Shown here in pieces: positions 1 through 45,843 of a stretch of DNA of 45,843 nucleotides. Under the pieces are notes generated by a model. That model was not told the DNA's origin and did no database searches. It worked only from the letters and a program-made list of their open reading frames with translations. Position 1 is the stretch's first letter; every line of letters starts with the position of its first letter. The stretch covers positions 1 through 45,843 of the forward strand of contig CAYMSW010000003.1 in NCBI GenBank assembly GCA_964393215.1, written 5' to 3'. The DNA is from Candidatus Woesearchaeota archaeon. Lineage in GTDB: Archaea > Nanobdellota > Nanobdellia > SCGC-AAA011-G17 > PNOQ01. The position numbers and the translations under genes were made by a program.

Positions 1-626
1 CCCTCCGACATCCCGCTGATCATGGAGGTGTCCGCGGTCCGGTAGTGAAACAGCAATCTCGGAATCCGGTACACCTTTTTGCCGAGTTCCAGAATGGAGA
101 GCCAAAAATCCCAATCCTCCCAACCATAGATCATATTGGGATTGAAGCCCCCCACTCTCTCCCAATCGCCTTTTCGGAACATGGCCGAACAAAAAATGAG
201 GTTACTGACCAGCATCCGGCTCATTTCAAATTCCGGCAATTCCCAAAAACCCGTTTTACCTCCGAAATAAGCCGCTTCGCAGTAGACGATGCCTATATTC
301 GGTTGTTCATCCATCACTCGAACAGCCTGCTCAAGATATTCGCTGCCGATTTTATCGTCGGCATCCAACGGCAGGATATAATCCCCTGTTGCCGCCGCAA
401 TGCCGGTGTTTCTGGCCGTTGGCAGGCCCTGGTTTTCGGTGTGGAGAGTCCGCGTCTTCTGCGGGTGGTAATTTTTTAGTAAATCTACAGTGAATGGATC
501 CGTCGACCCGTCGTTGACCACGATGATTTCATAATCCCCGAAGGTCTGCTCCAGGACCGACGACACTGCCTCTTCCAGATATCGCCCATGGTTAAAGCAA
601 GGTATGACGACACTCACCTTAGGCAT
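1..626 (-). CDS. Family-2 glycosyltransferase (GT-A fold); C-terminus lies beyond the left window edge
   Basis: Not in the supplied ORF track because there is no stop inside the window. My translation of the reverse strand from ATG 626..624 reads MPKVSVVIPCFNHGRYLEEAVSSVLEQTFGDYEIIVVNDGSTDPFT...GDYILPLDADDKIG...FNPNMIYGWEDWDFWLSILE. The frame stays open to position 3. GGAG (rc of 633..636) lies 6 nt upstream of the ATG. Confidence 0.85.
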   Translation of the reverse strand, partial: MPKVSVVIPCFNHGRYLEEAVSSVLEQTFGDYEIIVVNDGSTDPFTVDLLKNYHPQKTRTLHTENQGLPTARNTGIAAATGDYILPLDADDKIGSEYLEQAVRVMDEQPNIGIVYCEAAYFGGKTGFWELPEFEMSRMLVSNLIFCSAMFRKGDWERVGGFNPNMIYGWEDWDFWLSILELGKKVYRIPRLLFHYRTADTSMISGMSE

Positions 627-733
627 ATATCACTCCGCCACTATCCGTGAGGTCTGGTTGTTGGTACTGCACTGTTGGTTCGCCCCCTCCCCTCTTTGCT
701 GTCTGTTCCTTGAGGTATTGGTTCATTGTGTTT

Positions 734-800
734 ATTGGGTTCTTTGAGTTACAGCTAACCCAACAAACGATAGCAATTCAATGAACCTTATTAACCCAAT
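734..800. repeat. Three copies of an 8-mer (TAACCCAA / AACCCAAT: two direct, one inverted) in a 206-nt intergenic gap
   Basis: ATTGGGTT at 734..741 (inverted copy), TAACCCAA at 756..763, and TAACCCAAT at 792..800. Copies one and two form a 7-bp stem with a 15-nt loop. It lies upstream of the GT2 gene that starts at 626. Confidence 0.3.
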
Positions 801-832
801 TCAGCTCTCTGCACCATTCCCCCTGCTTTACG

Positions 833-1543
833 CTAAAACAAATTGTATCTGAATATGCACCATAGCGCCCGGACACCGTCCTTCCAGCCGATTTTCTTCC
901 CTTCGGTATAGGTCCTGCCGCTGTAGGATATCCCTACTTCATAAATCCGGCATTTTAGTTTTGACAACTTGGCCGTAATCTCTGGCTCAATTCCGAATCT
1001 ATTCTCTTGGAGGCGCAGTTGCTCCAACACCTCCCGTCGGAAAACCTTGTAGCATGTCTCCATGTCAGTAAGATTGAGATTGGAAAACATGTTGGACAAC
1101 AAGGTCAAAAACTTGTTTCCCAGCATATGCCAGAAATACAGGACCCTGTGTGCTTCAGACCCCACGAACCGTGAGCCATAGACAACATCCGCCTTTTGCT
1201 CCAAAATGGGGCCCAGCAACTTGGGATACTCCTGGGGATCATATTCCAGATCCGCATCCTGGATCAATACCACATCACCGGTGGCACTGCCGAACCCGGT
1301 GCGAAGCGCGGCGCCCTTCCCCCTGTTAACGGGATGGAAAAGGGTGATGACATGGTCACCGCTCAATGTTTCAATCAACCGGCGGGAACCGTCGGTGGAG
1401 GCGTCATCCACCAAAATGATCTCTTTTTCAAACGGCAGGTCAACAGATTGAATTTGTTCCAAGATTTTTTCAATTGTTTCGAGTTCATTGTAGACCGGTA
1501 CCACTATTGAGAGTTTTCGTGCACTCTCTTGAGCTGAATCCAT
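833..1543 (-). CDS. GT2 glycosyltransferase of the DPM1/GtrB/ArnC type (candidate polyprenyl-phosphate sugar synthase)
   Basis: The track ORF is 833..1558. I prefer the second ATG (1543..1541, MDSAQE...) because GGGAGA lies immediately upstream. Motifs: [52 protein letters not shown]. About half of positions are identical by eye to the N-terminal half of 5479..6906. It overlaps the upstream gene by 40 nt. Confidence 0.85.
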
Positions 1544-2292
1544 ATTTCTCCCATCCATTCATAGATAATTCTTCTTGAAATCGACAGATTTCCGCAACTT
1601 GGCAACCAATTGTCCACGAAGGTTCCCGAAGCTTTTTTAATGACGTAGTTGGTCGGAGCCGGCAGCGGCGCCATGGCAAACGCCTTGAAAATTTTTACGG
1701 CACGTCCCATGTGAGCTGCGGCTGTTACGAGGACGAACGGTTTCTCACCGAGGATTTGTTTGAGCAGTTTTGCTTCCTCATATGTATCCCTTGGCCGATC
1801 TTCAACGAGAAGGTCATCGGTTGCCACCCCTATTTTAACGGCGACATCGCTGACCACGGTTGCATTGGCCGCCGGATCATTTACATTTGTACCGCCGCTG
1901 ATCACCAGGCGGGTTCCGGGTAATAGCCGATGGATACGGATTCCCTCGACGAGCCGATACAGGGAATCCCCTCCGATCTGGGAGGTGGTCGGCAATTTTG
2001 GATCGGACACATGTCCGCTTCCCAGAACCACCACGAAACTGATTTGCGCCTTGACTTCAGGTGCCAATCGCTCCACTGCCAGCGGTGGGTAAAGCTGTTC
2101 GACACGATGGAGTGCATTTTTCGTAAAAACTCCGTATCCGAAAAAAAGAAGCACCCATATTCCCGAACCCGTAAAGACCAATGATAGGCGTCTTTTTTTT
2201 AATAAACAAAACCCCATACCGAAGATTAACAGGATCAGGGCAATGGAGAGCGGCGAAATGAGAGGTACGACAAATCGTCCCAAATGAATCAT
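1504..2292 (-). CDS. DUF218 / YdcF-ElyC-SanA family protein with N-terminal membrane anchor
   Basis: The track ORF 1504..2400 starts at a TTG. I prefer ATG 2292..2290 ([11 protein letters not shown]...), which forms an ATGA overlap with the stop (TGA 2291..2289) of the upstream gene. DUF218-type core: VVVLGSGH...RLVISGGT...[13 protein letters not shown]...[17 protein letters not shown]. Two hydrophobic helices precede it. Confidence 0.8.
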
Positions 2293-4076
2293 AAGGAAGC
2301 TGTTTTGCGATTTAGAAAGTAGAAATATGGAAAAAGAGTCATCAGTAAAAGCGGTATTACTTGCAGGGTCAAGCGGTTCCAGTTGGCGCCGAACATCCAA
2401 TGGACGGAACCGTCATAAAAGACATTGAGGATGAAAGCGCCGGCCAGCATACCGGACGGAATTATCAAATCGATCCGGATATGGCGCCCTCCCCTGATCA
2501 AGGCGTATACCGCTGCTCCGGATATCAGAAACAGAACGATGTTCCATTGTCGGACGTCCATCCATATTGAAAGAGCACTCCTTATGCCATCGGGGCATCT
2601 TGAGAGTGCCCATCCGATGTGTTCGGCATCGAAATGAAGGTTACTCGTGGTGGCGGATACCAGTCCCAGTTTTATTTTTATCCACCAGAACCAGGGACCG
2701 TAAATCAACAATACCGGGGCCAAAAACCCCGATATATTTTTCAAACATCCACCCGGATCGTTAAAGAAAATCCAAAATAGGACCAGAAGACAAAAGAAAA
2801 TGCCTTCATTTTTGGCATGGCAGGCGGCGGCTACAAAGATACCAGTCATGAGAAGATCGACAAAAAAACGTTCATCACGCCATCTCAACAGAGATGCAAA
2901 GGAGCATGCAAGCATGAGCCACAATGCAGACTCCGCATAAGCCCAGGAGGCCACCAGGGGAGCACAGGGAACAGAAATAAAAACAGCTGCGCCGAGCCAT
3001 CCGGCAATGGAAAGCCCGGTTTGCCGTTTGACAGACAGGCCCACTTCCCAGGCGGTCAACGCCATCAGCACGGCCCCCCATGCTTTGCTCCAATGTTCCT
3101 CCCAGCCGCCTGAGGTCCAAGCGGCAAATGCCCATGTAGAGGGCCAGAGCAAGGGATAATCCGACATTCCGAGATGGGCAAGATTAACCAAAGGGCCTTC
3201 CCCAAGAGCCAGGTATTTGGCCTTGGGCCCCCATGTCGCCCATGCATCCCAATCATCCGGTACAACGCTGCATGCCATCAATAGACTCCAAAAAAAACCG
3301 GCCGCAAGCAATACGGCAGACAACCCTGTGACGAGACGCGTCGTGAACGTTCCGCCCGAAAAGATCTCCACGGGATTGAAGCTCAGGGGAATTCGACGTT
3401 GACCGGCAATGCTAAATAACGCTGTCATCCACCCGGTCAAACCCAAAGCGGTTACTATCCACATGGCGACGTCAGACGACCCGGTTGTAATACGGGCGGC
3501 AATGGTGAGCATTGTCAGTCCCAGCAAAGTCAAGGCAAACAACTCAGGCAATCGGGAAAGCCTCAAACCGGTGATCTTTCCAATGAGAAGCGATAGGCCG
3601 AAAACAATTATCACGGAGAGCCAGAGTGCCCGAAAAGATGGGCCCATCGCGGGACGCGCACCGGGCTTTGAAAGGCCGGGTTCAATTTCGCTGCCTTCGA
3701 CTTGAATCTCATCACCGGCGACGCGTATCCGGTTTGTGCCCTCTTGTGTTGGGATGCGTGGAGAGAGTATGTATACAAGATAGGATCGGTCGACGACGGA
3801 TGCATCAAGAGCATAGGGCATCTGCATTGGCCATGTATTGTCGATATGCTCGATTTCACGCAGGATCGGTGGGAGGCCGGCTCTCTGGAAAACGACCCCG
3901 CGTTGAACGCTGATTGGTTTACCAAGATAGAGAATTCGCTCCCGTCCCCACCAGAGATGGTACATGGCTGCAAGGGCTGCGATGGAAACCAGCATCCAGG
4001 CTCCCAACAGCAGAAGGCCTGCCTGTGAATACCGGGTAGAAAAGGAAAAATCCTTACCGTTGGGACTGAAAAACAT
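2289..4076 (-). CDS. Polytopic inner-membrane protein, candidate GT-C-fold glycosyltransferase (function tentative)
   Basis: 595 aa with an ATG start. It has one N-terminal TM (AGLLLLGAWMLVSIAALAAMY), a roughly 110-aa non-hydrophobic segment, then ten or more hydrophobic spans. There is an acidic loop motif VVPDDWDAWATWGPKA. I recognised no soluble catalytic domain. The gene is noticeably GC-richer than the neighbouring membrane-protein genes. Confidence 0.55.
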   Translation of the reverse strand: MFFSPNGKDFSFSTRYSQAGLLLLGAWMLVSIAALAAMYHLWWGRERILYLGKPISVQRGVVFQRAGLPPILREIEHIDNTWPMQMPYALDASVVDRSYLVYILSPRIPTQEGTNRIRVAGDEIQVEGSEIEPGLSKPGARPAMGPSFRALWLSVIIVFGLSLLIGKITGLRLSRLPELFALTLLGLTMLTIAARITTGSSDVAMWIVTALGLTGWMTALFSIAGQRRIPLSFNPVEIFSGGTFTTRLVTGLSAVLLAAGFFWSLLMACSVVPDDWDAWATWGPKAKYLALGEGPLVNLAHLGMSDYPLLWPSTWAFAAWTSGGWEEHWSKAWGAVLMALTAWEVGLSVKRQTGLSIAGWLGAAVFISVPCAPLVASWAYAESALWLMLACSFASLLRWRDERFFVDLLMTGIFVAAACHAKNEGIFFCLLVLFWIFFNDPGGCLKNISGFLAPVLLIYGPWFWWIKIKLGLVSATTSNLHFDAEHIGWALSRCPDGIRSALSIWMDVRQWNIVLFLISGAAVYALIRGGRHIRIDLIIPSGMLAGAFILNVFYDGSVHWMFGANWNRLTLQVIPLLLMTLFPYFYFLNRKTASL

Positions 4077-5451
4077 GGTGCAATATCCCTACGAAAGCAT
4101 GGAGGTGGCTTTTTAGATCATAAAAGGACCGAAGGTTCTGGACACGGCTCAAGATATAGGCCGGGCGCAGGTAAAAATCCCTAAAGGACTGATCAAAATA
4201 ATGCTGGACCCTTTCCCTGGAAATGGATGGAAGGTTTAAAATGGCATGTGAAAGATCGTACCGTTGCCAATCAGTGTGAGCCAGCAATCCCTCGCTGAGA
4301 GCCCATTTATACATGGCGGTTCCTGGATAGGGTGTTGTGATATTATAGACAGCAAACTGGATTCCCATTTCTTTCGAGTAAGCCAGCGTTCGTTGGATAT
4401 CGTGGGTTGTTTCCCCCGGGCTTCCGAGCATAAATGCCCCGCGAACATCGATTCCGGCCTTCCGTGTCATTTCCGTTACGGCTATATAATCGATGTCCCG
4501 AATTTGTTTGTTCATAGTTTTGAGGGTTTTGTCGGCCGCAGCTTCAAATCCGTACATAATTTGATGGCATCCCGAAGCGGACATCAGTTTCAAAAGGTCG
4601 GCATTGATGTTGTCGACACGGGCAAAGCATGACCAGGTAATGTCTACGTGACGTTCAATAAGCAACTCACAAAGCATCTCGACGCGTTTACGATTGGTAG
4701 TGAATGTGTCGTCATAAAACGATATTTCCCTAATTCCGTAGTGCGTTTTTAGGAGGCGTATATGATCTATCACAATTTCCGGGTCCGTATACCGTATCTT
4801 TCGGCCGAACATTCCGGAGAAACAAAAGGTACATTGTCCCGGACACCCGCGTGAAGTAATCATACCAATGGAGGGGCTTCGCTTAGCGGCTCCCAAAGCA
4901 GAACGATAATACTGCATAGGCAAAAGATCGTAGGCGGGGTAAGGCAATTGATCAAGATCCACATTGTGCCCTGTATCCTCGTTGACTGTGATACGGCCAT
5001 TTTTGTCCCGCCAAGTGATGCCTGAAATGCTTTCCAGTGCATCACCTTCAGCCAGTTGGGCAATTGCCTCATCCCCTTCATTACGCACGACAATATCACA
5101 GACACCCTCTTCAACAAACTGCTGATGAAAAAGGGTGGGATGGACTCCACCGAACACGATCTTTACATGGGGATACGCGTTTTTAATACGGCGCGCCAGA
5201 AGAACAACGTTTTGGATCTCAACGGTCATGGCTGACATGCCAACGATGTCGACACCGGTATCGATCTGATGAAGTACCTTTTGGTCGGTAAGGTTTAGCG
5301 CATAGCCATCAATAACCTTGACAACATGGCCCCTTGCTTTGAGAATACCGGCAAGCAGGGCCAAACCCAGGGGAGGCATGACGGAGTGAATCTTATGCCA
5401 GATGTTTCCCTTGGCAAATCTACGATTCGGGTTGATTAAAATTATTTTCAA
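4054..5451 (-). CDS. Class B (cobalamin-binding domain) radical SAM enzyme
   Basis: N-terminal B12-binding-type segment (VDIVGMSAMT...KIVFGGVHPT), followed by the radical SAM cluster motif CPGQCTFC (CX3CX2C) in ITSRGCPGQCTFCFSG. TTG start 5451..5449; MKIILINP is a typical N-terminus for this family. It overlaps the downstream gene by 23 nt. Confidence 0.85.
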   Translation of the reverse strand: MKIILINPNRRFAKGNIWHKIHSVMPPLGLALLAGILKARGHVVKVIDGYALNLTDQKVLHQIDTGVDIVGMSAMTVEIQNVVLLARRIKNAYPHVKIVFGGVHPTLFHQQFVEEGVCDIVVRNEGDEAIAQLAEGDALESISGITWRDKNGRITVNEDTGHNVDLDQLPYPAYDLLPMQYYRSALGAAKRSPSIGMITSRGCPGQCTFCFSGMFGRKIRYTDPEIVIDHIRLLKTHYGIREISFYDDTFTTNRKRVEMLCELLIERHVDITWSCFARVDNINADLLKLMSASGCHQIMYGFEAAADKTLKTMNKQIRDIDYIAVTEMTRKAGIDVRGAFMLGSPGETTHDIQRTLAYSKEMGIQFAVYNITTPYPGTAMYKWALSEGLLAHTDWQRYDLSHAILNLPSISRERVQHYFDQSFRDFYLRPAYILSRVQNLRSFYDLKSHLHAFVGILHHVFQSQR

Positions 5452-5478
5452 GAGATACCGTTCAACGTTTTTTGTTGA

Positions 5479-6906
5479 TTATCCACAATTGTTTTTTTTT
5501 GTTACAATTGCGATTATAGACAGACCCTGCCATGGCAGGAGGTGTTCGACAAACTTCCACAGCCATACAAATTGATCGAAAATCTTCAGTTGAAATCGGC
5601 TCAGTGTCTTTTTTCGGAGTATTTTCCCATTTATATACCAACCGGGCACACTGATGCGGTTAAAAGTGAAAATTTTGACTACTTCGAATCCCGTGTTCGT
5701 CAGAATATCGGACAAGCCTTGTACTTCATAACGTCTGAAATGGTCCACTGCCTCATCCATCGATCCGAATAGGTTCTGTGATCTCGGCACTAGAATACAC
5801 GCGTGTCCACCGTCCTCAAGTACGCTATAAATGTTGGCCAACGCATGTTTATCGTCCTCAATATGTTCTAGAACATTCAGACATACAACGGTATCAAATT
5901 TTTCTTGTAAATTTCCGAATTGACCGACATTGGTTACATCTAATGACCGGATCTGAATATTTCTTCTGCCCTCGTACAAGTTCCTAAGGTAATTCAGATG
6001 CACTCCGTCTATTTCGGTGGCAAGGTATCGATAACGCGGCGTCAGGAAACGGGTGATATTCCCCATGCCGGCTCCAATCTCTAGCACTGCTTCCCCGACC
6101 CAGGGTTTGATGGCATCGGCCATCCAGTCATTGAAGCGATGGGACGATGAAAGTTCCGATAGAAACTTATGTCCATACTGTTCATTATAGAGGTCATCCA
6201 CGATCCAAAAATAAAGCATGACAAAAATTGCTTTCACACCGTCTCGCCAAGTGATCTTCTTGCCCTCTTCGTAGCTTCGACCTCTGTAGGAAACCGGGAC
6301 TTCGTATATCCGGAATCCCTTTTTTGCGAATTTGGCTGTTAACTCAGGCTCCATTCCAAAACGGTCGCAACGGATCGGTAGCGATTTCAGAATGTCCGTG
6401 CGAGCCATTTTGTAGCAGGTTTCCATATCCGTAAGGTTCAGGCCTGTGAGGATATTTGAAATTGTAGTTAAAACACGATTCCCAAGGCTGTGCCAGATAT
6501 ATAGCACCCTTCTGTACTCACTGGTCGTGAATCGGGAACCATAAACCACATCCGCGTCACCATTCAAAATCGGGGCCATGAGTTTGACATACTCACGGGG
6601 ATCATATTCCAGATCGGCATCTTGAATCACGCATATATCTCCCGATGCCGCTTCTACTGCTCTTCTAATAGCTGCCCCTTTGCCTTGATTTTCCGGTTGC
6701 TGCAAAAACACAATCGCTTTATGTTCCGCTGCTAACTGAATAACAATTTCACTGCTATTATCTGTTGACCCGTCATCAACGACAATCAGTTCACGTTCGA
6801 TACCATCAGGTAGAGGCGCCTCAAGCGCTTCCATCACTGCTTCCTCAACATAGTACTGCTCATTGAAAACTGGGATAAGAATACTGAGTTTATTGTAGTG
6901 ATTCAT
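5479..6906 (-). CDS. Fusion protein: DPM1/GtrB-like GT2 domain (N-terminal) + class I SAM-dependent methyltransferase domain (C-terminal)
   Basis: N-terminal half: [51 protein letters not shown]; it is a paralog of 833..1543. C-terminal half: [15 protein letters not shown] (SAM-binding glycine loop) and [16 protein letters not shown] start. Confidence 0.85.
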
Positions 6907-6973
6907 GGGAAGAAACCAATACTATCAAAGAGGAGGTTAAACCGAATTACAATTCCAGACAGAGCTTTCGTGA

Positions 6974-9310
6974 CTATCCTGATTTACGGTCAGCCGAACG
7001 TATCTCTAAGTTGTAAAGTCGGTATAAGCCAGGTTCCCGACCCGGATCTATCCGTACACGCCCGATTATATTTTTTGAAGGAAACACGGCATACACAATG
7101 TTCGTCCCTTTTTTGATGGGACGGATCACACTCTGGTGTTCATTGTAAATCGGTTTTGACCTGGTCTGATAGAAAAATTGCATCTCCGTTTTAACTGGAC
7201 TCCAGATGTGCACCTTGACAATCGAAATATCCGAGTTAAATGACCTGAACTCCGGCAATTGGAAAAAAGGATCTTTCCCCTTCGAGTCTAACAAAATGCT
7301 TTCTTTGAAGGTGCTAATATCGATCTCGTTAAGCGGCTTAAGTTTGTCCGCATTGCACTTTGAGTTGAGAATAAGGTTGATGTTTTTTGACTGCGAAAAG
7401 GTAATTTCAGGATTACGATAGTGGGTATGATAGTCTCCTGCTGAAATCCATTGGTCGCCTCTTCCCGGAAGATGCTCAATCACACCCTCTGCGACAAATA
7501 TCATACAAGACCAGTCAAGATCTTTTTTTGAAATTTGGTATTTCCTTTTTTTGCCTTTTCGCTCTGAATACCAGACATGCCGAGTCTCTAACCCCGCATT
7601 CATAGCCCTCCAAGTAAGAGGATAATCAACACTGTTAGGTCCGAGAATCAACCCGATATTGCTACATTGGTTCGACCTAGCCGTTCTAAAAAGGTGATCG
7701 TGCGGATCTTTTAAGCCGCTGTTCGTGTAATATGCCGGTATTCTAGAAGGCTCCTCCCCCCAAAAAAAAGATAGCTGGAGCGGACGTGAGGGTACGTTTC
7801 CGGCCGTGAAGAGTGCGTAGGCTAATGAATAACTTGCGGTAATGATGATACAAGTTCGAATAATATGAAAAGGCGTGCCCGAACGTTTGACACTGATTCC
7901 AAGAAAATGGAAAGATGCCGGTAGAAGGAAAAAAATTGGAAGCTGTAACCGCGTTAACCAGATCTGATCCTTAACCACAAGGCCAAATACAAACCATGAC
8001 AAAATAGGAGGCAACGCAAGCAGTGATGCACGAAGAGCGTTCCGATTTCTCAGCAGAAAGGGGATTATAAGAATTGTTAGCGAAGATAAAAGAAAAATGG
8101 CGAGGAATTGGATCGGATTGCCGACTACATCTTCCTGACAATTGAAAACGTTCTGATTGAATATGGGGCCTCTTATCCCCATTTTCTGGAGTAAATCCTT
8201 CGTTTTTTGGGGAAATGGAGAATTTTGGGCAACCATTTTAAGGGGATTTTTAAATCGATCTGTATTCCATTCAGATAATAAAGGATAGACTTCATGCCTT
8301 GGAAGACTGTACCTTGCTTTTCGATATATATCCGTACCGCTCGTCACTGCAAAAAAAGACATGGTAATGATCATGCCAAGCGCAATCTTCTTCAGGATAT
8401 TATAATTTTTAAGAATGTGGCCAACTTGTATGACAATACCGATTAAAACGAAGGGGGCTGAAACAAGCAATGATGTCGGCTTGACTAAAAAACCGCCACC
8501 TATACATATCCCTGCAATTGCATAGTCCCACGTTTGCATTTTTGAAATTTTTCCAATGACAACTCTGCGCAATGAGATAATAATTGACAGGGCCATAGCT
8601 GCGGCAATCAAGTCATTTTTTGGGTTCGATGCCTGCATCACGGCCATGGGAGCCGTCGATGAGATGATAACAATAAATGGAGCCCAAAGTCTAGGAATTC
8701 GGTATATTCGTGTGAGATAGCTGGAAGAAAAAATTAAAACGAGTAAGGCGAAGAACTGACCGAAATTTGCTAGACGATCGGAACGTGTCAATAACTGGAA
8801 AAACAGGACAATGTATTCGGAACCTGGTCCCATTTCATTCTGACGATCAATGATTGTTTGATAATACGAGACACTATGATTTTGTATCCAATGAGCTACC
8901 CTTGACATATGATAGGTATGGGTATCGTAATTGTTTGGTGGGTACAACCAGGCTGTGAATCCAATAGTGATCAGCAAGGGCAACAGGAAGAGAAATGTTT
9001 TGTTACAGCCGATTCTTTTTAATTTACGATAATATTGACGGAAGAGATACAAAATCCCCGTTTTTTCATTGATAATAATTAATACAATTCCCGTTGCCAA
9101 TAACACCAAGTGTAAGGTCAATAAAGGTATCCGGTCTACGGCCTTAAATAAACTCAATAGGTTCAACAGCAAGGATTCGATACCAATAAGGGCTGCAAAT
9201 GCAATCGGCAATGCCCCTGAAAGATGTATAGACCGAAATCTGCTTATCGCATGAGCCAAAACGGCTATAAGCGCCGTGAATATAAAAAGAGCCGTGAGAT
9301 TCATCACCAT
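6974..9310 (-). CDS. Large polytopic membrane protein, GT-C-like, with a roughly 200-aa C-terminal soluble region ending in a domain shared with 10227..12395
   Basis: 778 aa with many hydrophobic spans over about 560 aa. The loop motif WLYPPNNYDTHTYHMSRVAHW (about residues 121-141) follows a TM, as in GT-C first loops. The C-terminal segment IVKVHIWSPVKTEMQFFYQT...RIDPGREPGLYRLYNLEIRS is homologous to the C-terminus of 10227..12395. ATG start. Confidence 0.6.
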   Translation of the reverse strand: MVMNLTALFIFTALIAVLAHAISRFRSIHLSGALPIAFAALIGIESLLLNLLSLFKAVDRIPLLTLHLVLLATGIVLIIINEKTGILYLFRQYYRKLKRIGCNKTFLFLLPLLITIGFTAWLYPPNNYDTHTYHMSRVAHWIQNHSVSYYQTIIDRQNEMGPGSEYIVLFFQLLTRSDRLANFGQFFALLVLIFSSSYLTRIYRIPRLWAPFIVIISSTAPMAVMQASNPKNDLIAAAMALSIIISLRRVVIGKISKMQTWDYAIAGICIGGGFLVKPTSLLVSAPFVLIGIVIQVGHILKNYNILKKIALGMIITMSFFAVTSGTDIYRKARYSLPRHEVYPLLSEWNTDRFKNPLKMVAQNSPFPQKTKDLLQKMGIRGPIFNQNVFNCQEDVVGNPIQFLAIFLLSSLTILIIPFLLRNRNALRASLLALPPILSWFVFGLVVKDQIWLTRLQLPIFFLLPASFHFLGISVKRSGTPFHIIRTCIIITASYSLAYALFTAGNVPSRPLQLSFFWGEEPSRIPAYYTNSGLKDPHDHLFRTARSNQCSNIGLILGPNSVDYPLTWRAMNAGLETRHVWYSERKGKKRKYQISKKDLDWSCMIFVAEGVIEHLPGRGDQWISAGDYHTHYRNPEITFSQSKNINLILNSKCNADKLKPLNEIDISTFKESILLDSKGKDPFFQLPEFRSFNSDISIVKVHIWSPVKTEMQFFYQTRSKPIYNEHQSVIRPIKKGTNIVYAVFPSKNIIGRVRIDPGREPGLYRLYNLEIRSADRKSG

Positions 9311-9488
9311 ATTGTGTCAGTTGTCACCATATTTTTCTGGTATTGTTTTGATTATTTTGATAAATAACTGCGATTAATTTACAGGGAAGGGCAATCTCGG
9401 AAGACCCGGGAACTCTATATCTGTCCCAAACCATAGAAACCTTTCCCCTTATAAAACTTATCAGCCGAATACCAGCATGAGGTGCAAA

Positions 9489-10205
9489 ATGCATGATATC
9501 GATGTTATCATACAAAAAATAATCGAACTTCCAGCCGATTGGCATTTGGCTGGTACTGTTTCACGTAAAATACTACATGGTATTAAACAGTATGCCTTGG
9601 ATATTGGGCCGATAGAGAATACAGTTGAAACAGGATCCGGCAAGACCACACTGCTGTTTTCTCATTTGTCGAAAAACCATCTTGTGTTCGCACTCGAAGG
9701 TGAGAACCGAAGTATTACGGCCGCAAAGCGCTCCAACCTTTTGAAGCCAGAAACCGTAACGTTTGTTGAGGGTCCAACTCAGAAAACCTTGCCGCATTAC
9801 GATTTCACCCAATTATTTGACATCGTATTGATCGACGGTCCGCATTGCTACCCTTTTCCAGATCTTGAGTACTATTATTTATACCCCAAAATTAAGACGG
9901 GGGGACTGCTTTTACTCGATGATATTCAAATTCCATCCATTAAAAGAATGTTCGACATCATAAAATCGGACCATATGTTCGAACTGATCGATATAAGAGA
10001 CTATATGGCGTTTTTTCGTCGTTCAGACGCCAGAACCATAGATCCGTTCGGAGATGGATGGGGTTATCAAGGTTACAACAATTCGTATTACAAAGAAATG
10101 CAGCAAGCAGAGAAAAAAGTTCGTATGCTCGAAAAAGTGATTCCACGCTCCGTAAGGGAGCGCATTCCAAACCCCGTCAAACGCTGGGTCCTCAAGTTTT
10201 TCTAA
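9489..10205 (+). CDS. Class I SAM-dependent methyltransferase (Methyltransf_24/CmcI-like); the only plus-strand gene
   Basis: The track ORF is 9477..10205. I prefer ATG 9489 because GAGG (9479..9482) lies 6 nt upstream. Motifs: VETGSGKTTLLF (glycine loop) and DIVLIDGPHCYPFPDLEYYYLYPKIKTGGLLLLDD. Confidence 0.75.
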   Translation: MHDIDVIIQKIIELPADWHLAGTVSRKILHGIKQYALDIGPIENTVETGSGKTTLLFSHLSKNHLVFALEGENRSITAAKRSNLLKPETVTFVEGPTQKTLPHYDFTQLFDIVLIDGPHCYPFPDLEYYYLYPKIKTGGLLLLDDIQIPSIKRMFDIIKSDHMFELIDIRDYMAFFRRSDARTIDPFGDGWGYQGYNNSYYKEMQQAEKKVRMLEKVIPRSVRERIPNPVKRWVLKFF

Positions 10206-10226
10206 ATCAGGAAACAGTCCATCCGT

Positions 10227-12395
10227 TCAGGATCCGTGGCTGCTATTTCCGATCTCGATGATGCGTGCTTCAAGAGAGTACAATTTGTAGGTACCCGGCT
10301 GCTTTCCCGGATCGAAACGGATCTCTTCCAGTTTGGATTCCATGGGAAGAAGCAGATATCGAGTATTCTCCCCTTTGGCCAGATCTTCAACAGTGCTCTG
10401 GCACTCACTGAAGTAGGGCTTTTCTTTGGTTTTGTAATACACCTGCATTTCCGTATCCACTGGGCTCCACATATTCACCCGTAACATCAGTGGGCCCCGC
10501 CGGCCAGTATTTTCAAAAGTGGGAAGCATGATGTGGGGATCGTTGCCAGTGGAAACCAGTAAAATACCTGACGGATCACGTTTCACTGCTACATCATGAA
10601 CAGCTTTCAACTGGGCTAAATCTATGGTTTTATCTATCCTCAGGCTGATGTCGGGTGTTCGGTTGAAAGTAGATTTCGTTCTGTCAATGGGGATCAACTT
10701 AAGTAAATCATATCCGGGAGTTTGGCCCTTCCCTTCCCAACAAAGTTTTTTCAACACCTTGTAATGCTCTGCTACCATAGCCAAGTGATCCCCTTTTTTT
10801 TTATAACCTTTCGGATCCCTGGGCAAGGCTGTATAAACAATGTCATGTGGTGTTTCAAGATACCCTCCGCCATCAGATGGCGTAATCATGATACTGGAAC
10901 CATTATCGTATGGTTTTAGGTACACCCGCTCAGCCAAACGTGTTTCTGCCGGGAGGATCAGGTTCATCTCACCCTCATGGTTTACAATCCTGGCGACCTG
11001 CATCCACATCCAGTCTGATTGCCACGCGAGATCTAACAAAACCTTGAGTTTCCGATTATTGCGGTGAGCATCTGAAATCATGTCTTGGGTCAATAGATCG
11101 ACAAACTTGTTGGCCCCATACTCGGATTCATAATGGAGGTGAACGCGCATTGTCTCATTTATTGCTGCCGGGTATGAGCATCCAAAGAGAAAAATGGGAA
11201 TTAGGCCGCTGACGATAAACTTTCGTTTTGCTAACAGCCACCTGTTGATAGAACCCAGCAAAATGGCACCCGAGAGAGCGGAAAAAAAAACCACAGGCAG
11301 CATGTACCTTTGCAAAACAAAACCCCAGGGCAGGTTCAGCAACAAAAAACCAAAGGAGAGCAAGAACAGGCTGACACCCGCCGGCAGGGCTTCTGCTATG
11401 TTGTGGCTATAATTTTCGGATTTTCTTTTTCCGAGTAAATATAACACAACTGTGGTGAGAAGCGCTGCAGTGGGGATGTAGACGGTGGGAGGAAATACAA
11501 CGAGCCCTTTCGTATACAGAACCAGTGTATTCCAGGTGTTTGCAATGGATCCAGCTGCATAGTTATCATCGGAATAAGCCCCCCAGTAGTTGAATATATT
11601 CCCCAAAATCCATGCAGTGATCAAGATGTTGACCATGAGGTTATACACAGCAAAAGCTTGGCTTCGATTGGAGAGCAAACTTGGAATGGATATCAATTTT
11701 TTCCCATAGCGGAGAATGCAGAAAATTGCGACCGCCGGCATTGCCGCGACCGAAGTTTCTTTAACGTGATATGCAAATATGGCAGCTAAAAGTACTATAA
11801 AATAAAAATAAGGCATATAACCGGGTTTTGTTTCGGCAAGTCGCTCTCCGCTGAAAAAAATCGCGAAATAAAGTGCGAGACCCAGTACTTGCGGTACTTC
11901 TGCGGCATCGTTCTGTGTAATATTCCTGACTAATGCAAAGGAAAAAATGACCATCATTGGGAAAATAAGCGAATACACACGAGATCCACTTGTACAATAG
12001 ACGATCACTCCACCAAAGAACAGGGCACCGGCAAAAGTCACCAAATAGAATACCATATATACTCTCAGGTCCCCGTTGATTTTTTGACGAACCTCATCTC
12101 CGGGCATTCCCAAGTAGTAATCCCCATTTTTGACAAGAGTTAAGAAGAAAGGTATGGATTGATAAAAAAAAGAGGCGGGCCTGTAAAGACCGTTGATTTT
12201 TCCAATGTGCTCAGTCAATTTCGTATATTTTTCCAGAAAGGATCTCTCGTCCAGAATATCACCGGCATAGAGGGATATGGTCCCATCTTCAACCATACCG
12301 TGACGCAGATGGGGTTGGAAAGCGTTCTGATGCAACCAGAAAAGCGGTAATGTCGAAAAAAGAAGAAGAAAGATATAAAATAATGCCTTATTCAT
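10227..12395 (-). CDS. Large polytopic membrane protein, GT-C-like, with a C-terminal soluble region ending in the domain shared with 6974..9310
   Basis: 722 aa with an ATG start; AGGA lies 6 nt upstream. TM1 is followed by an acidic loop (GMVEDGTISLYAGDILDERSF), then about 12 hydrophobic spans over about 420 aa. The soluble C-terminus ends MLRVNMWSPVDTEMQVYYKT...RFDPGKQPGTYKLYSLEARI. Confidence 0.6.
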   Translation of the reverse strand: MNKALFYIFLLLFSTLPLFWLHQNAFQPHLRHGMVEDGTISLYAGDILDERSFLEKYTKLTEHIGKINGLYRPASFFYQSIPFFLTLVKNGDYYLGMPGDEVRQKINGDLRVYMVFYLVTFAGALFFGGVIVYCTSGSRVYSLIFPMMVIFSFALVRNITQNDAAEVPQVLGLALYFAIFFSGERLAETKPGYMPYFYFIVLLAAIFAYHVKETSVAAMPAVAIFCILRYGKKLISIPSLLSNRSQAFAVYNLMVNILITAWILGNIFNYWGAYSDDNYAAGSIANTWNTLVLYTKGLVVFPPTVYIPTAALLTTVVLYLLGKRKSENYSHNIAEALPAGVSLFLLSFGFLLLNLPWGFVLQRYMLPVVFFSALSGAILLGSINRWLLAKRKFIVSGLIPIFLFGCSYPAAINETMRVHLHYESEYGANKFVDLLTQDMISDAHRNNRKLKVLLDLAWQSDWMWMQVARIVNHEGEMNLILPAETRLAERVYLKPYDNGSSIMITPSDGGGYLETPHDIVYTALPRDPKGYKKKGDHLAMVAEHYKVLKKLCWEGKGQTPGYDLLKLIPIDRTKSTFNRTPDISLRIDKTIDLAQLKAVHDVAVKRDPSGILLVSTGNDPHIMLPTFENTGRRGPLMLRVNMWSPVDTEMQVYYKTKEKPYFSECQSTVEDLAKGENTRYLLLPMESKLEEIRFDPGKQPGTYKLYSLEARIIEIGNSSHGS

Positions 12396-12456
12396 TTGTT
12401 ATCCTGACAATTCATTTTAGGCCGATTCGCTATATCACTTATAACCAGGACAAAAA

Positions 12457-14736
12457 TCAACCGGGTGGAATACGAAAGATAATCACACCATTATTTTCAA
12501 ACACTTTTTTGAAACGTGTATCGTTGCTAATTTCATCAACAAAAAAAACAGGATATACGCCTAAATTGATGATCGCCTTTGAAACAGGCGCTATTAAATG
12601 CTTCTTGATCACGATGGTATTCACGTCATGTTCTCTCAAAAGCTCAATCCGAAAATCATTGTCGCCCCTCCAAAACTCTCTCAGTTTGTAATTCAAATAC
12701 CATTCATGAGTTTTGGGAAATAGTCGGTAGTTACCTTCCGGGTACATGAACAAACGCGCACTTTTCTCATCCTGCTTGAGGTATGCGATCGCTTCTATAA
12801 TATCGGTGGATATGTTTCTTAATTTGTATACCTTCTTAAGAACCAATCCAGTTTGAAGAATGGCGACGACGATCAATATCGGCAACCATATCTTCTTGTG
12901 ATGGAATCGAGAAATGTATTCCGAGATCGGAATCATGATTAAAATGATTCCTGGTAAAAAAAAGCGGGCATCTGGAGCGGTTTTAAGAAAGATATAGGAA
13001 AATGCTATAAAGGATCCGCCCATTATCCAGATCCACCATGAACCTGTATCCGTCGAAGGTTCCATTAGGGTTGAACATCTTTTAAAAAACACGCCTGCCA
13101 AAAATGGCGTCGTCGCTGCCAACAAGACCATCAACCATAAAAGCCCGCCTCCATATATTAGGAAATTTTCTGGATTCCTAAGGTCTCCGGGATGATTTGC
13201 AATAATTTCAACTTCGTATTTCGACACAAGCACCCTATTATCCATAAAAATTTCAGGATCGGGTCTTGAATGATTAGGTCCGGAATCCTTTTGTTCGAAG
13301 GGATTGAGTTTGGCAATTACTTCCTTTCCTTTTACGAAGGGATAATAAAGCGCATCGCCGTATTTTTTAAGGGACCAGGACATGCAAAACATCGTAGAAA
13401 AAATGAGTATCGCCGTGATCCCGGTGTTCAAGATCATCCTTCCCCATTTTTTTTTGTTATAGTCATTTCGTATCGCAATTAAAACGAAAGCCGGAACAAA
13501 AAGGATTGCCGTTACCTTTAACGTCAAAGAGAAACTAAGAAACAATGCTGCCCATTTTATCTTTTTTCTCTGCAGGAAATAGCATACGGTAACTATTTGA
13601 GCAGAAAGCGGTATATCCTGGTAAAAAGCGACGGAAAAAATCAGAAACATGGGGATAGAAATGATGGCAAGCAGGTACACCAATGGTGCAAGGGATCCCT
13701 CATCGTTCCTCAACTTGAGCGTCAGATACCCAAAGACTAATAATTGCACGAGATATATGGCATGGTAGCATTGAACAGTTCTTGCCCCTGATGGAATTAT
13801 CTTGGCGATTATCGCCCCCAAATAGTGCCATACATAGACATGAGGATATTTTCTGACTTCGAGGCTTCCGTTACCTAAGGGTATTTCAGAGATGATATTT
13901 GGAAAAGGCAAACGATCAACTTGAGATCTTAGCATGTAATAGTGTGTCACTTCGTCGCCAATCATCGGATTCGGTGTTGCTATTCCAATTGCCAAAACAG
14001 CCAGCACCGCCATGCCGATAACAACTATGGATGCTCTACTGACCGCCCGATCCTTTCGATCGGTGGTGATCACACATTCAGTATCCAGCAAATTGACGCA
14101 TTCTGATAAACTTCTGTCAATATTTTGTTTCTGATATTGCACAGGGGGGTTAATGCCCAATTTTTCTTCAAGCACTTCTAAGCGTGTTTTAAGAACGGCC
14201 TGCTGTTGGGTTAATGCGGACTGATGAAATTGAAACTGCGACATGGCAACCGAAAAATGGAATGCCACCAGTAAAAGAAATGTGATGATAACCGCGACAA
14301 TCGCGTCCACATAGTTCATTCCAGTGATTTTTCCAAACATGTACACAATTTGCGGAAGCAAAGCGAAAAAGAGTATGATGATACCAGTGGTTACCCACAA
14401 CAATGCATATCTCTCCTGCATTTTCGTGAGTCGGAGTGCTTCGAAAGTTATTCCTAGTACGATAATGCTTAACAAACCGATGGCGATGCGCAGCCGGGTA
14501 ATATATTCAATTTGAACAAACAGGGTAATAACTTCCGGATAAATGCCGACCGAGAGGAGAATTATGCCTGATATCAAACACGCAAATGCTGCAAGGATTC
14601 GGATCTGTTGTCTCCAAATTGCAATCGATGTCCCAACCAATAGCAAACAAGCCATTGCGATCATACCAAGCCGCAGCAAGGGAATGTCTGTCCATTGGAT
14701 TATGAAATTGGCGATGTAATTGGCTAAATCCGGCAT
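12457..14736 (-). CDS. Fusion membrane protein: DUF2304-like N-terminal module + GT-C (PMT_2/ArnT-like) glycosyltransferase
   Basis: 759 aa with an ATG start 7 nt after the upstream stop. Residues of about 1-195 form 4-5 TMs containing LRLTKMQERYALLWVTTG and GKITGMNYVDAIVAVIITFLLLVAFHF followed by a coiled segment. I recognise this as the DUF2304 pattern, from memory. From residue 260 there is IGDEVTHYYMLRS (the DE..Y/H loop motif of ArnT/PMT-type GT-C), then many TMs, and a C-terminus typical of this family (...FENNGVIIFRIPPG). Confidence 0.65.
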   Translation of the reverse strand: MPDLANYIANFIIQWTDIPLLRLGMIAMACLLLVGTSIAIWRQQIRILAAFACLISGIILLSVGIYPEVITLFVQIEYITRLRIAIGLLSIIVLGITFEALRLTKMQERYALLWVTTGIIILFFALLPQIVYMFGKITGMNYVDAIVAVIITFLLLVAFHFSVAMSQFQFHQSALTQQQAVLKTRLEVLEEKLGINPPVQYQKQNIDRSLSECVNLLDTECVITTDRKDRAVSRASIVVIGMAVLAVLAIGIATPNPMIGDEVTHYYMLRSQVDRLPFPNIISEIPLGNGSLEVRKYPHVYVWHYLGAIIAKIIPSGARTVQCYHAIYLVQLLVFGYLTLKLRNDEGSLAPLVYLLAIISIPMFLIFSVAFYQDIPLSAQIVTVCYFLQRKKIKWAALFLSFSLTLKVTAILFVPAFVLIAIRNDYNKKKWGRMILNTGITAILIFSTMFCMSWSLKKYGDALYYPFVKGKEVIAKLNPFEQKDSGPNHSRPDPEIFMDNRVLVSKYEVEIIANHPGDLRNPENFLIYGGGLLWLMVLLAATTPFLAGVFFKRCSTLMEPSTDTGSWWIWIMGGSFIAFSYIFLKTAPDARFFLPGIILIMIPISEYISRFHHKKIWLPILIVVAILQTGLVLKKVYKLRNISTDIIEAIAYLKQDEKSARLFMYPEGNYRLFPKTHEWYLNYKLREFWRGDNDFRIELLREHDVNTIVIKKHLIAPVSKAIINLGVYPVFFVDEISNDTRFKKVFENNGVIIFRIPPG

Positions 14737-14743
14737 ATAAGAA

Positions 14744-15511
14744 TCAATTGATATGGTTCAATGAGTGCTTGGCGAAACGCCTGTCGACAGGTCTTGCCCG
14801 TCCGACCAATAGGGCCAACCCCACTTTAAAAACGTAATAAAAGGTCCCCCATTTTTTAATGGTAGAGTTTCCGCGTAGCCGCGGTCTGAAAGTAACCCCA
14901 ACCTCGTGGAAATCATAACCCTGCCTCCGCAGCAAGGCAATCGCCTCAGGCTCCGGATAGTCCACAGGATATCGGTGTGTAAAATAGTAGAGCAGTTTTC
15001 TTTTAACCAGAAAAAACCCGGAAGTGGGATCAGTAACTTTCTTTCTGCAGATCACAGACATCACTGATGCTAACGCCTTTATACCCAAATAACGAACAGT
15101 CGTGCTTTTGAATGCACCGTTTCCGAGAAACCGAGATCCGATCACCATATCTATATCACTGATTTCACTGGTTTCAAGCAGTTTGGGGATTTCTTCAGGT
15201 GGATGCTGCCCATCTCCATCAAGTCTGAGAACTTTTTTATACCCTTTGTTGAAACAATAGATAAAGCCCGCCTGCACTGCCCCCCCAACTCCGAGATTGT
15301 GTGCCAACTGCAATACCACGGCACCGGCTTCCGCCGCCTCCACTGCAGTTGTATCGATAGAACCATCATCTATAACAACGACGTCGGCATTAAAAGTATA
15401 ATTTCGAATTTCATAAATTAACGACCCGATACTTTCTTCCTCATTATAGCAAGGTATTAAAATTGCTGTGTCATCCATTGAGGCATTGTTTTTTTCCAAA
15501 CTATTTTTCAT
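14744..15511 (-). CDS. GT2 glycosyltransferase, GtrB/DPM1-like (candidate polyprenyl-phosphate sugar synthase)
   Basis: 255 aa. Motifs: AILIPCYNEEESI, VVVIDDGSIDTT, LAHNLGVGGAVQAGF, VLRLDGDGQH, TDPTSGFFLVKR. The ATG start overlaps the upstream gene stop by 11 nt. Confidence 0.85.
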   Translation of the reverse strand: MKNSLEKNNASMDDTAILIPCYNEEESIGSLIYEIRNYTFNADVVVIDDGSIDTTAVEAAEAGAVVLQLAHNLGVGGAVQAGFIYCFNKGYKKVLRLDGDGQHPPEEIPKLLETSEISDIDMVIGSRFLGNGAFKSTTVRYLGIKALASVMSVICRKKVTDPTSGFFLVKRKLLYYFTHRYPVDYPEPEAIALLRRQGYDFHEVGVTFRPRLRGNSTIKKWGTFYYVFKVGLALLVGRARPVDRRFAKHSLNHIN

Positions 15512-16631
15512 AACTCATACGTCCTGGCATATCTTTATGATATCGACTGATAGACATAAATGCGTTTTTGAGATCGTTGACAATATTGTTGCTATCCAAA
15601 TATTTGGAGTAATATGTCGAAGCACTCGAGGCCCAGTAGTTTCTCAGTTCAGGATCTTCCTTCATCCTTGCAGCCCAATCCAGCATCATTTCAGGAGACT
15701 CTACTTCAATCCAGGAATTTTCTTTGATTGGAATACCTCTCATAGCACCTTTTCGGGCAATAATGGCTCTCCCAGCAGCCAGTGCTTCGATGGCCTTGAT
15801 TTGAACACCGGTACCGCTGGCGGTAGTCATAAGGATGACGCCACAATCTCTATAAGGTTCATCGGGAGAGTCATATGACCCCATTGGAATGAAAATCTCG
15901 GAAGGTATATGACGAGACAATTTGCCATAAACCCGTAACTTCAAATTCGGAGGAGGATTTGTGCTGTTTAGCCACCTCAAGCCTTCTCGGTTGAAGCGAT
16001 TGTCTGAACCAACCAATCCGATTTCCCTACTCGGGGCAAATGTACTTTGCGGTATGGAAGGAGGGCTCCACAATGTCCTGTTTACTCCCCGATTATTCAA
16101 TTCGATTTCTTCATCCTTCGAAATGACGATCACTAGATTTGCTTGTTTTAGCTCTTTGGTTTCACGGTTTGAGTCTTCATGTGCAAAATTGGAAATCAAA
16201 TCGTGTAAAACGATCGCTTTTGGACAATCGGTCGGAAGGTGTGCCCAAAAACTGTAATGAATAACCGCGACATGGGCTTTTCTGCTAAGTTTATACCACC
16301 AAGAATTGGGAAAAGCGTACCGGTGGTAGGGATTCGAATGCCCAAAACGTCGATCCAGGCGCAACATCTTGAAAAAAAAACCATATATGTATCCAAGCCC
16401 CATGAGGGGTGTGATGGTGTGTTTATCTTCTCTAAAAAGAAGTTCGAACCCCATTTCGTGCAACTCCGAGATATACTCAGGCGTCCAGCCCATTCCGACA
16501 GGCCGCCTGCGAGCAGTTACTATCATGCACTGGCCCAAGCCGTTTAAAACGTCAAGATGTTTCCACATCTCGGCTTTCGCCCCTGTATTAACCGGGAGCG
16601 GGCAATATGGGATGAGGACAATCGATTTCAT
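15501..16631 (-). CDS. GT-B fold glycosyltransferase (GT4-like)
   Basis: The track ORF starts at TTG 16640. I prefer ATG 16631..16629 (MKSIVLIPYCPLPVNTGAK...). C-terminal nucleotide-sugar-binding-type segment: VILMTTASGTGVQIKAIEALAAGRAIIARKG. Confidence 0.7.
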   Translation of the reverse strand: MKSIVLIPYCPLPVNTGAKAEMWKHLDVLNGLGQCMIVTARRRPVGMGWTPEYISELHEMGFELLFREDKHTITPLMGLGYIYGFFFKMLRLDRRFGHSNPYHRYAFPNSWWYKLSRKAHVAVIHYSFWAHLPTDCPKAIVLHDLISNFAHEDSNRETKELKQANLVIVISKDEEIELNNRGVNRTLWSPPSIPQSTFAPSREIGLVGSDNRFNREGLRWLNSTNPPPNLKLRVYGKLSRHIPSEIFIPMGSYDSPDEPYRDCGVILMTTASGTGVQIKAIEALAAGRAIIARKGAMRGIPIKENSWIEVESPEMMLDWAARMKEDPELRNYWASSASTYYSKYLDSNNIVNDLKNAFMSISRYHKDMPGRMSYEK

Positions 16632-16693
16632 GAGTTTCAAGCTATTAAGTTGTTAGGAAATTAATCTCCCTGACGCAATCAATTCGAATTCCT

Positions 16694-17698
16694 TTAATTC
16701 CTTCTCATTCTACCGAACATTTCAGCAGCCCAGCCAACAACGTAAGACATGTAAATACGTCCTTGGACGATCCTTTTTTTTGAAGCACCTATGCCCAAGG
16801 CGTAAATAGCATTTTTAAGCAACCGCTTAATCTGGGAAACTCTGTTCATCTTATGATCGTTGTCCGAGGAAATATCGCGATCTCTATGAGGAATTCCAAG
16901 ATAATTATCAAAATCCGATATTTTTGATATAATGAAATCCGTTCGTCCCCCCCAAAAATAGCGTTTATAGAACCATTTAGGCTCAGTTCGTTCCCTCGGG
17001 ACAAAATGATCTACATTAATTCCCGGATGATAGTAAAATACACCACCCGCGGTTTGAATAGAATTCTGGAGCTGTGTTTCCTCCCCAGATAGAAGGAGAT
17101 CTTTTTTTCTGCCCAAACGCTGGTCGAAGCCATTAAAACGGTGAAGGTATTGTTTTGAAAAAAAACAATTGGCACCTATAATATAGTGTCCCTTCTCCAT
17201 TTTAAATGCTTTGCTGCCCCAGTCGAGTTTCCCGAGGGGAACCTTAAGTTCCTCATTAATCCATACTGGCCGTGCACTTTCCCAATCCAGACGGATGGGT
17301 CCGGTCAAACCAGCCGGGGTTGGCTTTAATTCCAAAAAGCATGCAAGGGCGGTTTCCAACCACTTTTCACTGGCGACGGCATCATCATCAATGAAACCGA
17401 TAAATTGCCCACGGGCGTTTCGCCATCCGGTATTTCTTGCTATCGACAGGCCGATTTCCGGTTCATAGATAGGACGCAGGCATGCTTCCCTTTCATACTT
17501 TCTTATGATTTTGTCTGTGTCGTCGGTTGATCGGTTGTTGATGACAATGACTTCATATTGGCTTTGATCCAGTGTTTGGCACATTAAACTCGCAAGGCAT
17601 TTGTCGAGCAGACGAAATCGATTATGCGTACAGATGACAGCAGAAATCATGGGTTTTCGGATATTGGAGTATTCGTTCATGTAGTTATTGATTAACAT
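16694..17698 (-). CDS. Family-2 glycosyltransferase
   Basis: 334 aa. Motifs: ISAVICTHNRFRLLDKCLASLMCQT, VIVINNRSTDDT, FIGFIDDDAVAS (DXD). The start is uncertain; in-frame ATGs lie at 17698, 17680 and 17650, none with a clear SD. Confidence 0.85.
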   Translation of the reverse strand: MLINNYMNEYSNIRKPMISAVICTHNRFRLLDKCLASLMCQTLDQSQYEVIVINNRSTDDTDKIIRKYEREACLRPIYEPEIGLSIARNTGWRNARGQFIGFIDDDAVASEKWLETALACFLELKPTPAGLTGPIRLDWESARPVWINEELKVPLGKLDWGSKAFKMEKGHYIIGANCFFSKQYLHRFNGFDQRLGRKKDLLLSGEETQLQNSIQTAGGVFYYHPGINVDHFVPRERTEPKWFYKRYFWGGRTDFIISKISDFDNYLGIPHRDRDISSDNDHKMNRVSQIKRLLKNAIYALGIGASKKRIVQGRIYMSYVVGWAAEMFGRMRRN

Positions 17699-17713
17699 CC
17701 CTTTGTGACCATA

Positions 17714-18901
17714 TCAAAGCTTCAGTCTGGATTTGGAAGCAAGCGTCCAATCCATGATATGAGCGTTTTGGGAATCCACACCGAGCCAGTTAATGGACAT
17801 CCCGCAACATCTGCATTCTGGTACGATCTCGTTTCGTTTCGATTCCCTATTGGTTTCTCTCAAGGCTTTCCAAAACCGGTTGTTCCAAAAATCATCAATC
17901 GAATGCTTCAGTATATTGCCACTGTCGTATTGCCCAGTAGCCACTTTATTCATGAACAAGATTTCACCGGCAGCGCACGGGTAAAGCTCTCCCCCAGGAG
18001 CTATGAACAAAGATCGCCAGGGCTCTTTGCAATCGCGCTCCATAATGCAGTTCTGCCCGAATAAGGGCTGGTAATCCAGTTTCATATTTAACCTGTCAGC
18101 AAGTGCGATAGCTTCAGAAACCGCGAGATTGCTTTCCTCCTGATGAAAGTATAGGGAATCTTCGGGTGATATCTGTATGCTTCCATCTGCCTTTTGGCGA
18201 AATTCTTTGGGATATATGCGAACATATACTGCCTTAACGCCATCTATCCCAATGTCCGATGCCAACTTGATGAAGCTCCCTAACTCTCCAATGTTTTGTT
18301 TCATGAGAATTATAGAAATACTGATACCTGACATGGACCTTAAACGTCGCCGCAGTCGAACAAGTTCACGGATATGGTTACAAACTTGTGCAAAGGCGGG
18401 GATACCAGAGATTTGTCGATAAGTTTTTTCTGTAGCGGCATTCAGGGAAATTAGGAAATTTACCCTGTTTTCCAGCAACGTTCTGACCGTCGCTTCATCG
18501 AAAGCGATGAAATTGGTAATAACAGAGTGCGAAACAGTCGGACATCTTCTTCTGGTGAAAGCAGCGATTTCTGAGAGCTCTGGATTTAAGAAGGGTTCGC
18601 CCCCTCCGCCGTAGATCACCTCTATTAATTGATTTGCATCTAGATGACCGAATATTTTTTTTATTTTTCCAAGGGTTAATCTTTCTGCAGAACCACAGTT
18701 CCTGTAGTCGCTCCCGCACATAATGCAGGCCGAATTGCATGAATCGATCATCAACAGATTTAGGGACGATGGTCCGAAATTGATATCGGTGATACCTTTT
18801 CGGGCAGTTCTATTTAGCGTGAAATCTGTTCTTTTCATCCGGGCAAAACCCGTTCCTCTTGCTATCAACTCTCTAAATCCCATTATTGAACTATTTCTCA
18901 A
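17714..18901 (-). CDS. Radical SAM enzyme with C-terminal SPASM/twitch-type auxiliary cluster region
   Basis: CNSACIMC (CX3CX2C) in LLMIDSCNSACIMCGSDY. C-terminal CKEPWRSLFIAPGGELYPC (CX12GX4C), then PECRCCG. The TTG start 18901..18899 has GGAG 8 nt upstream. An alternative ATG is at 18883. Confidence 0.8.
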   Translation of the reverse strand: MRNSSIMGFRELIARGTGFARMKRTDFTLNRTARKGITDINFGPSSLNLLMIDSCNSACIMCGSDYRNCGSAERLTLGKIKKIFGHLDANQLIEVIYGGGGEPFLNPELSEIAAFTRRRCPTVSHSVITNFIAFDEATVRTLLENRVNFLISLNAATEKTYRQISGIPAFAQVCNHIRELVRLRRRLRSMSGISISIILMKQNIGELGSFIKLASDIGIDGVKAVYVRIYPKEFRQKADGSIQISPEDSLYFHQEESNLAVSEAIALADRLNMKLDYQPLFGQNCIMERDCKEPWRSLFIAPGGELYPCAAGEILFMNKVATGQYDSGNILKHSIDDFWNNRFWKALRETNRESKRNEIVPECRCCGMSINWLGVDSQNAHIMDWTLASKSRLKL

Positions 18902-18920
18902 GGTAAGGCTCCAAGCAAAC

Positions 18921-18944
18921 CGATCTTAATTTCATTTAAGATCG
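18921..18944. repeat. Perfect 9-bp inverted repeat with 6-nt loop in the gap between the methyltransferase and radical SAM genes
   Basis: CGATCTTAA (18921..18929), loop TTTCAT, TTAAGATCG (18936..18944). The stem is AT-rich and no U-tract follows on the minus strand, so I do not call it a terminator. Confidence 0.3.
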
Positions 18945-18988
18945 ATAAACCAAAGATTGAATTTCAGTTTCGGGCACCCGCCCCAAAT

Positions 18989-20023
18989 TTAAATGAATAA
19001 CACGCCGATCCCGCAACCATCCTGCTTCCAGTTTTGAACGAATTCCATATGTTTATACTTCTGTTTGATCTCTTTCCAAAATTTCGGAACACCACCGGCC
19101 CAACTGCCGGTCGCAACCCCGTATCTTGTCTCGTTATCTTCAACGATGTCATGGAAGGCGATGACCCCCCCTTTATTGAGGAGACCAGAATAATTCTCGA
19201 AGTCGGTTCTAATTCCGTCATAGGAATGATCGCCATCCAGAAAAAGAAAATCGATGCCTTCGGGAAACGCTTTTCGGATCCTGTTGATAGTGGCAGCTTG
19301 GGTGGAATCCCCCTCAATCAATGATACCCGCTGATCCTTTCTAGCGAACGACTTTAACAAAGGTTTCCGTCTAATTCTTAAATCGACACTCACAAGCTGA
19401 GCTGATGGATCCGCCACTTTGCTGAAAAGGTAGAGGGTTCCTCCTTTGAGGGTACCGATTTCCAATACTTGTTTTGGCCTTAATTTTCCCAACAGCCCTA
19501 AAAGTCCCATAATTTCTTTAAAAATTTGAGATGGTTGAAACGGGCTCACATCAGCAAGTTGGATATAATTTTTCATTTTATTAAGGCAAAAGGTTTCTGC
19601 AAAAACCAACAGAGCGGAACGTGATGTGAAAAATTCTATCGTTCGGATCAAACTTTGCTTGACAGGTAATCCGGAGTGAATCCTTCTGGGTATCCCAAGA
19701 TTCGGATGTGTGGATGGATATGGACGATCGAATGTTAGTTCTTTTTTCCGCACTTTGTGGATGACCCCGTTTAACTGTCTCTCAAAATAATCCGAATCGA
19801 CAAACGTCAATAGACCTTTATCTACTACGCGTGCACACGCTGTCTGGATCATACCGTACTGAACGCCCAATTCCACGATAGCCTCTATCCGGGCTGGCAA
19901 ACGATCATCTCCCTGCCAGTCAAAATACTTCAAATCTGCCTTGTTCAGTCGTTTGAGTGCGTTAGATAAGAGACAGGGGCGTTGAAAAGGAAGTTCCCAT
20001 AATTTGTAGATTTTTTTTTCCAT
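18989..20023 (-). CDS. Class I SAM-dependent methyltransferase (Methyltransf_24-like) with an unassigned roughly 150-aa N-terminal domain
   Basis: Motifs: VLEIGTLKGGTLYLF and DFLFLDGDHSYDGIRTDFENYSGLLNKGGVIAFHDI. ATG start with AGGGGA about 9 nt upstream. An A9 tract occupies codons 2-5. Confidence 0.75.
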   Translation of the reverse strand: MEKKIYKLWELPFQRPCLLSNALKRLNKADLKYFDWQGDDRLPARIEAIVELGVQYGMIQTACARVVDKGLLTFVDSDYFERQLNGVIHKVRKKELTFDRPYPSTHPNLGIPRRIHSGLPVKQSLIRTIEFFTSRSALLVFAETFCLNKMKNYIQLADVSPFQPSQIFKEIMGLLGLLGKLRPKQVLEIGTLKGGTLYLFSKVADPSAQLVSVDLRIRRKPLLKSFARKDQRVSLIEGDSTQAATINRIRKAFPEGIDFLFLDGDHSYDGIRTDFENYSGLLNKGGVIAFHDIVEDNETRYGVATGSWAGGVPKFWKEIKQKYKHMEFVQNWKQDGCGIGVLFI

Positions 20024-20063
20024 AAGGTGTATCCCCTACAGGGATTATATTCTGTAATTTGGT

Positions 20064-21104
20064 CTATTGAATAGTCCGAGATCTATGTTTTTTTTGAGGT
20101 AACTGGTGCCATAGAATACTTAACAGCATCCGGACAACATCTTGAAAGGGCGGATGGTATCCGTATCGGATCGATGATTTCATGTAATAATTCCATATTC
20201 TAAAACCAAATGGCGTCGAATTTGTGCACAGTTGGAACCAAACCATCCCGACTGCGGTTGAAAACACTGCGCGGCTAAAAACACCTTTTTGATCATTGAC
20301 ATCCGAAAGGTATGTCAGCCATGCGTGCGCCCTTTCTAATTCGTCCCAACGCTTCAATCTGTATCCCCTTCCAACAACATGGTGGAATAACAGTTGGTTG
20401 CGTGTCGGCTTTATTCCTAATTTCAAAAGCTGACGTCCAAGAATTTTTTCCGTCTGTTCAGTCATACGAACATTCGCCTGATTCGTTATACTGTCGGGAT
20501 GATGCCGCATCAATACCAAGGGTTGTGGAATATTGTCGATGGGGAAAAAACCATTGCTTCGAGACCAAAGGTCATAATCTTCGGTGCGACTATAAGCAGG
20601 ATCGTACTTTAAGCTGTTTTCAACCAATGCTTTCGAACGTAAAATTACACTTGGATGGGCCAGGGGATTGTCAAACACAAGGAAACAACCGACGACCGAA
20701 GGGCCCACCGGTTTTCGTGTCACCACAAACGGTTGATCTCCGAATAGACGAACCCATGTTCCTGAAATTCCGATAGTGGGATTCGCATCCATGAATTCAA
20801 CTTGCCGTTTAATCCTGCACGACCGGCTAATATCATCCGCATCCATTCGGATGATATATTCCCCTTTTGCAGCTCCAAGGCCGATATTCAGAGTACAAGA
20901 TACTCCAAGGTTTTTCTTGTTTTTCACCAGTACAATGCGATCATCGGAGTTTGCTCTTATGATGTTGATACTATCATCCGTAGAACCGTCATCTATTATT
21001 AAAAATTCGAAATCATCAAAGGTTTGGGATAAAATACTATCGATGGCAGTTTTCATGAAACGCCCGGCATTGTAAACGGGCATGAGAACCGATACTTTAG
21101 GCAT
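20064..21104 (-). CDS. Family-2 glycosyltransferase
   Basis: The track ORF starts at ATG 21116, an 11-nt overlap. ATG 21104..21102 gives MPKVSVLMPVYNAG..., the same N-terminus style as the GT2 at 1..626. Motifs: SILSQTFDDFEFLIIDDGSTDDS and IIRMDADDIS. Confidence 0.85.
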   Translation of the reverse strand: MPKVSVLMPVYNAGRFMKTAIDSILSQTFDDFEFLIIDDGSTDDSINIIRANSDDRIVLVKNKKNLGVSCTLNIGLGAAKGEYIIRMDADDISRSCRIKRQVEFMDANPTIGISGTWVRLFGDQPFVVTRKPVGPSVVGCFLVFDNPLAHPSVILRSKALVENSLKYDPAYSRTEDYDLWSRSNGFFPIDNIPQPLVLMRHHPDSITNQANVRMTEQTEKILGRQLLKLGIKPTRNQLLFHHVVGRGYRLKRWDELERAHAWLTYLSDVNDQKGVFSRAVFSTAVGMVWFQLCTNSTPFGFRIWNYYMKSSIRYGYHPPFQDVVRMLLSILWHQLPQKKHRSRTIQ

Positions 21105-21105
21105 T

Positions 21106-22080
21106 CTATTCCGCATCCCTCAACAACTCAATACAGGTATCTGATAGGTGTTCTGCATATACCGCGTAGGTAAGTTCCCTCGCCTTCAGTGCTACATTTG
21201 CTTCCATTTTTTTAACAAGTGCATCATTTTCAATCAATCTAAGAATAGCCTTACGATAGCCTTCTGAATCGTATGGTTTCACAAGCAAACCTTCATGGCC
21301 GTGAGCTACATAATCGTCTACACAGGCTTGCGAGGTGGTTATGACCGCCTTGCCGCATCGAAAAGCCTGGGCAATGGTTGTGTGACCATGCGGGAACAGA
21401 CCTTTTTTCAATGGAAGAATAACAAATCGAGATTTTCTCATCATCTCTATAAATTTATCCAAGGACATCCTGCCAAAAATTCGGCAATTGTCGGGAACCT
21501 CACACCGGTCGTACAGAATTTGTGGCTCGAAAGTCACAATCCTTAATTCAATGTCAATTCCTTTAATGGCATCTACAATGGATGGGAAATCCCTTTCCGC
21601 CCCTCCTCCCGAGAAAATGTAATTTTGGTTCTCAACTGAATCTACGTCCTCAAAATTGCCATCTGCGGGTAGCAGAATGAATTTGAATCTATTTCTCAAG
21701 TGAGGCGAAAAAACAGTTATTTCATCTTTGCTATTGACGATCATACAATCAATACATTTTAATAAGCTGATGGTCATGACCCCCGGTTGATTGATTACCA
21801 CAATCTTGGTAAACGGCATCAGACCGATCTTCTTTAAGAGTAGAAACAGAAAAACAATCGAAGGCACCGATGCCAGTAAAAGCAATTTAGGACGATGGAT
21901 GCAATAACCGATCAACGCACAGAAGAAAATAAACGGGATATTTATCGGGTGTTGACTGTGACCATAAATCTGTTTTACATAGATGCGATTCGGAAACAGG
22001 GCACATTCGTTGGAAGCCCAGAAGCTCTTGCGTACAGCGACAACAAGTATTTTTTTTCTAAAAAAAAGATCGTCATGCAT
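21106..22080 (-). CDS. GT-B fold glycosyltransferase-like protein (Glycos_transf_1-type C-terminal half; hydrophobic N-terminal part)
   Basis: 324 aa. C-terminal half: FVILPLKKGLFPHGHTTIAQAFRCGKAVITT...VAHGHEGLLVKPYDSEGYRKAI. The N-terminal roughly 100 aa contain two hydrophobic helices. ATG start. Confidence 0.6.
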   Translation of the reverse strand: MHDDLFFRKKILVVAVRKSFWASNECALFPNRIYVKQIYGHSQHPINIPFIFFCALIGYCIHRPKLLLLASVPSIVFLFLLLKKIGLMPFTKIVVINQPGVMTISLLKCIDCMIVNSKDEITVFSPHLRNRFKFILLPADGNFEDVDSVENQNYIFSGGGAERDFPSIVDAIKGIDIELRIVTFEPQILYDRCEVPDNCRIFGRMSLDKFIEMMRKSRFVILPLKKGLFPHGHTTIAQAFRCGKAVITTSQACVDDYVAHGHEGLLVKPYDSEGYRKAILRLIENDALVKKMEANVALKARELTYAVYAEHLSDTCIELLRDAE

Positions 22081-22157
22081 TGAACAACACCGTCGTAGAT
22101 TCTATTCGACCATTCATACTTCAATACAAATCCATGGTGACTATCCTTATATACATA

Positions 22158-23279
22158 TTATGCCAGCACATGTCTGAAAATCTCTCGATGTCGATCCAAC
22201 CAGTATCGAACATCCAGGTTTTCAACCGCCCTCTTTCTGGCACAATCGGCAAATATCGGATAATTCTCTGCAATCCTAAGTACCGATTCAGCCAAATCCT
22301 GTGGGGCGGGTGGATGATCTTTTTCCCAGTCCAAAGGGGCCGGAACGCCAATGCCAGCTGATTTTCCAACCAATTCAGGAACCCCGCCGCTATCAGAAAA
22401 AACCACGGGTAACCCACAGGACAAAGCTTCCACTACAACCCTCGGGCAAGAGTCGTTGTACATCGTATGAAGCAATATATGAGAATTTTGCATCATATCC
22501 ACCGCTTGTTCCTGGGAGTATTCTGCCTCAAACACAATATGTTTCGACACATTCAAAGCGGCAGCCAAATGAGTTGCCTCGTTCAGGGCGTTTGTATGAG
22601 AATCTCTCCACATATACCGCCCAGCTATTGTCAAAACTGCATCCGGCAAATATTTCAGAACGTGCCGCATCATCTCGATGGCGGCTTTGATACGATAGAA
22701 TTTGTGGTGACTTCCGGCTAAGAGGATGTGAAATCCATCAGGTTTTTTCGACGCAGGAATAAATACTCGCGTATCAACAGGATTGTTGAGTATCGAGTAA
22801 GGTTTTTTGGGAAGCCCTAAATAACGATCTGCAGACAATTTACAGAATCGGCTTTGATATATGATATGGTCTGATAGATGGATGAGGGTTTTCATGATCA
22901 GGTTTGATTTTTCCCATCCAGGTCCATGCCAACCGGGATAGGCAACACCATTCTGATTCCATACCAGCATTGCACCGTTTTTTTTTGCATATCGAACCAT
23001 GATTATGGGAGCCGGCGGCAATGCACTGCTGATAAGGTATAAAATATTAGCGCCGTTAGGCTGATTGGGATAAATCCGATGCAGGTCTTGGCATTTAACG
23101 ATACCACCGGATGTGTTCTCGGATCGTGTAGGTATATGATTGCGACCGTAATATAGCTGGCACACCTGCTTATATTCTGACGGTTGGTGCCAACGTTTGC
23201 TCTCAACAATATGAGATTTCATCCAGATATAGGCATTATATAGTAGTCTTTTAATATCATCCATTTGAGGACACTGCAT
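22158..23279 (-). CDS. GT4-type (GT-B) glycosyltransferase
   Basis: The track start is TTG 23282; ATG is the next codon (23279..23277). Motif: NDSCPRVVVEALSCGLPVVFSDSGGVPELVGKSAGIGV. Confidence 0.8.
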   Translation of the reverse strand: MQCPQMDDIKRLLYNAYIWMKSHIVESKRWHQPSEYKQVCQLYYGRNHIPTRSENTSGGIVKCQDLHRIYPNQPNGANILYLISSALPPAPIIMVRYAKKNGAMLVWNQNGVAYPGWHGPGWEKSNLIMKTLIHLSDHIIYQSRFCKLSADRYLGLPKKPYSILNNPVDTRVFIPASKKPDGFHILLAGSHHKFYRIKAAIEMMRHVLKYLPDAVLTIAGRYMWRDSHTNALNEATHLAAALNVSKHIVFEAEYSQEQAVDMMQNSHILLHTMYNDSCPRVVVEALSCGLPVVFSDSGGVPELVGKSAGIGVPAPLDWEKDHPPAPQDLAESVLRIAENYPIFADCARKRAVENLDVRYWLDRHREIFRHVLA

Positions 23280-23290
23280 CAAGGCACTTT

Positions 23291-24031
23291 CTATCGCGCG
23301 GGAATAACCTCTGCCCAGATTTCACCCCACTTGATTTCTTTGTGATTGATAACACAACCGGCATTCACCATTTCCCGTTCGAAGCTTTCTTCCGTGTATT
23401 CAGTATGGTGGGTTGGATCGCTGAAATACGGCAATCCCAATTCTTTTTTAAAAGGAACACTCCAGTCTCGATTGACCATTGGGACCCGGATCAGCATGCG
23501 TTTTGGGTGATAAGTTTTCAGCAATGCTTGGAGTAATCTCTTGCGCCGTTCTATATGCTCAAGCACATTGGATAGAACAATTGTTCTAAAGGGACGATCC
23601 GGTAGCCTTTGGGTGATATCCCCTTCTATAAATTCCAGATTCTGATGCTGAAATTTTTTTCGGGCAAGCCTGATATTTTGTCCGTTGACATCGATTCCTG
23701 TCACCATAGCTCCTGAGGCGGCTAGGCTGTGGGAAACGGCTCCGGTTCCGCAACCCACATCCAGAACCTTTTCATGGTGAACAAGGCGTTCCGTGAAAAA
23801 AAAATGGTATTCCGTTAATCGATGTTTTGGATGGATCCCACCATCATAATTGATGGCGGCTTGATCGATAAACCATCCGAGTCGATTCGAAACCCTCAGC
23901 AAAGAGCGACTGCCTTTTTCTGGTTTCTCTTTTGCTGTCGCAGCAAAAAGGGTGGTGCATATCAATTCTCGAATTTTTTCGGGAATAATACTTGCACCAA
24001 ATACGGCAAACCGCCACACGTAATCTTTCAT
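23291..24031 (-). CDS. Class I SAM-dependent methyltransferase
   Basis: Motifs: VLDVGCGTGAVSHSLAASGAMVTGIDV, FIEGDI, IVLSNVLEHIERR. ATG start. A 151-nt intergenic region lies upstream. Confidence 0.8.
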   Translation of the reverse strand: MKDYVWRFAVFGASIIPEKIRELICTTLFAATAKEKPEKGSRSLLRVSNRLGWFIDQAAINYDGGIHPKHRLTEYHFFFTERLVHHEKVLDVGCGTGAVSHSLAASGAMVTGIDVNGQNIRLARKKFQHQNLEFIEGDITQRLPDRPFRTIVLSNVLEHIERRKRLLQALLKTYHPKRMLIRVPMVNRDWSVPFKKELGLPYFSDPTHHTEYTEESFEREMVNAGCVINHKEIKWGEIWAEVIPAR

Positions 24032-24052
24032 TAAAACACCATAGTTATTCTT

Positions 24053-24082
24053 GTTATACCTGTGCCATCAATTGATGGTCAA
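24053..24082 (-). promoter_or_regulatory. Candidate sigma70-type promoter (TTGACC-N18-TATAAC on the minus strand) overlapped by a perfect 14-bp palindrome
   Basis: -35 is rc of 24077..24082 (TTGACC). -10 is rc of 24053..24058 (TATAAC). The palindrome CCATCAATTGATGG at 24065..24078 covers the spacer and the -35 edge. It lies in the 151-nt gap upstream of methyltransferase gene 23291..24031. This is pattern matching only. Confidence 0.3.
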
Positions 24083-24182
24083 ATCGTACGGTATCTTTTC
24101 ACGAAAACTCGAACAATAATTGTAATTCCTGGAAATTCACCGATACCTGCTAAATCGGAGGGGATTGTTCAGGGAGATACAC

Positions 24183-25283
24183 TTATAAAAGACTTTCAAT
24201 AAACTCAAGGTGTTCTCGCGCGACGACAGGAGTGGCGTAATATTTCTCAACAACGCTGCGGGCACCGGCTTGTTCGCGTGCCCAATCAAAATCATGCCCT
24301 TTTATCTCCTCAAACGCTTCGAACCATTCATCCGCCTTTCGACAAATTCGGATCCCAAGGCCTTTGGCGCGTTTTGCAACATCCATATAGCTCGGTTGTT
24401 CACTGCAAAGGGTTATTCTCCCCTGGGCCATAGCAAGTGAAATCTTCCACTCCGTATGTCCCAAGTTATATGTATTATCAAGAAAACGCGGCGAAATGGC
24501 CACGCCACCTTTTCGATATTCTTTCACCAGGTTTTCGACCGAGGAAAAAGGTATTACCTCATGGGAAATGTTGCCGAGGAGTTTTGAAAACAACTCTCGA
24601 TAGGGTGCATACCACCGGGAGATGGATGCAAAAGAATTTGTGATCAGGACCAAATGAATATCGGCCGACAATTCGAGCAGTATTCTTTCAATTTTCATCA
24701 GTTCAAATGCTTTTATCGATTCACCACTCCATAATAAACGTAATTGCTTTTTCGCGTCTGGCTTCCATCCATTTTCTGTAGCAATCAAATTCGTGTTGAC
24801 ATTATCAGGTATCCAGGCCACCTTTTGATGATACGTCGACGCAATATTAGCAAGATAGCGAGAGTCAGCAATCACTGCATCGCAAATTTGGACCATGGAG
24901 AGTGCCGCCTGATGCTGTATGGCAGATGGTCTCATCCCCTCATAGTAAAACCTTCCCGATGGAGGTGTCAGATAATCGGCATTCAAATCGAATACCGTTT
25001 TGACACCGCGGGATCTCAGCTTCTCGGCCAATCGCAGACACAGGTCGTTCATTGATTTTAGGAAAATTACAACGGCATAACGACGCCAGGGCCGGTAAAG
25101 TTCGTATCGTACGCTTTTTGACAAGTTTTTGTTTATCTCTGCCGCAAGCCAGTTGAAACGCATCAATGCGATAGAGGTCCCGCTCGACCAACCGCTTAAC
25201 AGTGAGAATGGGGTGCACCGCCTTTCAATGCATTCCTTAATTGATGGTAGGCAGCTATCGATAATGAACCCGACATAACGCAT
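24183..25283 (-). CDS. Hypothetical protein, possibly a divergent GT-B glycosyltransferase
   Basis: 366 aa with no firm motif. The layout resembles GT-B: LRLLWSGESIKAFEL...HLVLITNS...GGVAISPRF...GHTEWKISLAMAQGRITLCS. ATG start 5 nt after the upstream stop. Confidence 0.4.
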   Translation of the reverse strand: MRYVGFIIDSCLPSIKECIERRCTPFSLLSGWSSGTSIALMRFNWLAAEINKNLSKSVRYELYRPWRRYAVVIFLKSMNDLCLRLAEKLRSRGVKTVFDLNADYLTPPSGRFYYEGMRPSAIQHQAALSMVQICDAVIADSRYLANIASTYHQKVAWIPDNVNTNLIATENGWKPDAKKQLRLLWSGESIKAFELMKIERILLELSADIHLVLITNSFASISRWYAPYRELFSKLLGNISHEVIPFSSVENLVKEYRKGGVAISPRFLDNTYNLGHTEWKISLAMAQGRITLCSEQPSYMDVAKRAKGLGIRICRKADEWFEAFEEIKGHDFDWAREQAGARSVVEKYYATPVVAREHLEFIESLL

Positions 25284-25288
25284 CGTAA

Positions 25289-26308
25289 TTATTTCGGCAC
25301 CTGTTTCCCTGTATTTTCGGATCCGGAAAGCAACTGATAAATGATACGGATATAATCGCTGGCCATCCGGTCTCCGCTTGGCATGTTAACGATTACCTTT
25401 CTCTTTAATTCTGAATAGTTTTTCCGGGCTTTTTCAAGTATCTTTTCTAAATTATCCCTAAAAAGAAGTCCATATTTTTCAGCAGCTTCAACGATCCCCC
25501 CCCCATCTGCATGACTGATCAAAGGTAAACCGCATTGGGCCCCCTCCACATGGTGCATCCCGCATGGTTCCCATAAGCTTGCTGTAATATAGAGGTGGCA
25601 TTGCCTTAACAGTTTTGCTAGGTTATGTCCGCTTTTCGGGCCGATCGCTTTGGCACTGCGCCATTGAATTTCCTTCGGCCAGCGTCCAATTATCCAAAAC
25701 TCGAAGCCAGTTATATCTCCATCTGCAATCATATCATCCAGCAATTGATAAACTGGGAACCCTTTCATGGGGTTGTCGGACCAGTGGTGTGTGACGATGC
25801 GCATGGGTTTTCCATCTATATACTTATGGCCTTGGACAGGATGAAAATGAGTCGGACTCGCACCGTTGTAAATCACTGAGTGGGGTTTTTTAAGGTCAAA
25901 CCATTTGTTCGCGAAATAATTTTGGAGCCATCTGGAAATAAACACCGTGTAATCACAAGAATCATTTGCTTTTTTGAGGGCCTCATCCATAAAAATGGTA
26001 TCTTTTCTTTTGTCGCACTCGTTGATCCGATGAATAATTTTTACTTTGGGGTTAAAACGCTGGTAAGCGATGATCTCATCCATACCAAAGGCTTTGTTGA
26101 GTAAATCCTCCCGCGGATCGATAACAAGAATAACATTTATATCTTTTTTCAGTTTGAAAGTAACCTTGAATCCGCAACGCTTCAGGGCCGCCATCAGTTG
26201 CCAGACAAAAACACTACTGCCGCCCCATGCGCCTGCTGTGGGCCTCATATTGATCGCAACCGTCCCGACCGGCCCGTAAAAAATCTGATTAAGAAACTTC
26301 ATTTCCAT
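25289..26308 (-). CDS. GT-B fold glycosyltransferase (GT4-like)
   Basis: Contains the EX7E motif EPCGMHHVE within ASLWEPCGMHHVEGAQCGLPLISHADGGGIVEAAEKYG. ATG start. Confidence 0.75.
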   Translation of the reverse strand: MEMKFLNQIFYGPVGTVAINMRPTAGAWGGSSVFVWQLMAALKRCGFKVTFKLKKDINVILVIDPREDLLNKAFGMDEIIAYQRFNPKVKIIHRINECDKRKDTIFMDEALKKANDSCDYTVFISRWLQNYFANKWFDLKKPHSVIYNGASPTHFHPVQGHKYIDGKPMRIVTHHWSDNPMKGFPVYQLLDDMIADGDITGFEFWIIGRWPKEIQWRSAKAIGPKSGHNLAKLLRQCHLYITASLWEPCGMHHVEGAQCGLPLISHADGGGIVEAAEKYGLLFRDNLEKILEKARKNYSELKRKVIVNMPSGDRMASDYIRIIYQLLSGSENTGKQVPK

Positions 26309-26331
26309 TAGTATTCTTTCTATTATTAGAC

Positions 26332-26382
26332 CCTTAATTCCTGGTCTCAGTTTCCGATTACAAATGTGACCCGTAATTAAGG
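26332..26382. repeat. Imperfect inverted repeat: 15-nt arms with 13 of 15 pairing, 21-nt spacer, in an intergenic gap
   Basis: CCTTAATTCCTGGTC (26332..26346) pairs with GACCCGTAATTAAGG (26368..26382); mismatches are at 26340/26374 and 26342/26372. It lies in the 166-nt gap between the GT11-like gene stop (26475) and the GT4-like gene start (26308). Confidence 0.4.
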
Positions 26383-26474
26383 CTGTATGTGTTTGCGTCT
26401 TCGAAATGATGGATCAATAGCATTTTCTCAAGGATCTACATAATACCCTTCATAATCAGAAATAGTGGATTTGA

Positions 26475-27467
26475 TTATTTAACCGATATTCGAAAATGCT
26501 CATGTTTTCGTGCATCGAAAATATGGTTTTGAATAAGTTGTTTCTTACTAATCGTTTGATGTTTGTCATACAGGGGAAAAATCGGTTTGTCCCCAAGAAA
26601 AGCTGCCAACGCCGAGAATGTGCTTGGAGGAGAAGCAATGACGTCACACATCGACAATTCAATCATGTTCTCCATGAAGTGCCCTGTCCCCGTAGCATAA
26701 CCTGTCCCAAATTGCACATCCAAATCCCCAAATGCTTCTTCCCGCTGGGATTCGTCGGAAGCGACAAGGAATTTGACATTTCGGTGTTTATAAATCTCTT
26801 TGATTTGATTTAAAAATCCGACATATTCCTCCGTGCTAAAAAAATATCTTCCTCCTCTCCAACCTCGATAATCGTCCTGTCGAATTAGGACACCCACAAG
26901 AAAATCGCCGTTAGATCGAATTCTGCGCAAATGGGTTTCGGCAATTTTTTTATACTTCTCAAGGGGTTGAAAGAAAGGGCGCACGTAATCACAGTTTTTT
27001 TCTAAAGCTTGCCAAGCTTCAACCCGCCACCCCCCAAGCAGCGTACACCTTTTGCTGGATATTTTTTCAAATATTTTAGAATCTTCCAACTGTATAATCT
27101 TAGTTACCAAATCCCTGTTTCTGACAACTTTTTCAGAAGTGATCGATTGGGCACCGGGTATCAGGTTAGCCAACCGGTGCATCCGGTGGTGAAAATTTCG
27201 AATTCGGCCATGTTCAACCTTCAGGTTATCCATCAGGGCAGGTATCCATTGGTACCGCATATTTGTATTTGCAGCATTTGGGTATTGGCACAATGGATGA
27301 TGAGACCAGTGTTGAAAAAGGTTGGCGTATCGCCAAAAGTTAACGTTTATAAGTTGAAAATTGTCATGGTTTTCATGTATCCATGAAATAAGGTGCATAA
27401 ACCGAAGTATTTGGTTTCCGAGCCGTCCACCACTCAGCATGTATATTACGGTTGGTATCGATGCCAT
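26475..27467 (-). CDS. GT11-like (alpha-1,2-fucosyltransferase fold) glycosyltransferase with a divergent HxRRxD motif
   Basis: Motif I-like SGGRLGNQILRFMHL (compare GGLGNQMFQYA). Motif II position reads VGVLIRQDDY instead of VHIRRGDY. Motif III-like is FLVASDESQ. Motif IV-like is MIELSMCDVIASPPSTFSALAAFLG (compare IIANSTYSWWAAYL). ATG start. Confidence 0.6.
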   Translation of the reverse strand: MASIPTVIYMLSGGRLGNQILRFMHLISWIHENHDNFQLINVNFWRYANLFQHWSHHPLCQYPNAANTNMRYQWIPALMDNLKVEHGRIRNFHHRMHRLANLIPGAQSITSEKVVRNRDLVTKIIQLEDSKIFEKISSKRCTLLGGWRVEAWQALEKNCDYVRPFFQPLEKYKKIAETHLRRIRSNGDFLVGVLIRQDDYRGWRGGRYFFSTEEYVGFLNQIKEIYKHRNVKFLVASDESQREEAFGDLDVQFGTGYATGTGHFMENMIELSMCDVIASPPSTFSALAAFLGDKPIFPLYDKHQTISKKQLIQNHIFDARKHEHFRISVK

Positions 27468-27517
27468 TTAAAATTTTCCCGCTCCGATTATGATGGTTGT
27501 TGTGGTTTGGAAGGCTT

Positions 27518-28582
27518 TTATGATGCCCATCGTTCAGTTTGTCCCTGGAGAACCTCCTGCATAATGTCTCGTATGCCATACCGCATCGACCACTCAGGGT
27601 AATGTTTCCGGAATTTCGATACATCGCTGACCCACCAGATGTGATCTCCGGCTCGATTATCCCCCGAATAAGACCAGTTCAGTTTATTTCCTGTCATCTC
27701 TTCAACCATGGAGATGGCTTCCAACATGGAGCAGTTTGCATAACGCCCTCCCCCAATATTATAGACTTCTCCCGAGCGCGGATTATTGAATACATGCCAG
27801 AATCCATTAACAAGATCATAGGAGTGAATGTTATCACGGACTTGTTTCCCCTTATAGCCGAAAACCGTATATTTCTGACCAGTTAGCCCACATTTTGCTA
27901 GATATGCAAGAAATCCGTGAAGTTCAGCTCCCGAATGTCCAGGTCCCGTGAGGCAACCCGCACGAAAAGATGATGTTTTCATGCCAAAATATCTTCCATA
28001 CTCCTGAACAAGAATATCCGCAGCCACTTTCGATGCGCCAAAAAGGCTGTGCATACAAGCATCGATGCTCATGGATTCATCGATACCATGTTTAAAATAT
28101 GGATGGCTTTCAACAATTTCCCACCGTTTTTCTAGTTCGACCAGTGGCAATTGGTTGGGCGAATCTCCATATACCTTGTTGGTGCTGGTAAAAATAAAAG
28201 TAGCATTTGGACAGTACTTTCGTGTCAGTTCCAAAAGATTCAGGGTACCGTTTGCGTTAACCGTGAAATCCGTAATCGGTTCTTTTGCAGCCCAATCATG
28301 GCTGGGTTGTGCAGCGGTGTGGAGCACAAGGCCTATTGAAGTGGAGTATGATTTAAATATCCCTTCAAGCGATGCATAATCTCTTATATCCATATTTTCA
28401 TGTCTATAAAGCTTAAAATTGCTCTCCAGTTGCCGGCGACTCCAACTCGTACTGGCCTCTTTCCCGAAAAAGTATGCACGCATATCATTGTCAATGCCTA
28501 TAATGTCTATCCCTTTTTCAGCAAAAAATTTGACAGCCTCTGCGCCGATGAGTCCTGCGGATCCTGTTACGATTGCAAGCAA
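27518..28582 (-). CDS. Extended-SDR NAD-dependent epimerase/dehydratase (CDP-paratose/tyvelose 2-epimerase-like layout) with Phe in place of the catalytic Tyr
   Basis: Motifs: [18 protein letters not shown] (Rossmann GxxGxxG), [10 protein letters not shown], then [12 protein letters not shown] where the family has YxxxK. The TTG start 28582..28580 is preceded by AGGAGGG with a 5-nt spacer, which is strong support. Confidence 0.85.
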
Positions 28583-28754
28583 AATTACCCTCCTGCGAAA
28601 AATTAATAATTTAATTCAGACCAACTATTGGTTTTTTCAGTAAATGATCGCTTTACATATCGGTTTCTCGACGGCTATTCGAATAACGGGATTGTTATTA
28701 CAGCTCTCTGTGAAAAATATACATGCAATATTTTAGAAAAAATTTTTTCCGCAC

Positions 28755-29573
28755 CTACGACCATGATAAATTTTCGTTCCAGCGATTATCTTTGATCAGG
28801 GAAGAATCCCGTTTGACAAAAAGGCATTCACCCTGTGCGGGCATTCCATCAAGGGGCCGACCATGTATACCGTATATGTCAAAAAGCCGGTATCCCCTGC
28901 CAGAGAGAAAAACCACGATTTCATCCAATAAAGGGATATCTTTTTGATACGGAAGTAAGGCGAACTCGAGTTGAATAAAATCTGCCCGGGCGACAGCATC
29001 AGGCGCACCTGTCAAAACGCTCAACTCGGCACCCTGTATATCCATCTTTATGATACCCGGTTTCGGGAAACCTGTCTGTTCGATAATATCATCGAGAGTT
29101 CTCATTTCAGACTCGATGACGGTTCCAAACGGTTCTCCCCGGGTGTTTCCATATAGAGAGCTCAGATGACCGTGGCACATAAATCTAGCCGTGCTGTTTT
29201 TATCGCCGACAATTGTTTTCACGAATTTGATGTGATCATCTCCGGCCTCTAATCTTGATAGTACTTCAGCGTTCTGCTCCAACGGATCGATCATGAGGAT
29301 ATCCACTCCAGGGTAGATTTCCCGCATCGGCAATGTCCACCTTCCATCTGAAGCACCTATATCCACAATGCTTCGAGGTGAATAGTTCAATTTGTTTTTT
29401 ATCCATTTGAAACGGTCAAGTGCTTCTATTTGAGACATGGCTGATAGCGGTACAATTTCTCCTGATGCCACCCATCGCCTTGTAATTTCAAGTCCGAGAA
29501 AGTGCAAATATGGGCTTACACGTTGCGAGAGAAAATCGATCAGTTTTCTTTTATAGGTCGTCTTTACCACCAT
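28755..29573 (-). CDS. FkbM-family SAM-dependent methyltransferase
   Basis: Motifs: IVDIGASDGRWTLPM and PGIIKMDIQGAELSVLTGA, the characteristic FkbM-family pair. ATG start. Confidence 0.75.
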   Translation of the reverse strand: MVVKTTYKRKLIDFLSQRVSPYLHFLGLEITRRWVASGEIVPLSAMSQIEALDRFKWIKNKLNYSPRSIVDIGASDGRWTLPMREIYPGVDILMIDPLEQNAEVLSRLEAGDDHIKFVKTIVGDKNSTARFMCHGHLSSLYGNTRGEPFGTVIESEMRTLDDIIEQTGFPKPGIIKMDIQGAELSVLTGAPDAVARADFIQLEFALLPYQKDIPLLDEIVVFLSGRGYRLFDIYGIHGRPLDGMPAQGECLFVKRDSSLIKDNRWNENLSWS

Positions 29574-29622
29574 GATAGTTATTTCGCTTTCTATTGATAT
29601 AGCTGCATTTTTTTATGCCATA

Positions 29623-31020
29623 CTACATATTGTTTCCGACATACTCGATCATACAGGCATTTACCAACCGCTCACAGGCTCGGCCGTCTAACTGTCCTAT
29701 TTCATCCTCGACAACTTTTCGACGCTCTACGATATGTTCATTGGGAGATGTCAGGGCTTGTCGAATCTTATTTTTTAGCTGGGTACGACTGGTTGCCGTT
29801 TTAATAGCGCCATATGACGCGAGCCTGCGGTTATGGAAGTTGGAGGCATGATCGAAATAGACCGGATGCCGTGCCAAGTTTCCCGTAGGAACCGGAAAAT
29901 ACCACATATATATCGTCGGTTTATCAAACATGCAGGCCTCAATGGCAATAGTAGAAAAAATATTGATGACACAATCACAGGAGGCTAAACTATTCCAAAG
30001 CTGATACTCCTCTATCTGCAGTACAGAACGCCCGCGATCACCGGCATTATAATGGGGATCAGCCAGGCTGACTGCGACGCCCTCAAGATTCCTGGCATAG
30101 GACAGTAAAGGTTCTAGATAAACCGATGCCATAAATTTTTTGTTAGGATAAAAACGAAATATCAACTGGCAATCCAGTCCCTCCCGCTGTAACTCCAAAA
30201 AACAATCCAGCATTTCAAAGTATTGGGACTCGTAGATAAATCCAGCAAAAAGGATCGTCTTGCGTTTCGGGTCAAGTCCAAGATCTTCAAGGAACCTGTC
30301 TCTTTCCATTAGTAAAGCTGGATTTACATTGTAGCGTATGGGACCTATTTCCGTTATGCGATTGGACGGGATGAAATGAATACGCTCTGCATCCTCCCGC
30401 ATGTTTTTCCCCCAGACCAGAAGCCTTTCAATTGGAATGCCCCGAAATCCTTTTGATGAAAGAATATCATAGTTGCCAACGATATGAATAACAGAAATCT
30501 TATGTCTTCTCCCCCACCACGTCATAAGCCCTTCAAGGTCTGAACTCGTAGAACCGACTCCCAGGAGCAGCAACTGGTCGATCTCTTCTGAATTGCACCC
30601 CTTCAGTATTGGATGTTTTCCTATGAGAAGTCCCTCAAAGACCGTTAATAACCTTATGAGGGGGTTAGAAAGTGCTAGGAGACAAAATAACCAATTCAAG
30701 ATCTTCCAGAAAAGAGAACTATCCAAATGTTGTCGGCGGAACCGTTCCCTTACCCCAGGATCTGTCGAAGGATAGCGCATACGGATATCCCTTGATAACC
30801 TTAAGAGTTTACCGCGAACACCTGAAAAATTTAGAAAATTCAGGGCCTGATATTCACAGCCGGGAATTCGCGTCAGCAGGCCCATGTAATCCTCACGCAC
30901 CAGGAAGATAATTCTAATGTTCTGTTTGACAAATGCGTGCACAACTTCTTTTCGATGCAGATGATTGGTGGCTCCCTTACCTAGCAAGGCGATGCCTAAA
31001 CAGTATTTCGGTAGATTCAT
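29623..31020 (-). CDS. Uncharacterised GT-B/TagF-like transferase (function unknown)
   Basis: 465 aa. The C-terminal part LWNSLASCDCVINIFSTIAIEACMFDKPTIYMWYFP resembles the ...D.lItdySS...E......P.I.. segment of CDP-glycerol glycerophosphotransferase / capsule-type GT-B enzymes. It lies immediately upstream of neuC. Confidence 0.4.
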   Translation of the reverse strand: MNLPKYCLGIALLGKGATNHLHRKEVVHAFVKQNIRIIFLVREDYMGLLTRIPGCEYQALNFLNFSGVRGKLLRLSRDIRMRYPSTDPGVRERFRRQHLDSSLFWKILNWLFCLLALSNPLIRLLTVFEGLLIGKHPILKGCNSEEIDQLLLLGVGSTSSDLEGLMTWWGRRHKISVIHIVGNYDILSSKGFRGIPIERLLVWGKNMREDAERIHFIPSNRITEIGPIRYNVNPALLMERDRFLEDLGLDPKRKTILFAGFIYESQYFEMLDCFLELQREGLDCQLIFRFYPNKKFMASVYLEPLLSYARNLEGVAVSLADPHYNAGDRGRSVLQIEEYQLWNSLASCDCVINIFSTIAIEACMFDKPTIYMWYFPVPTGNLARHPVYFDHASNFHNRRLASYGAIKTATSRTQLKNKIRQALTSPNEHIVERRKVVEDEIGQLDGRACERLVNACMIEYVGNNM

Positions 31021-31081
31021 GCTTCAGTGTTTTCCATAACCATAGATTATCATGCTTCCCGATTCAGGAAGTCGATTCTTA

Positions 31082-32239
31082 TCAATAAGTGATCTGTTTT
31101 TGAATGTTGAATTCAAATTTTTTTAGGATTTCAACCATTTGGAGGCCAGCATTACCTTTTCCGTAAAGGTGATTTGGTTTGTATGCACCGTGTTCAACCT
31201 GTTTCAATACCGCGTTTATTATCAGTTCCCGATCGTAACCGACATCAATTACATTGGCGCAACGTTCTCTTCCATTCTGGCGTGATCCAATATTGACGGA
31301 AGGAACACCCATAAATGCAGTTTCGCGTATGCCACTGCTGGAATTTCCTATCAGGCTGGCAGAATTGTTTAGTAACGGTGCATAAAGCTCTATGGGCAGG
31401 CTTTTGAAGAAATGGATATAATCGATATTATCCTTTTCCCTAAGCATCCTTAACCCTTTGGATATCCCATCTGACCCAGCGTCCATATTGGGCCATATCC
31501 ATATTGTCTTCATTTTTAATTCGGTGACGGCTGCGATGGTTTCATTGATATGATCCAGATTCTGACGATACTCTGTGGTCACAGGATGCTGGAGTACTAC
31601 CAAATACGGGCTGCTCAAATCCACCACAGCCCCTACACCAGAGGTTTTCTGGAGTTCCGTCAGCTGACGGATGTCGGACAGGTCCAACTCCGCGATGACG
31701 TCAAGGCTGGTGGAGCCCACTGGGAAGATCGAATCGGGGGACTCCCCCATTTTTTCGATACGCCGGGCAGCGTCCTCGGTGGCCGGGAAGTGGAGATGGG
31801 CCAATTTGGTAATCGCATGCCGGATGCTCTCGTCGATGGAGCCGGACACCTCACCTCCTTCCACGTGGGCAACCGGTATATTCATATAGGCTGCTGTCAT
31901 GGCCACCGGCAGGCATTCAAAGCGATCGGCGATGACCACGACAATATCAGGTTTTAAATTCTCAAAAGCCGTGCTAAACTCTGAAACGGCCAACCCTGCA
32001 GATTTGGCCATAGTTACAGGATTCTCACCCTCCACCAGGAAATGAATCACGCGATCTATCGGGATCCCATTCTCATCAAATGATCTGGAGATATTGCCGT
32101 ATTTGGCTAGTATGGCACCGCCTCCGATGATGATCTGCAATTCCAGTCCAGGCTCGGCTCTGATGTGTCTGATGACCGATTTCATTTTGGCGTAATTCCC
32201 CCGTGTCGTTACCACGAGACATATCTTTATTCGTTTCAC
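31082..32239 (-). CDS. neuC: UDP-N-acetylglucosamine 2-epimerase, hydrolysing type (NeuC/LegG family)
   Basis: Motifs: KICLVVTTRGNYAKMKSV and HVEGGEVSGSIDESIRHAITKLAHLHF; the latter is the hydrolysing-type signature, compare E. coli NeuC HIHGGEKT...DEFIRHSITKMSKLH. The track start is GTG 32254. I prefer GTG 32239..32237 (VKRIKICLVV), which makes a GTGA overlap with the neuB stop and has GGGAGA 7 nt upstream. Confidence 0.85.
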   Translation of the reverse strand: MKRIKICLVVTTRGNYAKMKSVIRHIRAEPGLELQIIIGGGAILAKYGNISRSFDENGIPIDRVIHFLVEGENPVTMAKSAGLAVSEFSTAFENLKPDIVVVIADRFECLPVAMTAAYMNIPVAHVEGGEVSGSIDESIRHAITKLAHLHFPATEDAARRIEKMGESPDSIFPVGSTSLDVIAELDLSDIRQLTELQKTSGVGAVVDLSSPYLVVLQHPVTTEYRQNLDHINETIAAVTELKMKTIWIWPNMDAGSDGISKGLRMLREKDNIDYIHFFKSLPIELYAPLLNNSASLIGNSSSGIRETAFMGVPSVNIGSRQNGRERCANVIDVGYDRELIINAVLKQVEHGAYKPNHLYGKGNAGLQMVEILKKFEFNIQKQITY

Positions 32240-33264
32240 TTCAAATTCTCCCACTTAATCACTGTATCCATGTCCATATCTGTTTTAGTTATTTTACCGA
32301 TCACATCTTCCAGTCGGTCCGGGGAAATACCGGTTCCTGGCCGTTTGCAGCACAGCGTGTCCACTGTCAACACGTCCCCTTTTTTCACTTTGCAGGCTGT
32401 CACCACGCTTTTACGCGCCCATTTCAAATTGACCAGTTCCTCCGGCCCCGGATGCTTCACACCAGTCCCCATTCCCATTTCTATCTCACGAATTTGGCGA
32501 ACCATTTCAGGAAGGTCCGTTTTTCCGCAGGATACTTTCCAATCCTGGGCATTTGGAACATTGTAGTCGAGGGTGATATGCTTTTCAATGATGTCTGCCC
32601 CCATAACCGCCGCAGCAATAGGAAAATGAAATCCACGGGTATGATCAGAATACCCGGTTACGACTTTAAATCGATCTTTAATGGTTTCGATGGCGCGCAG
32701 ATTTACTTCAACTGCCGGTGTTGGGTATCGGGTCACACAATGCAACACTGCTATATCCGGATTACCAGCACTTTCAAAAATCGCAAGGGCATCATTGATT
32801 TGGGACAAGGTGTACATGCCTGTAGAGAGAATGACCGGTTTCATTCTCGACGCGATTTTCCTGAGATAGGCCCAGTTGGAAATGTCGCCGGATCCAATTT
32901 TGTACGCCGGGACGTCGAGATGGTCCAACACCTTCAGGCTGTCTTCATCGTGTGCTGTGGCCAGAAATGTGATGTTGTGTTCCTCACAGTAACCGGAGAT
33001 CTCACCAAAAGCTGCCGGAGGAAGTTCCTTCGGTTTCAACCGATCGATCCACTCCATCGAAGCTTTTGAGATCAGGCTTTCGGTCTGGAATATTTGAAAT
33101 TTGACAGCATCCGCCTTGGAAGATACAGCGAGGTCCACCAGTTGAAATGCCTTTTCTAAATTTCCGAAATGGGCCACGCCTGCTTCAGCGATGATATAAA
33201 CCGGCTGATCCTTTCCGATCAGCCGGTCATCAATGGTAAGATTGCACGAAAAAAAAGAGTCCAT
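32236..33264 (-). CDS. neuB: N-acetylneuraminate (nonulosonate) synthase, NeuB/LegI/PseI family, with C-terminal SAF domain
   Basis: Motifs: PVYIIAEAGVAHFGNLEKAFQLVDLAVSSKADAVKFQIF, GYSDHT, and a C-terminal SAF-like segment ACKVKKGDVLTVDTLCCKRPGTGISP. ATG start. Confidence 0.9.
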   Translation of the reverse strand: MDSFFSCNLTIDDRLIGKDQPVYIIAEAGVAHFGNLEKAFQLVDLAVSSKADAVKFQIFQTESLISKASMEWIDRLKPKELPPAAFGEISGYCEEHNITFLATAHDEDSLKVLDHLDVPAYKIGSGDISNWAYLRKIASRMKPVILSTGMYTLSQINDALAIFESAGNPDIAVLHCVTRYPTPAVEVNLRAIETIKDRFKVVTGYSDHTRGFHFPIAAAVMGADIIEKHITLDYNVPNAQDWKVSCGKTDLPEMVRQIREIEMGMGTGVKHPGPEELVNLKWARKSVVTACKVKKGDVLTVDTLCCKRPGTGISPDRLEDVIGKITKTDMDMDTVIKWENLK

Positions 33265-33355
33265 TCTTATAAGTATTTATTCGATTGCATTGCCATAGGT
33301 GCTTTGTCTTACATGGGATGGATGTGGATTCCGACACGACTTATATCAGCGCACA

Positions 33356-34087
33356 TCAAATCTCCTGAGAAAAAAAACGGATCGGAACATGTGGTAAGGA
33401 GACACATGCCGATTTCAGCAAAGCCTCTGCAATGGGTATGTCCTCCGGCTGATCCACGTCATACGCATAAGATCTTTCGATTTCGACGACCGCACAGGGC
33501 TCTGTATAAAAACTGCCGGTTTCCAGCAAGGCCCGTGTTCGAACCGCGATTAAGTTGCCAAAAGTGTAAAGTGAAGGTTTCATCTGTTTGTTATAAGCAG
33601 TATTTCTTTCTTCACGGTAAAGAAACCTGGCCCTGCCATTAACCTCCTCCCGCTGGTTCCACGCATGACTGTTATGAGAAACAGGCGTTATATTATGGCA
33701 GGATTGCGCTTCCGGATCATTCTCCAGGGCATCCAGTAACTGGGAAACATGCTCCGGCAGCAAGAAAGGGCTTGTTGGCTGTACAAGGACCAGGACATCG
33801 GGAATGGATGGACGATGCCGATTCAAAAAATCCAGTGCGACTTCACCAACGGGTATTTCATCTCCTGAAAGCTTTTCGGGCCTGAGATCGGCACCTGCAC
33901 CGAGGTCCTTTGCACACTTGAGGATGGCATCATGATCCGACGAACAGATCACCTTTTCCAACCGATTACTGGCAAGTGCCGCTCGAATACCGTACTCCAT
34001 CAACCGTAGCCCACAAATCGGAAACAGATTTTTCAAAGGGATGCTTTTTGAGCCGCCCCTTGCCGGAACAAATGCCCACGTTTTCAT
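33356..34087 (-). CDS. neuA: Acylneuraminate (nonulosonate) cytidylyltransferase, NeuA/LegF family; short form without a C-terminal esterase domain
   Basis: AFVPARGGSKSIPLKNL is the N-terminal signature of CMP-NeuAc/CMP-Kdo synthetases. 243 aa. ATG start with AAGGAAAG 4-5 nt upstream. It begins 11 nt after the stop of the B12-radical SAM gene. Confidence 0.85.
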   Translation of the reverse strand: MKTWAFVPARGGSKSIPLKNLFPICGLRLMEYGIRAALASNRLEKVICSSDHDAILKCAKDLGAGADLRPEKLSGDEIPVGEVALDFLNRHRPSIPDVLVLVQPTSPFLLPEHVSQLLDALENDPEAQSCHNITPVSHNSHAWNQREEVNGRARFLYREERNTAYNKQMKPSLYTFGNLIAVRTRALLETGSFYTEPCAVVEIERSYAYDVDQPEDIPIAEALLKSACVSLPHVPIRFFSQEI

Positions 34088-34098
34088 AATGCTTTCCT

Positions 34099-36177
34099 TT
34101 AGGCGGGGTGTGGAGACCTGAGAAACTTTTTGACATACGCTTTGCTCAGGATCCTGGCAATTCCCGCAGTATCATTGCCATACAGGGAAACCATTCGGCT
34201 GATCGTTTCCCGTTGCTCCCGGCTGTGCACAAATACAAAAGGTCTGGAACCACCCATGTCATAAGGGTCGATTTCCACCGGGTTGCGACCGTTGAGAAAT
34301 CCGGAGATATCGTAACGGAATTTCGTTACGATATCTTTCGGTTCCTCACTCCATAAATCTTTCATTCGGGCCGCGTCAAAAGCAACAGCATCATCCAGGA
34401 AACGAAAATAGGATTCCCCTTTCACTCCTTTGGATCTAAGGAGTTGGATGGCCGTGTCTTTCGCCGCTGTTTGAAGTTTATCCGCGTACAAACCCATGCA
34501 CTTGGATTTATAGGTAAACATCAAATTGTAGCCCATCTCTCCATCAATGTATCTCTCAATCACACCGGGTTGAAGGAGGAATTCTGCCAACTCCTTTTTA
34601 TCTCGCCACAATTCATTTTTCGTTTCGCACATAAACTCTGAAACTGGCTTTCCAAGTTCTCCTTCAGAGGCCGCTTCACTAAGCAATTCAAGCCAGGAAA
34701 AAATGGGTATGTCGATCAATTTTAAAAACTTCAGCAATGCTGAAAAGACAGAGTCGTTGTAAAATATGCCAATCATCAGGTGGACTTTCCGGCAATCCAA
34801 ATAGTCTTGGAAATTGAGGGTATTTGTCGCGACACAGATCTCCTCAATTTCAAAAGATTTCAGTGGGTGTTCTCCCAATTGGAATTTCCCAAAAGCACGC
34901 GGTAAAGCCCTGTAACGCGAGATCATACCGAATTTTTCCTTAACAGAACCGAAGGCGATCTCACTTCCCGGCAAAAGCATCAATTGATAGGGCATCACCC
35001 GCTTGAATCTCATCTCTATAAGGGCTGAAAGGGAATCGTAATGGGACTTTTTGGTTTCACCCGGCAGCCCTAGGATCACCTCACTATAGGAATTCGCATC
35101 CATCTCAGTAGCTTCTATTGCCAATTCCAATAATGCTTCTGTGGAAATATTCTGGCGTTTAATATTCGAAAGTACGTTTGGGTCCAGAGTTTGCACTGAT
35201 CCGGCAAGGCGCAGAGAACCTTTTAGCTGCTTTGCGGTTTCGAGAACCCTTTTTTTATTATTTTTCCCGGTGGCGACATTAATATACTCAGGAAACTTGG
35301 AGTCTTTTTTGATGCGCCCAATGGCTTCAGCCAATCGTACATCATCCGGATACATTCCGAAATTGGAATCGGCGATATTGAGATCTCTCCGGCCCTCCAG
35401 CTTCTCTTGGGATCTGACTTTATTGGCAATATACTCGATTTCCTCTGTTACTTTCTCCAATCCGTTGCTATGGACTTTCGAAAAATGGTTGTCACCCTCG
35501 ACGCAATAGGTGCAGCTAAACGGGCATCCCCTGTGCAGTTGTATGATTGGCAGCAGTTTGCCATCGAAAAAATCATCCAATTTACCATTAAGATAAGGAG
35601 ACGGAAATCCCGATAGGTTCTTGATCCTTGGGGATGCATCGGGTAAAATCGCACTCCCTTCCTTGTTAATACAATGGACGGAGGGAAGAGCCAAATTCTT
35701 AACCTTTTCAACGTTATCGTCAAACTCATGCAACGCTTCAATTAGACGGACTAGGGTTATTTCACCTTCAAATGTGATATAAAAATCGATTTCTTTCCGT
35801 TTTTTTAAAAATGATTCTCTTCCTATTTTTGAAACTGGATAGTTCGGACCGCCGAAGATGACGATTGTCTCCGGACAAATCTTTTTAATAATAGAGCCAA
35901 AGGTCGAAGATAGGGTGCTGTTCCAGATATAATTGCTAAAACCAATGATGTCAGGCGGCGATTCATTCTCCAGTGCAGATATTAATTTTTCCGGATATTT
36001 GAACAACTGTACTGGTTCGCTAAGCTTCAGGTGAGCCTCTGCATAAGCGGATAGGCACCCAATGGCATAAGGGACCAGTTCTGCGGAGATCTGCATCTGA
36101 GTATATGTCAGATCCGCCAGCCATATTTTCTTTTTGATGGTTTTTCTCTTTCCAGGAATCATAAATTCATATTTCAT
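34099..36177 (-). CDS. Class B (cobalamin-binding domain) radical SAM enzyme with a long C-terminal extension
   Basis: 692 aa. B12-binding-type N-terminus (DIIGFSNYIWN...IVIFGGPNYP), then CPFSCTYC (CX3CX2C) in IQLHRGCPFSCTYCVEG. The roughly 250-aa C-terminal region is unassigned. ATG start. Confidence 0.8.
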   Translation of the reverse strand: MKYEFMIPGKRKTIKKKIWLADLTYTQMQISAELVPYAIGCLSAYAEAHLKLSEPVQLFKYPEKLISALENESPPDIIGFSNYIWNSTLSSTFGSIIKKICPETIVIFGGPNYPVSKIGRESFLKKRKEIDFYITFEGEITLVRLIEALHEFDDNVEKVKNLALPSVHCINKEGSAILPDASPRIKNLSGFPSPYLNGKLDDFFDGKLLPIIQLHRGCPFSCTYCVEGDNHFSKVHSNGLEKVTEEIEYIANKVRSQEKLEGRRDLNIADSNFGMYPDDVRLAEAIGRIKKDSKFPEYINVATGKNNKKRVLETAKQLKGSLRLAGSVQTLDPNVLSNIKRQNISTEALLELAIEATEMDANSYSEVILGLPGETKKSHYDSLSALIEMRFKRVMPYQLMLLPGSEIAFGSVKEKFGMISRYRALPRAFGKFQLGEHPLKSFEIEEICVATNTLNFQDYLDCRKVHLMIGIFYNDSVFSALLKFLKLIDIPIFSWLELLSEAASEGELGKPVSEFMCETKNELWRDKKELAEFLLQPGVIERYIDGEMGYNLMFTYKSKCMGLYADKLQTAAKDTAIQLLRSKGVKGESYFRFLDDAVAFDAARMKDLWSEEPKDIVTKFRYDISGFLNGRNPVEIDPYDMGGSRPFVFVHSREQRETISRMVSLYGNDTAGIARILSKAYVKKFLRSPHPA

Positions 36178-36212
36178 TTTTCACAAAAAGATAACTGTTC
36201 AAAAAACAACAG

Positions 36213-36305
36213 CTAACAGGTTGAAGAAAAACAACCACCGCCCACTAAAACGATAATCTTAACCGCAATAATGGGAATGTACCGTTGAATCCCTTTCCGT
36301 TCCAT
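36213..36305 (-). CDS. Candidate small ORF (30 aa), hydrophobic peptide ending GGGCFSSTC; unproven
   Basis: My own translation gives ATG GAA CGG ... TGT TAG = MERKGIQRYIPIIAVKIIVLVGGGCFSSTC. The ATG (36305..36303) overlaps the TGA stop of the SPASM radical SAM gene (TGATG). A second in-frame ATG lies one codon upstream at 36308. No SD. It is too short to appear in the ORF track. Confidence 0.2.
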   Translation of the reverse strand: MERKGIQRYIPIIAVKIIVLVGGGCFSSTC

Positions 36306-37330
36306 CATTTCAGAGACCACTTTTTTGGTAGAAGTAATGATAGCCAAGGTTGAGCAGTCAATTGTTTACATGTAAGGCAGGGGCCACTCTTCATCGACCA
36401 GATGGCCATTTGTCTACGCCATTTGAGGAAGCGCTCCGAACCATATATGGACAACAAATTGCCACCCGAACCATTTGAATGACCTATGATAAACTTTTCA
36501 TGTTGATCAAGATCACCACGCAAGTTACAGCATGGCATGACTGTGCCATCATAATCCATTGTAAAGTTGTGAAAAATCTGCATGCATGGTGACGTTCTCT
36601 TGAAATCTTTGTCACGAAGATCGGTCAACGTTCCTCCACGATCAAAACCCTGTTTACCGTAGTTTACGCAATTGGTCGTTATTGACATCGATACTCCGTA
36701 CAATACCGTGGAAAGGGAATTTTTTTCCACGTATAAATCACCGCACTTCAAACCAAGCTTTCGGGCAACTCTGTCGATTTTCTCTTCTGCCAACCTCTGA
36801 TTCCAGTTTTGTTGTTTGCCGAGGTAAACACTAATATGTAAACGATTCAATCCCTTCTTTGCCAATTGGCCTAGTAGTGCTTTATCGAGAAAATCTCCAT
36901 TGGAGATAATCATGGTGGTCGCTTTCGGGCAGATCTTTCTTGCAAGTGAAATCATCTCAAGAATCATCTCTGGCTTATACAGCGGTTCCGAGTATCTTGA
37001 AAAACGGATCTGTCCTGCATAATCCATATCCGCAAGTTGATGCAAACAACTATCATAGAGTTCCATTGGGAAAAAGTCACAATTATTATTTTTGTGACGC
37101 GCCACCAAAATATTCGAACAGAAATCACAGTTTCTGTTGCAATAATTATGAGGCTCTAGTTCAAAAATCCGTATATGACGTACAAATGTCTCTGATAGGC
37201 GTTTTTCATCCAAATTGTCTTGGAATAGGCTTTTATCTTTTAGTTCTCTATGGAAGCTATTCCATATTCGCCAGTGATCCAATTTGGACAGAAAGGTACT
37301 TTTCATTCGAGTTATAATGTTTCTTGTCAT
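36305..37330 (-). CDS. Radical SAM enzyme with C-terminal SPASM/twitch-type auxiliary cluster region
   Basis: CNRNCDFC (CX3CX2C) in LEPHNYCNRNCDFCSN. C-terminal CMQIFHNFTMDYDGTVMPC (CX12GX4C), then GPCLTCKQ. ATG start. Confidence 0.8.
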   Translation of the reverse strand: MTRNIITRMKSTFLSKLDHWRIWNSFHRELKDKSLFQDNLDEKRLSETFVRHIRIFELEPHNYCNRNCDFCSNILVARHKNNNCDFFPMELYDSCLHQLADMDYAGQIRFSRYSEPLYKPEMILEMISLARKICPKATTMIISNGDFLDKALLGQLAKKGLNRLHISVYLGKQQNWNQRLAEEKIDRVARKLGLKCGDLYVEKNSLSTVLYGVSMSITTNCVNYGKQGFDRGGTLTDLRDKDFKRTSPCMQIFHNFTMDYDGTVMPCCNLRGDLDQHEKFIIGHSNGSGGNLLSIYGSERFLKWRRQMAIWSMKSGPCLTCKQLTAQPWLSLLLPKKWSLK

Positions 37331-37377
37331 TTGGATTGTTTATAATAAAAACGATATCAACAGGTTTCGAATGCCCA

Positions 37378-38613
37378 TCATAATTGTTTCAATCCGATCT
37401 CATTTGGCATAGAAAATGAAAGTGGACTATTAGCAGAACCTTCTATTTTCTCTTCTAATGAAGTAAGATTTACTTTTTTTAAAAAACTGCCCGGTTGTGC
37501 ATTTCTGATAATGTCAAGCACACACCGCGCCATAAAAACTTCGCTGGGATGCATGCCGTCAAACATACACGTATCCTCCATTTCATAAAAGGATGGGTCA
37601 ATTGCAGCAATACATGGTATTTGATTTTGCATTAGAATCTTTGGTAACTCCTTTTTGTATTTTTTCCATACATTGCTCGTGTGTTTGTTACTTTCTAGTT
37701 CTTGTAACACTTCCGTTGAAAAAGGCGGCATAAAAGTATAAACTTCAATTCCTTTTTTTGCTAATGAATTAAGAGAATCAATCAAGACGCTAATGAGAAT
37801 GGGGTCCGGTCCTGTCAAATAGCCAGGTCTCTTTACACGAACGATGACCGGTGGTACCTCTCGGTCCCTATAAAATGGATTAGTAATGAAATCTAATAGA
37901 ATCTTAGGATCATACTGTCTACTACCATCCGAACGGAATCCTCTACCCTCTTGAATTGCTGCAATTCCGATGGAAGGAAAACCGAAATAAGGAGATTTCG
38001 ACCTCCAGCCTTTAAAAACGGCATCCCAGGGTACATCTTCCTGTTTACGTATGAAATTCAAACCAATTCTGAGGTGATCTGTAAATTCTGGCAACCAGTC
38101 CAGGAACTGCCATTTTTCAAACCTGTTCTTGGGAGACCGCATTTTGTTGAACCACCATGGATCTATTCCAAGGATAACCACTTTAGGTTTGTGATTTTTT
38201 CCGGTAGTAATATATTCGCAATATGATTTAAATTCGTATACATTTCGAACCAATCCACCATAATTATAGACTACGTGCTCAAGCGGGTTAAACATAAAAT
38301 CACGAACCTGCATAACCCTGGAACTGCCCAATACAACAATATCCGCATGTTTATTTTTTAGAACTTGTCTTTTATAATAGAAAAAATTGTGTGAAATATA
38401 CTTTCTACCATATAAAAATTCTTTCATTCCCATTTGCTTAAATGCGACAAGAGCCACCGGCCATGATTCACCGGTCCTGAAAAGTGAAAATTCAAATAAT
38501 CCAATCAAAACAAAAAGTGGGAGAAAAAAAACTGAAACTCTGACGCTGAAATTAAACAGCCCATGTTTTTTAGAATTGGAAATAGATAAATGGGACATTA
38601 TTCGAAACACCAT
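37378..38613 (-). CDS. DltD-like membrane-anchored SGNH-type acyl-transfer protein (partner of the MBOAT)
   Basis: N-terminal TM (VRVSVFFLPLFVLIGLFEF). Motifs: DIVVLGSSRVMQV (compare DltD YGSSEL), VVILGIDPWWFNK (compare B. subtilis DltD VSPQWFNKKG, from memory), and C-terminal FDGMHPSE (D..H). The start is ATG 38613 or 38598, and either overlaps the MBOAT 3' end by 44 or 29 nt. Confidence 0.55.
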   Translation of the reverse strand: MVFRIMSHLSISNSKKHGLFNFSVRVSVFFLPLFVLIGLFEFSLFRTGESWPVALVAFKQMGMKEFLYGRKYISHNFFYYKRQVLKNKHADIVVLGSSRVMQVRDFMFNPLEHVVYNYGGLVRNVYEFKSYCEYITTGKNHKPKVVILGIDPWWFNKMRSPKNRFEKWQFLDWLPEFTDHLRIGLNFIRKQEDVPWDAVFKGWRSKSPYFGFPSIGIAAIQEGRGFRSDGSRQYDPKILLDFITNPFYRDREVPPVIVRVKRPGYLTGPDPILISVLIDSLNSLAKKGIEVYTFMPPFSTEVLQELESNKHTSNVWKKYKKELPKILMQNQIPCIAAIDPSFYEMEDTCMFDGMHPSEVFMARCVLDIIRNAQPGSFLKKVNLTSLEEKIEGSANSPLSFSMPNEIGLKQL

Positions 38614-40000
38614 ATTTAAGAATCAGGGCAATTATCATATAATAAATGAACCACCTGACCCACAATGGCAAATAGGCTATATCTAGGCCATGTGCACGTT
38701 TTCTGTTAACCCATTCAATACCAAACAATAAAATTGATGATAGAACAAACTGTCTTGTGGGTAGTGATACAATATCCCATCTTCCATCTACTAGGCGATT
38801 GAGCATTCCTGTGGCTTGACTCATTGTCTGTGCTCGAAAAAAAATCCAGGCAAATGTAACGAAGGTAAAGGTGATGGTGATTTGGCATAGTTCTCTTAAG
38901 GATGGTATTCCTGTTTCCTCAGCAACAACATTGGAATGCCCGTAAAAACCTGGAATTAAACGAAATGTGAAATATAAAGTACCATGAATCAGTCCCCATG
39001 CGATAAACGTCCAATTCGCGCCATGCCAAAGTCCACTCACGCCGAATGTTATTAATACGATTCCAATCCATCTCAATCTTCCCACTCTATTACCGCCGAG
39101 CGGAATATAGACATAATCGCGGAACCAGGTTGAAAGAGATATGTGCCATCTCTGCCAAAATTCAGAAAGACTTCTAGCGAAATAGGGATTGTTAAAATTT
39201 CTACGAAGGTTAAAACCCACTAAACGGGCAGATCCAATGGCAATATCTGAATAACCTGAAAAATCACAATAAATCTGAACCGCAAAACAAGAAGAACCAA
39301 TAACAATATCCAAACCACTCAGATCGTGATAACCCTCGAAGGCCAATTCAACAAATACTGACAGGTTATCGGCGATTACCGTTTTTTTAAAAAGCCCCCA
39401 CAATATCTGTCTAAGACCATCTTTTGCATGGGAAAGATTAAATTTGCGTTCACATTTGAATTGAGGCAACAAATGTTTGGCACGTTCAATAGGCCCGGCG
39501 ACTAATTGGGGGAAAAAAGCAACAAAGGCAAAGAAAGCCAATGGATCTCTCGTTGGTTTAATTTGCCGACGATAAATATCAATTGTATAGCTCAGGGTTT
39601 GAAAAGTATAAAAACTGATCCCAACGGGAAGAATTATATTCAACGAGGGGATATTTGGCTCAATACCTGCCCGTGAAAGAAGTTGAGCAAATGAATTTAC
39701 GAAAAAACCAAAATATTTGAATATGAATAGGAGGCCTATATTTACGGAAACGCTAATCAACAAAAGCAATTTCCTTTTTGGGGATTCAATTTCATTTTCC
39801 AGTTTGATTCCAATGATATAATCGGTCACAGAGCTTATTAATATTAAGCTTAAAAAACGAGGATCCCACCACCCGTAAAAGACATAGCTGGAGAAAAGAA
39901 TAAACGCATTTTGTATTTTAACTGTCCTATACTGGATCAACCAGTAAACAATGAACACAATCGGCAGGAAAATTGCGTATGCGATAGAATTGAAATACAT
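38570..40000 (-). CDS. MBOAT-family membrane-bound O-acyltransferase (AlgI/DltB/PatA-like)
   Basis: MYFNSIAYAIFLPIVFIVYWL is a typical N-terminus. It carries the invariant-His motif FWQRWHISLSTWFRDYVYIPLGGNR and is multi-TM throughout. ATG start. Confidence 0.9.
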   Translation of the reverse strand: MYFNSIAYAIFLPIVFIVYWLIQYRTVKIQNAFILFSSYVFYGWWDPRFLSLILISSVTDYIIGIKLENEIESPKRKLLLLISVSVNIGLLFIFKYFGFFVNSFAQLLSRAGIEPNIPSLNIILPVGISFYTFQTLSYTIDIYRRQIKPTRDPLAFFAFVAFFPQLVAGPIERAKHLLPQFKCERKFNLSHAKDGLRQILWGLFKKTVIADNLSVFVELAFEGYHDLSGLDIVIGSSCFAVQIYCDFSGYSDIAIGSARLVGFNLRRNFNNPYFARSLSEFWQRWHISLSTWFRDYVYIPLGGNRVGRLRWIGIVLITFGVSGLWHGANWTFIAWGLIHGTLYFTFRLIPGFYGHSNVVAEETGIPSLRELCQITITFTFVTFAWIFFRAQTMSQATGMLNRLVDGRWDIVSLPTRQFVLSSILLFGIEWVNRKRAHGLDIAYLPLWVRWFIYYMIIALILKYGVSNNVPFIYFQF

Positions 40001-40099
40001 TTAAAGTTACACAATCGCTATTGAAATTATCATTTGGAAGCTATCGATATATACGAACTTTACTCAACCTTTAAGGTGATTTAATCCCAAATGTTACAA

Positions 40100-40128
40100 A
40101 TATTAAAAAAGTGTTCTCATGTGGTAAA
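40100..40128 (-). promoter_or_regulatory. Candidate sigma70-type promoter (TTTACC-N17-TAATAT on the minus strand) upstream of the MBOAT gene
   Basis: -35 is rc of 40123..40128. -10 is rc of 40100..40105. It lies in the 140-nt gap between 40141..41859 and the MBOAT start at 40000. This is pattern matching only. Confidence 0.25.
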
Positions 40129-40140
40129 TCGGATTTGGCG

Positions 40141-41859
40141 TTATGAATACAATGTCTGTGTTTCCGTTGAGCGGAGAGGCATGCAGTTTGTTGGAAAATC
40201 CACTAATTGATAATTAAAGGATATCTCCTTGACAGATCTTGTATAGATTGTGAAATTGCCGTTTGATTTCAATTTGTCAAACTGATCTTTGGTGCCTGTA
40301 ATTTCTAAAGCTTTTCTCAGCATTGCATCGTTATCATTTCGAATGACAATATATCGGGCATTATTTAATACTTTTTTTAACCATTTTTCATTTTCAGGGA
40401 AATAGCGATCTTTTGTTGTCGGCACCATATAAAGAGGCAATCTTTGAAAACAATATACGTTTTCAAACTCATAGAATGCCTGATAGGCCGGATAATCGGT
40501 GACAATAGATGTGTAATATGGATCAATTTTATTCCTTAAATCCCAAACAAGGGATGCATCAACACCCCTTTTCTTAAAAGTCGTATATAATTGTGCAGGT
40601 GAACTATCGAACAAAAACAAAGATAAGAAGCCTACGGTGCTGAGGACCATGCAAAACCGGATGATCCAGCGCCTGCTCAGTATCTCCAAATGACGAAAAA
40701 GGAACAGCGCGAGCAAACAGAGCGTGAAAAACAGATGCCACCTGGGACTGGTGAAGAATTGTTTTAAAAACACGGTATCGCCACCACCCAACTCCAGGGC
40801 TAATAACTGGACGAAAACAGCCAAAGCAGGGAGCAACACCAGGGATACCGAAATCCATTTTTGGTGCCTGTGGTTTTTGGGAAATTTTACGATCCATATG
40901 AATAAAAGAGCGGCTGCCATGAATGCACTGGCCATCACAAGAAAAATCAGATGGTGAAGGAATCTCTTACACAGAGCAAGCAGGTGGGGATAGCCTGCTA
41001 TCCATTTATAAATAATCGGCAATCCAGGAATTCCCCCGTAAATGCTCCAAGGGAACTGGGCCCATTTGTAATAAATCAAGGTAACAATCAGTAGTAAAAA
41101 CCAGTTCGCCGCCAAAAAAAAATAAAAGCCGGACTCTTTTGACCCTCTGGCCCTCAGCCCCCCCAGGGCTATAAGAAATCCGGCGATAAAAAGTCCCTCT
41201 TCCCTCGCCATCAGACAGAGGGCATTTGCCATCAAAAAAATTTCGATACGGTTTTTTTTGTACAGAATGGCGATAAACAGAAGCGCGGACATCGGTGCCA
41301 ATAAGTTGTAGGAGCGGAGGTCATATCCCACCGCCGACCAAGTTGTCGGCCACAAGAGATAGGTAAGAGAGACCCAGAATACCGGGATTTGATCCTCCCG
41401 AGACATATTTTGGGATGCCGAGCTGTAGAGGTAAGACGGAACCGAAAACAGAATCGCCGAAATAAAGGCGAATACAAAGAAAATGTTTCCACCCAAAGAA
41501 TACAACAATGCGTAGATATATTTGGACCCAACGAAATGGATCGTCTTGTGGAATCCCCCTTCCCCCTCGACGCCATGAAATCCGAACATATTACGACCGT
41601 TGGGATTCAACGAATAGCGATTCGTAAGGTTCTCGTCCCCCAGTTTAGCAGCAAACTGGGCATAGAAAGCATAATCCTTCTGTTGAAATCCCAGAGCCCT
41701 TTTTTTTTCCGATACAAAAACCAGCGAAAGACAAAAAGCGATAATGGAGATCACCAATATCCATACTTTTTTTGACCGCCACATAGATTGATCAAGGTTC
41801 ATGAAGAAAGGCTTGATGATGTCAGTTAAATATCCCGGATGAATTTTTTGTCGACGCAA
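40141..41859 (-). CDS. Polytopic membrane protein, DUF2079-like / GT-C-like (tentative)
   Basis: 572 aa. After TM1: KDYAFYAQFAAKLG...GGFHKTIHFVGSKYIYALLYSL, reminiscent of the DUF2079 pattern D.g.f.Q ... H..p....l.P. About 12 hydrophobic spans follow, then a soluble C-terminal roughly 130 aa. The start is uncertain: TTG 41859 in the track, with in-frame ATGs at 41802 and 41784. Confidence 0.5.
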   Translation of the reverse strand: MRRQKIHPGYLTDIIKPFFMNLDQSMWRSKKVWILVISIIAFCLSLVFVSEKKRALGFQQKDYAFYAQFAAKLGDENLTNRYSLNPNGRNMFGFHGVEGEGGFHKTIHFVGSKYIYALLYSLGGNIFFVFAFISAILFSVPSYLYSSASQNMSREDQIPVFWVSLTYLLWPTTWSAVGYDLRSYNLLAPMSALLFIAILYKKNRIEIFLMANALCLMAREEGLFIAGFLIALGGLRARGSKESGFYFFLAANWFLLLIVTLIYYKWAQFPWSIYGGIPGLPIIYKWIAGYPHLLALCKRFLHHLIFLVMASAFMAAALLFIWIVKFPKNHRHQKWISVSLVLLPALAVFVQLLALELGGGDTVFLKQFFTSPRWHLFFTLCLLALFLFRHLEILSRRWIIRFCMVLSTVGFLSLFLFDSSPAQLYTTFKKRGVDASLVWDLRNKIDPYYTSIVTDYPAYQAFYEFENVYCFQRLPLYMVPTTKDRYFPENEKWLKKVLNNARYIVIRNDNDAMLRKALEITGTKDQFDKLKSNGNFTIYTRSVKEISFNYQLVDFPTNCMPLRSTETQTLYS

Positions 41860-41891
41860 CGAAAGTTCAAATGAAATGGACCGATCTGGTT

Positions 41892-43229
41892 TTATATCCC
41901 CAGCCGTTTTGATTGAAGGGACTGAAACTTATTGTGCGAATCGAATCGATGTTTGAATGCAATAAAATCCCGAGCCTTCGAATAGCTTCCAAAAAACATT
42001 CCCTCGCTCATGCGCGCATCTTTGGTCAGGTACAACCGCCCTCCGAAATCAAGTACTATACGATCGAGAATATCGAGAAAACTGAATAGATCCCGCGTAA
42101 TGGGAAGATCCAACGTTAGCGTGTAGCCTCTCATTGGGAATGAGATGGGATTGTCGGAGGCATTCCCAAACAGTTTTAAAACCGCCAGGAATGATCCCAT
42201 TTTATACTTCTTGACCAAGCTTAATACCTCGGAAAGGCCCTCATGACTGCTTTCTTTAGGTAGAACCAGCTGGTACTGGGTAAATCCCCTTTTTCCATAC
42301 AACCGATTCCAGTTACCGATAAAATCCAGTGGATAAAAATAGGTGTCGTAGTCCAGAAGGCGATGTTCGACCTTGGAACGTTGTTTCCGATAGAAAAGCT
42401 CGTTGAATAATCGAATGGAAAGAGCGTTCAGGGTCTGATCGGGCAAGGCAATGGGGATATTGATAGTTTTTTTTCTCTGGAAGTCCAAGGGACCACTTTC
42501 GGATACCGTCATATCGATATCCCTCAACGATGCGTGCTCACCAAGTAGTAAAATGCTGCGTCCGATATCCGTTCCCATTTGTAAGCAGTCGATCCAGGCG
42601 ACTGAATAGGTGGTATCTTCCAGCGCTTCAAAAAGACGCATGGTTTCTTTGAGGTTTTCGGTCTGAATCGCAGTCTGCCGGATGAAACAGGTTTCAATTT
42701 TTTTCAGCCGGATGGTTGCACAGACGATGATACCGGTGAGTCCCATGCCACCACATGTACTTTTAAACAATTCGATGTTATGGGTTTTGGAGCAAGTCAC
42801 CACCTCTCCATCACTTAACATCACCTCCATCGATAGAACATGATCTGTAAAAGAACCGGAATTGTGGTGATTTTTTCCGTGGACATCGGACGCGATTGCG
42901 CCTCCGACGGTGATGAATTTAGTCCCGGGTGTAACCGGCAGAAACCAGCCTCTGGGCATAAAAGTATCAATTATTTTCTTCAGGCATACACCGCTCTCGC
43001 AGTTCAACAGTCCGGACTGTTCATCAAAAGATAGAAAATGCCGGAAACTTTCGGTGGATATGATGGTGTGATTCAGGGATGAATCTCCGTAACAACGCCC
43101 CATTCCCCTGGCTATGCACTGATCCATTTGCCATAGAAGTTCTCGCAACGCCTCTACAGAGCGAAAATGTGATAGTTCCGCCTGAATCACCGGGTAATTC
43201 CCCCAGTTGGTTATTTTCTTGATTGGCAC
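41892..43229 (-). CDS. FAD-dependent oxidase of the DprE1 (decaprenylphosphoryl-beta-D-ribose 2'-oxidase) family
   Basis: Colinear, from memory, with M. tuberculosis DprE1. Pairs (this protein vs DprE1): NWGNYP vs [16 protein letters not shown] vs [37 protein letters not shown] vs [64 protein letters not shown] vs [40 protein letters not shown] vs FGGRLYTAKDSR. GTG start 43229..43227. Confidence 0.9.
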   Translation of the reverse strand: [445 protein letters not shown]

Positions 43230-43281
43230 TTTAAATCATCACCGTAAAACTGCAGTAAACGTTTGCACTTCGATCCGCCCA

Positions 43282-44748
43282 TTATGCGAATGTGTTTAAC
43301 CTTCGTTTCAGCGTAACCTTCAGCATTTTCAAAGCGGTTTTCATTTTGGCATAGTGATTTACCGAATGCTTGGACTCTCCACCAAGCCGCTTATAATAGC
43401 TAACGGGGATCTCGATTATTCTTTTACGGCAAATCAACATGGCGATCATCATCTCCGTCGAAAAACCGGGTCCGTCGTCTTTCAAATAAGGCAGAATATC
43501 ATGATAACTGGATTTCCATATGGCGCGGTAGGTACATCCCACATCTGTAAAACGGGGTTCCTGCCCCCACCAGAGAAATTCGATAAATTTTCCAAAAAAC
43601 ACATTGGCCCAGCGTGTGATGGAGTCCATATTGGCACCCTGCTCGATCATCTGCCTGGTTGTACGTGTCCCGATGGCCATGTCACAGTCCTTTACATACT
43701 CAAGCAGTTTAGACAGATCTTTGGCCTTGAAGCTGCCATCGGCTTCCGTCAATACGACGATGTCCCCTCGGGCCGATTTCAACCCCCGGCGCAGGGCACA
43801 TCCGTAGCCCTGTTTCGTTTCACGAATCACTTTGGCACCGGATTTCACCGACAATTCGTGGGTTTTGTCCCGGGAATTGTTATCCACTACCAACACCTCA
43901 TCCACTTGCGGATGGTTTCTATAGTCTTCAATCACCTGGACAATGGTGGCCTCCTCATTGTAGGCGGGAATCACAAGACTTACGGTCGTTTTGTCGAAAT
44001 TCACATTGCGTATAAAATAGTTGGCAAGGTTGCAGTCCTCCCTTGTTGCAATATTTGTATAATCAAGATCCAAAGTGCAGTAAACGAGGGTTTCCGTTTT
44101 TGCCATGTTGGAAAGGGCGTCCGTGATTTCCACCTCGTTTCGCAGGTTTGACCTTTCGGTCCTTGTCAAAAAATTGAAGACTTTGTCAGTGAGCAGATAG
44201 GTACCCATGCCCATCAAGTCTGTGTTTGGATTCTCGGGCTTTTCTATAAGCTGTTGGACTTTTTCGCCATCGAACCGGCCGATATAATTTCGGCTCACCA
44301 CCCGGGGGTCCTTCTCCCGTTTGAAGGTCAAAACGCCGGCAACGTCCTTGTTTTTATATTCGAGCAATCGAAAATGATCGGATCCCAGGTATAGCTCATC
44401 TCCTAGCATCACAACGAATGCACAGCCCAGCAAGTCCTGTTTCGTCTGGAGAAGGGCATGACCGATTCCTTTTTGCTCAGTCTGTTTCCGGTAAATGAGT
44501 TTTACACCCATGGGCCTCGCGTCAAAATACCGAACAATCTGGTCCCCCAGATATCCGATAACCACGATGATTTCTTGGATCTTTAGCTGATCCCTCATGA
44601 TCTCGATATTCCGCTCGATAAGGCTCTTGCCCCCAACCTGCATCAGAACTTTGGGAATATATTTTGTTGACGGATAGGCTCGCACCCCCTTTCCAGCCGC
44701 CAAGATGACGCCTTTCCAATCAGTATTGAGGTTTTTTGATTCCGACAT
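43282..44748 (-). CDS. Fusion protein: sugar-1-phosphate nucleotidyltransferase domain (N-terminal) + DPM1/GtrB-like GT2 domain (C-terminal)
   Basis: N-terminal: GVILAAGKGVRAYPSTKYIPKVLMQVGGKSLI...KGIGHALL...VVMLGDELY (RmlA/GlmU-type NTP_transferase). C-terminal: VSLVIPAYNEEATI, VLVVDNNSRDKT, GYGCALRRGLKSARGDIVVLTEADGS, and an amphipathic basic tail KMKTALKMLKVTLKRRL. ATG start 2 nt after the upstream stop. Confidence 0.8.
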   Translation of the reverse strand: MSESKNLNTDWKGVILAAGKGVRAYPSTKYIPKVLMQVGGKSLIERNIEIMRDQLKIQEIIVVIGYLGDQIVRYFDARPMGVKLIYRKQTEQKGIGHALLQTKQDLLGCAFVVMLGDELYLGSDHFRLLEYKNKDVAGVLTFKREKDPRVVSRNYIGRFDGEKVQQLIEKPENPNTDLMGMGTYLLTDKVFNFLTRTERSNLRNEVEITDALSNMAKTETLVYCTLDLDYTNIATREDCNLANYFIRNVNFDKTTVSLVIPAYNEEATIVQVIEDYRNHPQVDEVLVVDNNSRDKTHELSVKSGAKVIRETKQGYGCALRRGLKSARGDIVVLTEADGSFKAKDLSKLLEYVKDCDMAIGTRTTRQMIEQGANMDSITRWANVFFGKFIEFLWWGQEPRFTDVGCTYRAIWKSSYHDILPYLKDDGPGFSTEMMIAMLICRKRIIEIPVSYYKRLGGESKHSVNHYAKMKTALKMLKVTLKRRLNTFA

Positions 44749-44750
44749 GA

Positions 44751-45494
44751 TTACAAGTCCATCCTTTTGAAAAATCGCTCCGGGATGCTTTTAATGATCA
44801 GCATAATATATTTCCAAAACCATTTGGTATATATTTCATGCCGGTTTTTTTCCAAGGCATTGTAAATGTCTTCGGCAACTTGTTCCGGCTCGGCCATAAG
44901 GAGTTCCGGTAGTTTCAATCCCTCGGTCATGACAGTTCTAACATATCCGGGTTTGACAGTGATAACCTGAACATTCACCCGGCTCATTCTGCCTCTTAGT
45001 CCCGAAAGGTAGGCAGTCATCCCCGCCTTTGCGCTGCCGTACAGATAGTTGCTGCTGCGTCCCCGATCTCCGGCTACAGAACTGATTCCGATAATAAAAC
45101 CCCCTTTTCTTCTTTCAAAGTCAGCGGCTACGATATTGATGGCAGAAACGATTCCGGAAAAATTGGTGCTTATTATTTTACTGGCTTCCTCAAACTGCCT
45201 CTCAGCCGCCTTTTGGTCTCCCAGATAGCCGACGGCACAAACCAAACCCGATGGTTTTGGTTGCAGCCCCTCATAGAAAGCCTTGTGTTCTTGATGGTCC
45301 AGCGCATCGAAAACCATCGCTTTGGCATCTATAGAGTACCGAATTTTGAGATCTTCGGCTTCCCTTTCTAAGACATCCAATTCTCTTCCTGCCAGGTACA
45401 AATTAAAGCCCTCAGCTGCAAATCTCTTCGCAACAGCCCTGGCGATACCGGATGTAGCCCCAAGAATCAAAATGTAACGCTCAGCACTTTTCAT
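44751..45494 (-). CDS. Short-chain dehydrogenase/reductase of the DprE2 (decaprenylphospho-2'-keto-ribose reductase) type
   Basis: The track start is TTG 45512. I prefer ATG 45494..45492 ([20 protein letters not shown]) with GGAGGA 7 nt upstream. YGSAK is an intact YxxxK. Colinear with Mtb DprE2 from memory: [22 protein letters not shown] vs [30 protein letters not shown] vs IRPGQVRT; tail [23 protein letters not shown] vs [23 protein letters not shown]. Confidence 0.85.
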   Translation of the reverse strand: [247 protein letters not shown]

Positions 45495-45596
45495 CCAACA
45501 ATCCTCCGACAATTCTTTTTTCCATACATCAGTATCATGTCTTCAACAAATCCAGAATAAATTCTGTCAACTCCATTTGACGTACAATCGGCAGAT

Positions 45597-45843
45597 TCAA
45601 TTCTCGTTTTTGGATAGCATCGCTTTTGTTGCCCAAGCATTTGGCTTAAAGTTACGGTCTTTTGGCAGATCATTGGTATTGAGTCGCGGCAGTATTAGCG
45701 GATTGGTCTTTGATAGATCGGCAATTCCGACCTCAACAGTCAAACCTGCAACACAGTTTCTGTTGCCAATCGTAGACAACAATGCATCGTTATATGCCCC
45801 ATAAGGATAACACATGATCCAACGGTCGGTGTTGGTACCTATG
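45597..45843 (-). CDS. Polysaccharide deacetylase (NodB-homology) family protein, C-terminal part only; N-terminus lies beyond the right window edge
   Basis: The reverse-strand frame is open from the window edge: ...IGTNTDRWIMCYPYGAYNDALLSTIGNRNCVAGLTVEVGIADLSKTNPLILPRLNTND.... The CYPYG..ND...L...G...A.T pattern is typical of the C-terminal part of NodB-type deacetylases. The internal Met in the track is not the true start. Confidence 0.55.
   Translation of the reverse strand, partial: IGTNTDRWIMCYPYGAYNDALLSTIGNRNCVAGLTVEVGIADLSKTNPLILPRLNTNDLPKDRNFKPNAWATKAMLSKNEN

Follow-up and report, generated by a model that had tools for sequence, protein, structure and literature searches.

CMP-Neu5Ac is made in Escherichia coli K1 and Neisseria meningitidis by the canonical NeuC-NeuB-NeuA pathway. 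Among radical SAM enzymes, Fom3 (fosfomycin) and GenK (gentamicin) are class B methylases that act on a CMP-linked substrate and on the carbinol carbon of an aminosugar, respectively, and both are precedents for methylation at a hydroxyl-bearing sp3 carbon. TokK and ThnK (PDB 7KDX, 7KDY) carry out carbapenem C6 alkylation, TokK belonging to an antibiotic cluster and working on a pantetheinylated carbapenam. CysS (cystobactamid; PDB 9N1B-D) and KedN5 perform iterative C-methylation at an sp3 carbon. BtrN, the 2-deoxy-scyllo-inosamine dehydrogenase of butirosin biosynthesis (PDB 4M7T), and SpeY convert an alcohol to a ketone on carbohydrate-like substrates. The initial annotation of the DNA studied here knew of no radical SAM enzyme assigned to a nonulosonic acid (NulO) pathway, and in the library we searched no paper connects radical SAM enzymes to the synthesis of nonulosonic, legionaminic or pseudaminic acids.

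The window analysed is a whole contig of 45,843 nucleotides. Gene calls and spacing were verified in a block between 29.6 and 37.3 kb, where every gene lies on the minus strand. The block contains a neuA-type CMP-nonulosonic acid synthetase (cytidylyltransferase; 33356..34087; PF02348, CTP_transf_3, 73.4 bits; 100.5 bits against the PseF model, below its cut-off), a neuB-type nonulosonic acid synthase with a SAF domain (32236..33264; PF03102 241.8 bits, SAF 30 bits; 344 bits against TIGR03569, whose cut-off is 399.65, and 218 bits against the PseI model) and a neuC-type hydrolysing UDP-GlcNAc 2-epimerase (31082..32254; TIGR03568 396.6 bits, above the cut-off of 235.9; PF02350 245 bits). Downstream lies a 465-aa BFO_1060-like GT-B protein, a candidate nonulosonic acid transferase (29623..31020; NF046086 46.1 bits, below cut-off). 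Upstream of neuA are two radical SAM genes: B12L (34099..36177), which encodes a 692-aa cobalamin-type (class B) enzyme, and SPASM1 (36305..37330), which encodes a 341-aa enzyme of the twitch type; the public gene call starts SPASM1 eight codons later (ATG at 37306), giving 333 aa. The surrounding minus-strand genes provide context only. They include an FkbM-family methyltransferase downstream of the BFO_1060-like gene (28755..29573; PF05050 61.5 bits, TIGR01444 71.5 bits), possibly involved in glycan O-methylation, an unassigned 411-aa protein directly upstream of SPASM1 (37378-38613) and its partner, a DltB-like MBOAT protein (38570-40000; MBOAT 94.6 bits; DltB model 159.7 bits, below cut-off). 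About 37 genes of the whole window are glycan genes; among them are six or more methyltransferase domains and another two radical SAM genes.

The spacing first reported for these genes was confirmed. The B12L stop codon lies 11 nt before the neuA ATG (TAA-AGGAAAGCATT-ATG), and the ORF coordinates place SPASM1 127 nt upstream of B12L, on the same strand as neuA, neuB and neuC. The AAGGAAAG motif ahead of neuA overlaps the B12L stop codon. The claim that no terminator-like structure interrupts the genes held only in part: a bacterial-type scan was negative at both junctions, but the minus-strand spacer between the radical SAM genes (36178..36304), which also encloses a 30-codon ORF, contains an AU-rich 8-bp hairpin followed by CUUUUU, as well as T5 and T6 runs. 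Folding of this gap was not significantly different from that of shuffled sequences (z -1.65), and a terminator that is weak or of archaeal type remains possible.

Composition sets the contig apart from the rest of its genome bin: its GC content is 44.2% where the core contigs have 33-34%, and its tetranucleotide correlation is 0.79 where theirs is 0.97-0.99, so its true host and the supply of cobalamin are undetermined. No homologs of B12L, of a GT-C fusion protein or of a DprE1-like protein were found in 40 relatives from the same genus, family and order. These observations, together with the T-runs and weak hairpin in the 127-nt gap, leave room for a mis-binned or recently imported island whose arrangement is functionally meaningless here, the radical SAM genes being either not expressed with neuABC or deprived of their cofactor. 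We consider this highly improbable. Every ORF is intact, the catalytic residues are invariant, and a 73%-identical homolog is present on other contigs; a foreign origin is in any case no argument against function in the true host, and the 11-nt junction, in the absence of transcript data, implies coupling of at least B12L and neuA.

In B12L, Pfam detects a Radical_SAM domain (45.7 bits) and a sub-threshold B12-binding domain (24.3 bits, cut-off 32.1). The best NCBIfam model is that of the KedN5 family (NF033712; 161.5 bits over residues 30-420), a score so far under the 700-bit cut-off that membership of this family was ruled out. By phmmer, B12L matched TokK (1.1e-34) and CysS (1.2e-29), and these were also the only strong sequence matches in the PDB (profile E 5.3e-59 and 6.2e-50, respectively). 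The best full-length structural matches of the AlphaFold2 model (pLDDT 86) in Foldseek were again TokK (TMq 0.71, about 670 columns) and CysS (TMq 0.67), whereas TsrM and OxsB were far weaker (E 1e-13 to 1e-14, TMq about 0.45). About 250 C-terminal residues, originally regarded as an unassigned extension, turn out to be the C-terminal domain of TokK and CysS, as the model aligns over about 670 of its 692 residues. Identity to TokK is low, at roughly 20-30%.

Across 25 homologs, the CxxxCxxC motif (C218/C222/C225) and W85 are invariant, and W85 aligns with TokK W76, the Trp that lies under the corrin in radical methylases. At the position of TokK W215, between corrin and cluster, the B12L family has an invariant Glu, E227, and in this it resembles the non-radical enzyme TsrM more than TokK. 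The evidence obtained here extends to the fold, the motif for the cluster and the Trp that faces the corrin. By structural type B12L falls with TokK and CysS, and it is probably a cobalamin-dependent radical SAM C-methyltransferase; this activity and its mechanism we infer from characterised relatives, with the substrate and the target carbon undetermined.

The same features bear on whether B12L, while belonging to the nonulosonic acid pathway, might use its cobalamin and radical SAM chemistry for something other than radical methylation, for example an OxsB-like rearrangement or ring contraction, cyclisation, or methyl transfer by a non-radical route of the TsrM kind. E227 replaces the Trp of both TokK and CysS in a region where TsrM is also polar, identity to the methylases is low (about 20% across the structural alignment), and the chemistry of class B enzymes is varied (reviewed in PMC12931638). 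Two iterative C-methylases are nevertheless by far the best matches, well ahead of TsrM and OxsB, the invariant residues include the corrin-facing Trp that radical methylases typically have, and the unexplained published natural products differ by an added carbon. A non-methylase B12L seems to us quite improbable.

SPASM1 matches the Pfam domains Radical_SAM (32.7 bits) and SPASM (23.0 bits). Its family profile detects BtrN (4m7t) with an E value of 2.7e-32 and the single sequence does so with 4.3e-16, the C-terminal Cys positions being aligned. BtrN is also the top Foldseek match (E 1e-12, TMt 0.73) of the structure model (pLDDT 89), and conserved residues comprise a CNRxCxFC motif plus C241, C259/C260 and C310/C313. 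SPASM1 is a BtrN-like twitch radical SAM enzyme; its fold, together with the conserved cysteines of the auxiliary cluster, leads us to infer that it is probably a sugar secondary-alcohol dehydrogenase.

The B12L family is large and unnamed, with 2,052 clusters at E<=1e-30. A lack of conserved synteny with NulO genes had been named beforehand as an outcome that would refute the proposed connection, and such synteny was found: neuA, neuB or neuC lies within 10 kb of a family member at 45 of 78 loci, with at least 12 phyla represented and gene order varying, and at 28 of the 41 loci whose flanks reach 8 kb or more on each side. At 19 loci neuA is the closest NulO gene, at 17 neuB and at 9 neuC, at a median distance of 1.3 kb and on the same strand in 39/45. 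Bacterial loci come from Pseudomonadota, Myxococcota, Thermodesulfobacteriota, Saccharimonadota, Parcubacteria, Omnitrophota, Nitrospirota, Acidobacteriota, Bacteroidota, Actinomycetota, Planctomycetota and Cyanobacteria, and one locus comes from an Asgard archaeon. One gene order, NeuB-NeuC-2-hydroxyacid dehydrogenase-NeuA-SQD1-like-B12L, recurs across phyla. The association was also examined at the genome level, with 301 species sampled evenly from a single alphaproteobacterial order. NeuB is encoded by all 34 species that carry the B12L family, compared with 217/301 (72%) overall, and the two genes lie within 10 kb of each other in 13 of the 34 carriers (about 1.5% expected by position alone) and within 20 kb in 19. 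Cultured organisms that carry the family include Thalassospira lucentensis DSM 14000.

The link is not universal. An HMM-based count found NulO genes at 50 of 79 B12L loci, and no NulO-type gene in the flanks of the other 29. The B12L of the window groups with P0002 in a 12-row subclade, and NeuA, NeuB and NeuC are absent from the flanks, several of them truncated, of all six loci in this nearest subclade (L003, L011, L012, L015, L016 and L045). Neighbours there include a methyltransferase, a class I/II aminotransferase, a formyltransferase, a GT2 and a heptose-type kinase/nucleotidyltransferase, so the substrates of the B12L family may include other higher sugars. It is possible, although in our view unlikely, that the radical SAM enzymes of the window tailor some other sugar or lipid-linked glycan intermediate of the same surface glycan (candidates being a heptose, a hexosamine and an O-methyl group that one of the many methyltransferases installs), and that adjacency to neuABC merely reflects a shared glycan island. 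The abundance of glycan, methyltransferase and additional radical SAM genes in the window fits such an explanation, as does the extension of O-methyl groups by the closest named relatives, CysS and KedN5, which is in part established knowledge. Against it, the NulO link is tighter than membership of a glycan locus, given the short median distance and frequent adjacency to neuA, neuB or neuC; one gene order is kept across phyla, NeuB accompanies B12L in every carrier genome of the sampled order, and just 11 nt separate B12L from neuA in the window.

Conserved synteny with NulO genes was likewise found for the small SPASM1 family. Among 80 metagenome loci, many of them shorter than 5 kb, neuA occurs in 17, and a homolog of the 465-aa BFO_1060-like transferase also occurs in 17, usually immediately upstream of the SPASM1 homolog. 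The order in these loci is ABC-NeuB-(NeuC)-NeuA-MT-MT-MT-BFO_1060-like GT-SPASM1-GT4, and in L121 and L099 the SPASM1 homolog has an MBOAT homolog as its neighbour. No other locus examined contained both radical SAM families (0/78 B12L loci and 0/80 SPASM1 loci).

The initial annotation had inferred a radical modification of the nine-carbon sugar or its precursor, and this gains support from the two folds, a C-methylase of the TokK/CysS type and a dehydrogenase of the BtrN type, which agree with the C-methylation and oxidation it proposed. Our best reading is that a CMP-nonulosonic acid, or a precursor of it, undergoes C-methylation and also a radical oxidation; in the absence of substrate, product or transcript data, we give it an even chance of being correct. 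The block would then be a tailoring and activation module for a nonulosonic sugar within the 45-kb glycan locus. Judging from family membership, NeuC, NeuB and NeuA would convert UDP-GlcNAc, PEP and CTP into a CMP-activated nine-carbon sugar. The [4Fe-4S] cluster of B12L would cleave SAM to a 5'-deoxyadenosyl radical, which would abstract a hydrogen at an unactivated sp3 carbon of the sugar. B12L would be likely to act on the nonulosonic acid, free or CMP-linked, or on the hexosamine from which it is made. The substrate radical would gain a methyl group from methylcobalamin, to be regenerated by a second SAM, and methylation could be repeated, as in TokK and CysS. SPASM1 would most likely oxidise a secondary alcohol to a ketone on the same sugar or on the acceptor sugar, and the BFO_1060-like protein is inferred to move the modified sugar onto the glycan. 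The conserved neighbourhoods of both enzymes in many unrelated microbes point to an undescribed, probably carbon-methylated, sialic-acid-like surface sugar.

A product class of the kind expected from nonulosonic acid C-methylation has been detected at the CMP-sugar level in Magnetospirillum gryphiswaldense, which has CMP-linked ulosonic acids with a C10 backbone marker (Kleikamp 2020, PMC8157484; SugarBase preprint 10.64898/2026.04.20.719630). Neither source proposes a gene for these acids, and the word 'radical' is absent from the SugarBase preprint. The B12L family is common in Alphaproteobacteria related to Magnetospirillum; the name itself does not appear among the 120 best matches listed in either homolog search. 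The C10 acids fit the C-methylation reading, with membership of the B12L family in this organism not shown.

Among described enzymes, TokK/ThnK is the best match of B12L in both sequence and fold. TokK (681 aa) and B12L are alike in length and share a three-domain architecture, in which a Rossmann cobalamin domain at the N-terminus is followed by a radical SAM barrel carrying CxxxCxxC and then by the C-terminal domain, but the B12L family is found in surface-glycan and nonulosonic acid clusters. CysS is the second-best structural match, and CysS and KedN5 differ from B12L in their setting, since they extend aromatic O-methyl ethers in natural-product pathways. The Fom3 substrate is cytidylylated by a neighbouring cytidylyltransferase, which parallels the adjacency of B12L and neuA, although the pathways of Fom3 and GenK are different and related P-methylase models score only 34-46 bits against B12L. 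SPASM1 shares with BtrN the radical SAM core, a C-terminal twitch domain and the aligned positions of four cysteines, but it is about 90 residues longer, has an N-terminal helical extension, lacks an adjacent partner aminotransferase and adjoins a putative nonulosonic acid transferase rather than lying in an aminoglycoside cluster. As in the canonical CMP-Neu5Ac pathway, the window has neuC, neuB and neuA, and here they are contiguous. It departs from that pathway in that two radical SAM genes precede them and NeuB remains under the equivalog cut-off, and the window lacks neuD, neuS and any known sialyltransferase family, their place being taken by the BFO_1060-like protein.

The 45.8-kb window is a single contig, nearly all of which is a glycan locus on one strand (minus). 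In the direction of transcription, the block carrying the two radical SAM genes opens with a DltB-like MBOAT gene (38570-40000, minus strand, as are all genes listed here), followed by a gene for an unassigned 411-aa protein (37378-38613) and, third in order, by that of a 341-aa radical SAM/SPASM protein, SPASM1 (36305-37330). A gap of 127 nt separates the latter from the gene of B12L, a radical SAM protein of 692 aa that matches the B12-binding model weakly (34099-36177), and a gap of 11 nt separates B12L from neuA (33356-34087; PF02348, 73.4 bits). The nonulosonic acid (NulO) genes neuB (32236-33264; PF03102, 241.8 bits) and neuC (31082-32254; TIGR03568, 396.6 bits, which exceeds the cut-off) come next, then a gene for a 465-aa BFO_1060-like GT-B protein (29623-31020) and, last of the block, an FkbM methyltransferase gene (28755-29573). 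Gene calls and domain matches were rechecked, and the coordinates, spacings and domain calls of the initial annotation proved correct; its observation that two radical SAM genes lie directly upstream of neuA, neuB and neuC on the same strand is confirmed. The start of SPASM1 is ambiguous (37306 versus 37330), the public gene call using the second ATG and giving 333 aa.

The rest of the window contains many glycosyltransferase and methyltransferase genes. It also encodes a second SPASM radical SAM protein of 395 aa (17714-18901, minus strand) and a second, shorter class B radical SAM protein of 465 aa (4054-5451, minus strand), the B12-binding match of which is strong (77.9 bits). Relatives of this short B12 enzyme, ~30% identical, occur in 14 of 79 loci of the B12L family.

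At the junction of B12L and neuA, the motif proposed as the ribosome-binding site of neuA shares bases with the stop codon of B12L. A scan for bacterial promoters and terminators returned no site at either junction, and its total over the whole window was not above that of shuffled sequences. The 127-nt gap does not fold significantly better than shuffled sequences. This gap contains an AU-rich hairpin followed by CUUUUU, and most of it is taken up by a 30-codon ORF (36213-36308, minus strand).

All three of the NeuC-type 2-epimerase, the NeuB-type synthase and the NeuA-type cytidylyltransferase are present in the window, with NeuB below its equivalog cut-off. A search of the 45.8-kb contig, which does not cover the rest of the true host genome, turned up neither a DegT-type aminotransferase nor a PseB/LegB-type gene.

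Sequence comparison identifies only two relatives of B12L with solved structures, TokK (E 1.1e-34; profile, 5.3e-59) and CysS (1.2e-29; profile, 6.2e-50). The AlphaFold2 model of B12L (pLDDT 86) matches TokK with a TMq of 0.70-0.71 and CysS with a TMq of 0.67, ~670 of its 692 residues being aligned, while TsrM, OxsB and MgmA trail far below these two as fold matches. The Foldseek alignments with TokK span 669-687 columns of the 692-aa model. Since the structural alignment is close to full length, the C-terminal ~250 residues, which had been regarded as unassigned, correspond to the C-terminal domain of the TokK/CysS type. At the other end of the protein, the Rossmann-type cobalamin domain matches the fold of TokK and CysS from about residue 20 on; the Pfam B12-binding model scores 24.3 bits on B12L, below its cut-off of 32.1, and PF02310 is precomputed in most homologs.

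The cluster motif C218-x3-C222-x2-C225 (CxxxCxxC) is invariant among 25 aligned B12L homologs and aligns with the motif of TokK and CysS. W85, invariant in the same alignment, matches the position of TokK W76, a hydrophobic residue under the corrin that is typical of radical methylases (2026 review, PMC12931638). The position of TokK W215, between corrin and cluster, is occupied in B12L by E227; this Glu is likewise invariant, and the criterion of a hydrophobic residue at this site is not met. A polar residue there has been noted only for TsrM, a non-radical methylase (PMC12931638). Judged from sequence, E227 in place of the Trp of TokK and CysS may reflect a mechanistic difference.

More than 3,000 proteins share words with B12L, and a profile search (E<=1e-30) collected 2,052 clusters at 50% identity, mostly of ~680-720 aa. 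Membership of the KedN5 family (NF033712) was rejected, the score being 161.5 bits against a cut-off of 700 and the match covering only model positions 11-398 of 624. As KedN5 is the sole NCBIfam model on offer and is missed by so wide a margin, the B12L family is uncurated.

The initial annotation had named conserved synteny with NulO genes as a check on its proposal that both radical SAM genes serve a radical modification of the NulO or its precursor. A pattern scan with one genome per species yielded 79 B12L loci with flanks of up to 10 kb, in which NulO genes were sought by tblastn with the window proteins. NeuB was detected in 38 loci, NeuA in 34 and NeuC in 28; at least one of the three accompanies B12L in 45 of 78 loci, and in 28 of the 41 where both flanks reach at least 8 kb. 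The median distance from B12L to a NulO gene is 1.3 kb, the two are on the same strand in 39 of the 45 loci, and neuA is the most frequent closest NulO neighbour (19 of 45). With HMMs made from the loci themselves, a NulO-type gene was recognized in 50 of the 79. The linked loci represent 12 or more phyla, among them CPR lineages and one of Asgard archaea, and their gene orders vary. For B12L, the check therefore comes out in favour of conserved synteny. The family also occurs in archaea beyond Asgard, and its named cultured carriers are Thalassospira lucentensis, T. lohafexi, Pelagibius sp. 7325 and Desulfobacca acetoxidans.

Among the gene orders, NeuB-NeuC-2-hydroxyacid dehydrogenase-NeuA-(UDP-sulfoquinovose-synthase-like SDR)-B12L is seen repeatedly in Alpha- and Deltaproteobacteria, and parts of it are also found in Saccharibacteria. 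This module, in which the dehydrogenase is PGDH-like and the SDR scores 458 bits with NF041015 (cut-off 575), was noted in loci L026, L037, L038, L039, L017, L042, L049 and others. Its composition hints at a sulfonated or otherwise C6/C9-modified NulO. The window has neither the 2-hydroxyacid dehydrogenase nor the sulfoquinovose-synthase-like SDR of this module.

A second test, independent of peptide patterns, was based on 301 evenly drawn species of the order containing Thalassospira. The B12L family profile (E<=1e-100) matched in 34 of the 301 genomes, ~11% of species in that alphaproteobacterial order. NeuB is present in every one of the 34 carriers, versus 217 of the 301 genomes across the sampled order. 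The distance between B12L and NeuB is <10 kb in 13 of the 34 carriers, compared with ~1.5% expected by position alone (~2.5 NeuB copies per 3.6-Mb genome), and <20 kb in 19. These two counts are lower bounds, the two genes being on separate contigs in 12 assemblies. No p-value is given, because kinship makes the genomes non-independent.

In a maximum-likelihood tree, the window's B12L pairs with its closest homolog, to which it is 72-73% identical, and both fall inside a subclade of 12 rows. None of NeuA, NeuB and NeuC was found in the flanks of the six loci of this subclade, three of which end <2 kb downstream, the place that neuA takes in the window; two others, L011 and L012, extend 10 kb downstream without NulO genes. 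The neighbours in the subclade are glycan genes, comprising methyltransferase, class I/II aminotransferase, formyltransferase, GT2 and Wzt, as well as a GHMP kinase and a nucleotidyltransferase/HAD of heptose type. Within the window, the evidence for a link of B12L to NulO is the 11-nt junction with neuA. Taken as a whole, the family fits best a role in the tailoring of higher sugars in nucleotide-activated form, most commonly NulO. Separately, in L012, from a marine thaumarchaeote, the B12L homolog is followed by a gene (2853-3491) whose product joins an Fe-S assembly domain to a PqqD-like (RRE-type) domain, an unusual partner for a sugar-tailoring enzyme.

SPASM1 belongs to a small family (19 word-sharing matches). 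BtrN is matched by the family profile at E 2.7e-32 and by the single sequence at 4.3e-16. The core CNRxCxFC is invariant, and BtrN residues 26-143 align with SPASM1 at E 5.6e-14. Also invariant are C241 and C259 (CX12GX4C), C310 and C313, which the second HMMER domain pairs with cysteines of BtrN. BtrN (4M7T) is likewise the top Foldseek match of the structural model (pLDDT 89; E 1e-12, TMt 0.73), with MoaA, SpeY and anSME well behind. The Pfam SPASM match, at 23.0 bits, passes its cut-off of 21.5, and only five C-terminal cysteines are conserved, whereas the full motif has seven; these five appear to fit a twitch-type half-SPASM better than a full two-cluster SPASM. No partner aminotransferase adjoins SPASM1 in the window.

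The neighbourhoods of SPASM1 were studied in 80 metagenome loci, many of them <5 kb. NeuA was found in 17 of these loci, NeuB in 10 and NeuC in 8, and conserved synteny with NulO genes, which had been put forward for both radical SAM families, thus extends to SPASM1. In 17 of the 80 there is a protein homologous to the 465-aa BFO_1060-like one of the window, usually encoded directly upstream of SPASM1, and the usual arrangement is ABC-NeuB-(NeuC)-NeuA-MT-MT-MT-GT-SPASM1-GT4-MT. In one marine metagenome locus, L099 (CEVA01000828.1, 7846-15000), a SPASM1 homolog (36%) is accompanied by a short B12 radical SAM gene, an MBOAT homolog (40%) and a homolog, 71% identical, of the epimerase-like protein of 354 aa in the window (27518-28582). 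L099 is probably a relative of the window's island.

No SPASM1 homolog was found in the 79 B12L loci, and no B12L homolog in the 80 SPASM1 loci. Each family therefore neighbours NulO genes on its own and, as far as these gene neighbourhoods can tell, the two are not conserved as a pair. The SPASM genes that are frequent in B12L loci (cluster c7, 16 loci) belong to a different family (~20% identity).

The genome bin that holds the window, derived from marine metagenomes, comprises 0.8 Mb, is 86% complete and has an archaeal SSU rRNA. The GC content of the window's contig is 44.2%, versus 33-34% in the core contigs, and its tetranucleotide correlation with the rest is 0.79, versus 0.97-0.99 for the core contigs. 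Homologs of B12L, of a DUF2304::GT-C fusion and of a DprE1-like protein were not found in 40 relatives from the same genus, family or order. The contig is either an imported, foreign island or mis-binned, and the assignment of the locus to an archaeon is therefore unsafe. Shine-Dalgarno usage in the contig (27%) is near that of the core contigs and does not separate the two explanations. Other contigs of the bin are atypical as well: C11, C16, C20, C22 and C12 have a GC content of 38-47% (C12, 23%) and tetranucleotide correlations of 0.6-0.9, and in C11, C16 and C20 Shine-Dalgarno motifs precede 80-90% of long ORFs, versus ~25-35% in core contigs. These five are probably contamination of the bin. 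Contig C7, which is compositionally typical, has a separate NulO set (L165, G000:C7:12001-24438) with NeuB (398 bits), NeuC (377 bits), a PseF-like cytidylyltransferase, two aminotransferase-like genes, a CysN-like GTPase and a 369-aa twitch/SPASM radical SAM gene; a B12 radical SAM gene stands at the start of the same contig (L164, 1-1174).

The synteny was observed directly, as were both folds, their cluster motifs, the Trp facing the corrin and the cysteines of the twitch domain; the reactions are inferred from characterized relatives. By analogy with TokK, CysS, Fom3 and GenK, a 5'-deoxyadenosyl radical formed by B12L would take a hydrogen from an sp3 carbon. The enzyme would then donate a methyl group from methylcobalamin, possibly repeatedly, the methyl transfer itself being an inference. 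SPASM1, if it acts as BtrN does, would convert a secondary alcohol to a ketone by means of its auxiliary cluster, and here too catalysis is inferred. Genomic context suggests that the substrate may be the NulO, its CMP form or a hexosamine precursor; Fom3 shows that class B methylases can act on a cytidylylated substrate. C9 (with chain extension), C3 and the methyl of the N-acetyl group are all chemically plausible as the carbon attacked. The interpretation offered in the initial annotation, a radical modification of the NulO or its precursor, has thus gained conserved synteny and fold support, and none from chemistry or transcripts.

Our literature searches retrieved no paper joining radical SAM and nonulosonic, and nothing tying these radical SAM enzymes to legionaminic, pseudaminic or sialic acid or to neuB. 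A review of these cobalamin-dependent enzymes from 2026 makes no mention of a sugar, CMP or sialic compound as a substrate (PMC12931638). Mass spectrometry has revealed ten-carbon ulosonic acids in Magnetospirillum gryphiswaldense and Methanococcus, with no gene proposed (Kleikamp 2020, PMC8157484). The SugarBase preprint of April 2026 shows these acids to be CMP-activated, with a marker of a C10 backbone for which O-methylation cannot account, again without proposing a gene (10.64898/2026.04.20.719630). C-methylation by the B12L family would explain C10 acids, a bold reading rather than a finding, since a member in M. gryphiswaldense has not been shown. No protein named from Magnetospirillum appeared among the best 120 matches of either the window's B12L or a Telmatospirillum homolog, only a quarter of the proteins being named. 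We regard it as possible, though doubtful at present, that this ~700-aa family supplies the enzyme so far missing for extension of the carbon skeleton in sialic-like sugars, C-methylating a CMP-NulO or a precursor once or repeatedly to give the ten-carbon (possibly larger) 'decu-losonic' acids of M. gryphiswaldense and Methanococcus, and that it forms, with BtrN-like oxidases, a radical branch of sialic-type chemistry that is widespread among bacteria and archaea.

NulOs cap flagella, S-layers, capsules and LPS, and thereby influence surface charge, the adsorption of phages and recognition by the immune system. If the proposal is true, a cobalamin radical SAM step adds carbon to the NulO skeleton and a radical dehydrogenase adds a keto group. 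The B12L family is a concrete gene candidate for the orphan ten-carbon CMP-ulosonic acids, and the idea is testable in the cultured carriers. To our knowledge, all described diversification of NulOs relies on acyl-, amidino-, O-methyl- and epimerase-type enzymes, and we know of neither a carbon-adding radical SAM step nor a radical dehydrogenase step described for this class. B12L and SPASM1 are enzymes of known kinds, standing in a pathway where such enzymes have not been described before.

Follow-up and report, generated by a model that had tools for sequence, protein, structure and literature searches.

In mycobacteria, DprE1 and DprE2 turn lipid-linked ribose into lipid-linked arabinose, acting within a decaprenyl-P-arabinose set that comprises UbiA/Rv3806c, the phosphatase Rv3807c, DprE1, DprE2 and the Emb/Aft GT-C enzymes. 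Like this pathway, the window analysed here, a 45,843-nt stretch of contig CAYMSW010000003.1 (Candidatus Woesearchaeota archaeon, GCA_964393215.1), encodes a DprE1-like oxidase (OX), a DprE2-like short-chain dehydrogenase/reductase (SDR) and, downstream, a GT-C-fold protein (MEM). Unlike it, the window lacks a UbiA-type PRPP transferase and phosphatase, and in their place stands a fusion (FUS) of a sugar-1-phosphate nucleotidyltransferase and a GT2 glycosyltransferase. What, then, supplies the OX/SDR pair with a lipid-linked sugar? The original prediction, a self-contained cassette fed by a nucleotide sugar, was supported by our analysis: all four tests directed against it were run and none refuted it. 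In our best reading, which is probably right, the operon serves periplasmic glycosylation via a lipid-linked epimerised sugar: FUS would replace the UbiA-type phosphoribosyltransferase and the 5'-phosphatase and provide OX and SDR with a polyprenyl-P-sugar to epimerise for the GT-C enzyme.

RESULTS

A fusion protein lies between a DprE2-like reductase and a DprE1-like oxidase

An ORF check of the window recovered a four-gene minus-strand operon with the transcription order SDR-FUS-OX-MEM, every ORF lying where it had originally been placed (Table 1). FUS sits between SDR and OX, with 2 nt separating the SDR stop from the FUS start. The operon lies in a densely packed glycan locus of 45 kb that encodes many unrelated enzymes. 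Downstream of MEM, an O-acyltransferase gene matches Pfam MBOAT (E = 9e-27) and scores 160 bits on the NCBIfam DltB model, under its cutoff.

Table 1. Features of the operon and its immediate context in the window
Feature	Position	Strand	Basis
SDR, DprE2-like short-chain dehydrogenase/reductase, 247 aa	44751..45494	-	Pfam, NCBIfam, PDB
FUS, sugar-1-P nucleotidyltransferase::GT2 fusion, 488 aa	43282..44748	-	Pfam
FUS N-terminal domain, residues 1-245, RmlA/GalU-type sugar-1-phosphate nucleotidyltransferase	44014..44748	-	Pfam, NCBIfam, Foldseek
FUS C-terminal domain, residues 246-488, GT2 DPM1/ArnC/AglJ-like	43282..44013	-	Pfam, NCBIfam, PDB profile
OX, DprE1-like FAD-dependent oxidase, 445 aa	41892..43229	-	NCBIfam, Pfam, 4aut alignment
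MEM, polytopic GT-C-fold membrane glycosyltransferase, 572 aa	40141..41859	-	AlphaFold model + Foldseek
Polysaccharide deacetylase, C-terminal part (context)	45597..45843 (window edge)	-	translation; Pfam Polysacc_deac_1 on L001
MBOAT/DltB-like membrane O-acyltransferase, downstream of MEM (context)	38570..40000	-	Pfam, NCBIfam

OX carries a Pfam FAD_binding_4 domain and matches the NCBIfam DprE1 model over its full length (E = 1.6e-125; 420 bits, below the equivalog cutoff of 500), while no other NCBIfam family scores above 51 bits. It aligns with M. smegmatis DprE1 (4aut) at E = 6e-82 and roughly 40% identity, the latter estimated by eye from the alignment; the catalytic Lys (equivalent to Lys418) and His are kept. 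The alignment in the original prediction proved correct: M. smegmatis GWNVCVDFP pairs with GYTLTLDLP, and the benzothiazinone-target residue, Cys387 in the mycobacterial enzyme, is Thr in OX. Of 46 non-actinobacterial UbiA-linked DprE1 homologues, 43 have Ala here; judged by these sequences, absence of the Cys is the norm outside actinobacteria and not peculiar to OX.

SDR belongs to Pfam adh_short (E = 1.5e-32) and passes the NCBIfam PRK07102 cutoff (342 bits against 267). Its DprE2-like identity held up: although its full-length score on the NCBIfam DprE2 model (165 bits) is below the equivalog cutoff of 250, its top PDB match is DprE2 (chain 21gq_C, E = 4e-26), with the runner-up at just 58 bits. 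SDR homologues adjoin OX in nearly all OX loci.

FUS resembles a sugar activator joined to a polyprenyl-phosphate glycosyltransferase

Pfam assigns FUS residues 12-227 to NTP_transferase (E = 1.6e-22) and residues 257-404 to Glycos_transf_2 (E = 7e-24). The N-terminal domain resembles hexose-1-P enzymes (RmlA, GalU, AglF) and is closest to Glc/GlcNAc-1-P enzymes: it scores 147 bits on the NCBIfam archaeal GlmU N-domain, 123 on AglF and 115 on RmlA-long, and Foldseek aligns its AlphaFold model with the B. anthracis Glc-1-P thymidylyltransferase 4ecm at a TM score of 0.87. For the GT2 domain, NCBIfam scores are 107 bits for AglJ, 77 for Dol-P-hexose transferase and 56 for PpgS. A profile of this domain matched the full catalytic domain of Pyrococcus Dol-P-Man synthase (5mlz, E = 5e-21) and of ArnC (E = 3e-14); the match to GpgS was limited to the first 92 positions, the N-terminal half, which speaks against a GpgS-like enzyme with a soluble acceptor. 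The model contains no transmembrane helix in the GT2 domain, and its helices include an aromatic, interface-type one (RWANVFFGKFIEFLWW) and a basic amphipathic one at the C-terminus. Assignment of this domain to the polyprenyl-phosphate glycosyltransferase type of GT2 is supported by these sequence comparisons.

The FUS family is mostly bacterial, with Desulfobacterota holding the closest relatives of the window protein, and in the majority of some 70 genomes the gene adjoins those of large polytopic membrane proteins (the two clusters of these that we scanned were both PMT_2). About 59 of 67 FUS genes have no OX/SDR nearby, indicating that FUS does not need them. All eight OX-linked proteins cluster in a single 12-member subclade of the FUS tree (NJ, without bootstrap), and the other 55 proteins show no OX linkage. 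Twenty-one residues are specific to this subclade, 16 in the nucleotidyltransferase domain and five in GT2, four of the latter at donor-binding motifs.

MEM is predicted to be a GT-C glycosyltransferase

MEM, for which the ATG at 41802 is the likelier start (553 aa), itself has no match in Pfam, NCBIfam or PDB sequences. Its AlphaFold model (pLDDT 89.7, pTM 0.88) returned GT-C proteins as the top 16 Foldseek matches in the PDB (STT3, AglB, ArnT, ALG9, AftA; probability 1.00 each). It had been described as DUF2079/GT-C-like: the GT-C fold stands, whereas the DUF2079 signal is weak, appearing in 5 of 43 relatives with a best E of 3e-5. With 193 representatives among 1.8 billion proteins, this is a small family; its invariant residues are D43, G69, H89 and R200-E201-E202. 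From its modelled fold, MEM may transfer the lipid-linked sugar in the periplasm.

The cassette recurs in differing genomic surroundings

Gene order is kept in relatives. SDR-FUS-OX-MEM recurs on two other contigs (L086 and L089), MEM again lying 3' of OX, and FUS-OX-SDR is found on at least four more (L002, L003, L004/L084 and L083), with more divergent versions in L037 (FUS-SDR-OX) and L080 (FUS/OX). L084 has two PMT_2 GT-C genes beside FUS-OX-SDR, L083 has GtrA and two 9-TM proteins nearby, and in both L008 and L083 the cassette comes with sulfotransferases. In the cultured Halioglobus sp. Uisw_031 (NZ_CP159826), FUS, a 9-TM protein, two sulfotransferases, SDR and OX lie between sua5 and scpA. 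The deacetylase named as a neighbour in the original prediction is indeed present, its C-terminal part reaching the window edge and the whole protein measuring 280 aa on a near-identical (99%) contig, L001. It falls outside the conserved core: in L086 and L089 there is no deacetylase between the upstream genes and SDR. Deacetylases recur beside FUS in other lineages.

In so dense a glycan locus, and with OX and SDR both scoring under their NCBIfam equivalog cutoffs, the four genes might be chance neighbours, or OX and SDR might act on an NDP-sugar, some other metabolite of the locus or another substrate that is not a lipid-linked sugar. We consider this very improbable: linked copies are found in at least five independent arrangements, in several lineages and with differing flanking genes, the DprE1 score of OX far exceeds that of any other family, and its catalytic residues are kept.

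UbiA and FUS are mutually exclusive beside OX in the loci sampled

Is a UbiA-type enzyme encoded just outside the window? L001 runs 4.8 kb past the window edge before it ends, and this extra sequence codes for a methyltransferase, a 2-hydroxyacid dehydrogenase and an SqdB-like enzyme as well as the deacetylase, but for no UbiA. An HMM built from 53 UbiA proteins of the loci found no match at E <= 1 in any frame of the 45.8-kb window, nor any match in the FUS+OX loci, shorter ones included, and no UbiA lies within 8-10 kb in cassette-carrying relatives.

The canonical arrangement UbiA-[GtrA-like]-OX-SDR-[GT-C] was seen in 50 of the 83 tabulated OX loci (80 from a metagenome scan, among which FUS did not occur, plus L087-L089). 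For OX loci flanked on each side by 3 kb or more, UbiA lay within 7 kb in 22/26 loci without FUS and 0/4 with FUS (Fisher p = 0.0026, the FUS loci being few, phylogenetically related and ascertained through FUS). Within this sample, UbiA and FUS are mutually exclusive beside OX. FUS either takes the exact slot of UbiA directly upstream of OX-SDR or lies between SDR and OX.

OX-SDR pairs without an adjoining UbiA do occur (L088), so UbiA could be encoded elsewhere in cassette genomes. There could then be two parallel donors: OX and SDR would be polyprenyl-P-ribose 2'-epimerases fed by a distant UbiA-type synthase, while FUS makes another polyprenyl-P-sugar (Glc, GlcNAc) for MEM or another GT-C enzyme, the genes being neighbours only because both products decorate the same glycan. 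Such an arrangement would suit the two GT-C genes of L084, the hexose-1-P-like nucleotidyltransferase domain, the many FUS genes that work without OX/SDR, and an OX that is indistinguishable from UbiA-linked oxidases (see below). We nevertheless regard it as unlikely, given the exclusion of UbiA from FUS+OX loci, the position of FUS in the UbiA slot or 2 nt from SDR, the confinement of OX linkage to one FUS subclade with specific residues in donor-binding regions, and the Halioglobus island, where nothing but FUS, SDR, OX, a single membrane protein and two sulfotransferases is encoded between the housekeeping genes.

FUS-linked oxidases resemble their UbiA-linked homologues

In NJ trees without bootstrap, OX lies inside the DprE1-like family, nested among UbiA-linked oxidases, and FUS-linked oxidases are spread over at least three clades among the UbiA-linked ones. 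OX shares 54% identity with its counterpart in the canonical UbiA-OX-SDR operon L087. All 22 active-site positions checked carry the residues of UbiA-linked, non-actinobacterial homologues, and we found no alignment column separating FUS-linked from UbiA-linked oxidases. Between the window and L083, FUS is 66% identical and OX only 40%. By these comparisons, oxidases appear to have been exchanged between FUS-type and UbiA-type systems, and a substrate common to both would account for this more simply.

These observations bear on the sugar. One variant of our best explanation, preferred in the original prediction, retains the coupled cassette but has FUS load a hexose or deoxy/sulfo-hexose (Glc, a UDP-sulfoquinovose-derived sugar, or Xyl), with OX and SDR inverting C2 on the lipid to give a manno-configured or rare donor. 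The similarity of the nucleotidyltransferase domain to Glc/GlcNAc-1-P enzymes, the SqdB-like and 2-hydroxyacid dehydrogenase genes conserved upstream in L001 and L086, and the sulfotransferases of L008 and L083 point this way; the shared oxidase pocket and the apparent exchange of oxidases argue against it, and we accord this version low credence, well short of an even chance. A sugar other than ribose is possible; OX itself bears no apparent sequence sign of a change of substrate.

DISCUSSION

Domain and fold assignments in our best reading are results of the tools named above; what each enzyme catalyses, how the steps are coupled and which sugar is involved we infer. In the first step, the N-terminal domain of FUS would join an NTP and a sugar-1-phosphate to form an NDP-sugar, and its presumably inverting, DPM1/ArnC-type GT2 domain would load the sugar onto polyprenyl phosphate at the inner membrane face, yielding a polyprenyl-P-beta-sugar. 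FUS would be biochemically coupled to OX and SDR: the flavoenzyme OX would oxidise the C2 hydroxyl of the lipid-linked sugar to a 2-keto intermediate, which SDR, as 2-keto reductase, would reduce with inverted stereochemistry. A flippase would carry the donor across the membrane (a search of the window yielded no MATE, GtrA or SMR flippase), and MEM would hand the sugar to the surface glycan made by the surrounding locus. Within this explanation we lean slightly to conversion of ribofuranose to arabinofuranose over a hexose or other pentose, since OX cannot be told apart from UbiA-linked oxidases. Ribofuranose would enter as NDP-ribofuranose made from ribose-1-phosphate; to our knowledge, such a donor is not known in nature.

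Gram-negative three-component pentofuranose systems make a polyprenyl-P-sugar in the cytoplasm, optionally epimerise it with DprE1/E2 homologues, flip it and transfer it by a GT-C enzyme; they start from PRPP via a UbiA-type PPPRS, in many cases as a fusion with a phosphatase (Kelly et al., PNAS 2024, PMC11127046). The window cassette follows the same logic as these systems, whose UbiA-OX-SDR operons supply the oxidases 54% identical to OX, and as the P. aeruginosa TfpW and Azorhizobium Noe arabinosylation sets, but differs from all of them in that the PRPP-UbiA step is replaced. MEM is unrelated in sequence to mycobacterial Emb and Aft.

With GtrA/GtrB/Gtr*, ArnC/ArnD/ArnT, PpgS/Rv3779 and CsbB/GtcA/YfhO, the cassette shares an NDP-sugar-fed polyprenyl-P GT2 beside a GT-C gene, and the deacetylases that recur beside FUS parallel ArnD and its equivalents in such systems. 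Unlike their GT2 enzymes, that of FUS shares a polypeptide with a sugar-1-P nucleotidyltransferase of its own and lacks a transmembrane anchor. We know of none of these systems with DprE1/E2-type redox epimerisation on the lipid, and the papers that we found report none. For the two halves of FUS, haloarchaeal AglF (Glc-1-P uridylyltransferase) and AglJ (Dol-P-hexose synthase) are the top or nearly the top NCBIfam models, though both scores fall far short of the equivalog cutoffs (400 and 325 bits), suggesting that the fusion joins two consecutive steps known as separate enzymes; unlike AglF and AglJ, FUS is one polypeptide, mostly bacterial and linked here to OX and SDR. A literature search found no published description of such a cassette, which suggests an undescribed route to a lipid-linked sugar donor for surface glycans.

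RESULTS

FUS holds the slot usually taken by UbiA next to DprE1-like oxidases

To our knowledge, all described systems built on DprE1/E2 homologues, mycobacterial and Gram-negative alike, begin from PRPP via UbiA, the UbiA-type PRPP:polyprenyl-P phosphoribosyltransferase (PPPRS). In the cassette studied here, the DprE2-like SDR is followed by FUS (a sugar-1-phosphate nucleotidyltransferase::GT2 fusion), OX (a DprE1-like FAD oxidase) and MEM (a polytopic GT-C-like protein). In agreement with the original prediction, which had seen no UbiA-like gene here, the UbiA HMM gives no match in the window (E ≤ 1) or in any locus carrying both FUS and OX. The JGI metagenome contig Ga0115649_1003131 (L001) is 99% identical to the window and ends 4.8 kb past its edge. 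Encoded in these 4.8 kb are the complete deacetylase, a methyltransferase, a 2-hydroxyacid dehydrogenase and a protein resembling SqdB (UDP-sulfoquinovose synthase), and neither UbiA nor a phosphatase was found among them.

We tabulated 83 OX loci, 80 from a metagenome scan (L090-L169) plus L087-L089. The canonical layout, UbiA-[GtrA-like]-OX-SDR-[GT-C], is present in 50 of the 83, and Flammeovirgaceae bacterium 311 (L087) has the same layout; FUS occurs in none of the 80 metagenome-scan loci. When the comparison is limited to loci that extend 3 kb or more to either side of OX, with FUS loci dereplicated, UbiA lies within 7 kb of OX in 22 of 26 loci without FUS versus none of four with FUS (Fisher p = 0.0026). 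Together with the lack of UbiA matches in FUS- and OX-containing loci, this means that FUS holds the slot usually taken by UbiA, and that UbiA and FUS are mutually exclusive next to OX in our sample.

The UbiA genes beside DprE1/E2 homologues in L090-L169 fall into two size classes of about 290-320 and 480-500 aa; the larger class is presumably a phosphatase fusion by analogy with C. youngae ORF15. Between UbiA and OX, these loci usually encode a GtrA-like protein about 130-150 aa long; an HMM made from 27 loci detects no GtrA-like protein in the window. Three-component periplasmic glycosylation systems have a dedicated flippase of the GtrA, SMR or MATE type, and none was seen in the window. 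The sole FUS locus with a UbiA homologue near, about 3 kb from FUS, comes from a Nitrospinia MAG (L051:2664-3539) and is without OX and SDR.

The linkage of FUS, OX and SDR recurs and is restricted to one FUS subclade

The SDR-FUS-OX-MEM order is also found on two other contigs, L086 and L089, in a rearranged locus without the deacetylase, and we therefore rejected the deacetylase as a core member of the cassette. FUS-OX-SDR recurs in L002, L003, L004/L084 (Olavius symbiont) and L083. In L084 two PMT_2 GT-C genes come before it and lptFG, kdtA and lpxK adjoin it; in L083 it comes after a deacetylase, two 9-TM proteins and, immediately before FUS, GtrA. The cultured Halioglobus sp. Uisw_031, whose genome is complete, has between sua5 and scpA an island that encodes FUS, a 9-TM protein, two sulfotransferases, SDR and OX; upstream of FUS lie two short ORFs, of which one has two predicted TM segments. 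FUS is adjoined by more divergent DprE1/E2-like pairs in L037 and L080.

In a neighbour-joining tree, the FUS-linked oxidases form at least three clades nested within the UbiA-linked ones. All eight OX-linked FUS proteins fall in one FUS subclade of 12, and none of the other 55 FUS proteins is OX-linked. Pairwise identities, which are independent of the tree method, concur: the window and L083 share 66% identity in FUS and only 40% in OX, whereas the identity of the window OX to the oxidase of L087, a UbiA-linked one, is 54%. All 22 active-site positions compared are alike in FUS-linked and UbiA-linked oxidases, and no alignment column or residue separates the two groups. The OX-linked FUS subclade differs from the rest of the FUS family at 21 positions, 16 in the nucleotidyltransferase domain and five in GT2; of these five, four are at motifs for donor binding, namely DNNS, the QGYG region and the residue just ahead of EAD. 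We read this pattern as one FUS lineage having gained a particular donor specificity, with a product that is the substrate of ordinary DprE1/E2-type epimerases, and as these epimerases having moved between UbiA-type and FUS-type systems. The main rival explanation, less likely but still plausible, is that an unlinked UbiA feeds OX and SDR while FUS makes a second donor; the UbiA/FUS exclusivity pattern, the gene order and the restriction of OX linkage to one FUS subclade all argue against it.

OX and SDR resemble DprE1 and DprE2

OX residues 4-444 align with positions 3-448 of the 449-position NCBIfam DprE1 model (E = 1.6e-125). The score of 419.8 bits is under the 500-bit equivalog cutoff of this model, which was made from actinobacterial sequences, and the best other model reaches at most 51 bits. 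OX also matches M. smegmatis DprE1 (4aut; E = 6e-82, residues 37-443) at an identity of only about 40%; UbiA-linked non-actinobacterial homologues are 50-54% identical to OX. The DprE1-like family is very large, with at least 8000 candidates, all scored ones at E ≤ 1e-20. For the comparison of individual residues we used the catalytic and pocket positions of the Mtb DprE1 literature. Y60, H132, K134, W230, Q334, Q336, K367, Y415 and K418 (Mtb numbering) are kept in OX, as they are in the remaining FUS-linked oxidases and all 46 of the UbiA-linked ones. OX is a putative C2' oxidase of a polyprenyl-P-beta-D-ribofuranose-type substrate.

The original prediction had aligned the benzothiazinone adduct site, Cys387, and this alignment proved right: GWNVCVDFP of M. 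smegmatis corresponds to GYTLTLDLP, with Cys387 replaced by Thr in OX and the catalytic Lys retained. Since 43 of the 46 UbiA-linked homologues from outside the actinobacteria have Ala at this position, Cys387 is a trait of the actinobacterial enzymes and not of the whole DprE1 family, and its absence was rejected as a distinguishing mark of OX.

The SDR is a classical SDR of about 250 aa, encoded in the same operon as OX. Its top PDB match is DprE2 in a DprE1-DprE2 complex entry (21gq_C), with 94.7 bits versus 58 bits for the next. It scores 165 bits on the NCBIfam DprE2 model, below the cutoff of 250, and 342 bits on PRK07102, above the cutoff of that model.

FUS is a widespread fusion with the features of a polyprenyl-P-sugar synthase

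Word-indexed search yielded more than 1600 FUS homologues, among them more than 120 that are full-length fusions at E < 1e-138. When GTDB was scanned with each species represented by a single genome, 531 matching stretches were confirmed; these are spread over Desulfobacterota, Planctomycetota, Acidobacteriota, Omnitrophota, Gammaproteobacteria, Leptospira (pathogenic species included) and some archaea. The N-terminal domain is an RmlA/GalU-type sugar-1-phosphate nucleotidyltransferase (Foldseek with the predicted model, TM 0.87 to 4ecm). Full-length FUS returned only nucleotidyltransferases among the top 50 Foldseek matches, and the GT2 domain was placed by profile search instead. The proposal that this domain is DPM1-like was borne out against soluble-acceptor enzymes: the GT2 profile matches Pyrococcus Dol-P-Man synthase (DPMS 5mlz; E = 5e-21, profile positions 4-231 of 244) and ArnC (E = 3e-14, positions 9-219) over the whole catalytic domain, and GpgS only in the N-terminal nucleotide-binding half (positions 9-92). 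The best NCBIfam matches of the domain are AglJ (107 bits) and Dol-P-hexose transferase.

FUS proteins have no C-terminal transmembrane anchor: we found no hydrophobic segment in their sequences and no TM helix in the model. For membrane contact, the model offers an aromatic helix of interface type and a C-terminal one that is basic and amphipathic. Human DPM1 and Mtb Ppm1 D2 likewise lack an anchor, which is thus not strictly defining for polyprenyl-P GT2 enzymes. In most of about 70 genomes, the immediate neighbours of FUS include one or two polytopic membrane proteins 480-700 aa long, and the two clusters of these neighbours that were scanned are both PMT_2; in the window, MEM sits two genes downstream of FUS, a GT-C gene near a polyprenyl-P GT2. 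Given the domain matches, the membrane-contact helices and the polytopic neighbours, the assignment of FUS as a polyprenyl-P-sugar synthase feeding GT-C enzymes is supported, though not proven.

In many Leptospiraceae (L056-L081), the gene after FUS encodes an unassigned extended-SDR epimerase/dehydratase. In some of them, L. alexanderi, L. borgpetersenii and L. alstonii included, this conserved module continues with a stand-alone 234-aa GT2 and then an EpsG-like membrane protein. Extended-SDR genes adjacent to FUS in 22 other loci were rejected as a guide to the sugar, only generic epimerase/dehydratase models being matched. In the Blastocatellia loci L020, L021, L024, L028, L041 and L042, an amine-oxidase-type flavoprotein (PRK07233, 482 bits) and a polysaccharide deacetylase lie upstream of FUS, and two PMT_2 GT-C genes and a methyltransferase follow it, except in L041, where the contig stops. 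This flavoenzyme differs from OX, and its pairing with FUS could serve modification of a lipid-linked amino sugar.

MEM is a predicted GT-C protein of a small family

MEM has no match in Pfam (E ≤ 0.01), NCBIfam or PDB sequences and a single relative in word-indexed search; exhaustive HMMER search of 1.8 billion proteins gave 193 representatives. A confident model predicted from 43 family members (pLDDT 89.7, pTM 0.88) has GT-C proteins as all of its top 16 PDB matches (STT3, AglB, ArnT, ALG9, AftA), each at probability 1.00 and with modest TM-scores of 0.35-0.45. D43, just past TM1, and an R200-E201-E202 motif are invariant in the family; D43 answers to the acidic residue conserved in GT-C enzymes in the first extracytoplasmic loop. 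Of the two labels originally attached to MEM, 'GT-C-like' holds. 'DUF2079' reflects a remote relation at best: MEM itself has no significant PF09852 match, and five of the 43 relatives match only weakly (best E = 3e-5). Across the other 170 loci, the MEM-family profile detects no member next to either FUS or OX, and three relatives examined separately stand alone or beside other GT-C genes and are uninformative on the donor.

The cassette lies in a large glycan locus

The remainder of the window encodes NeuB, NeuC, a CMP-transferase, several GT1/GT2 genes, methyltransferases and radical-SAM enzymes.

Features of the cassette and of the surrounding glycan locus (window coordinates)
Feature	Position	Strand	Remarks
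Polysaccharide deacetylase, 3' end	45597 to window edge	-	from translation
SDR, 247 aa	44751-45494	-	DprE2-like
FUS, 488 aa	43282-44748	-	NTP_transferase domain then Glycos_transf_2; begins 2 nt past SDR stop
OX, 445 aa	41892-43229	-	Pfam FAD_binding_4 (E = 2e-18)
MEM, 572 aa, polytopic	40141-41859	-	ATG at 41802 is the likelier start
MBOAT/DltB-like gene	38570-40000	-	comes after MEM; shares 44 nt with the 411-aa ORF
411-aa ORF	37378-38613	-	no family match
KedN5-like B12 radical-SAM C-methyltransferase	34099-36177	-	adjoins nonulosonic-acid set
CMP-transferase	33356-34087	-	nonulosonic-acid set
NeuB	32236-33264	-	nonulosonic-acid set
NeuC-like	31082-32254	-	nonulosonic-acid set
GT2, 255 aa	14744-15511	-	start of 10227-15511 trio
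759-aa protein	12457-14736	-	DUF2304 + ALG3/ALG10-like regions; after 255-aa GT2
722-aa protein	10227-12395	-	without family; after 759-aa protein

The MBOAT/DltB-like gene and the 411-aa ORF (37378-40000) may form an AlgI/AlgJ-like glycan O-acylation pair. Two radical-SAM/SPASM proteins accompany the nonulosonic-acid set (31082-37330 and 17714-18901, minus strand), and the combination suggests an unusually modified sugar. The 10227-15511 trio is possibly a second polyprenyl-P-sugar/GT-C pair of the same locus. Upstream of the cassette, the SqdB-like protein (446 bits on the NCBIfam UDP-sulfoquinovose synthase model, cutoff 575) and the 2-hydroxyacid dehydrogenase (L001:143-2258) are kept in L086 (1-1119), and sulfotransferases adjoin OX/SDR in L008, L083 and the UbiA-type L087; cassette donors may be linked to sulfated or sulfonated glycans.

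DISCUSSION

The domain and fold assignments, the operon, the linkage and the exclusivity of UbiA and FUS rest on computed results. The reactions of the cassette, their coupling, the site of each step and the sugar are inferred. In one possible scheme, FUS would convert ribose-1-phosphate to NDP-alpha-D-ribofuranose, its inverting GT2 domain would load this sugar to give polyprenyl-P-beta-D-ribofuranose, and the DprE1/E2 homologues would epimerise the latter to polyprenyl-P-arabinofuranose for use by GT-C enzymes. DPM1-type inverting stereochemistry on NDP-alpha-D-ribofuranose gives exactly the beta-D-ribofuranosyl phosphate used by DprE1. Because the oxidase is unchanged, conversion of ribofuranose to arabinofuranose is the most parsimonious assignment of the sugar. 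However, we know of no natural occurrence of NDP-alpha-D-ribofuranose and the nucleotidyltransferase domain of FUS resembles hexose-1-phosphate enzymes, which is why a hexose, deoxyhexose or sulfo-hexose stays a serious alternative.

With the arabinofuranose assignment, we tentatively advance a broader proposal, which we consider possible but rather doubtful: that the OX-linked FUS subclade is a PRPP-independent route to D-arabinofuranose donors, in which FUS is a non-orthologous replacement of UbiA and phosphatase, and that the wider FUS family (more than 500 species, pathogenic Leptospira included) is a general 'activate and load' module for GT-C donors. In its logic the cassette parallels the three-component systems for pentofuranose (Kelly et al. 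2024, PMC11127046) and the mycobacterial decaprenyl-P-arabinose pathway, but it lacks the first enzyme that defines both. It also resembles the nucleotide-sugar-fed ArnC/ArnT and GtrB/Gtr* systems, which are not known to have redox epimerisation on the lipid. In the literature searched, which also covered DUF2079 and an alternative Araf pathway, neither the fusion nor its pairing with DprE1/E2 homologues is described.

The DprE1/DprE2 pair is a major target for tuberculosis drugs. On the purely comparative-genomic evidence so far, the cassette is of real interest to specialists. The question is directly testable, since the cultured and fully sequenced Halioglobus sp. Uisw_031 carries a compact cassette. 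If FUS takes the place of UbiA, there would be either a second biosynthetic entry to lipid-linked arabinofuranose via a new sugar nucleotide or DprE1/E2-type epimerisation of other lipid-linked sugars; either outcome would widen lipid-linked donor chemistry and add to the tools of glycoengineering. Finally, the cassette would offer the first functional handle on the FUS family, a widespread and unstudied group with members in pathogenic Leptospira.
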